In this document: one piece after another, positions 1-49,213 of the stretch | How positions within the stretch are numbered: position 1 is the stretch's first letter | Layout of the letters: each line of letters starts with the position of its first letter | NCBI GenBank assembly: GCA_937891325.1 | Contig: CALAFU010000170.1 | Span: 1-49,213, forward strand | Length of the DNA stretch: 49,213 bases | Source: an uncultured Candidatus Melainabacteria bacterium | Lineage (GTDB): Bacteria > Cyanobacteriota > Vampirovibrionia > Gastranaerophilales > Gastranaerophilaceae | Direction of reading: 5' to 3' | Translations under genes and position numbers: made by a program | The notes under the pieces: generated by a model | Seen by the model: only the letters and a program-made list of their open reading frames with translations | What the model was told of the DNA's origin: nothing | Database searches by the model: none

Positions 1-7982: not shown

Positions 7983-8507
7983 ATGTCTGAATTGGAACAG
8001 TACAAAAATAAAAACGGTGACCTGACTGTAAAAGGGTCGTTGTTTCAAGCCAAAACAGATCTTCAAGAAGTCAGAAAAGACTTGTTGTTATGTCGAGGTA
8101 TAGGCGACATAGCGACCATATTTAAGGAACGTTTTACAGAAGCGAAGAAGCTTTTGTCAGAAATCGAAGAAGAGGTTGAGTTGTCATTACGTATAATAGA
8201 GTGGCAACAAAACCTCGAAAGCGAGCACTTTGTCCATATTGTAACGAGCCTTGGTGGTAACAGTGTGTCCGCTCGCGACAAATTGTTGCAAGACGAAGTG
8301 CTTAAACATTGCGAAAATATGAAAGGAAATGCATCAAAAATAGTGTGTTTCTTTAAAGATTTAGCAGCACATTCTGATATGGTGAGTGTGAAGTTGCAAG
8401 CAGAAGCCCTTGCGCTTATCATTGAAAGACAGTTGAAATATTTGGACACTGTCCGCAATGATAAAGAATTCGCACAAGAAGCTGTCGTGGAAATTGAATT
8501 CTGTTAA
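7983..8507 (+). CDS. hypothetical protein (174 aa), predicted helical
   Basis: AAGGAG RBS; the antisense ORFs 8063..8458 and 8361..8822 are judged to be shadows. Confidence 0.7.
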   Translation: MSELEQYKNKNGDLTVKGSLFQAKTDLQEVRKDLLLCRGIGDIATIFKERFTEAKKLLSEIEEEVELSLRIIEWQQNLESEHFVHIVTSLGGNSVSARDKLLQDEVLKHCENMKGNASKIVCFFKDLAAHSDMVSVKLQAEALALIIERQLKYLDTVRNDKEFAQEAVVEIEFC

Positions 8508-8522
8508 CAAAGGAGAACAAAC

Positions 8523-8672
8523 ATGGAACCTAAACATGTTTCGAAAGGTATGAATACCTATTTGGCGGAAATGTTCAACAAGTGGGAAAGTGAAAACACA
8601 CCTGCGTGGCAAAACAAAGACATTCGGAAAAGCATTCAGGAATGGCGCGCAAAACACCCTGAACTGAATTGA
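8523..8672 (+). CDS. hypothetical protein (49 aa)
   Basis: Hand-found ORF MEPKHVSKGMNTYLAEMFNKWESE... behind AAAGGAG. Confidence 0.5.
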   Translation: MEPKHVSKGMNTYLAEMFNKWESENTPAWQNKDIRKSIQEWRAKHPELN

Positions 8673-8685
8673 AAGCGAGACAACA

Positions 8686-9387
8686 ATGGACGAAGAGAAA
8701 CAAAAGAGAGCGGTGTTTAATGCAAGCAGTATTTCTAAATACCTTAAAGCAAACGGAAAAATGCCGCTTGACATTGGGTTCAACCGTGAAGAGGTAACCG
8801 AAAAAGACGCCGAACTGATCAAAGGTTATACGTTTGACTCGATTACCTTGAACTATACACACATTGAAAAGTTGTCAATGTTGCCGAAAGCGAAGTTTTA
8901 CAAATTCAATCAAGCAATCATTGGTAAGTTTGATGACCTTGCATTGACAGACGATTACAAACGGTGTGTATGGTTTGATAATTGTCCGACGTTAATCCCA
9001 AACTTAAAGTTTCTTCACGATTGGGTCAATGTCGTGTTGATACGTGATACACCAATTTTGAAAGCTGACGGGCTGGAAGACTTGGTGTTGAAATACAACA
9101 GAGCAATCAATTATAAAAATTGGTTCGGGATTGATTGCTTAATCATTCAACCGGCAACGAAGTCTTTTATGAAATCCGCATTAGAGCATTTACCGAAAGA
9201 CATCGTTGTTGATTTGGGTAATCCTGAATATCCGTTCGAAGAAAGAGAATGGGATAAGCAGTACCCATTGCATCATAGATGCGACATTAAAGCAAGAGAT
9301 TGTGCGACGTTGAAAAAGAAATTCGAAGCACAATGTGAGCAAATAGCAAATGAAAACAAAGGAGAACGACTTTTAAGGGAGATCTAA
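8686..9387 (+). CDS. hypothetical protein (233 aa)
   Basis: Long ORF; ends NKGERLLREI-stop, a weak form of the shared tail. Confidence 0.7.
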   Translation: MDEEKQKRAVFNASSISKYLKANGKMPLDIGFNREEVTEKDAELIKGYTFDSITLNYTHIEKLSMLPKAKFYKFNQAIIGKFDDLALTDDYKRCVWFDNCPTLIPNLKFLHDWVNVVLIRDTPILKADGLEDLVLKYNRAINYKNWFGIDCLIIQPATKSFMKSALEHLPKDIVVDLGNPEYPFEEREWDKQYPLHHRCDIKARDCATLKKKFEAQCEQIANENKGERLLREI

Positions 9388-9558
9388 ATGACATTTGCGC
9401 TAATTATAGTGTTGTTATACCGTTACACTACATTGTCAGGTTTTATGGCAGCAATCTTAACGGTATTGTGTATTAAATTTCCACTGTCATTGGGTGTGTT
9501 GTTATTCTTAATGCTGTTACCCAAAGACGAACTTTTTGAGGAGAAAAAAGATGAGTAA
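9388..9558 (+). CDS. small membrane protein (56 aa)
   Basis: ATG directly after the upstream TAA; two hydrophobic segments. Confidence 0.45.
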   Translation: MTFALIIVLLYRYTTLSGFMAAILTVLCIKFPLSLGVLLFLMLLPKDELFEEKKDE

Positions 9559-9922
9559 AGTTGAAACGATCTACGAAGTTGTTACGAGCAGGGTTACGGG
9601 TGAAGAAAGGACGGTACCGACGTTTGTTCGTAAATTCAAATGTGGCTTTAAAGTCATGACGACGTATTACGAAATGTGGAAAGAAGCGATGACGGTCGTC
9701 TATTATAAAGACGTTCGTGTCAGCCGTATTCATTCCATGAAAGACGTCAATGAAGAACAGGCAAAAGCGTTCCTTGAAAATTTGCAGGATCTGGATTTGG
9801 CGGTTATCATTGCGACAGGAAATGTCAAACGCAAAAAGGAAGGTATTCGGACTGGAAACAAAAAACGTTCTGTCAACGCCTACCTTGACAATACAATTGG
9901 TCACAAGGCGTTTGGTAAATAA
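9551..9922 (+). CDS. hypothetical protein (123 aa)
   Basis: Start moved to ATG 9551 behind GAGGAG; the antisense ORF 9473..9961 is rejected. Confidence 0.65.
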   Translation: MSKVETIYEVVTSRVTGEERTVPTFVRKFKCGFKVMTTYYEMWKEAMTVVYYKDVRVSRIHSMKDVNEEQAKAFLENLQDLDLAVIIATGNVKRKKEGIRTGNKKRSVNAYLDNTIGHKAFGK

Positions 9923-9935
9923 TTGTTGACAACAG

Positions 9936-9969
9936 TGTGATGGTTGTGTAGTTTTATACAACCATCACA
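9936..9969 (+). promoter_or_regulatory. perfect 12-bp inverted repeat (hairpin or operator)
   Basis: TGTGATGGTTGT (9936-9947) and ACAACCATCACA (9958-9969), 10-nt spacer, lying between TTGACA (9926-9931) and the RBS of the next gene. Confidence 0.5.
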
Positions 9970-9982
9970 ATTGGAGGGTACA

Positions 9983-11242
9983 ATGGAAAAAGAAAAAACT
10001 GTTAAGGTTAAGTCAATTCACGCAGAGGAAGAAATTGTCGATGAATTTGACATGACCGAGATTGCGAAGAATATGGGGTGTTACACCCCGGCACCTAAAC
10101 AACAAAAACAGTGTCTTGATGCAAATGATGTTCAAGGCATTGTTGACGGTGTTCTTGATGAAATGGACGGTGAAGACTTGACGGGTTTGACTGACGAAGA
10201 AGTCAGAAAAGAGTTCGATGAGCGCGTCGCCAAAAAACGTCAAGAAGAACAGAAGAAGCTGAACGAAGAAAACGGTCACATTAAAGCAAAAGCACCGAAA
10301 GGTGACAATCGATATTTGGCAAGTGATGATGTAGAAATCAATGCATTGCGTACTGCCAAATTGAAAGGTAAAGATCTTCATTGTTTGAAGATTGAACGTG
10401 ATTGCCCTCGCAATATTGTTTTGGATACGTTGCGGGCGATGTGTCTCGAAGTAGAAGCTATTACGAAATGTAAAAAGGTTTCTGACTTCAGCGAATTTCC
10501 GTGTTTCCTTTCTGTTAAGGATTGGAACAACGACATTCAAGAACTTTCCGATGATGAATATTGGGAAATTGACTTGAAAGAACCGTATGATTTAACGGAG
10601 GAAACGAAAGGGCAGATTGATGACGATTTGTATCCGTTAATCAATCAAGCAGTTCATTGTTTTTCATTTTATCGTAAAAAATCAAATTTCACTGAAGAAG
10701 ATGGAATTTGGTTGGAAAAAAGTGAAGACGGTGAATGGCAACCGACTTTTACATATGCCGCGAGTGTAAATAAAGCTATCCGTGAAGTTATGCCTGAAAA
10801 TGTTGACAAACTCTTCGGGTTTAACATAATGAATATGTTTTCCAAGAAGTCGATGGAAGCGATGAAGAAACGTGAAGCGACTTTCAATGAAGGCGAACGG
10901 AAAACTGTCGATAGCTTTATCAAAAGCTTGCAGAAACATTTAAGCAATGTAAAACCGGAAGACTTGATTAAAGATGTCAAGAAAAGTCTTTGCGATGTTC
11001 CTAAAATCATTTGGAACACTGTTGGTCTTGACATCGATGAAGACGAACGGCATCAGATGATGTTCATTGCATATATGATGAACAAATGTTCTGAAACGTT
11101 TGCAAACATGGAAATCACTAAATTGGTTAAAACCAAAAGTGGTGATAAAGATGTTGATGAAGGGTTTAAAGCATTCTTTGAAACCTTTAACATTGGTAAA
11201 ATGGTGAAGAAGGCAAACAAGAATGATCAGAATAAAATTTAA
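9983..11242 (+). CDS. hypothetical acidic protein (419 aa)
   Basis: Start moved to ATG 9983 behind GGAGGG; long ORF rich in E, D and K. Confidence 0.75.
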   Translation: MEKEKTVKVKSIHAEEEIVDEFDMTEIAKNMGCYTPAPKQQKQCLDANDVQGIVDGVLDEMDGEDLTGLTDEEVRKEFDERVAKKRQEEQKKLNEENGHIKAKAPKGDNRYLASDDVEINALRTAKLKGKDLHCLKIERDCPRNIVLDTLRAMCLEVEAITKCKKVSDFSEFPCFLSVKDWNNDIQELSDDEYWEIDLKEPYDLTEETKGQIDDDLYPLINQAVHCFSFYRKKSNFTEEDGIWLEKSEDGEWQPTFTYAASVNKAIREVMPENVDKLFGFNIMNMFSKKSMEAMKKREATFNEGERKTVDSFIKSLQKHLSNVKPEDLIKDVKKSLCDVPKIIWNTVGLDIDEDERHQMMFIAYMMNKCSETFANMEITKLVKTKSGDKDVDEGFKAFFETFNIGKMVKKANKNDQNKI

Positions 11243-11378
11243 ACCTAAAAACATCATCTACCGTATCTTTGTAGACGACCCTGATATGGCAGTCAAGGTC
11301 GCCTACACTGTTTTGGAATGTCGAAAAGATGACATTCAAGTTTTAACATTCAAAAAGAAAGGTACTGATTACGACTGA
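11223..11378 (+). CDS. hypothetical protein (51 aa)
   Basis: Hand-found ORF MIRIKFKPKNIIYRIFVDDPD... overlapping the upstream gene by 20 nt. Confidence 0.4.
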   Translation: MIRIKFKPKNIIYRIFVDDPDMAVKVAYTVLECRKDDIQVLTFKKKGTDYD

Positions 11379-11402
11379 CCTTTCTTTGAAAGGAAGAGTA
11401 AA

Positions 11403-11768
11403 ATGAAAGCTGAAACAAAACTTCTCAAACTCGTTGAGAAAGTCAACGAAGCAAAAGAAAACAAACGGAAAGCTGAAGATGACATTAAGAAAGCTGAAGA
11501 AGCTATCATTCGAATTATGGGTGATGTTCCGAAGACTTCCGTTGAAAAGAATGGTGTCGCCTATACGATCACTATTGGTGACAATGTTCGTTATGCTTTG
11601 GTTGAAGAAGGAAAACGGAAAATGATTAACGATGTTCCGTTTGAATCAAATCTTTGGAAGAAGACGCCTGATATCGGTGAATGTCTGAACAATGAAGAAA
11701 TGAAAGGTTTCGTGATTCAGAAAGAATTCACACCGAAAGTGATTATCAAGTCTTCGAAAGTCAACTAG
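11403..11768 (+). CDS. hypothetical protein (121 aa)
   Basis: GGAAGAG RBS; coiled-coil-like N-terminus. Confidence 0.7.
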   Translation: MKAETKLLKLVEKVNEAKENKRKAEDDIKKAEEAIIRIMGDVPKTSVEKNGVAYTITIGDNVRYALVEEGKRKMINDVPFESNLWKKTPDIGECLNNEEMKGFVIQKEFTPKVIIKSSKVN

Positions 11769-11794
11769 AAATAAATCTGTTGACAAACACCTGA

Positions 11795-11826
11795 AAACCG
11801 TATAGATATGATATCTATACGGTTTT
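11795..11826 (+). terminator. rho-independent terminator (32-nt perfect palindrome)
   Basis: AAAACCGTATAGATAT (11795-11810) pairs with ATATCTATACGGTTTT (11811-11826), then TGTT. TTGACA at 11780-11785 lies just upstream. Confidence 0.75.
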
Positions 11827-11860
11827 GTTATGCAACCCAATTATTGTAGGAGTAAAAACT

Positions 11861-13168
11861 ATGGGTATGTCTTTTAAAGAATCGTTGAAAGCTATCGACA
11901 CAATTCGTGCTTGCACTATTAACAATGGTGCTTCGATTGTTCCGTTGCTTTTAGGTGAAACTGGTATCGGCAAAACCGAACTGGTTCGTGAATACTGCCA
12001 AGAAAACGGTCTGACGTTGATTACAATTCATGTATCGCAGATTGAACCGTCTGACTTGACTGGTTTGTTCAAAATCAACCGTTACGGCAAGACGGACAAC
12101 TGTTCCCCTTCGTGGTTGCCGTGGTTGTCTGAAGCTGAATTCGAAGCAATCAAGAAGAGTGGTGCGATTGAGGTTGAGGAACTGAACGTCTTGAAAGACG
12201 GTGTTATCAACCCGAATGGTGGCATCGTCTTTCTTGATGAAGTCAATCGTGGTCACGAAGATATTCGACAGTCGTTGTATCAGTTGATTAACGAACGTCG
12301 TATGCATACGTTTACCTTGCCGAACAATTATACGATTGTTGCGGCAGCGAACCCGTCAAACGGTTATGAAACGTATGATTTTGATAGAGCGTTGGTCAAC
12401 CGTTTTGCATGGATTGATTTTCAACCGCAAGCGAAAGAGTCTGTCGAATACTTGTCTGATAAATATTCGACATCGCCTGTCGTTCAGTGGTTGAAACACA
12501 ATGACGAAATGATCGAACTGTATGCTGTTGATAAGCACGGCAATGCAGTATCGAATGATATGGACGATCAGAAAACAATGTCGCCTCGTATCATTGAGCA
12601 AGGTATTATCTTGCTGGAAGAAATGCATCGTCGTCATTATCCGCAGAAACTGAAAAATCAGATTTTGCGTTCGATTTGGAAGAAAGATGCGGTTGAAGCG
12701 TATTTGTCTTTCGATGAAGAAGCTGAAAATGCTATTGAATTGAAAGACATCTTTACCGGAAATTGGCACACACCTGTCAAGAAGTATGTTGAACAACAGA
12801 AACTTGATTTGTTGTCGGTCATTGTTTCTCGTATGGCACGGTTCTTCGTTGACTATGAGTTTGCGACACCACGTACCAATGAAGAAACAAAAATGGTGGA
12901 AAACGTTGTCGAATTCTACCACAATGTTCCAGAAGAGTTGTGTGTGACGTTCTTGTCGTCTTGCACTAATAAATACTTTGAACTGAAAGACGGTCGCAAG
13001 TATTTTGGTAAAAATTGCAAGGACGGGAAGTTGATTGTCAACGAACATCATCTGTGCATGCAACCTGAATTTCGTGGCGGCAAAACTGAATACGCCAAGA
13101 ATGAAATTGGTTCGGTTTTGAAGAGTGCCAAGAATTTGGGTGTTCTGGCGAACGGAAGCAAAAAGTAA
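11861..13168 (+). CDS. MoxR-like AAA+ ATPase (AAA_5 type)
   Basis: Walker A GETGIGKT, Walker B VFLDEVNRG, sensor-1 IVAAANP. Start moved to ATG 11861 behind TAGGAGT. Confidence 0.85.
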   Translation: MGMSFKESLKAIDTIRACTINNGASIVPLLLGETGIGKTELVREYCQENGLTLITIHVSQIEPSDLTGLFKINRYGKTDNCSPSWLPWLSEAEFEAIKKSGAIEVEELNVLKDGVINPNGGIVFLDEVNRGHEDIRQSLYQLINERRMHTFTLPNNYTIVAAANPSNGYETYDFDRALVNRFAWIDFQPQAKESVEYLSDKYSTSPVVQWLKHNDEMIELYAVDKHGNAVSNDMDDQKTMSPRIIEQGIILLEEMHRRHYPQKLKNQILRSIWKKDAVEAYLSFDEEAENAIELKDIFTGNWHTPVKKYVEQQKLDLLSVIVSRMARFFVDYEFATPRTNEETKMVENVVEFYHNVPEELCVTFLSSCTNKYFELKDGRKYFGKNCKDGKLIVNEHHLCMQPEFRGGKTEYAKNEIGSVLKSAKNLGVLANGSKK

Positions 13169-13229
13169 ATCAAGATGCACGGGGGTTGAAACATACCCCC
13201 GTCATTAACTTTAATTAAAGGAGTGTACA

Positions 13230-14522
13230 ATGACAACACATACCATTGACGAATTGATTGCCGCTACATTTTCCGCAGTGGATATGGACGGTAAAACAAA
13301 TTCGTATTATGCGCTTGTTTTGAGCAAATGCAAGAAATACGCAAGTAAAGAAGTTCCGACAATGGGTGTTGCGTTTGATCAGCGTGGCAAACTGGTTTTG
13401 TTGTGGAATCCTGATTTTCTTCGAAGATTAACTGACGGTGAAGCGATTGCCGTCTTAAAACATGAAGCAATGCATATCTTCTTTAAGCATCTTGCACGGT
13501 TTCAGACGAAGAAAAATCATACGCGGGTTAACATCGCAACCGATATGGCTATCAATCAATATTTGAGAGGATTGCCGGAAGGTTGTCAATTACCTGAAAC
13601 ATACAAACTTCCGAGAGGTTTGTCAGCTGATGCGTATCTGAAAGCATTGGAAGAACAAAACATTGCTGATGATAAGAAGATGTCTTGTGGTGGCATGGGT
13701 CAAGGTAACGGTGATCAATCACAAAAAGGTAGTGGTAACGATCAAGGTGAAGATGGTCAAGGCGGAGATCAAGACGGAAGCAGTGCCGGAACTGACAATC
13801 ACGAAACATGGGACAAAGTCGTTGATGACAATGGCAAAATCATTGGCGATACTGAAAGCGAGGGGGTTGATACACAATCAACACTGGATAGGATTTCACG
13901 TGCAGTTGCTCAACGAATGAAAGAACAAGGTGATACACCCGCATGGGCAACGGCGGTTGTTGAAAATATGGACAAAAAATCAACACACAACTGGAAAAAC
14001 GAATTGCGTGTGTTGGTTAATTCTGTATTATCAACAGACAAACGACGGTCACAGAAACATATTGATAGACGTTTGGCTTGCATTACTGATGAATTTCTTT
14101 TCCCCGGTAAAAAGAAAGATAGAAAACCGTCAGTCTTGCTGGTTCGTGATACGTCAGGATCAATGTTTTGTGCGGAGACACAGGCAGCAGTTCTGACAGA
14201 AATGGTTGCAATCAGTCGTCGTGCTGAAGTTTTGGTATGCGATTGTGATACAGTCATCCATCAAGTATATAAAGTTCGTAAACCTTCGGACTTTAAAGAA
14301 TACAAAGGTGGTGGCGGAACATCGTTTGTTGAACCTTTTGCAGAAGCTAAAAAGCGTAATGTCGATGCAGTTATCTACTTGACAGACTTGTACGGTGAAT
14401 TTCCTGATCCGAGAAATATCGGAAAGTATGCGAGAAACACTGTATGGGTAACGGTAGAAAGGGATGCTGATAGAAGTGACCCGCCGTTTGGCAAGGTTGT
14501 TCGCATTCAAGATGAACAATAA
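13230..14522 (+). CDS. VWA-domain protein with N-terminal HExxH metallopeptidase-like domain (DUF2201-type)
   Basis: LKHEAMHIFFKH (HExxH); low-complexity G/D/Q/S linker; VWA-like block LVRDTSGSM (MIDAS DxSGS) ... VLVCDCD ... GGGGTSF. Confidence 0.85.
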   Translation: MTTHTIDELIAATFSAVDMDGKTNSYYALVLSKCKKYASKEVPTMGVAFDQRGKLVLLWNPDFLRRLTDGEAIAVLKHEAMHIFFKHLARFQTKKNHTRVNIATDMAINQYLRGLPEGCQLPETYKLPRGLSADAYLKALEEQNIADDKKMSCGGMGQGNGDQSQKGSGNDQGEDGQGGDQDGSSAGTDNHETWDKVVDDNGKIIGDTESEGVDTQSTLDRISRAVAQRMKEQGDTPAWATAVVENMDKKSTHNWKNELRVLVNSVLSTDKRRSQKHIDRRLACITDEFLFPGKKKDRKPSVLLVRDTSGSMFCAETQAAVLTEMVAISRRAEVLVCDCDTVIHQVYKVRKPSDFKEYKGGGGTSFVEPFAEAKKRNVDAVIYLTDLYGEFPDPRNIGKYARNTVWVTVERDADRSDPPFGKVVRIQDEQ

Positions 14523-14528
14523 ACAATA

Positions 14529-14562
14529 AAGGAGGGGGTGATAAATCCCTTCCTTCTTTTTT
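14529..14562 (+). terminator. probable rho-independent terminator
   Basis: AAGGAGGG (14529-14536) pairs with CCCTTCCTT (14547-14555, one bulge), followed by CTTTTTT. Confidence 0.55.
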
Positions 14563-14577
14563 AAGGAGATTAAAACA

Positions 14578-15117
14578 ATGACGGAAAATGCGGAAAATGT
14601 TGAAAACGAAGTCAAACCTATTGTAGGTCATTGCTTAATCAATGGGTTTAGTTATGCATTACCTATCAATGAACATATCATTATCGAAAGGTGCGCTCGT
14701 GACGAAAAGTACATCAATGAAAGAATGGCTGAATGTGAACCCGCCGAAAACCCCGCAAAGATAGTCGTCGGGTTAAGTCAATTCTTTAACACTGATAAAC
14801 GAACGCAATTGTTTAGCATAGAGGATCCTGAAGATAACAGCAAGAAAATCTTAATCATTCGATTGAATGGTGATTTTGCTGTTTTCGTTTATCCTGATTT
14901 TGAATGTACAGTTGCAGGTAATGCTTCAATGAAATCCAAATACAATTCATTTGTATTTGATAAATACCTGAAATATGGCGCGGGGCGCAAGGGTGAAAAG
15001 TTTACAGTCACACTTAAAAAGAGTGACAGGTTTTACGGCACTATCAAAGAATACTTCACACAGTATGGGTGTTGTTTTGATATGAATGTTGGAGAGTTTC
15101 TTATGGAGATGCTTTAA
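14578..15117 (+). CDS. hypothetical protein (179 aa), tail-like C-terminus
   Basis: AAGGAG RBS; ends DMNVGEFLMEML-stop. Confidence 0.7.
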   Translation: MTENAENVENEVKPIVGHCLINGFSYALPINEHIIIERCARDEKYINERMAECEPAENPAKIVVGLSQFFNTDKRTQLFSIEDPEDNSKKILIIRLNGDFAVFVYPDFECTVAGNASMKSKYNSFVFDKYLKYGAGRKGEKFTVTLKKSDRFYGTIKEYFTQYGCCFDMNVGEFLMEML

Positions 15118-15128
15118 CGGAGGTCGCA

Positions 15129-15818
15129 ATGTTAACAGAAGAACAAATTAAAAAGTTTGATGGCTTGCAAGCATATGTGTCGTGTGAATGCGATTATGAG
15201 CAAGCACAATTCGACTTTGAGGATTTGGTTGAGAAAGTCGACAATAATTGTTACATCCTTAAATCCTCATCTTATATATTCGATGGTGATGATTTTTACT
15301 TGCAAGATATTGTAGATATACCCAAGCTTGCAAGAGAGTCGTATTCAACCTTGCGTGATATCTTTTTAGTTGCAACTGGTTGTGAAATGACAAAAGAGGA
15401 TTACAACAGTGATTTTTCTGGTACATTTCAAGACCTTTTAAATCAGTTGCGATTCACCCAAGAATCAATCGAAGCATTGCAACCGTATTTCAAGATACCT
15501 GTGGAATGCTACGAAACGAAAGGTTGTGGTCAAGGTGATTATGCATTTGTCCTTTTGTTTGACGACGATGTAAGTGACAAAAAACGAAATGCAGAGATGC
15601 ATAAATCTATTAACCATTTGTTTTGGGACGCGCCAATCTTTTGCCGATTGGTATTTGGTGACGGCACAGATTTTGTTGCGGAAGTTGAGGACAGATATGA
15701 ATACGATAAAGATACATATTGGAAAAACTTCATTGAACAACTTGCATCTGAAATACCTGATGTAGAAGCTTTCGGAGAGTATCTTTTAGATTTGATGCCT
15801 GATGAACCGTCGAGTTGA
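15129..15818 (+). CDS. hypothetical acidic protein (229 aa)
   Basis: GGAGG RBS; the antisense ORFs are judged to be shadows. Confidence 0.7.
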   Translation: MLTEEQIKKFDGLQAYVSCECDYEQAQFDFEDLVEKVDNNCYILKSSSYIFDGDDFYLQDIVDIPKLARESYSTLRDIFLVATGCEMTKEDYNSDFSGTFQDLLNQLRFTQESIEALQPYFKIPVECYETKGCGQGDYAFVLLFDDDVSDKKRNAEMHKSINHLFWDAPIFCRLVFGDGTDFVAEVEDRYEYDKDTYWKNFIEQLASEIPDVEAFGEYLLDLMPDEPSS

Positions 15819-15830
15819 GGAGTAAAGACA

Positions 15831-16436
15831 ATGAAAGAAATCACAGTCAAAACGTTTGCTGAACTGAAAGAAGCTTTTAAAGACGAAGAAAGAAACTTGA
15901 CGATTGTCTTTAAGAACAATCGTATTACAAAGTTTCCGAAGATGAATATCGAACGTGACAAAGGTGTTGTCATATTGAAGTTATACACACCTAAATTAAC
16001 AACATTGAAGAATGTTCCGATGCCGTCACGATTTATGAATTGGCTTGATGTTGAAGAAGCCAGTTTAACAAAACTTGAAAATGCAAGTGAGTGCAATATA
16101 ACAAACCCGTGTGTATGTTATTTGCCTTGCTTAAAGTTCGATAGCATCACTGTCACAAAAGAAAACACTTGTCAATCTGGTTTTATACGGTTGGCATTGG
16201 CGTGGCAACAGTTTATGCGAAACGATGTACAGAACATCTTTAATGTGTTCAGTACAACAATTGTTCCGAGAGCTTGTGTACCTGAAATGGTATGCAATAA
16301 TGTTGATGACTTAAATTTGCCGGAAGTTTTGAGAGATGTTGTTAAATCAACGGATATGTTGACAACAGTGGAAATCAATCTGGCAAGAAAGGTTATGGAA
16401 ACTGAAATCGGGAATTTGACATTTTCATCTATATGA
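15831..16436 (+). CDS. hypothetical protein (201 aa), tail-like C-terminus
   Basis: GAGGAG RBS; ends METEIGNLTFSSI-stop. Confidence 0.7.
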   Translation: MKEITVKTFAELKEAFKDEERNLTIVFKNNRITKFPKMNIERDKGVVILKLYTPKLTTLKNVPMPSRFMNWLDVEEASLTKLENASECNITNPCVCYLPCLKFDSITVTKENTCQSGFIRLALAWQQFMRNDVQNIFNVFSTTIVPRACVPEMVCNNVDDLNLPEVLRDVVKSTDMLTTVEINLARKVMETEIGNLTFSSI

Positions 16437-16444
16437 GGTGAACA

Positions 16445-17050
16445 ATGAAAGAATATCGAAGCAGAGAGATCAAGATGTTTGTCGAAAGCGATTGTGAAGA
16501 ATTCGACGACATTGATGTTGATTATTCACAGTACTATGAAACGGTTGATTTGCAAGATTTACCGTATGCTGAAAACAGACTGTCAGCAAGGGTAGATTCG
16601 GTCAAAGGATTAAAGGTACAGGATTCTATTGATTGTATAGATTTCATTACCAATGGCTATACAATAAAAGACCTTGACGTTTTAAATTTAGGCTTCGAGA
16701 TTCCGTACCTTAATTTGACAATACACTTGTCAACAAATCTTGAAAACACAAATGAACTTTTGGAAGACTTGAAGAAGTTGGCAAAGGTTCGATGTGATAA
16801 ATTTATGATTGTGTTTGTTCCGACAGATGATATGACGTGGCAACAGCAAAGAGATGCCTTGTTATATATTTTGCCGAGAGTGACATTGCCAATCGTTGAA
16901 GATTTGTGTCAAGTGAATACGGGTTCGAATCGTTTATCATACTTTACTGAAAAGGAAAAAGATGATGACGATAAGAAGCTTGACAATCTTTTCAAATGGG
17001 TGGTTGATAAAAACAGAACAGTTGGAAGCGATTGCTTGTTTGAAATATGA
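16445..17050 (+). CDS. hypothetical protein (201 aa), tail-like C-terminus
   Basis: GAGGTG RBS; ends NRTVGSDCLFEI-stop. Confidence 0.7.
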   Translation: MKEYRSREIKMFVESDCEEFDDIDVDYSQYYETVDLQDLPYAENRLSARVDSVKGLKVQDSIDCIDFITNGYTIKDLDVLNLGFEIPYLNLTIHLSTNLENTNELLEDLKKLAKVRCDKFMIVFVPTDDMTWQQQRDALLYILPRVTLPIVEDLCQVNTGSNRLSYFTEKEKDDDDKKLDNLFKWVVDKNRTVGSDCLFEI

Positions 17051-17065
17051 AAGGTGGTGATAGGT

Positions 17066-17515
17066 ATGTTGCCTTTATATGGTTATGCGAGTGAAGTCGA
17101 ACGATTGTATAAAAGAACATATCTGAAAATATACAATCAAGATGGGTATGACATCAGTTTGGTAAAAGTTTTTGTAAACGGTGTCACGCCATATATAGAC
17201 TACAAAGTCATACAGACACCTAAACGGAACTTGCGCTGTTTAAAACAATTCAAAACTTGTGAAGAAGGTTTGGATGCAGTGCTTGAAATGAATCCGTTCA
17301 GTAAGGATGTATGGTTAACTAAAATTGGTGGAAGGTATGCATTGTATATAAAGAAAGCTAAAATAATCAATACATACACAAAACCTTTTTGGACACCTGT
17401 TATCAATGAGTCGTTTTTGGAATTTGTCGAACATTGGAAAGGAACTATATCATCAGCGTTCGAACATTACAAAAACGTTAACAACGACGGTCAAGGATTG
17501 CTTGACACAATTTAA
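17066..17515 (+). CDS. hypothetical protein (149 aa), weak tail
   Basis: Start moved to ATG 17066 behind AAGGTGG; ends NNDGQGLLDTI-stop. Confidence 0.65.
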   Translation: MLPLYGYASEVERLYKRTYLKIYNQDGYDISLVKVFVNGVTPYIDYKVIQTPKRNLRCLKQFKTCEEGLDAVLEMNPFSKDVWLTKIGGRYALYIKKAKIINTYTKPFWTPVINESFLEFVEHWKGTISSAFEHYKNVNNDGQGLLDTI

Positions 17516-17526
17516 GGAGAAAGACA

Positions 17527-17796
17527 ATGAAAAAAGAATTTGGTTTTTTGCCTGATTGGGCAAGAGATTGCACGATTGAAAAAGGGTCTGGCAAATGGTG
17601 GGTTTTTACAGACAAAGACGGTGTACAGACACTGGTTTCCTATTTTACACCTATTATGCGTAGGTACGAAGATGGAACAATGGTTCGTTTTGTTGAGAGC
17701 TGTTCAATGACAACTTTTCAACACATTCGTAAGTGGTCTGGCTTGAGAGCTGATGATTTCAGAGCCTTGCCGTTAACTTCTATCGAAAACGGGTGA
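17527..17796 (+). CDS. hypothetical protein (89 aa)
   Basis: AAGGAG RBS. Confidence 0.65.
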   Translation: MKKEFGFLPDWARDCTIEKGSGKWWVFTDKDGVQTLVSYFTPIMRRYEDGTMVRFVESCSMTTFQHIRKWSGLRADDFRALPLTSIENG

Positions 17797-17800
17797 ACAA

Positions 17801-17989
17801 ATGCCGAACGTAAGTAAAGTAAAAGAAATAACCCGTAAAGCATTAGAAATGATGCATACGGAGTTATCTGATGATGACATTGAAAGATGTGTAGATTATG
17901 CATGGACATTACACGATTTGGGGATGTCAGAACAGGAAGCAGCTATCACAGCTTGCAAGGAATTTATCTTGATTGAAAGGAGCTTTTGA
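17801..17989 (+). CDS. hypothetical protein (62 aa)
   Basis: ORF tightly packed between its neighbours. Confidence 0.55.
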   Translation: MPNVSKVKEITRKALEMMHTELSDDDIERCVDYAWTLHDLGMSEQEAAITACKEFILIERSF

Positions 17990-17990
17990 A

Positions 17991-18485
17991 ATGCAATTGT
18001 CACCTTTATCAGAGTCAACAAGAAAAGCAGTTGAAAATGAAATTGAGGCGGTGAAGGATATCATCGCCCTTTTTCCGCAAGTCAAAGAAGTTGTCAAGAA
18101 ATATGACGGTAAAACATTGGACACACGCACAGTCCATAAGATACAAAAAGAATTGTTGAAGGTCGATAGGCATCTTGATTTCAGCTTTTTGTATGCTCAT
18201 ATCAAAATTGAACATTTCGACAATTACAATGAAATCAACACGACCCATTGCATCTATTCAAAGTATCTGACAAAGTCAGAAGTCAACTTTCAATATGATG
18301 AAGAATGCTTTAATTATGCCGAACAGTATCTTAAAAGCTATATCGAAAAATTCAACAACTATATGTTGAATGAAAAAATGTTGTTGGAATCATTGCAACA
18401 AGTCAGCGAAACATACAACGCCTTAACAAAAGAGATACCTACTGTATGCCAAAGATTGGTTGGCGTCAGAGTGGCTTCATTATAA
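17991..18485 (+). CDS. hypothetical protein (164 aa)
   Basis: Start moved to ATG 17991 behind AAAGGAG. Confidence 0.65.
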   Translation: MQLSPLSESTRKAVENEIEAVKDIIALFPQVKEVVKKYDGKTLDTRTVHKIQKELLKVDRHLDFSFLYAHIKIEHFDNYNEINTTHCIYSKYLTKSEVNFQYDEECFNYAEQYLKSYIEKFNNYMLNEKMLLESLQQVSETYNALTKEIPTVCQRLVGVRVASL

Positions 18486-18498
18486 AAGGAGATTGACA

Positions 18499-18945
18499 AT
18501 GCTTAAAGAATGTGATAAAAAAGACGCGACATTGGCATACATCATCAAGACAATGAGTGAGTATGACGGTTTGATCTTGCACGGGAAACCGACGAATGTG
18601 AACATCATAAAAGGTAATGTTGGTTATCAGCTGACAATCAAAAAGAAAGTACCGATTACTAAAAGCTTGATTGATGCATTGGAAAAAACTGGCGATGTGG
18701 CTACAGTCAGTTTAGAATCATTGCAAAAGACGGTAGATATGTTTAAAGCTAAATCAGAAGCTTTACAGAAAGATGTCAAATTATTGCTTGATATTCTTGA
18801 CAGATACCGTACAGCCGTTGACAGTTTCGCAGCAGAGAATTGTGAAAACATGAATGATGTGGAAGAATTTGAAGAGTTCTACAACATTAAAGTCAGCGGC
18901 AAACTGAAAAACGAAATTCAAGCAATTGAAGATTTACGGAGGTAA
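18499..18945 (+). CDS. hypothetical protein (148 aa)
   Basis: Start moved to ATG 18499 behind AAAGGAG. Confidence 0.65.
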   Translation: MLKECDKKDATLAYIIKTMSEYDGLILHGKPTNVNIIKGNVGYQLTIKKKVPITKSLIDALEKTGDVATVSLESLQKTVDMFKAKSEALQKDVKLLLDILDRYRTAVDSFAAENCENMNDVEEFEEFYNIKVSGKLKNEIQAIEDLRR

Positions 18946-18949
18946 AGAC

Positions 18950-20071
18950 ATGAGCAACAACCAAAACATGCATAAGGCAAAAGCAGCGAAAGACGATGAA
19001 TTTTATACGCAATTGTCTGATATCGAAAAGGAGTTGGTCAAATACAAGGAACAGTTTAAAGGCAAAACTGTTTTGTGTAATTGTGATGATCCCTTTGAAA
19101 GCAACTTCTTTAAATTCTTCGCCTTGCAGTTTAAAGAGTTGGAGTTGAAAGAGTTAATCACAACAAGCTATCGTGACAGCGCAATCAAAAAGCAAAACAT
19201 CAATATGTTTGACAGCGGTGCCTATAAAGTCAGGATTGTTGGAGAAAGTAACAATGAAAAGGATGTTCCTAATTTTCTGAAAAGGGAACATTACAATTTA
19301 AAGGACGTAATGAGGTGGTTGGAAGAACAAAAGAAAAGTTTTCCAAATGGAAATCTAAACGTATTTTCCCCTTTAGAAACAGGCGACTTTGCCAGTGAAG
19401 AATGTGTGAAGTTGTTGGACGAAGCAGACATTGTCGTAACAAATCCGCCATTTTCCAAATTCCGCGAGTTTGTTGCATTGCTGATGGAACATAAGAAACA
19501 GTTTCTGATTATCGGGAACAAAAATGCCATTGCATATAAAGAGGTTTTCCCGTTGATTAAGGAAAACAAGTTGTGGTTAGGGTATAATTCGCCAAAAGAA
19601 TTTGTGCAACCCAATGGGACAACCAAAAAGTTTGGCAACATTTGTTGGTTCACAAACTTGCCTATTGAGAAGCGTGAAGAGTATTTGGATTTGTTTGAGG
19701 AGTACAACCTTGACAAATACCCGATGTATGACAACTATCTTGCCATCAATGTTGACCGTGTTGCAGATATTCCTTGCAATGAATGGTTTGAAATGACGGT
19801 TAATGAAGACCTTTACAACAAACTTAAAGCGACGTATGGTGATGATTGTGTGCTGATTGATAGTGATGATGTTAAGAAACAATATCACATTAAGGTTCGC
19901 AACATTGTCATGGGTGTTCCTATTACGTTCCTTGACAAGTATTGCCCGAAACAGTTTGAGATTGTTGGTCTTGACAGATACGTCGAAGATAACCCTAATT
20001 TTGGGCATCGGTTTCATTTGAACAAGAAAGAAGTTTATGCACGCATTTTAATAAAACGTGTAATAAAATAA
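18950..20071 (+). CDS. N6-adenine DNA methyltransferase, EcoRI-methylase-like family
   Basis: N-terminal KDDEFYTQ...KGKTVLCNCDDPFESNFFKFF and catalytic VVTNPPFSKF (motif IV NPPF). Start moved to ATG 18950 behind GGAGG. Confidence 0.85.
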   Translation: MSNNQNMHKAKAAKDDEFYTQLSDIEKELVKYKEQFKGKTVLCNCDDPFESNFFKFFALQFKELELKELITTSYRDSAIKKQNINMFDSGAYKVRIVGESNNEKDVPNFLKREHYNLKDVMRWLEEQKKSFPNGNLNVFSPLETGDFASEECVKLLDEADIVVTNPPFSKFREFVALLMEHKKQFLIIGNKNAIAYKEVFPLIKENKLWLGYNSPKEFVQPNGTTKKFGNICWFTNLPIEKREEYLDLFEEYNLDKYPMYDNYLAINVDRVADIPCNEWFEMTVNEDLYNKLKATYGDDCVLIDSDDVKKQYHIKVRNIVMGVPITFLDKYCPKQFEIVGLDRYVEDNPNFGHRFHLNKKEVYARILIKRVIK

Positions 20072-20084
20072 ACCTTAACAGATA

Positions 20085-20120
20085 GAAGCGATATCATTCA
20101 TTTGGTATCGCTTTTATTTT
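20085..20120 (+). terminator. rho-independent terminator
   Basis: AAGCGATA (20086-20093) pairs with TATCGCTT (20107-20114), followed by TTATTTT. Confidence 0.7.
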
Positions 20121-20168
20121 ATCAAACATCCAACCAGTTGTCAACATCTAAATGAAAGGGAGAAAGAG

Positions 20169-21335
20169 ATGACGATGAAGATTACGAAAACCGAGATTGC
20201 GATTCGGGATTTGGTGAAGGATTATAAAGAAGATAAGAAGACAGGTAAAATTACAGGGTATGGAGGGAAGCTGAATATCCGTCCGAAATTTCAGAGGGAG
20301 TTTGTTTATAAGGACAAACAACAGGAGGCTGTTTTGGAAACAGTAAAGAAAGGCTTTCCGCTGAATACTATTTATTGGTCAAAGTCAAATGAAGACAGTT
20401 TTGATTGGGAGGTTCTTGATGGGCAGCAGCGAACAATTTCAATCTGTCGTTTCTGCACGAATCAGTTTTCGATGGAATTTCAGAAAGGTGTTCCTGTTTT
20501 CTTTATGAACATGCCAGAAGAAGATAAGAACAAGATTTTGGATTACAAGCTTGACGTGTATCAATGTGATGGTACAGATATAGAGAAGCTGGAATGGTTC
20601 AAAGTCATTAACATTGCAGGAGAAAAACTTTACCCGCAGGAGTTAAGGAACGCTGTTTATTCAGGAGAATGGTTGACAAAAGCGAAGGAGTTGTTTTCCA
20701 AACAGAATGGTTGGGTGTATCGTAAATACAAAGACCTTTTGTCAGGGCAGGTCATTCGGCAGGATTACCTTGAAACGGCATTGAGTTGGATTGGTGCGAA
20801 GGAAGGCAAGAGTATTGAGGAATACATGGCAGCGCATCAGTTTGATGAAGTGAACAAGGAAGGAACGCCTGAAGGATTTCCATTATTCAAATATGTGAAA
20901 GATGTGTTTGATTGGGTAGATAAGACTTTCCCGACGGCACGGTCGTATTTGAAAGAAGCGAAGAAAGTGGAATGGGGTTTGTTGTACAATCGTTTTGGAA
21001 CAGAATCGCCTGACATTGAAGAAATCAATGATGAGGTCAAGAAACTGATGATGGATAGTGATGTCGAGAAGAAGTCAGGGATTTGGGAATATGTGTTGTC
21101 AAATGATGAAAGTGTATTGAACATTCGCACGTTTGATGACAATACAAAACGAGAAGTGTATGAACGTCAGCATCATAAATGTCCGTATTGTGTACAGGAA
21201 GGGAATGACAAGGAATATAAAATTGAAGAGATGGAAGCAGACCATATAACGCCGTGGTCGCAGGGTGGAAAGACGACAACAGAAAATTGTCAGATGTTGT
21301 GTAAGAAACACAATCGAAAGAAGAGCGACAAGTAA
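20169..21335 (+). CDS. DUF262 (ParB-like/GmrSD N-terminal type) protein fused to a C-terminal HNH nuclease
   Basis: KFQREFVY...LDGQQRT (DUF262 signature). C-terminal HHKCPYC...ADHITPWSQGGKTTTENCQMLCKKHNRKKS (HNH). GGGAG RBS. Confidence 0.85.
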   Translation: MTMKITKTEIAIRDLVKDYKEDKKTGKITGYGGKLNIRPKFQREFVYKDKQQEAVLETVKKGFPLNTIYWSKSNEDSFDWEVLDGQQRTISICRFCTNQFSMEFQKGVPVFFMNMPEEDKNKILDYKLDVYQCDGTDIEKLEWFKVINIAGEKLYPQELRNAVYSGEWLTKAKELFSKQNGWVYRKYKDLLSGQVIRQDYLETALSWIGAKEGKSIEEYMAAHQFDEVNKEGTPEGFPLFKYVKDVFDWVDKTFPTARSYLKEAKKVEWGLLYNRFGTESPDIEEINDEVKKLMMDSDVEKKSGIWEYVLSNDESVLNIRTFDDNTKREVYERQHHKCPYCVQEGNDKEYKIEEMEADHITPWSQGGKTTTENCQMLCKKHNRKKSDK

Positions 21336-21345
21336 AGAAAAAGAT

Positions 21346-21382
21346 ATAGGCGGGTGATAGAGATATTGCTCGTCTATTTTTT
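21346..21382 (+). terminator. probable rho-independent terminator
   Basis: ATAGGCG (21346-21352) pairs with CGTCTAT (21371-21377, one G-U), followed by a T6 run. Confidence 0.5.
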
Positions 21383-21415
21383 ACTATAACATGAAAAAGA
21401 AAAGGAGTCAAGGAA

Positions 21416-21682
21416 ATGATAAAAGTAGGAGATATTCTCAAAGAGAAGGAAGATAGTGAACGATTAAGCATTATCACGAAGATTAAGAACGATGATAGTT
21501 TGATAGAAGTTCACATGATAGCTGAAGATGGAGAAGTTCGTATAATCACATATCTTGATGAAGACACCATGCAAGAAAGTATTGGCAGCAAGATTGTATC
21601 AGAAAACCAAAATGATACAGATTGGTTGTCGCGTATTGTTAATGTGTTCACAAAAGGTGAGCGAACATTGCAATCCATATAA
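21416..21682 (+). CDS. hypothetical protein (88 aa), weak tail
   Basis: AAGGAG-like RBS; ends FTKGERTLQSI-stop. Confidence 0.6.
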   Translation: MIKVGDILKEKEDSERLSIITKIKNDDSLIEVHMIAEDGEVRIITYLDEDTMQESIGSKIVSENQNDTDWLSRIVNVFTKGERTLQSI

Positions 21683-21703
21683 CGAAAAAGAGGAGTAAAG
21701 AAA

Positions 21704-22396
21704 ATGGGGCAGCGTTTAATTGTAGAGTTTCGGTATGATGGCGAAACGATATTCGGATTGTACCAGCATTGGTCGGCATATACGCAATCCGCATTTGAAA
21801 CATTATATTCCTTGATACAGTGTGATAATGATTTAGGAACGGGTGGACATTGGAAGAAGCCGACCAGTTATAAAGAAGCAGTGTTGCAAGCAATGGAGAT
21901 GGCTAGCAACATTCAAGGGGTTGTATGGGACAATTATAATCCCGCAATGAAAGATAAAGATGACGAATCGTTTGGTTGGTCGTATGTTAGAAAAACATTT
22001 ACGGGAGATGACGACCAATCAAAAGCAATCAGAGCGTTATCAGAGAAATTTTCAAACGTAGGCGACCGTTCAACAGGGTTGGTTATGATTGGAAAAGAGG
22101 CTGAAAATTGTCTTGATTTAGGTGAATATAGTATTGCTATTAACCTTGACGATCAAGATATTCAGTTTGATGTTTTTAACTTTTTTGAGGGTCTTGCGGA
22201 ATATGTTGATTGCTACGGTGGAGAAGCAGACAAGCCTTCAAATTTAGTGTTGCCCCAAAATGTTTATCTTGACAATTTTAAATATGATGATATAGATTGT
22301 ATATCACCAGTTATTGACAAGATGGCAGAAGGGTATCAGTTTTATGTGCCAAGTATAGGTTATGATAAAGATGTGATATTTGGCGCAATCGCTTAA
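21704..22396 (+). CDS. hypothetical protein (230 aa)
   Basis: GAGGAG RBS; long ORF. Confidence 0.7.
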   Translation: MGQRLIVEFRYDGETIFGLYQHWSAYTQSAFETLYSLIQCDNDLGTGGHWKKPTSYKEAVLQAMEMASNIQGVVWDNYNPAMKDKDDESFGWSYVRKTFTGDDDQSKAIRALSEKFSNVGDRSTGLVMIGKEAENCLDLGEYSIAINLDDQDIQFDVFNFFEGLAEYVDCYGGEADKPSNLVLPQNVYLDNFKYDDIDCISPVIDKMAEGYQFYVPSIGYDKDVIFGAIA

Positions 22397-22419
22397 CAAA
22401 CTAAATGGGAGTAAAAGCT

Positions 22420-24708
22420 ATGGAAGTAAAAACGTCTGATGTGAGAATGGAAAGCAATGAACAGTTGCAGGGAAAATCGTTCACGATTGCAACTAATGCG
22501 AAAGCTTTTGAAATCTTGACAAGCACGTTGTACAGTAATGTTCCGTCGTCGATTGTTCGTGAACTGATTTCCAATGGTTATGATGGACATGTCCGTGCTG
22601 GCAATGTGTTGAAAGAAATTGATGTGCATTGTCCGACTGTGTTTGAACCGACATTTGAAGTACGGGATTACGGTTGTTCTATGGACGAAGAAACAATGAT
22701 GAATGTATATACGACATTCTTTTCGTCAACAAAGAATGGTGGCAATTCCGAAGTAGGTGGTTTTGGTTTAGGTTGTAAATTGCCGTTTGCATATACGGAT
22801 ATGTTCACAATTACAACGTATCTGAATGGTAAACGTCAAGACTATATCGCCAGTAAAGAAAATGGTGTCCCGACATTAAACAAAATGGGAGATGCTGAAG
22901 ATACTGACGAACCCAACGGCGTTAAAGTGTGTGTTCCTGTGCAGGAAGATGACATGGAGAGTTTTGAAGATGCAGTGGAATATATGATTAAGTATTCTAC
23001 TTTTCCGATTAAGTCTAATCTTGAATGTCAACCCGCAAAGGAATATGACTGTGCAGGAATTTTTAGCTATCATAATTATGGCAATGCAGGTAAAAAGGAA
23101 AAAAAGCAGATCATTCGTGTAGGAGGTGTACCGTACAGACTGAACTGTAAAGAAATGGCGGCTGGGTTCAACATGTGGGATAATGTAAAGTATTATAAAG
23201 CGCAACAGTCGTATGATAGTAATCGACTGTTGTTGCATAAAGCTTTATGTGAAGTTGAACGTTATAACTCGTTTGATTTGCCGATTGAAAAACTTTTCGA
23301 CTATAACGGTTGTTTGGATTTTGAAATTGGCGAATTAGACATCACGGCATCAAGAGAGTCTTTGCAGTATTCTGTCAAGACAAAAATGGTGTTGTTCAAA
23401 CGACTGGTTGAACTGCAGACGAAATTGTATGATTATCTGTACAAGAAGATTTCTGTATGGAATGACAACATGCAAACGTTGGACAAAGCTATCGACAAGT
23501 TCAAAGAGTTGTTGCAGTTCAATTACGGTAGTTTTGCGAGTGTTTCCAGAGCAATCCGTTTCAACTATAAGGTTGGTGGGTTTGAAAGCTATATTAACAT
23601 CGACAGTTATGATCCGTCATTGTTATGCTACAGTGAGGAAATCGTCCAAAAGAATAGTTTGTTGGACGGGTTGGAAACGCCGAGGTGTCATACGTTAAAT
23701 GCTGATACGAAACGTATTCAACATTCAATCAAAATGGCAACAATTTCTTTGACTAAAACGAGTGTTAAGCAAGACATCTACATTACCAATGCACCGTTGA
23801 AGTATAGCGGAATCAATGTGGACGAAAAGAAGATTGAAGAATTTGGCAGGTATAACGCCAATGAAGCAATCATTACGGTTGCACAACGTTCCGATGTACA
23901 GAAACAAGGTGAATTGTTGCAGAAACGTCTTGATGCGATTGCACCTAATATCTACAATGTTATAGTTGTGGATAAAAAGAATTGTGCAATCCCGAAAGCA
24001 ACTCGACAAATCAGAAGAGTAAAAGATAGCAAAGAAGAAGTGGTTGACGAAAAACCGATGACGATTGCCGCTAAACAATTGATTGCAAGTATGCAACCGA
24101 TTGTGGACTATTTTGGCAAGATTTATCTGTTCAAAGGAAACGGAGAAAATTATGCAAGAATTAAGAGTGCATTGTCAGCTCTTGATTTGGCTAAAGACTT
24201 CTTTGGAATTCCGAGTATGCAACCGATTCTTAATTGTTTTACTGTTCACGGTACGGCAAGAAAATTGGTTGAGAAAATAGCCGATGTTCCTGTCGTGTAT
24301 TTTGAAGATGAGGATGATGCCAATGACAACATTGCAAAACATGAGTTAATCAAAAGACTGCAAAAACAGTTAACACAGCTTGACTTATTTGTTGGTCTGT
24401 CGAGAGATGTAAAAATCTTGATGAGAGGTTGCATCAAATACGGTGAAAAGTATGCTCAATGTGATACATTGAAACACATTTGCAAGGTGCAAGAGTTAGG
24501 CATTTGTTCAGTACCGTCGGTTGAGAAGTACGCTAAAGTAGATGCGAATGCAGCAGTGTTGACAGTATGCAAAAACTTTTTGTACCGTATGACTGAAGCA
24601 CAGCGAAATTTGGTAATGGCTAATATCTTTTACCAAAATTCTTTCTATTATTCAGCCCCTGAATTTAATGATTTCTTAAGAAGTTTGGGGTTGACAATAG
24701 AGGAATAA
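22420..24708 (+). CDS. rIIA: rIIA-like protein (GHKL-type ATPase fold N-terminus)
   Basis: KSFTIATNAKAFEILTSTLYSN..VRELISNGYDGH...FEVRDYGCSM...FFSSTKNGGNSEVGGFGLGCKLPFAYTDMFTITTY runs block for block parallel to T4 rIIA as I recall it. Start at ATG 22420 behind GGGAG; ATG 22405 is also possible. Confidence 0.85.
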   Translation: MEVKTSDVRMESNEQLQGKSFTIATNAKAFEILTSTLYSNVPSSIVRELISNGYDGHVRAGNVLKEIDVHCPTVFEPTFEVRDYGCSMDEETMMNVYTTFFSSTKNGGNSEVGGFGLGCKLPFAYTDMFTITTYLNGKRQDYIASKENGVPTLNKMGDAEDTDEPNGVKVCVPVQEDDMESFEDAVEYMIKYSTFPIKSNLECQPAKEYDCAGIFSYHNYGNAGKKEKKQIIRVGGVPYRLNCKEMAAGFNMWDNVKYYKAQQSYDSNRLLLHKALCEVERYNSFDLPIEKLFDYNGCLDFEIGELDITASRESLQYSVKTKMVLFKRLVELQTKLYDYLYKKISVWNDNMQTLDKAIDKFKELLQFNYGSFASVSRAIRFNYKVGGFESYINIDSYDPSLLCYSEEIVQKNSLLDGLETPRCHTLNADTKRIQHSIKMATISLTKTSVKQDIYITNAPLKYSGINVDEKKIEEFGRYNANEAIITVAQRSDVQKQGELLQKRLDAIAPNIYNVIVVDKKNCAIPKATRQIRRVKDSKEEVVDEKPMTIAAKQLIASMQPIVDYFGKIYLFKGNGENYARIKSALSALDLAKDFFGIPSMQPILNCFTVHGTARKLVEKIADVPVVYFEDEDDANDNIAKHELIKRLQKQLTQLDLFVGLSRDVKILMRGCIKYGEKYAQCDTLKHICKVQELGICSVPSVEKYAKVDANAAVLTVCKNFLYRMTEAQRNLVMANIFYQNSFYYSAPEFNDFLRSLGLTIEE

Positions 24709-24715
24709 TTTGATA

Positions 24716-24756
24716 GAAAAGGGTGAGTTGAAAGATATTCACCCTTTTCTTTTTTA
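24716..24756 (+). terminator. rho-independent terminator
   Basis: 11-bp stem GAAAAGGGTGA (24716-24726) pairs with TCACCCTTTTC (24739-24749), followed by a T6 run. Confidence 0.85.
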
Positions 24757-24785
24757 ACAACAGAATTCAATGAAAGGACACGACG

Positions 24786-25448
24786 ATGATTAAATACTTT
24801 ATAACGCCGAATGTTCTGACGATGTTCATCAATGGCAAACAAATCTTTGTTCCGAGCAGCCATCTGAATTATGGAACAATGTGTAAAGTGTTAAAGGGGG
24901 GTTGTCAAGATGAAAAGGAAATCATGGCTTTAAATGACTTAAAGAATTGCATGTTGACAGAATTTCCAGATTTTGTTGAAGTTGCTGAAGATGGAAAATT
25001 GGTCTTAAAACATTGCCATGAAGTCAATATGGAAAAGTTCACAAAAGAAGCTTTACAATCGCAAAGAGATGGTAAAGATACGCAAGGTTTCTTTTGTTTG
25101 TTGATGAACATGAGTGAGAATAAAACGATTGGAGTTGCAGACTTTTTACAATGGTTAAAGAGTGGCAGCTGTCGATATACCATCAATGGTACAATCTTAA
25201 GCTACGGGTTTATTGATGATGGAGGTGTCTGTTTTTTGAAAGAAGCTGCAGATAAAAACACCAATGCAATTGTTGACATTAAACCGCAACTGCTTGAGAT
25301 GTATGTTAATAAAGATAACAAATGGACGTGTGTTCACAAAATCAAAGATGGCAGCTTTACGGTAATGTGGCAAGGAGAAAATAAAAACTTGCCGAACATT
25401 GATTCCTTCAACGTGTTTAGTGGTGATGGGTTGCTGGATTGTTTCTAA
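24786..25448 (+). CDS. rIIB: probable rIIB-like protein (short, 220 aa)
   Basis: Sits directly after rIIA. LTMFINGKQIFVPSSHLNYGTMCKVL and GFFCLLMNMSENKTIGVADFLQWLKSG..TINGTILSYGF resemble the T4 rIIB central blocks as I recall them. Ends SGDGLLDCF-stop, a weak tail. Confidence 0.55.
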   Translation: MIKYFITPNVLTMFINGKQIFVPSSHLNYGTMCKVLKGGCQDEKEIMALNDLKNCMLTEFPDFVEVAEDGKLVLKHCHEVNMEKFTKEALQSQRDGKDTQGFFCLLMNMSENKTIGVADFLQWLKSGSCRYTINGTILSYGFIDDGGVCFLKEAADKNTNAIVDIKPQLLEMYVNKDNKWTCVHKIKDGSFTVMWQGENKNLPNIDSFNVFSGDGLLDCF

Positions 25449-25465
25449 AGAGGAGTGAAAATGCA

Positions 25466-25894
25466 ATGGACGAAAAGACATTAAAAGAAATCGAACAACT
25501 CGACAATACGCAAGTGCTTGACGAGCTTGAAGATTTGAGAGTCAATAACCTTTATGATGACTTGCAAGAAATGTTGTATGCAATCTTTCCGTTGTATGCA
25601 ATTGTGTACAATGAAATTGTGGAAAAGTTTCGCATCATCATTCCGTATGAAAATGATGGCATTGCTACCAATGCAAATGATGAATTGGTGTATCAGTTAG
25701 CCTTGCAAGATGATACAGGTTTTGTGCGAACGATGATGTGGAATTTAGATGACCCTGTTGACAATGCAGAGTTTGTCAGAGGTGGAAGAAAACCGTTATT
25801 GCAGATTGTAAAGAAATGCAATAATTTTCTTGAAGCTGTGAACGCGCTGGCTGAAATCCAGAAAGACGGTGATAAACTGTTAAAGGAGGTGTAG
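25466..25894 (+). CDS. hypothetical protein (142 aa), weak tail
   Basis: Start moved to ATG 25466 behind GAGGAG; ends QKDGDKLLKEV-stop. Confidence 0.65.
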   Translation: MDEKTLKEIEQLDNTQVLDELEDLRVNNLYDDLQEMLYAIFPLYAIVYNEIVEKFRIIIPYENDGIATNANDELVYQLALQDDTGFVRTMMWNLDDPVDNAEFVRGGRKPLLQIVKKCNNFLEAVNALAEIQKDGDKLLKEV

Positions 25895-25902
25895 AGGTGA
25901 GA

Positions 25903-26262
25903 ATGAAAACAGGTGAGTTGCTGGAACATATCAAACGCATTTTAAAAGATGCTAATGGTGAGTCTTTTGGTGGCTATACTTTTCATCTTGATAAAATCAC
26001 CACTAAAGCAGATGAGTTAAGGAGTTTGTTTTCTGATGGTTTACAGTATGTATATGCTGTAGGCAAAAACATCAAAAACGAAGGTGGGGAAGATGAGGTT
26101 TATATAAAACAACGTGCATTGATCCGAATTGATCGAGATGTACTTGTTCGTATAGCCAAATTGACCAATAAAAATGTAAAGCTGCGAAAGATTGACGCTA
26201 AACAGCTTTACTATTATTTGGAGATGGCTGAAATAGGGGAAGCTGTCTTAAACAGTCTTTAA
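25903..26262 (+). CDS. hypothetical protein (119 aa), IG-x3-L-x2-L tail
   Basis: Start at ATG 25903 behind GGAGG; ends MAEIGEAVLNSL-stop. Confidence 0.65.
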   Translation: MKTGELLEHIKRILKDANGESFGGYTFHLDKITTKADELRSLFSDGLQYVYAVGKNIKNEGGEDEVYIKQRALIRIDRDVLVRIAKLTNKNVKLRKIDAKQLYYYLEMAEIGEAVLNSL

Positions 26263-26274
26263 GGAAGTGTACCA

Positions 26275-26658
26275 ATGACATGGAGCAGAGAAGAGATCAT
26301 TTCAAACATGCAAAGGTTGTTTGTTGATAAGACTATTGATGTCATTGGCGATAAACAACCTTTTCAAATTCAAGTTGCAAAGTCAGGTGGAAGTTTTGAT
26401 AAAAACAGCTTAAAGTCAAGTTGGAGTCGTGAGGGGAAGGATTATAAAATGTATGCTTTTTGCAGAACACCTTTTTCACACGGAAGCTTGACTTTAGTTT
26501 GTTTTGTCTTAACAAAGAAGCTCGCAAGACAGTTATCAAATTATTCAACAGGTGATTTGATAGCTACATTTTCTAAGTTTGATAACACTGTTAATCATAC
26601 AATGTATATCAGACTTGAATTGTTGTCAACAGGAAAACAGACATTAGTGGAGATATAA
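26275..26658 (+). CDS. hypothetical protein (127 aa), tail family
   Basis: Ends LLSTGKQTLVEI-stop. Confidence 0.65.
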   Translation: MTWSREEIISNMQRLFVDKTIDVIGDKQPFQIQVAKSGGSFDKNSLKSSWSREGKDYKMYAFCRTPFSHGSLTLVCFVLTKKLARQLSNYSTGDLIATFSKFDNTVNHTMYIRLELLSTGKQTLVEI

Positions 26659-26660
26659 CA

Positions 26661-26864
26661 ATGAAAAATGAAATCACAATGAAGATGTGGATTTTCATAT
26701 TGTCTATATGTGTATCATTCTTTTTGGGTTCGTTTGGTCAATACAAGAATCAATCGAAATACATAAAGATGATCGATAGCCAATTTGAAACAATGGAGAA
26801 GATGCAAGAGGTGAATAACAAGTGCGTGAAACAGGTTGCGGAGTGCGTTAACAAATTGAGGTGA
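26661..26864 (+). CDS. small membrane protein (67 aa)
   Basis: TM segment MWIFILSICVSFFLGSF. Confidence 0.55.
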   Translation: MKNEITMKMWIFILSICVSFFLGSFGQYKNQSKYIKMIDSQFETMEKMQEVNNKCVKQVAECVNKLR

Positions 26865-26867
26865 AAC

Positions 26868-27170
26868 ATGTCAAAGAAATTGATTGACATCTTTTTAATT
26901 ATATGTATAACATATATATTAAGATGGTGTTGGAACAAGTTTTCTAATACAGTGATAAACCCGAATGAAAAGGTCAAATACCCTGATGTGAAAGTTAAGA
27001 TGGTTGGGAAACGGTTAATCAAGAATGATCGAATTGTTGATTGTGCTGTAGCCATGATGCTTCAAGGGTATGACGACCAAGAAGTAAGAATGTTTATCAC
27101 AAAAGCATACAGGACAAAAACAGGTAAAGAGTTTTTGGATTGTTGTGCAAAGAGTTTTTACATTTACTAA
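26868..27170 (+). CDS. small membrane-anchored protein (100 aa)
   Basis: N-terminal TM segment LIDIFLIICITYILRWCW. Confidence 0.55.
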   Translation: MSKKLIDIFLIICITYILRWCWNKFSNTVINPNEKVKYPDVKVKMVGKRLIKNDRIVDCAVAMMLQGYDDQEVRMFITKAYRTKTGKEFLDCCAKSFYIY

Positions 27171-27185
27171 ACGAGGAGAAGAAAG

Positions 27186-35040: not shown

Positions 35041-35203
35041 GAAAGATCTGTCTTAATGGATTTTCCATTTCCTGATTTCATCAGTCAATGTCAAACCATT
35101 GTGATAGATCATTTAAGTTTGTAAAGAAATCTTTATTTAGGATCTGTTTAAGGATCTTTTCTTAAAGTCCTCAACATAGTCTAGCATTAAAGAAATTTTG
35201 AGA

Positions 35204-35261
35204 AAAAGGTTTCAAAGTAAAAGGACTAAAAGGAAGAGAATAAAAGGTCTTGATGAAAAGG
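35204..35261. repeat. five AAAAGG direct repeats (iteron-like)
   Basis: AAAAGG at 35204, 35219, 35228, 35242 and 35256. Confidence 0.6.
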
Positions 35262-35324
35262 TTTCATATAAGTTTTTCATTTGCTTTTTGTTGTTTATGT
35301 TTTGTTCTGTTAAAAAAAAACTAC

Positions 35325-35351
35325 TTGACAACAATCTGTAAATGATATAGC
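35325..35351 (+). promoter_or_regulatory. sigma70-type promoter with extended -10
   Basis: TTGACA (35325-35330), 15-nt spacer, TGaTATAGC (35343-35351). Confidence 0.55.
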
Positions 35352-35385
35352 TTGAATTGTAGATTACTAATGAAAGGAAAACGGT

Positions 35386-35694
35386 ATGAACATTGGAAAA
35401 CGTTTAGAAGATATCTTTGAAGAAATTATAAGAATTGTAAGAGGTTATGATATCACCAAGAAGTTTCAAAGTAATAACAGATTGCTGAAACAGGTAAATG
35501 ATTATATTACAAAATTGACTGACAGTGAAGAATGGACACCTGAAAAAAGAAACCATTTGTTTGATTATCTGATTTCTCAAGCTTCCTGTCAAAAACATGC
35601 AATGGATTTGTTTGATGAAAAGGATATGGCTGTTTTCTATTATCAGGTTCAATGCATGTTGGCTACTGTAAAATGTGATTATATCACCAAATGA
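35386..35694 (+). CDS. hypothetical protein (102 aa)
   Basis: AAAGGAAAA RBS; the antisense ORF is rejected. Confidence 0.65.
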   Translation: MNIGKRLEDIFEEIIRIVRGYDITKKFQSNNRLLKQVNDYITKLTDSEEWTPEKRNHLFDYLISQASCQKHAMDLFDEKDMAVFYYQVQCMLATVKCDYITK

Positions 35695-36020
35695 AAAATA
35701 TGTTGACAACGTTTCTTTTTATTGCTATAGTATATTTCTCAAATGAAGCAAGAGGAGAATGGAATTCATTACAATCTGAATTATTCTTTGCAGGGTGTTC
35801 AGATGAATGTGTGGAGAGTAGTGAAGCTGTTGATGATATAGTAAATGTCAAGGACTATTGTGAATGTGTTTGTCATACAATATTGCATACAACAGATTCC
35901 TATGAGCAAGCAAATGAATTTGTAATAAATTCATTGAATGGTGAATATGATGAACGTAAAGTGTTTGATAAAATCATGTACCAATGTTTTACGGTTAATC
36001 GAAAGAAAGGGTTGAGATAA
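35691..36020 (+). CDS. secreted or membrane-anchored Cys-rich protein (109 aa)
   Basis: ATGA overlap; N-terminal signal-like LTTFLFIAIVYFSNEA. Contains an embedded consensus promoter sequence at 35703-35731. Confidence 0.6.
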   Translation: MKNMLTTFLFIAIVYFSNEARGEWNSLQSELFFAGCSDECVESSEAVDDIVNVKDYCECVCHTILHTTDSYEQANEFVINSLNGEYDERKVFDKIMYQCFTVNRKKGLR

Positions 36021-36136
36021 TGTTTGAGTGTGAAACGGATCATGAATTTAATGAATATGTAAAGTTTTTATGTAAGTTCAGTGCTACTTGCATCACGTTA
36101 AGTGTCATTGTATCAGCTTGCATTTACTATATGTAA
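36020..36136 (+). CDS. possible small membrane protein (38 aa)
   Basis: TAATG overlap with the upstream stop; hydrophobic C-terminus. Confidence 0.35.
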   Translation: MFECETDHEFNEYVKFLCKFSATCITLSVIVSACIYYM

Positions 36137-36146
36137 TTGGTGTCCT

Positions 36147-36455
36147 ATGAAATATTTGTTGTCTATCATTGTTGCGATTGGTGTGTTGACCGGTTGTGTG
36201 GCATATTATGATCGGTCTGAAATTCAAATTACATATGAACAGAACGGAAAGGATTGTGTTTATACTGAACGTGGGTATGCTATCACATATGACAGTCGTT
36301 CATTGGTAAATAATGATACTATCACATATGCAAATACTTCATGTGATGTAATCATTACAAGTGAATTAAAAAACGCAACAAACAAAATTGGGTTGTCGCG
36401 TCGTAGAGATAGTGCTGACGTAGCTAATAACAGACGTACATATTCAATGTATTGA
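36147..36455 (+). CDS. putative lipoprotein (102 aa)
   Basis: Start moved to ATG 36147; signal peptide MKYLLSIIVAIGVLTGC with lipobox L-T-G-C. Confidence 0.65.
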   Translation: MKYLLSIIVAIGVLTGCVAYYDRSEIQITYEQNGKDCVYTERGYAITYDSRSLVNNDTITYANTSCDVIITSELKNATNKIGLSRRRDSADVANNRRTYSMY

Positions 36456-36489
36456 ACATGAGTAAGCACAATCTTTGAAGAATATCACA

Positions 36490-36597
36490 ATGGCATATAA
36501 ACACAATCTTTATCAATATATGTCATCAGTATATTCATTCATTGCGTTTGCGATGTTGTTTATGACTATAGGAACTTTAATTATATTGTTCCTATAA
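36490..36597 (+). CDS. possible small membrane protein (35 aa)
   Basis: Hand-found ORF MAYKHNLYQYMSSVYSFIAFAMLFMTIGTLIILFL; weak RBS. Confidence 0.3.
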   Translation: MAYKHNLYQYMSSVYSFIAFAMLFMTIGTLIILFL

Positions 36598-36621
36598 ATT
36601 GAAAAAGAAAGGAAGAACTAA

Positions 36622-37131
36622 ATGTTTTTTAAAAGTAAAGATAAAGAAGCCAGTCAGATCAAGATGTTTGAAGAAAAATTGCCGATCATTAAAGATATGG
36701 AAAGTGTTCGCGGCAAGGACTTCAAAATTGCCATGCATTATATTGGTATGCCAATTGATTTTTGTTACATGGGTGTTTTTGTAAAAACAGGTGGCATTGA
36801 AGGTGTTCGTCAATTCATTGAGAAACTTGATGAATATATTAAGTCTTCTGATGATGTAAAAACTTTGGTTCACTTGAATGAAAAAGATAACAATCTGTTG
36901 GGAATGATGGATCGTCACGAAGAACAGACTTCGAATATCAAAACTAAAAGGATGTTGAACATTGTCGAACCATCTGAATTCAATAGTGTTAAGAAGATGC
37001 TGAAAACCCGTAATAAAGAATGGGACACTATGCACGATTTGCATTTGGAGTTTTTGAACAGCATTGATGACTATCAGATTAAATGTCGTAGAAAGATGTA
37101 TGAAATCTTTGAAGAAGCTGTAGCTGTGTAA
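36622..37131 (+). CDS. hypothetical protein (169 aa)
   Basis: AAAGGAAG RBS; the antisense ORF 36592..37182 is rejected. Confidence 0.7.
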   Translation: MFFKSKDKEASQIKMFEEKLPIIKDMESVRGKDFKIAMHYIGMPIDFCYMGVFVKTGGIEGVRQFIEKLDEYIKSSDDVKTLVHLNEKDNNLLGMMDRHEEQTSNIKTKRMLNIVEPSEFNSVKKMLKTRNKEWDTMHDLHLEFLNSIDDYQIKCRRKMYEIFEEAVAV

Positions 37132-37239
37132 TTTAAATGGCCGTAGAATGATGTTTAACAAATCTTGTGAGGAATCTTGCATGAATTCGTTGACGTCACT
37201 CTACGGTCTTTATTTTGTCTTTATGGAAAGGTTTGGCAA

Positions 37240-37407
37240 ATGAAGAAGTTGTTGTTGAGTGTAATGGTTGCTATGATATGCCTAGTAACTGATGCATATG
37301 CACAACGTGGTTGTTGTAGCTATCATGGTGGTGTAAATAGTTGCACTATTAGTGGTCGTGTCAGATGTAATGACGGTACATTGTCACCGAGTTGCACATG
37401 TCGATAA
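37240..37407 (+). CDS. small secreted Cys-rich peptide (55 aa precursor)
   Basis: Start moved to ATG 37240. Signal peptide MKKLLLSVMVAMICLVTDAYA, then QRGCCSYHGGVNSCTISGRVRCNDGTLSPSCTCR (6 Cys in 34 aa). Confidence 0.6.
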   Translation: MKKLLLSVMVAMICLVTDAYAQRGCCSYHGGVNSCTISGRVRCNDGTLSPSCTCR

Positions 37408-37531
37408 AAACCGGTTTGATTGTGTGTTTCATATTGTCAACAACTTCTTGCAGTTGCATTAAAAGTGTTTATGATATGCATGTGAACAGTGTATATGAGC
37501 TGATTTATCAGCGTTATTGAAAGGGTTAATT

Positions 37532-37873
37532 ATGTATTTGGTTAATTTTTGGTTGAAGATGTTTGATTTTAAAAGCAACATCGGTGTTTTTGAATTCTGG
37601 ATTCCTCTTATCTTTTATCATTTCGCTTTTTATGCAATTGGTTTCTTGCCTGAAACTTTAATGACGATTGCTATATATATCTATTTTGGCGGTTATTTGA
37701 TTGCCTTGATTTCTTCTGGTGTTCGTAGATTGCACGACCTTAACTTCTCTGGTTTGTGGATGATTGCATTTTTCATTCCCGGATTGAATGCTATTTTAGC
37801 GATAATGTTGTTGTTACCGTCAGATTTCATGGGCGCTATTGTTGATGCTGGTTCGACTAAACCAAAAGAATAA
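37532..37873 (+). CDS. DUF805-family inner-membrane protein
   Basis: Three hydrophobic segments and the signature GVRRLHDLNFSGLWMI. Start moved to ATG 37532. Confidence 0.7.
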   Translation: MYLVNFWLKMFDFKSNIGVFEFWIPLIFYHFAFYAIGFLPETLMTIAIYIYFGGYLIALISSGVRRLHDLNFSGLWMIAFFIPGLNAILAIMLLLPSDFMGAIVDAGSTKPKE

Positions 37874-37891
37874 CAATAAAGGTAGATAAAA

Positions 37892-38080
37892 ATGAGCAGA
37901 AATGAATGGGGCGTTGTAGCTATTGTAATCTTTTGTGTTTTGCAACATTATAATAGTCAAATGGCTATGATTTTCTTTGTATCTTTCGTTGTAAGTTTCT
38001 TAACTAATATGAACAATCAAAAAGATACAAATGAAGAAAATAACAATGATGAAGAAAAGATGATTGACAAAAAAGAATAA
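37892..38080 (+). CDS. small membrane protein (62 aa)
   Basis: AAAGGTAG RBS; two hydrophobic segments and an acidic tail. Confidence 0.55.
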   Translation: MSRNEWGVVAIVIFCVLQHYNSQMAMIFFVSFVVSFLTNMNNQKDTNEENNNDEEKMIDKKE

Positions 38081-38149
38081 TTATAGTAGTTTATTGTTTT
38101 AGTGGTTAATCAATCTGTTATAACTAAATGTCATGAGAGGGATTTTATA

Positions 38150-38521
38150 ATGATAATGAGACATTTGAGTTTCTTTTCTAATCTGTGTATTCTTTTCGTT
38201 GTCATTTTGACAGTTCACACTTTAGGGGTTAAAGCAAACTGGACAATTGCATTGTTCTATTTTTCTTCTGTTCTGTTTTTGCTGATGTTCATTGAAGGTG
38301 AAATGTCTGAAAAGAAAGAAGAAGAATATAAACGTTTACTGAAGGAAAATAATATTGCTTTTTATGATGAAGATGAAGAAGCAATGAAATCCTTAAAAGA
38401 AACCGCTGAACAGTTGAAGAAAACACTGAAAAAGAAAAAAGAGATGAAAGCTGAAGCTACTGTTGAAGATAATACTAAAAGCATGTCTGAAGTAGAAAAA
38501 GACATTTCGTCTGAACAGTAA
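38150..38521 (+). CDS. membrane protein with charged C-terminal domain (123 aa)
   Basis: Start moved to ATG 38150 behind GAGAGGG; two TM segments, then a K/E-rich tail. Confidence 0.6.
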   Translation: MIMRHLSFFSNLCILFVVILTVHTLGVKANWTIALFYFSSVLFLLMFIEGEMSEKKEEEYKRLLKENNIAFYDEDEEAMKSLKETAEQLKKTLKKKKEMKAEATVEDNTKSMSEVEKDISSEQ

Positions 38522-38545
38522 TCTCTCGTAAACAGTTTCATATAC

Positions 38546-38590
38546 AAAAGCAAGAGTTTGAAATATAACCCTTGCTTTTATTTTTATTTA
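38546..38590 (+). terminator. rho-independent terminator
   Basis: AAAAGCAAG (38546-38554) pairs with CTTGCTTTT (38571-38579), followed by ATTTTTATTT. Confidence 0.7.
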
Positions 38591-38600
38591 ATGATATAGT
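38572..38600 (+). promoter_or_regulatory. sigma70-type promoter overlapping the terminator
   Basis: TTGCTT (38572-38577), 17-nt spacer, TGaTATAGT (38592-38600). Confidence 0.55.
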
Positions 38601-38627
38601 ATTTGTATTAGAAATAAAGGAGTTGAA

Positions 38628-38951
38628 ATGTTTAAAGACTTTAAAGACTTAATGCATCTACCTGGTTATATTGTAGATGTACTTAATAGAAAATGTGGTA
38701 ACCTCATCCATAAAGAATATATTGTATCCTTTCAATCTTTGTGTGAAATTCAAGATGATTATATCCTAGCGACATTTACTTTTCCTGATCAAAATAAATT
38801 TCTTTATTATGTTTATATTGATAAAGATATACTTGATATGTCAATTGATGTCTTGAATAGTGAGCACATTCAGTTCAAATATGAACAAAAAGGAAAAGAC
38901 AGATACTTGCATTTTATTGATATTGGTAACAATACATTGAGAAGGATTTAA
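38628..38951 (+). CDS. array member, IG-x3-L-x2-I tail family (107 aa)
   Basis: AAGGAG RBS; ends HFIDIGNNTLRRI-stop. Confidence 0.7.
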   Translation: MFKDFKDLMHLPGYIVDVLNRKCGNLIHKEYIVSFQSLCEIQDDYILATFTFPDQNKFLYYVYIDKDILDMSIDVLNSEHIQFKYEQKGKDRYLHFIDIGNNTLRRI

Positions 38952-38955
38952 TTTT

Positions 38956-39249
38956 ATGATATATAATAAAAGGTTGATTGATGTTTTAAACAAATATATC
39001 ATATCTCAAATAAGTGATAAACCGGCGCATTTCATTGATGGGTTCCATGAAAAAGATGATGGCTCAATTCAACTATTGTATCAATATAACGATGGTTCAG
39101 ATTATTTTTATGTTGTAAATGTTAATCCGGAGATTTTTAATATACCCCCGTCAGCATTAGATAATGATTGTCATCAGTTGACATATGATGAAAAAACATA
39201 TACTATAACTATAAAAGAAGTTGGTGATGCTGTTTTGAATAATGTGTAG
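38956..39249 (+). CDS. array member, tail family (97 aa)
   Basis: Ends TIKEVGDAVLNNV-stop. Confidence 0.7.
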   Translation: MIYNKRLIDVLNKYIISQISDKPAHFIDGFHEKDDGSIQLLYQYNDGSDYFYVVNVNPEIFNIPPSALDNDCHQLTYDEKTYTITIKEVGDAVLNNV

Positions 39250-39281
39250 CCAAAATTAATGTATGAAAGGTAGCTGTAACG

Positions 39282-39572
39282 ATGTCTATTTCGAGTTGGT
39301 TAGAAGCTATGACAGTGAAAGCGGCCTATTTAATCGAGCGTGAAAATGTCCGCTTTGTTGGATGGACTAATTCAAGTACAAACAAATATTGTCGGCTATA
39401 TTATCAATATGGACAATTTGAAACCTTTGATTATATTTTGGCGGATCCTTTAATAGCAAACCTTTCTGTTGAACAAATACTCAATGATGGCATTGTCTTT
39501 AAATTAATAAACTGTAAAGGTAACTTTCTTACTATTGAAGATATTGGTAAAAAAGTTTTGGGGAATATTTAG
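39282..39572 (+). CDS. array member, tail family (96 aa)
   Basis: Ends TIEDIGKKVLGNI-stop. Confidence 0.7.
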   Translation: MSISSWLEAMTVKAAYLIERENVRFVGWTNSSTNKYCRLYYQYGQFETFDYILADPLIANLSVEQILNDGIVFKLINCKGNFLTIEDIGKKVLGNI

Positions 39573-39583
39573 ATAGGAAGTTG

Positions 39584-39883
39584 ATGACTATGCGTATTGG
39601 TAATTTAGAAAGATTGTATATCTTAAATAAAAAAGCTTCCAATCTGATTCTTGATGATTGCAATGTTCATTTCGAAACTATCATGAACTATGATATTGAC
39701 TTTTGGGGTATTGCTTTTTCATATACAAAATATAACCATAAATATTCTGATACTATTTATCTTGATAAAGATATCATGAATGTTCCTGTTGATGTTTTGG
39801 TAAGTGATTCAACTACCTTTAAATTCGAAAATAATTATTTAAAGCTGTCTGATATAGGTAAAGAAACCCTTAACAATATTTGA
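39584..39883 (+). CDS. array member, tail family (99 aa)
   Basis: Start at ATG 39584 behind AGGAAG; ends KLSDIGKETLNNI-stop. Confidence 0.7.
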   Translation: MTMRIGNLERLYILNKKASNLILDDCNVHFETIMNYDIDFWGIAFSYTKYNHKYSDTIYLDKDIMNVPVDVLVSDSTTFKFENNYLKLSDIGKETLNNI

Positions 39884-39990
39884 CACACATTTTTACAACA
39901 ACTCAACTAAAAGTTGCTGTTCTATAGCATATACATTTTCGCCATTTTGGCATTTTTGATTTCAACAATAGGTTGTATATAAACACACTG

Positions 39991-40030
39991 AATCAAGTGA
40001 CATTTATGTTTTAGTGTCACTTGATTTGTT
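39991..40030. terminator. rho-independent terminator between convergent genes
   Basis: 12-bp stem AATCAAGTGACA (39991-40002) pairs with TGTCACTTGATT (40015-40026), followed by TGTTTT. Confidence 0.8.
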
Positions 40031-40040
40031 TTATCAAATT

Positions 40041-40751
40041 TTATTCACCGATTTTTCTTACAGGAACATCTAGACCTTGTTTCAAGGAAACAAGAAGGTA
40101 GTTTAAATTACCTTTAGTTAAATTGATGTCAGGCCAAATATCATATTCCTTTAACGGATAGTAGTTATGCAATGAAACCCATTTGTCAATTTTCTTGATG
40201 AATGTTGAGATTTGGAAAATGTCACGACACTCTTCTGTTAAACGGTCACCAGCATATTCAATCTTTTTCCATTCACTGATTACCTGTTCTTTTGTCTTCG
40301 TTAAAACATGTTTAGGAATCGTTACAATGACTTTATCATCACCGTCAGGAATATGTTCAGGTTTTTCATCAGCAATAATTGTAGCGTCTTTATTTTCATT
40401 TGTAGACGGTGTTGATTGAACTTTTTGCAATGTACTGTTTGTAGGAACTGTATCCGCAACTTTTGTCGTATGTGTCACAATATCATTCGTAATTGTTTCT
40501 GTGACTTTGCCTAATTTTAACGCTCTATATTCATCCCATCTTTTCTTTACTGCTGCACGGGCTTTATTGCTTTTATCCACTTGCTTCTGATTCTGTTTAT
40601 CAAGCATATATTTGATGACTACCCACGCTTTGCAATCTTCAACATTATATTCAGGATAAAAAAGAATTCCCTTCATAACTTCTGTCTGTTTTTCAGGCGG
40701 TAGTGTTGAGATGATATCTTTAAATTCAGGCTCAATTACGACTTTAAACAT
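40041..40751 (-). CDS. hypothetical protein (236 aa), the only long leftward gene
   Basis: AGGAG RBS 9 nt upstream on the minus strand and its own consensus promoter. Basic helical N-terminal third (KARAAVKKRWDEYRA), T/N-rich linker. Confidence 0.8.
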   Translation of the reverse strand: MFKVVIEPEFKDIISTLPPEKQTEVMKGILFYPEYNVEDCKAWVVIKYMLDKQNQKQVDKSNKARAAVKKRWDEYRALKLGKVTETITNDIVTHTTKVADTVPTNSTLQKVQSTPSTNENKDATIIADEKPEHIPDGDDKVIVTIPKHVLTKTKEQVISEWKKIEYAGDRLTEECRDIFQISTFIKKIDKWVSLHNYYPLKEYDIWPDINLTKGNLNYLLVSLKQGLDVPVRKIGE

Positions 40752-40796
40752 AAACGAATAGTCTCCTATATAGTTTAAATCTATTTAGATGCCTTC

Positions 40797-40825
40797 ATAT
40801 TATCCCTGTATTTCATTGTTGTCAA
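40797..40825 (-). promoter_or_regulatory. sigma70-type promoter (minus strand) for 40041..40751
   Basis: Read on the minus strand: TTGACA (40825-40820), 17-nt spacer, TAATAT (40802-40797). Confidence 0.65.
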
Positions 40826-40981
40826 TATCCATTTTTGTATTTGTATCACTTTTTTATTGTCTAACAAATCATTGTTTGTTTACATCAGATACGTTTCATA
40901 CATATGTATAAGTCGTATGGTTTCTAAATCTTCTATATAAGATTTATGTAGTTAAAGATAGTTTGTATAACTATTGTAAAC

Positions 40982-41008
40982 ATTCTACATATTCTACATT
41001 CTATACAT
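40982..41008. repeat. tandem 9-mer repeat, ATTCTACAT x2 + TCTATACAT
   Basis: Direct reading in the divergent control region. Confidence 0.7.
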
Positions 41009-41071
41009 TTTTTACGTTTGTATGTTTTGTATATAATGTACCTATTTTAAAGCTTTATACAACGAAAAATC

Positions 41072-41100
41072 TTGACAATACGTTGTTTATGTAATAAAGT
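41072..41100 (+). promoter_or_regulatory. possible sigma70-type promoter
   Basis: TTGACA (41072-41077), 17-nt spacer, TAAAGT (41095-41100). Confidence 0.45.
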
Positions 41101-41131
41101 AATATTTGTAAACTAATGGAAAGGAATAAGA

Positions 41132-41464
41132 ATGCCTATTTGTTATGTATGTGAATCAAGTCTAGCATTGCCGACAGGTGTGGCTACTGAAGAATGCAAT
41201 TTATCTATCCGTGAAGTTATCAATGAAGCTAAAGAAGTTGTAGTGACAGGAAAATATGTTTATACGATGTCACCATTCTTTCTTCAATCGTTGATTTTGT
41301 TTGCAGATAAAGAGGGTGTTTTGAATAATTGGAAATTTATATTATTGCATAACAATGGTACTAAAGAAGATAAAACTGAACATCGTGAAGAGTTGTTTGA
41401 AATGATGTCATCACCTTTAGATGAACTGTTTATGGTAACATATAAAGATGACCAAAACATATAA
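41132..41464 (+). CDS. hypothetical protein (110 aa), paralogue of the C-terminal domain of 32845..33348
   Basis: CYVCESSLALP..TEECNLSIREVI...YVYTMSPFFLQSLILFADKEGVLNNWKFILLHNNG. Confidence 0.65.
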   Translation: MPICYVCESSLALPTGVATEECNLSIREVINEAKEVVVTGKYVYTMSPFFLQSLILFADKEGVLNNWKFILLHNNGTKEDKTEHREELFEMMSSPLDELFMVTYKDDQNI

Positions 41465-41765
41465 AACAATCATTAACACTATTGTCAAGAAGATGAAAGG
41501 TTACGAATGGAAAGTTCGTGATACTGATGATTATAGTTTAAAGTTGTCTGGTAGTGTACAATCATTCGATATCATCGGTCCTATTATAAAGGTGTGGTGT
41601 TGTATTGTATATACATACAATAATCAACATGAACGAATCTATCAGCCTTTATCTTTTGAAAGGCAATGGTTGACTATTAAAGATATTGAGAATTATTCTT
41701 TTAAGATTGAAGGCTATAACTTTGTTTTAGAAGATATTGGTAACAGTATATTGACCAATCTATAA
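41448..41765 (+). CDS. array member, tail family (105 aa)
   Basis: Ends FVLEDIGNSILTNL-stop. Confidence 0.7.
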   Translation: MTKTYKTIINTIVKKMKGYEWKVRDTDDYSLKLSGSVQSFDIIGPIIKVWCCIVYTYNNQHERIYQPLSFERQWLTIKDIENYSFKIEGYNFVLEDIGNSILTNL

Positions 41766-41780
41766 AGAGAAAATCGAACT

Positions 41781-42185
41781 ATGATGTATACCCATCAAAC
41801 CAAAAAATTGAGTAATTTAAAAGGTTCACCGAATAGTCGTGCAGTATCTTGTGTTGGGTTTATCTTAAATAGATATGACAGACGACGCTTGAATAAACTG
41901 ATAAATATCTTTGGCAATAAACTAATTAGTGTCAAAAATGCTCTTTGCAGTCGAAACTTTTACATTGAAAAATGTATTCGCATATCATACTTTGAATATG
42001 ATTCTGAATATGTAGCAACCTTTAAGTGTACAGATAAAATAGTTTTGCAAGTCATTATCAAGGAAAATTTATTTAATGACTTGTTGAAATATAGAAATGA
42101 TTGTATTGATTTTGACATGTGTGATTATGACTTGTTTTATGTTAAGACTTTAGACATTGGCAATATGACATTGAAAGATATTTAA
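41781..42185 (+). CDS. array member, tail family, NRYDRRR subfamily (134 aa)
   Basis: GFILNRYDRRRLNKL near the N-terminus; ends KTLDIGNMTLKDI-stop. Confidence 0.7.
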   Translation: MMYTHQTKKLSNLKGSPNSRAVSCVGFILNRYDRRRLNKLINIFGNKLISVKNALCSRNFYIEKCIRISYFEYDSEYVATFKCTDKIVLQVIIKENLFNDLLKYRNDCIDFDMCDYDLFYVKTLDIGNMTLKDI

Positions 42186-42211
42186 TCAACAGCTATATAG
42201 GAAAGTTTATC

Positions 42212-42502
42212 ATGTCTACTTTAATTGTAGCCAATAAAATCATTAAGAATGTCGCTATAGTGAATAAACAAAAGAATAAGTTGTCTATCCGTATGCCAAC
42301 AAAAGATTCAAATTATTTTAAACATGATTTGCAATGTGTTAATATGAATGATAAAGCATTGTATGATGCATACAAAAGAAGTTGTGCATGTACATTGTAT
42401 ATTGATGATGAGGCTTTTCCTAATTGCATTGCTACGAACATTAGAAAGTCTAGATTAATTGGGCAACGTATTGTTACATTTGTGGTAGAGAATGATCTGT
42501 GA
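42212..42502 (+). CDS. hypothetical protein (96 aa), possibly a diverged array member
   Basis: AGGAAAG RBS. C-terminal ..SRLIGQRIVTFVVENDL has an IG-x3-V-x2-V element followed by 5 extra residues. Confidence 0.55.
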   Translation: MSTLIVANKIIKNVAIVNKQKNKLSIRMPTKDSNYFKHDLQCVNMNDKALYDAYKRSCACTLYIDDEAFPNCIATNIRKSRLIGQRIVTFVVENDL

Positions 42503-42539
42503 CAATGGTTATTTTATCGATGCATTTTAAAATTATGCA

Positions 42540-42917
42540 TTAAATGTTTTCTAAACAAGTTATCCCCGCATCTTTTGTTATAACTTTAATGACATTGTAA
42601 TCATCATCAGAAACTATTTGTATATCTGTTTTTTTAATGCTATCAAGTTTTTCTAATATATAATCACTGATAAACAAGTATTGTATCGAGTTGTTCACTT
42701 TATCATTTTGCAATGAATAGCATGAGCATTGAATAGGTGTAAAACCAATTATTTTTTCTTTTATATAACGATCGTCTTTTTTGCGCAACAACACTGATTC
42801 AATAAAGAAATGAATATGATGTTTGAAATGCTGAATTGTGGCATCAATATCAAATTGCATACCTTTTAATAAATCTGTGATAAGAATATCTGTATGATTT
42901 GGGCGAAGAATTGTCAT
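42540..42917 (-). CDS. array member (inverted), tail family (125 aa)
   Basis: Ends ITKDAGITCLENI-stop; has its own minus-strand promoter. Confidence 0.7.
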   Translation of the reverse strand: MTILRPNHTDILITDLLKGMQFDIDATIQHFKHHIHFFIESVLLRKKDDRYIKEKIIGFTPIQCSCYSLQNDKVNNSIQYLFISDYILEKLDSIKKTDIQIVSDDDYNVIKVITKDAGITCLENI

Positions 42918-42953
42918 GTGTGATTACTGTTAAACGTTGCTTTTGATGTAGCT

Positions 42954-42983
42954 ACTATAATCCAAACATATTCAAATTGTCAA
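42954..42983 (-). promoter_or_regulatory. sigma70-type promoter (minus strand)
   Basis: Read on the minus strand: TTGACA (42983-42978), 18-nt spacer, TATAGT (42959-42954). Confidence 0.6.
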
Positions 42984-42995
42984 TGTTTTTATATA

Positions 42996-43024
42996 TTGAC
43001 AAATGTCGTCTTTTATTATAGTAT
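42996..43024 (+). promoter_or_regulatory. sigma70-type promoter
   Basis: TTGACA (42996-43001), then TATAGT (43017-43022, 15-nt spacer) or TAGTAT (17-nt spacer). The ORF-track start at 42996 is this -35 box. Confidence 0.55.
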
Positions 43025-43052
43025 TGCTAATAAACTTAATAGGGTGAGTGAT

Positions 43053-43389
43053 ATGCTTGATGATACAGATGAATTGAATGCTTTTGCTGATAAGCTAGCA
43101 AAACATTTATCAACTATTAAAGAAAACGGAGTATCTGAATTTGAAGTCCTTCAATATGAAAAGGATAAAAGTTTTTAGTATTAACAAAAATACTGGACAA
43201 TATTGTTTAGTCAGTACATCACGTGAAATTTATATCCCTGAAACAACTTTTTGTGAATTGAATATTGATGATTTTGATATGTTGTATAAATATCAAGACA
43301 ATCTGAATGAATTAGATATTTATATTTATATGAATGATGCTACTATCAAAATTCGTGATATTGGTGAAACAACATTGAATAAACTTTAA
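43053..43389 (+). pseudogene. array member split by a +1 frameshift (paralogue of 47051..47377)
   Basis: Frame A gives MLDDTDELNAFADKLAKHLSTIKENGVSEFEVLQYEKDKSF-stop. Frame B gives SINKNTGQYCLV...IKIRDIGETTLNKL-stop. Together they are colinear with the intact 47051 ORF. The break lies at the T5 run 43172-43176. Confidence 0.6.
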
Positions 43390-43787
43390 ATGTTTTCAAG
43401 ACATACGGTACCAATGTCTTTTTCTTTTACTACATATACATTTATTTGTTTATTGAATTCAAGTTTAACTTGACCTCGCTTTAATTTAGAAACATGTGAC
43501 AACAATTTATTGTCAATATGAATTACATCAGTTAAATATATTGGTTCATCCATATCAGTAAACGATACGACATTTAAAAGAATCGGTGTCATATGCTCAT
43601 CTAATATATAGCTATTACTGTTGTCAAACTGTATTGTGGCTTTTTTAATATAAAACCTTTGCTTAAGATATTGACCACCTTGTAGTTTTAATATCTCATC
43701 AGTGTATGAGATACCTTGCAACAAATTTGTAAGCGTTGTATTTATATCATTATTATTATTATTATTATTATTATTAATCATAAACAA
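43386..43787 (-). CDS. array member (inverted), tail family, with N-terminal poly-Asn (133 aa)
   Basis: Starts MFMINNNNNNNNND; ends VKEKDIGTVCLENI-stop. Confidence 0.7.
   Translation of the reverse strand: MFMINNNNNNNNNDINTTLTNLLQGISYTDEILKLQGGQYLKQRFYIKKATIQFDNSNSYILDEHMTPILLNVVSFTDMDEPIYLTDVIHIDNKLLSHVSKLKRGQVKLEFNKQINVYVVKEKDIGTVCLENI
43749..43775. repeat. (ATT)9 trinucleotide microsatellite, encoding Asn9 on the minus strand
   Basis: Direct reading. Confidence 0.9.
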
Positions 43788-43851
43788 ACCTTAACCATTT
43801 ATCTGCTATTAGAAGATAGCAACTGTATCGTTTTCTGTCAACACAAAGTTA

Positions 43852-43879
43852 TTGATTGACAATTCTCTCATGATATAGT
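43852..43879 (+). promoter_or_regulatory. sigma70-type promoter with extended -10
   Basis: TTGATT (43852-43857), 16-nt spacer, TGaTATAGT (43871-43879). The upstream element CTGTCAACACAAA (43835-43847) recurs at 44286-44298. Confidence 0.55.
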
Positions 43880-43916
43880 AATTTAAAATTTAATGAAGAT
43901 TCTTAAGGAAATGATT

Positions 43917-44267
43917 ATGCAACCTTTAGGTTTTATGGAATTATCTAAAAAGCAAATTAAGCTATTGATTAGCAAATTGGATAAAGTCACTTTTCAGTGT
44001 GGTGATGATAGTTACAAATATGTTTGTCCACGTCCATGTTGCATTTTTGACACTGTAGAAGTAGTTAAAGATGATGACGATATTGTATGGTACTATATTG
44101 AAGTGAAAGCATTCTCTACCGTTAACAACTATATCTCTTTTAAAGGTTGTTGGATTAAACAAAAAGAATTCGAATATTTTCTAAAACATAAAATGAGTTT
44201 TCATATTGATAATTGCGATAAATTAGTTTTAGAAGATATTGGACAAACCACTTTAAACAATATTTGA
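43917..44267 (+). CDS. array member, tail family (116 aa)
   Basis: ATG 43917 has AAGGA 7 nt upstream; the in-frame ATG 43893 is an alternative. Ends VLEDIGQTTLNNI-stop. Confidence 0.65.
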   Translation: MQPLGFMELSKKQIKLLISKLDKVTFQCGDDSYKYVCPRPCCIFDTVEVVKDDDDIVWYYIEVKAFSTVNNYISFKGCWIKQKEFEYFLKHKMSFHIDNCDKLVLEDIGQTTLNNI

Positions 44268-44305
44268 TTATAACGAATTTATTGTCTGTCAACACAAACA
44301 CTGTA

Positions 44306-44332
44306 TTGACAATAATCATTTTATGGTATACT
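44306..44332 (+). promoter_or_regulatory. sigma70-type promoter with extended -10
   Basis: TTGACA (44306-44311), 15-nt spacer, TGgTATACT (44324-44332). Confidence 0.55.
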
Positions 44333-44381
44333 ATATACATATAAGTTATGAAAGAAAGGTTGGATGAGATGACAAATTGAG

Positions 44382-44732
44382 ATGACAAATCAGTTGGCAT
44401 TCACAGGTGCTTTTAAGTTATCAAAAGATAATAAAAGGTGTTTAATGAAAAAGTTGAACGGTATTATTGTTGACGATAACATTGTCAGATGTGAGCGCTT
44501 GCGTGATATGGAAACTCAAGTCTATACATATGAAGATAATAATAGCAACGAGTTTTATGATGTAGGTATTGCTGTAAATGGTTTAGATAATGTCTCTTTA
44601 GGTTTTAACTATTTACGAATGCCAGCAGAAGTTTTTAAAGCTGTTTTAAACAGAAATGTAAAGTTTCGTGTTAATAAAGATTGGACCGTTGATATTGAAG
44701 ATATTGGTCTTGCTGTTTTGAACGAGATTTAA
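44382..44732 (+). CDS. array member, tail family (116 aa)
   Basis: Ends DIEDIGLAVLNEI-stop. Preceded by a 13-nt tandem duplication that creates the mini-ORF ATG ACA AAT TGA. Confidence 0.65.
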   Translation: MTNQLAFTGAFKLSKDNKRCLMKKLNGIIVDDNIVRCERLRDMETQVYTYEDNNSNEFYDVGIAVNGLDNVSLGFNYLRMPAEVFKAVLNRNVKFRVNKDWTVDIEDIGLAVLNEI

Positions 44733-44734
44733 CC

Positions 44735-45103
44735 ATGCAATATGATAGTAAGTTGACCAAAAAAGAACGTGTTTGCATTGCAAAAAACATTCGCGGTTTA
44801 AAGTTCAGTGAAAGCTATTTTGATTACCAAGAAGGATGTGAACGTGATGTTGTATACAGTCTTGATAACATTACTGAAAAAAGTATTGGTACATCATATC
44901 AACCACCGTTTACAGATGATGATTGTGTAATGTTTGATGTGACTTGTGAAGTTGTTGGTGATGACAAACAGTTTCGTCGAATCTCTGTATTTGCTGAACC
45001 TGATTTGTTTGATAGAATGAAAAAGAAAGAAGTGTATGTAACAATCAATGGATATGTGTTTTATGAATGTGACATTGGTAATAAAGTATTGAACGATGTC
45101 TAA
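44735..45103 (+). CDS. array member, tail family (122 aa)
   Basis: Ends YECDIGNKVLNDV-stop. Confidence 0.7.
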   Translation: MQYDSKLTKKERVCIAKNIRGLKFSESYFDYQEGCERDVVYSLDNITEKSIGTSYQPPFTDDDCVMFDVTCEVVGDDKQFRRISVFAEPDLFDRMKKKEVYVTINGYVFYECDIGNKVLNDV

Positions 45104-45479
45104 AATATGTTTCAAAAAGCTGTATGATCAGGAACCTGATTCAACCGGTATTGTACATACTAAAAGCTTTATAGGTAATCGTTTTGATAGACGAAGAATG
45201 AAGAAGCTTAAGAAGTATCTTTTATCATCTACGTTCAACACAAAATTTCTTTCTAATTTTAAACCAGACAATGTTTTTGGTATAATGTATGATAAAATTG
45301 ACAACATATTTCTATTGGGCTTTGAGAAAGATGATGTATATTTCTTTTTAATGATTAAAAAAGATTTGTATGATGCCTTTCTTAATTGTAATGAAAAAGA
45401 TTTATATATTGATTTTAATGGGGAAAATTTTATTTTAAATGTACATTCTATTGGGAGTGTGTGTATGAATGACATCTAA
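45096..45479 (+). CDS. array member, tail family, NRYDRRR subfamily (127 aa)
   Basis: SFIGNRFDRRRMKKL; ends NVHSIGSVCMNDI-stop. The start overlaps the upstream tail codons. Confidence 0.7.
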   Translation: MSKICFKKLYDQEPDSTGIVHTKSFIGNRFDRRRMKKLKKYLLSSTFNTKFLSNFKPDNVFGIMYDKIDNIFLLGFEKDDVYFFLMIKKDLYDAFLNCNEKDLYIDFNGENFILNVHSIGSVCMNDI

Positions 45480-45813
45480 AGTAAAACATATATCATTTGA
45501 GCAAAAAGTAAAATGGTTACGTAATTTCTTTTGTGAAAAAACATTTATCATATTTAATACTATTAACAACACATATGAAACGGTTGTATGCACAAAGCTT
45601 GATAGCATTGTTAATACTGAAAAAGATTATGTGGCAATATATGATAGCAATAATAATCCATATTCTTTTTGGCACATTCATGTTGATGTTGATACTTTTA
45701 ATATGATAATGTCAATTGACAATAATAGGTTTAAGGTTAAGTTTGCAGGTCGTCATAGTAATCTTCGATTATATATTACAGATATTGGTGAGAGTTGCAT
45801 GAATGAATTGTGA
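45469..45813 (+). CDS. array member, tail family (114 aa)
   Basis: Ends YITDIGESCMNEL-stop; 11-nt overlap with the upstream gene. Confidence 0.7.
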   Translation: MTSKVKHISFEQKVKWLRNFFCEKTFIIFNTINNTYETVVCTKLDSIVNTEKDYVAIYDSNNNPYSFWHIHVDVDTFNMIMSIDNNRFKVKFAGRHSNLRLYITDIGESCMNEL

Positions 45814-46177
45814 TAAAGTACGAATGTGCAATAACATTGATAAATTAAATAGTTGGCTACAGGGTCAAGGATTAATCATATATAATGAATTCACCAATAC
45901 TTATGAACATATCAGACATTTAAAAGTGGTTGACAATGACATTGAAAACAAATTGAATAAAGACCATAAATTTGTTGAATTATCATGTACAGGAAAAATA
46001 AATGTCTATACTGTATTTGAAGATGTTTTTTTAAGCTTGATAGTAAAGAAACAGTTGCTTGAACAGCTTGATAAATTTGATAGCAGTCTTTTTAAAATAA
46101 AAGATATAACACACTACAAACATGCGATTTATTTTGATGTTGAAGATTGTGGTAATGTATGTTTAAATAGTATTTAA
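45803..46177 (+). CDS. array member, tail family (124 aa)
   Basis: Ends DVEDCGNVCLNSI-stop; 11-nt overlap with the upstream gene. Confidence 0.7.
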   Translation: MNCDKVRMCNNIDKLNSWLQGQGLIIYNEFTNTYEHIRHLKVVDNDIENKLNKDHKFVELSCTGKINVYTVFEDVFLSLIVKKQLLEQLDKFDSSLFKIKDITHYKHAIYFDVEDCGNVCLNSI

Positions 46178-46197
46178 TATGAAAGAAGGTAATCAAT

Positions 46198-46530
46198 ATG
46201 ATATTGTCGAAGAAAGATAGAATCATTTTAGCAAAAGCGTTTAACGAAAAGACGTTTACTGATGGTGATTATTCATATACTGTTGAAACAATATCATATA
46301 AAGATGTTGGTGAAGTTTGTGACGACGCTATTATTAATGGTATTGATTATTGTGTCATTGAGGTATTATGTAAAGTTAGATGTAAGTGCAAAACTATCAA
46401 GTCACATTTTGGTTTGTTAATAAAGAAAGATTATTTGAGTTATATTTTAAGCAATCATGTAAAAGTGTATATTGATAGCTTTGTAGTTTATATTGCTGAT
46501 TCAGGTAATGTCGTTTTGAATTCACTTTAA
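46198..46530 (+). CDS. array member, tail family (110 aa)
   Basis: GAAGG RBS; ends YIADSGNVVLNSL-stop. Confidence 0.7.
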   Translation: MILSKKDRIILAKAFNEKTFTDGDYSYTVETISYKDVGEVCDDAIINGIDYCVIEVLCKVRCKCKTIKSHFGLLIKKDYLSYILSNHVKVYIDSFVVYIADSGNVVLNSL

Positions 46531-46547
46531 TATGAGCAGGATAAACA

Positions 46548-46982
46548 TTGAAAAAAAGAATAGGACACAATTGCCAATCATTTAAAAAGTTATCAGAACA
46601 AACAGACGATTGGGTGTATTCAACAATCTTTTTGGGCAACCGTTATGAAAGAAGAAGATTAACATTTCTGATTTCATTACTGTTTGGTAATTATGCAAAC
46701 AAACCTGTCATTTATGATCATATAAAGAAAGAAGTTTTAATTCCAGAATGCCTTTATATAATAACATATAATAATTCCAGCAAAACATATTTTTTTAATA
46801 TAAAATATAAAAACCATAAAGCAAATAGCAATTGTTGTAATGTAGTTGTTTCTAAAGATTTATGGGATGAGATGATTCATTTAAAAAACAAATTTATGGA
46901 TTTATGTTTTGAAATTGATAAAAATAATGTTGTCCATATAGTAAAACAACATGCAGGTTACTCATGTTTGAATAGTATTTAA
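46548..46982 (+). CDS. array member, tail family, NRYDRRR subfamily (144 aa; start uncertain)
   Basis: IFLGNRYERRRLTFLISLLF; ends KQHAGYSCLNSI-stop. The only in-frame start is TTG. A well-placed ATG at 46532 is out of frame by one base across the A7 run 46551-46557. Confidence 0.6.
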   Translation: MKKRIGHNCQSFKKLSEQTDDWVYSTIFLGNRYERRRLTFLISLLFGNYANKPVIYDHIKKEVLIPECLYIITYNNSSKTYFFNIKYKNHKANSNCCNVVVSKDLWDEMIHLKNKFMDLCFEIDKNNVVHIVKQHAGYSCLNSI

Positions 46983-46988
46983 AAGCAG

Positions 46989-47017
46989 TTGACATCTGTT
47001 GTTTGTTATTGTAATAT
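46989..47017 (+). promoter_or_regulatory. sigma70-type promoter
   Basis: TTGACA (46989-46994), 17-nt spacer, TAATAT (47012-47017). Confidence 0.6.
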
Positions 47018-47050
47018 ATTTAATATGATCAATGGGAAAATGTGATTGAA

Positions 47051-47377
47051 ATGAAGTTAACTAATAAACAATTGAAAGCTTTTGCTGATAAGTTGTCCAG
47101 ACATTTATCCAAATGTAAAGAGAATTGGATATCTGAAAATGCGTTTATTGAGTATATAAAAGAAGATAACTTCATTGATGTTGTTAATGGTAATTATCGA
47201 TTGATGACAACGTGTCGTGTACAATATCTTCCAGAAATAGAATATTGTATTTTAGGCATTGATGATTTTGATGTGTTGTATAAATATAGAAACAAGCTTA
47301 ATCAGCTAGATGTCTATATTGCCGATGAAACGATTAAAGTTAGATCAATTGGTCAGATAACATTAAACGAACTGTAG
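47051..47377 (+). CDS. array member, tail family (108 aa)
   Basis: Start at ATG 47051; ends KVRSIGQITLNEL-stop. Intact paralogue of the split gene at 43053. Confidence 0.7.
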   Translation: MKLTNKQLKAFADKLSRHLSKCKENWISENAFIEYIKEDNFIDVVNGNYRLMTTCRVQYLPEIEYCILGIDDFDVLYKYRNKLNQLDVYIADETIKVRSIGQITLNEL

Positions 47378-47378
47378 A

Positions 47379-47870
47379 ATGTTGTTTAGGACAGGTTTAG
47401 CAATGACCAATAAAATAGGCTTTAAAAGGATAAAAGGTTTTAAAAAGAAAAAGCGACGTAATTGTAAGTCTCTTAAAAAGATGTCTGAACAACATGCTAA
47501 TTCACTAGGTTGGATGCATTCAACAATCTTTTTAGGTAACCGTTACGATAGAAGACGGTTGTCATTTCTAATATCATTGTTATTCGATTGTATTCAAGGA
47601 AAGTCTGTTTTATACGATTCGAGTAGTTCGCAAATCTTAACACCTGAAAAGATCACAAACGTTTCATATAACGCAATCGAGAAACAATATTATTTTCAAA
47701 TTCAATGTGTTGGTTATCATTATGTCCTTTTGATTATTTCACAAAAGTTGTGGCATGAATTGACTCATTTAAAAAACAAATATAGTGATTTAAAATATGA
47801 AACTGATGATATAGGTAACGAACATTTAGAAAAGCGTCAAATTGGGGAAGCGTGTTTAGGTAACATATAA
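47379..47870 (+). CDS. array member, tail family, NRYDRRR subfamily (163 aa)
   Basis: Basic N-terminus KRIKGFKKKKRRNCKSLKKMSEQ, then IFLGNRYDRRRLSFLISLLF; ends KRQIGEACLGNI-stop. Confidence 0.7.
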   Translation: MLFRTGLAMTNKIGFKRIKGFKKKKRRNCKSLKKMSEQHANSLGWMHSTIFLGNRYDRRRLSFLISLLFDCIQGKSVLYDSSSSQILTPEKITNVSYNAIEKQYYFQIQCVGYHYVLLIISQKLWHELTHLKNKYSDLKYETDDIGNEHLEKRQIGEACLGNI

Positions 47871-47975
47871 ATAAATTTTTATATAAAATCATATAAATAT
47901 TCCTTGTATCTTTATTAAAAAGATGATGTCTAAATCTATAGGGTATTACTATCATGAGAGAGATATTTAAAAAGG

Positions 47976-48350
47976 TTGTTGAGAAAAATAGGTTTTGTAA
48001 AAAGATTTTTATTAAATCGTTATGACAGGCGTCGGTGTAATAAAATTAGAAAAGCGTTTGTAGGAAGAAAAACTGAAGCGTACAATGTAGGTAATGAACA
48101 ATATGAAAATTTAACAATTGACGATGTGTATTTGCTTTACTATAACAGAAACCTTAATCAATACAGTTTTGTTTTTACATTCTCAAACGGTCACAGCACA
48201 ACAGTCTTTTTGGATGGAACATTATATGATAACTTGAAACATGTTGATAGCAAACAGTTAGGAACGGTGGTTGTTCTTTTACATTCAGATCGTTTCGAAC
48301 AGTACATTGTTTTAAATGATGTCGGAAACACCTGTTTAAAAGAGATTTAA
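47976..48350 (+). CDS. array member, tail family, NRYDRRR subfamily (124 aa; start uncertain)
   Basis: RFLLNRYDRRRCNKI; ends VLNDVGNTCLKEI-stop. TTG start. The ATG at 47954 is out of frame by one base across the A5 run 47969-47973. Confidence 0.6.
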   Translation: MLRKIGFVKRFLLNRYDRRRCNKIRKAFVGRKTEAYNVGNEQYENLTIDDVYLLYYNRNLNQYSFVFTFSNGHSTTVFLDGTLYDNLKHVDSKQLGTVVVLLHSDRFEQYIVLNDVGNTCLKEI

Positions 48351-48440
48351 ATTTTGATATCTTTTAAAGTTAAATATTTTATACATAGGGTGTTGTAAGG
48401 TATGATATATTTTGCTTAACAATCAGAAAGATGTTTTGAG

Positions 48441-48794
48441 ATGATTGAAGATGGTATTAATGGTATTATAAAGAAAGTGTCCGATTGGTTTGTAGGTCGA
48501 ACGGTTAATATACCTGATTGCAACAAAACTTTAACGATTCATGTGAATGAGTTTATTCCTTCAGATACATTCCTTCAGTTTGATGGTCTTTATTTACATT
48601 TTTATGGTAAAGATATAAACAATAATGAAGAGAAAATTCGTTTAATTTTGTTTGTTGATATAGATCTTTTTGATGCTGTAGGATCAACAAACAGTAAATT
48701 CTTTAGGTGTTCAAAGAGATTTGTTGCTTTTTTAGGCTATAGACTTTTCTTTGAGCTCGCTGATTTAAATGAAGAGTGTCTTGAAAGTATTTGA
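48441..48794 (+). CDS. array member, tail family variant (117 aa)
   Basis: Ends FELADLNEECLESI-stop, with N in place of the conserved G. Confidence 0.65.
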   Translation: MIEDGINGIIKKVSDWFVGRTVNIPDCNKTLTIHVNEFIPSDTFLQFDGLYLHFYGKDINNNEEKIRLILFVDIDLFDAVGSTNSKFFRCSKRFVAFLGYRLFFELADLNEECLESI

Positions 48795-48806
48795 AAAGGT
48801 TATTCT

Positions 48807-49172
48807 ATGCAGTTTAAACATACTAATAAGGACATTATTGATAAATGTGAAGCTATCCTTTTAAAGGTTGTAAACATTAATGATATTCATTATAGTAATG
48901 ACATGTTTTCAGCCGGGAGAATTTCAACGATATCTGATCCACCGTATAGAAAAAAAGAAAAAGGTATATATTTGTTTGTAAATGCAACAAGACATTCAAC
49001 AAATAAAAAAGATTCAGTGTTGTGTATTTACGTTTGTAACGAGTTATTAGAACTAGACAAACAAGAAATAATCAATAAACAATTTAAAATTGAGAATATA
49101 AAGAGTAACTTGTTAAATTATTTGAATGTTTTCGAAATTGATATTGGTGAATCTGTTTTGGAATCTTTTTAA
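48807..49172 (+). CDS. array member, tail family (121 aa)
   Basis: Ends VFEIDIGESVLESF-stop. Confidence 0.7.
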   Translation: MQFKHTNKDIIDKCEAILLKVVNINDIHYSNDMFSAGRISTISDPPYRKKEKGIYLFVNATRHSTNKKDSVLCIYVCNELLELDKQEIINKQFKIENIKSNLLNYLNVFEIDIGESVLESF

Positions 49173-49186
49173 TGTGTGGAAGTGTA

Positions 49187-49213
49187 ATGAAAGAAGTAGC
49201 AGACCCTTTTATT
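49187..49213 (+). CDS. hypothetical protein, 5' end (truncated by window edge)
   Basis: ATG at 49187 behind GGAAG; the frame is open to the window end, so the array may continue. Confidence 0.35.

Follow-up and report, generated by a model that had tools for sequence, protein, structure and literature searches.

An eight-residue C-terminal tail shared by many small proteins of an uncultured jumbo phage

Results

A cluster of small tail-bearing genes beside rIIA

The window (the whole 49,213-nt stretch analysed) comes from an uncultured jumbo phage of ~313 kb with T4-type early functions. Contigs of 312–314 kb carry this locus, and a homologue of rIIA, a T4-type early function, adjoins the tail genes, in keeping with the large-phage source proposed from the sequence alone. 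Of the 313 kb genome, our tail census covers ~70 kb. Small, soluble genes form several clusters here, the largest at 38.6–49.2 kb (Table 1). The sequence-only reading had listed 22 ORFs with a common ending in it; positions and endings all hold (20 ORFs on the forward strand, 2 on the reverse; 82–163 aa). One of them, 43141–43389, bears the tail as described but is not a separate gene: it forms the 3′ end of 42996–43389, which is frameshifted and is a paralogue of 47042–47377. Three ORFs of the interval lack the tail (40041–40751 on the reverse strand, 41132–41464 and 42212–42502). The array does run past the window, as had been noted, with six more tail genes in the full contig and an M16 peptidase gene after it. 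It is not the only site, however: 17–19 further tail genes lie at 2.9–32.8 kb. No tested protein has a TM-like segment.

Table 1 Tail-bearing genes, promoter-like sites and context genes in the window
Position	Strand	Feature	Length (aa)	Ending or sequence	Remarks
2917–3303	+	Tail-only protein	128	TNIGSSLLKDI	
7801–7971	+	Possible tail-only protein	56	GACFINEL	Length as called in related contigs; Ile at −3; weakest case
8686–9387	+	Tail-only protein	233	NENKGERLLREI	
11825–13168	+	MoxR-type AAA+ ATPase (AAA_5)			Context gene; candidate tail reader
13230–14522	+	DUF2201_N putative metallopeptidase + VWA-like domain		HEAMH motif	Candidate tail reader
14578–15117	+	Tail-only protein	179	MNVGEFLMEML	First after MoxR/DUF2201 pair; position kept in relatives
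15831–16436	+	Variant tail	201	EIGNLTFSSI	Phe at −3; kept in L012, L014
16445–17050	+	Tail-only protein	201	RTVGSDCLFEI	
17054–17515	+	Tail-only protein	153	NNDGQGLLDTI	
21395–21682	+	Tail-only protein	~87–95	FTKGERTLQSI	Stop-to-stop frame
24786–25448	+	Tail-bearing protein	220	FSGDGLLDCF	rIIB position, just 3′ of rIIA
25439–25894	+	Tail-only protein	142	QKDGDKLLKEV	Length from probable start 25466
25897–26262	+	Same domain family	121	AEIGEAVLNSL	
26275–26658	+	Tail-only by test	127	LSTGKQTLVEI	
29133–29450	+	Tail-only protein	105	IPIGDLCLEGV	
30224–30562	+	Tail-only protein	112	HGDGAVVLSTM	
30574–30912	+	Probable family member	112	INVGQKALKDL	Upstream block −43 (p=0.07)
30982–31341	+	Family member	119	RSIGDVVLHEI	Upstream block −46 (p=0.01)
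31359–31736	+	Family member	125	KALGQFVLESL	Upstream block −45 (p=0.024)
31733–32083	+	Family member	116	PNIGETTLNKI	
32478–32828	+	Tail-only by test	116	KRIGEQTLCGI	
38628–38951	+	Array gene	107	FIDIGNNTLRRI	Body paralogue of 39581–39883
38956–39249	+	Array gene	97	IKEVGDAVLNNV	
39282–39572	+	Array gene	96	IEDIGKKVLGNI	
39581–39883	+	Array gene	100	LSDIGKETLNNI	
39989–40028	+	Terminator-like		16-bp hairpin + T-run	Between convergent 39581–39883(+) and 40041–40751(−)
40797–40825	−	Promoter-like, intergenic		TTGACA-N17-TAATAT	Upstream of 40041–40751(−)
41072–41100	+	Promoter-like, intergenic		TTGACA-N17-TAAAGT	Heads block 41132–42502
41448–41765	+	Array gene	105	LEDIGNSILTNL	
41781–42185	+	Array gene	134	TLDIGNMTLKDI	N-terminal NRYDRRR subgroup
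42540–42917	−	Array gene	125	TKDAGITCLENI	Own promoter-like site
42954–42983	−	Promoter-like, intergenic		TTGACA-N18-TATAGT	Upstream of 42540–42917(−)
42996–43389	+	Array gene, frameshifted		IRDIGETTLNKL	Frameshift between ~43172 and 43195; tail part 43141–43389
43386–43787	−	Array gene	133	EKDIGTVCLENI	Convergent with 42996–43389, stops overlap
43813–43841	−	Promoter-like, intergenic		TTGACA-N17-TATCTT	Upstream of 43386–43787(−)
43893–44267	+	Array gene	124	LEDIGQTTLNNI	
44306–44334	+	Promoter-like, intergenic		TTGACA-N17-TACTAT	Heads block 44382–46982
44382–44732	+	Array gene	116	IEDIGLAVLNEI	Heads tight block behind site 44306–44334
44735–45103	+	Array gene	122	ECDIGNKVLNDV	
45096–45479	+	Array gene	127	VHSIGSVCMNDI	NRFDRRR subgroup
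45469–45813	+	Array gene	114	ITDIGESCMNEL	Modelled member
45803–46177	+	Array gene	124	VEDCGNVCLNSI	
46198–46530	+	Array gene	110	IADSGNVVLNSL	
46548–46982	+	Array gene	144	KQHAGYSCLNSI	NRYERRR subgroup
46989–47017	+	Promoter-like, intergenic		TTGACA-N17-TAATAT	Heads block from 47042
47042–47377	+	Array gene	111	VRSIGQITLNEL	Promoter-like site upstream
47379–47870	+	Array gene	163	KRQIGEACLGNI	NRYDRRR subgroup; basic N-terminus, net charge +13
47976–48350	+	Array gene	124	LNDVGNTCLKEI	NRYDRRR subgroup
48441–48794	+	Array gene	117	ADLNEECLESI	Asn for Gly; strong upstream block
48807–49172	+	Array gene	121	EIDIGESVLESF	Last complete window gene; array runs on

Most genes are tightly packed (spacing −17 to +32 nt). 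The claim that many carry their own consensus promoter is not supported by counting: promoter-like sites number 80 in all where 81.9 are expected, and only six perfect TTGACA-N17/18 sites lie in intergenic gaps that head gene blocks.

The tail is locked to the C terminus and conserved as protein

About 40% of window genes have in common the eight-residue ending Gly-x-x-hydrophobic-Leu-x-x-Ile/Leu/Val (fuller consensus: (hydrophobic strand)-x-[D/N]-hydrophobic-G-[E/N/D/Q]-x-[V/C/T/L]-L-x-x-[I/L/V]-COOH). The motif G-x3-[LM]-x2-[ILV]-stop, counted in the window with the wider pattern G-x3-[LMIV]-x2-[ILVFM] exactly at the stop, closes 39 of ~103 genes, against ~0.3 expected from its internal rate. 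Pooling seven non-redundant related phage loci gives 137 of 345 genes (1.08 expected), an enrichment of more than 100-fold; the background in 25 unrelated viral contigs is 3 of 247. Position is strict. All 39 window matches sit at offset 0 from the stop and none at offsets 1–3 (pooled counts at offsets 0, 1, 2 and 3: 137, 1, 0 and 0), and C-terminal length differs in none of 32 tail-bearing orthologue pairs, compared with 5 of 17 tail-less pairs (Fisher p ~0.003). The non-array tails still hold 0.6–1.1 bits at positions −6, −4 and −1, which were unused in selection, and the tail is conserved far better than any other core element.

Conservation is at the protein level, as the earlier reading held: synonymous codons are mixed at the Gly (GGT 23, GGA 8, GGG 6, GGC 1 over the 39 tails), Leu (TTA 16, TTG 14, CTT 5, CTG 1) and Ile positions, and the DNA 3′ of the stop codons is unconserved. 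These codon data refute the view that the ending is fortuitous, a repeat in the DNA or a signal at the nucleotide level (RBS, promoter or terminator), whose probability we put close to nil. Some non-array last codons (for example AAG GAG GTG) do overlap the Shine–Dalgarno sequence of the next gene, but array tails (AAT AAT ATT) do not resemble an SD, the tail persists in convergent genes without a downstream cistron, and the Gly codon lies 21–24 nt before the stop and is thus too far upstream for an RBS. Composition-matched residue shuffles of the region's ORFs yield a mean of 0.0025 motif matches, against 21–23 observed.

The ending is conserved across the whole phage clade. Relatives at 55, 48, 42, 38 and 34% rIIA identity carry tails, and 12 of 12 non-array tails are kept in L012. 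Array gene content does vary between related lineages, as anticipated; the 'rapidly diversifying' part of that picture is not supported by dN/dS values of 0.25–0.31, in tail and body alike, over 20 orthologue pairs. This is purifying selection, and it indicates that the tail genes are real. Tail flavours differ by lineage, which lineage-specific expansions can explain, so they provide no evidence for co-evolution with a reader.

The family had gone unrecognised, and database searches agree: the tail proteins have no match in Pfam, PHROGs, NCBIfam or PDB sequences, and a profile run against 1.84 billion proteins found 21, all from this phage lineage. Megablast against the phage collection gave no match for the region, which is therefore not a known DNA element.

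Bodies that are barely, or not detectably, related

With the tail removed, BLASTP links nine of 40 tail proteins, in groups of 5, 2 and 2, and the other 31 are singletons; a leave-one-out body HMM recognises only 2–4 of 22 array members. We read the array proteins as probable paralogues that have diverged to an extreme degree. Neither search carries the paralogy that the sequence-only reading asserted; common descent would rest on the tandem order, similar size and one weak extra block. A leave-one-out PSSM recovers this upstream block, which had also been pointed out: in 17 of 24 proteins it is the top-scoring site, and its distance from the C terminus is always 38–48 residues. It is individually significant in 10 of 24 (p<0.05 versus shuffles; combined p 1e-9), and none of 25 tail-less controls scores. 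The block is absent from 12 of 16 non-array tail-bearers; about a dozen non-array proteins share the tail and nothing else detectable. Between lineages with only 34% rIIA identity, array alignments are limited to the final 17 columns. Since the tail occurs on bodies not detectably related, throughout the window and the clade, what had been called a gene family becomes a shared C-terminal tag. That the tail sits on different folds is suggested by searches that detect no sequence similarity; small proteins of phages may diverge past recognition, so all tail-bearers could share one ancestor.

An AlphaFold model of the 45469–45813 product (pLDDT 86.2) places the tail in a terminal two-turn helix (residues 106–113) after a β-hairpin, and the modelled fold has no neighbour in the PDB or BFVD. 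The shared C-terminal module would span ~50 residues: a strand, a short helix, the β-hairpin and the terminal helix. In the model, the four hydrophobic tail positions could pack on the protein's own sheet, making the tail a structural cap and not an exposed handle. A second model, of the 25439–25894 product, is unusable (pLDDT 46.6).

Discussion

Our preferred reading, held tentatively and at somewhat less than an even chance, is that the tail is a putative end-anchored recognition peptide presenting a diverse set of early proteins to a single shared partner. It would act as an invariant docking peptide, recognised along with the free C terminus, through which the variable bodies are presented to a phage or host hub. 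Early expression is suggested by the position of the genes beside rIIA behind sigma-70-like sites, and the genes may serve host takeover or anti-defence. The MoxR and DUF2201 products, as readers of the tail, are a conjecture.

A purely structural role is the most serious competitor, although we consider it unlikely. Here all tail-bearers would descend from one small α/β fold, diverged past recognition, whose hydrophobic core is closed by the tail; the terminal carboxylate would perhaps form an internal salt bridge, and each protein would act through its own surface with no common reader. T4 early proteins can share a fold without sharing sequence (PMC12152347), and the tandem genes of uniform size (96–163 aa), the array's second block, conserved at a set distance from the C terminus, and the confident model, in which the predicted tail helix directly follows the hairpin, all fit; so do hydrophobic positions −8, −4, −3 and 0, which match one face of a short helix. 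Such a fold accounts poorly for the ~12 tail-bearers of 95–233 aa without the second block, for distant arrays that align over only 17 residues and for a tail so much better conserved than the rest of the core. Nor is an invariant C-terminal length across 137 proteins, when 5 of 17 tail-less pairs vary, usual for a structural last helix.

Two special cases of a tag would give the common partner a narrower task. Known C-terminal degrons are likewise located at the end with a hydrophobic final residue, and the strictly end-locked motif with its hydrophobic last residue would suit early takeover proteins timed for destruction once no longer needed, by a host C-terminus reader (ClpXP, Lon, FtsH or Prc type) or by the phage MoxR AAA+/VWA-metallopeptidase pair. 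The AAA_5 and HEAMH-bearing DUF2201 genes lie in the same region, the M16 peptidase gene follows the array, and the pair is syntenic in all six related tail-bearing lineages with a sampled rIIA neighbourhood and did not turn up where the rIIA neighbourhoods of the two phages without G-tails were sampled. Against this, the co-occurrence is a single phylogenetic event, the tail is predicted to be helical on a hairpin and not disordered, neither the ssrA tag nor any other known degron was seen to resemble it, and separate gain on dozens of genes seems costly; we judge a degron improbable. MoxR–VWA pairs are described as remodelling chaperones and not as proteases (PMC9976466, PMC13036017).

A loading address, by which proteins enter the capsid (to be injected into the next host) or another phage-built compartment, strikes us as very improbable. 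A short C-terminal peptide with a Gly and three spaced hydrophobics, on many unrelated cargo-like proteins, resembles in kind the peptides, likewise C-terminal, with which cargo proteins bind HK97-fold encapsulin shells for loading, and jumbo phages package many internal proteins. The tail motif nonetheless differs from the encapsulin consensus, the position beside rIIA behind sigma-70-like sites points to early and not late co-expression with capsid genes, and a cargo of more than 45 different small proteins would, to our knowledge, be unprecedented.

If the recognition-peptide reading is true, the tail proteins would form a large repertoire of adaptors or effectors for the early phase of infection. 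The tail also closes the product at the rIIB position, which has a weak PHROG rIIB match and bears the tail in five of six related lineages sampled.

A shared C-terminal ending in and beyond the array

An ORF listing of 38.0–49.2 kb reproduced the 22 small genes that the sequence-only reading had assigned to one array (20 on the plus strand and two on the minus; 82–163 aa), characterized by the ending G-x3-[LM]-x2-[ILV]-stop, here called the tail. Two of the listed members need qualifying: 48441–48794 is present as an ORF, with Asn replacing the Gly of the other tails, and 43141–43389 carries the tail but is only the 3' part of a frameshifted gene. Three further ORFs in the interval are tail-less. 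The 21–23 motif matches observed, against a mean of 0.0025 in residue shuffles of the region's ORFs, place the tail beyond chance, and its conservation lies at the protein level, as had been proposed, with mixed synonymous codons at the Gly, the Leu and the last residue and no shared downstream DNA. Over 39 tails in the window the Gly is encoded by GGT (23), GGA (8), GGG (6) and GGC (1), the Leu position by TTA (16), TTG (14), CTT (5) and CTG (1), and the last residue by ATT, CTT, ATA, ATC, GTG and others; the 40 nt 3' of their stop codons hold no common sequence. Codon usage excludes a DNA-level, ribosome-binding-site or chance explanation. The array runs past the end of the window, as anticipated, with six more tail genes downstream; beyond these it is closed by two tail-less genes, one for a Pnkp/RNA-ligase and the other for an M16 peptidase.

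The tail also occurs beyond the array in which it was first noticed. In a greedy non-overlapping set of 103 genes covering the whole window, the loosened pattern G-x3-[LMIV]-x2-[ILVFM]-stop closes 39, and 17 of the matching genes lie at 2.9–32.8 kb; two more genes have near-variant endings. Inside the proteins the pattern occurs at 0.0031 per residue, predicting about 0.3 terminal cases in the window. Positions of the non-array tails that played no part in their selection carry information (1.0 bit at −6, E/D/Q; 1.1 bits at −4, L/T/V/C; 0.6 bits at −1, E/S/D), where tail-less genes have about 0 bits at every C-terminal position; the non-array tails are thus not chance pattern matches.

All 39 occurrences in the window lie at offset 0 from the stop, with none at offsets 1–3. 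Pooling 345 genes from the window and six related non-redundant loci gives 137, 1, 0 and 0 occurrences at offsets 0, 1, 2 and 3 (1.08 expected at offset 0). The last residue before the stop is I, L, V, F or M in every one of the 137 tails, a regularity partly given by the search pattern's own definition. C-terminal length differs in 0 of 32 tail-bearing but 5 of 17 tail-less orthologue pairs (Fisher p ~0.003), and given this constancy the chain end itself seems to belong to the conserved feature.

Coordinates of features in the window and in related loci (single numbers for genes are start coordinates in the window)
Feature	Position	Remarks
Class A genes (domain and tail)	22 array genes; 25897, 30574, 30982, 31359, 31733	
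Class B genes (tail only)	2917, 7801, 8686, 14578, 15831, 16445, 17054, 21395, 24786, 25439, 26275, 29133, 30224, 32478	56–233 aa
Genes of the basic subgroup	41781–42185, 45096–45479, 46548–46982, 47379–47870, 47976–48350	N-terminal NR[YF][DE]RRR
Tail-less ORFs inside the array interval	40041–40751(−), 41132–41464, 42212–42502	
Near-variant endings	15831–16436, 48441–48794	the first ends ...EIGNLTFSSI
Split gene	42996–43389	
Promoter-like sites	40825(−), 41072(+), 42983(−), 43841(−), 44306(+), 46989(+)	each precedes a gene block and points the same way
Hairpin terminator	39989–40028	strong
MoxR AAA_5 ATPase, then DUF2201 protein	11825–14522	
EcoRI-like adenine methyltransferase adjoining GmrSD-N/HNH nuclease	18926–21335	
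Gene at the rIIB position	24786–25448	3' of rIIA; 220 aa
ORF-free stretch	3700–6200	2.5 kb; 26–30% G+C
Short tandem repeats	5085–5112; 4034–4078	TTGTGGA x4; ATGTA-type
Structured-looking segment	~5150–5700	
Ankyrin-repeat gene and 165–172-aa gene	11897–13302 in the related locus L004	~3–4.5 kb past the window end; also in L001, L002
Genes with Gly-less endings	2155–5357(−) in the related locus L008	10 kb upstream of the window

Two classes of tail-bearing protein

An HMM of the last 60 residues, tail included, finds all 22 array members together with 25897–26262 and 31733–32083; further rounds of search, in the window and in related loci, bring the matches to 85, with no reversed-sequence decoys among them. 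Most of its signal is the tail, and with the last nine residues removed only 2–4 of the 22 members beat the best decoy in a leave-one-out search. Body-only BLASTP of 40 tail proteins leaves 31 as singletons and links nine in three small groups, namely the five-member basic subgroup and the pairs 38628/39581 and 43141/47042. Bodies are called unrelated here in the sense that their similarity is undetectable by sequence; different folds are not implied.

The weaker conserved block upstream of the tail proved real. A leave-one-out 9-mer PSSM places its best site at this block in 17 of 24 proteins, always at −38 to −48 (ten individually significant; combined p 1e-9), and none of 25 controls scores. 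Among 16 other tail-bearers, 30982 and 31359 are the only ones that score at the expected distance, 30574 being marginal; 12 of the 16 lack the block. On the proposed single paralogous family the evidence is divided: the second block links the array and about five other genes, and body comparison links nine of 40 proteins. We distinguish class A, in which a domain accompanies the tail and the conserved ending reaches back to −13 (phi-x-phi-x-D-I-G-[NE]-x-[VCT]-L-N-x-[ILV]), from class B, with the tail only.

In the basic subgroup the motif reads, in full, [FL]-x-x-N-R-[YF]-[DE]-R-R-R-[LMC], and the N-termini are strongly basic, with net charges reaching +13; relatives have further copies (proteins P0010, P0011, P0014, P0017, P0019 and P0022). 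Its N-terminus may serve as a head set on the same tail, with nucleic-acid binding or another function. Duplication in the region is not restricted to tail genes, since the tail-less 41132–41464 is paralogous to the C-terminal two-thirds of 32845–33348, a 167-aa Cys-rich protein encoded 8 kb upstream (42% identity, E 2e-24).

Predicted structure of an array protein

AlphaFold2, run on the array protein 45469–45813 with a 25-sequence paralogue alignment, gave a model with mean pLDDT 86.2 and pTM 0.72. Its topology is helix 10–21; strands 24–30, 35–49, 53–60 and 63–73; helix 74–78; strands 88–92 and 98–103; and helix 106–113. Helix 74–78 is the upstream block, and helix 106–113, which begins at the Gly, is the tail; the predicted helical tail region has mean pLDDT 82 over residues 101–110 and 65 over 111–114. 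Foldseek found no neighbour of the model in the PDB (best E 0.19, TM ~0.35) or in BFVD (best E 0.011, TM 0.27), and its OB/HIN/Tudor-like matches in the PDB were far too weak to assign an LSm, OB or Tudor fold. The class B protein 25466–25891, modelled from three aligned sequences, reached a pLDDT of 46.6 and was unusable, so that there is one confident structure and the tail is seen on one body alone. A hydrophobic-moment test on the segment preceding the tail did not separate strands from helices, and failed to do so in the modelled protein too. No 19-residue window in the tail proteins has a mean hydropathy above 1.45; they thus look soluble.

Constraint and expression of the array

Across 20 array orthologue pairs (window versus the related loci L001 and L002, 30–68% amino-acid identity), dN/dS is 0.25 in the last nine codons, 0.31 in the preceding 20 and 0.26 in the remainder, with dS near 1; each array gene is therefore individually constrained. 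Between orthologues, the rapid diversification suggested earlier is rejected on these values, which at this depth show no sign of positive diversifying selection. Array gene content varies between lineages, and broken copies are present.

Consensus promoter sites, which had been credited to many individual genes, are not enriched overall (80 found, 81.9 expected). Six perfect TTGACA sites with 17–18-nt spacers fall in the intergenic 13% of the region, and the gaps between most genes are −17 to +32 nt. The picture, judged from the layout of the sequence, is of a handful of operon-like blocks, probably read by the host RNA polymerase.

The split gene of the array has an N-terminal 60 aa in one frame and a tail-bearing 82 aa in another. 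Its intact L002 orthologue (117 aa from its ATG, in a 124-codon open frame) aligns to window positions 43068–43172 in one frame and 43195–43386 in another, and the close strains L004–L007 have a similarly short 52-aa gene call at this position. A pseudogene, a programmed frameshift and an assembly error common to these sequences are all conceivable.

Distribution among related phages

Exact matches to its proteins place the window on 312–314 kb contigs (for example, GCA_902725505.1, CACUWL010000001.1, 313,492 bp) and so identify it as part of a jumbo phage, uncultured and recurring in many metagenomes. To judge from the phage's strong GGAGG ribosome-binding sites, its TTGACA/TATAAT-type sites, the frequency of TTG/GTG starts and a G+C content of 26–42%, the host appears to be low in GC and to use classical sigma-70 promoters. 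Among relatives compared over the array region (~57% identity in one array protein), the tail closes 23 of 49, 33 of 50 and 18 of 24 genes (L001, L002 and L003). Those ranked by rIIA identity carry it on 12 of 39 genes (L012, 75%), 11 of 36 (L014, 55%), 7 of 34 plus Gly-less variants (L015, 48%), 20 of 39 (L016, 42%), 15 of 47 (L017, 38%) and 21 of 42 (L044, 34%); in all six, the gene order around rIIA is as in the window. None of 20 genes of Cronobacter phage S13 has the tail.

Profile–profile comparison of the window and L044 arrays aligns the last 17 columns only, which marks a strand, a turn and a short helix running to the chain end as the clade-wide conserved unit. Concerted, lineage-wide shifts of the tail were considered as evidence for co-evolution with a partner recognizing it, and were rejected as such: outside the arrays each orthologue retains the tail it had, and the flavours of the lineages resemble the outcome of lineage-specific expansions.

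In L008 four genes share the Gly-less ending Y-x-D-V-L-[ND]-x-[IL] (YTDVLNEL, YNDVLNTI, YTDVLDEI and YIDVLNEI), and three of them are ~170-aa paralogues. None of the 36 genes of L045, which has 33% rIIA identity and different synteny, ends in a Gly-containing tail. This 22-kb locus lies on a 181-kb contig (ERZ28593764 scaffold_6) of a jumbo phage that is further removed and whose rIIB is a true one by Pfam. About 13 of the 36 genes share an ending of their own, [SPT]-N-[TS]-E-x-phi-phi-x-x-L-x-stop, with no match in cultured phages; the hydrophobic spacing is that of the window tail, with one residue extra.

A profile search of 1.84 billion representative proteins gave 21 matches at E<=1e-3, all from this lineage and all extending to the protein's own C-terminus. 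Pfam had nothing above the curated cut-off for 30 tail proteins; PHROGs, for 20, gave a 0.007 match and one weak match to rIIB; NCBIfam, for 25, gave one match at 0.0047 and nothing significant. Profile A1 had no match at E<=1 among PDB sequences. Against cultured phages, megablast of the array found no match, and tblastn of two non-array tail proteins and one L045 protein found none or noise. IMG/VR, queried with the rIIA homologue and a back-translated tail pattern, yielded no relatives and only single chance matches. Searches of the literature on phage C-terminal tags and degrons, jumbo-phage paralogue families and DUF2201 turned up no account of the tail, and only the LSm-like fold of T4 early proteins was a relevant precedent.

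Candidate readers and other neighbours

Besides an rIIA homologue, the window encodes a MoxR AAA_5 ATPase, a DUF2201 protein, an EcoRI-like methyltransferase and a GmrSD-HNH nuclease. The DUF2201 protein combines a VWA-like domain with a putative metallopeptidase domain that has an intact HEAMH. It stands beside the ATPase in all five relatives whose loci reach far enough upstream (L014–L017 and L044), and directly 3' of the pair lies a gene whose ending is the tail pattern or a close variant (for example, ...VGEFLMEML). Every lineage examined has, on the opposite strand within its array, a gene for a 289-aa ankyrin-repeat protein and one for a 165–172-aa protein. Ankyrin repeats are peptide-binding modules, so the in-array ankyrin protein could conceivably read the tail. 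From their context, the MoxR/VWA-HExxH pair and the ankyrin protein are candidate readers. MoxR AAA+/VWA pairs (NorQ–NorD, RavA–ViaA and CbbQ–CbbO) remodel specific client proteins (PMC9976466, PMC13036017). The window has the same side-by-side arrangement of AAA_5 MoxR and VWA-domain protein, but the pair here is tied to the tails by synteny within one clade only, and its DUF2201_N domain is metallopeptidase-like, putatively.

The gene at the rIIB position carries the tail; T4 rIIB (312 aa) ends ...EDVTEQFK, without it. The similarity of the window protein to rIIB is at best marginal (PHROG 609 at E 6e-5; BLASTP against T4 rIIB at E 0.07; no match in Pfam).

The methyltransferase and the GmrSD-N/HNH nuclease are phage-carried defence or counter-defence-type genes. 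The nuclease is 93% identical in L012, where the methyltransferase is split or rearranged.

Interpretation of the tail

The nearest functional analogy in T4-type phages would be the clamp-binding tails of T4, likewise short and hydrophobic, which lie at or close to the C-terminus and dock several unrelated proteins on one hub. Read directly, gp43 ends ...ASLDFLFG and gp55 ...SLDFLYEAND; gp33 also has such a tail. Their motif, SLDFL[FY], differs in having no Gly and another spacing, is not strictly end-locked in gp55 and serves three or four clients, against more than 40 tail-bearers per 70 kb here. With G at −7, L at −3 and no S-L-D-F-L, the present tail is different in motif and far more numerous, and so not a member of that class; no clamp gene lies within the about 70 kb read. 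Encapsulin cargo peptides, PTS1, ssrA-type degrons and PDZ ligands are also short C-terminal peptides on unrelated bodies with the end position part of the signal, but to our knowledge none matches the tail and none occurs in a phage at proteome scale. Early ORFan clusters of large virulent phages (the T4 early regions, the SPO1 host-takeover module) resemble the array in having many small genes near early functions with host-type promoters, and we know of no terminal motif shared within them. In poxvirus ankyrin/PRANC (F-box-like) families, numerous tandem genes of fast turnover combine a body that binds targets and varies from gene to gene with a constant dock for one host hub at the C-terminus; PRANC, however, is a domain of about 30–40 residues binding eukaryotic Skp1, whereas the constant element here spans 8–17 residues in a bacterial virus, and the analogy is one of logic only.

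We lean, tentatively, towards the tail as a handle for recognition or docking that is anchored at the chain end and borne by a large and varied collection of early effectors or adaptors. The grounds are its more than 100-fold enrichment, its lock to the stop codon, its clade-wide conservation while the proteins diverge and its presence on proteins without the array's second block. Something common to all tail-bearers would then recognize the peptide from the chain end. The confident model, whose tail helix packs behind a hairpin, fits the main rival equally well; there the ending would be the structural keystone of one hyper-divergent fold. There is a precedent in the T4 early proteins GoF, MotB.1 and Frd.2, which adopt an LSm-like fold despite dissimilar sequences (PMC12152347); the present model differs from these in having no Sm/Hfq or other fold neighbour. 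We think a keystone role unlikely.

Narrower versions of the handle idea command less belief. A degron, for which we see only a slim chance, agrees with the free C-terminus and hydrophobic last residue that the tail shares with degrons and PDZ ligands, a likeness partly built into the pattern's definition. A loading or address signal is more doubtful still, indeed highly improbable: a Gly-containing hydrophobic C-terminal peptide on unrelated proteins resembles encapsulin cargo in kind only, the consensus being different, and the promoter context suggests early rather than late expression (capsid genes lie outside the ~70 kb read of the 313-kb genome). Our boldest conjecture, itself quite unlikely, is that these phages address their proteins by the C-terminus, through a private system working at proteome scale. 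Per clade, over 100 different early proteins would bear an end-locked strand–turn–helix tag for one phage-encoded reader, the MoxR/VWA-HExxH pair being the obvious candidate and the ankyrin protein another. With the tag, the phage would load, deliver or destroy its effectors to a timetable, or so deliver the host targets that their variable bodies had bound; the S-N-T-E-x-phi-phi-x-x-L-x ending of L045 would be a diverged version of the same principle.

Were the tail a recognition tag, this would be the first phage known to the authors to mark ~40% of its genes, over at least 70 kb, by a single short signal at the C-terminus. Such marking would imply a reader (a hub, protease, chaperone or compartment) central to the infection programme of a widespread uncultured jumbo-phage clade, and would provide a simple sequence rule for picking out the clade's effector repertoire, an eight-residue handle that could be carried over to pull-downs and engineering, and a model for how large phages organize takeover or anti-defence proteins, dozens of them and all of fast turnover, about a single constant interface. 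On the conservative keystone reading, the family would still be a new fold and would show how far paralogues can diverge while keeping one motif.

An ORF-free stretch upstream

Rfam and tRNA searches of the whole window returned nothing, its ORF-free stretch included. That stretch contains short tandem repeats and a segment that looks structured, and the gene content directly after it differs between the related strains L008 and L009.
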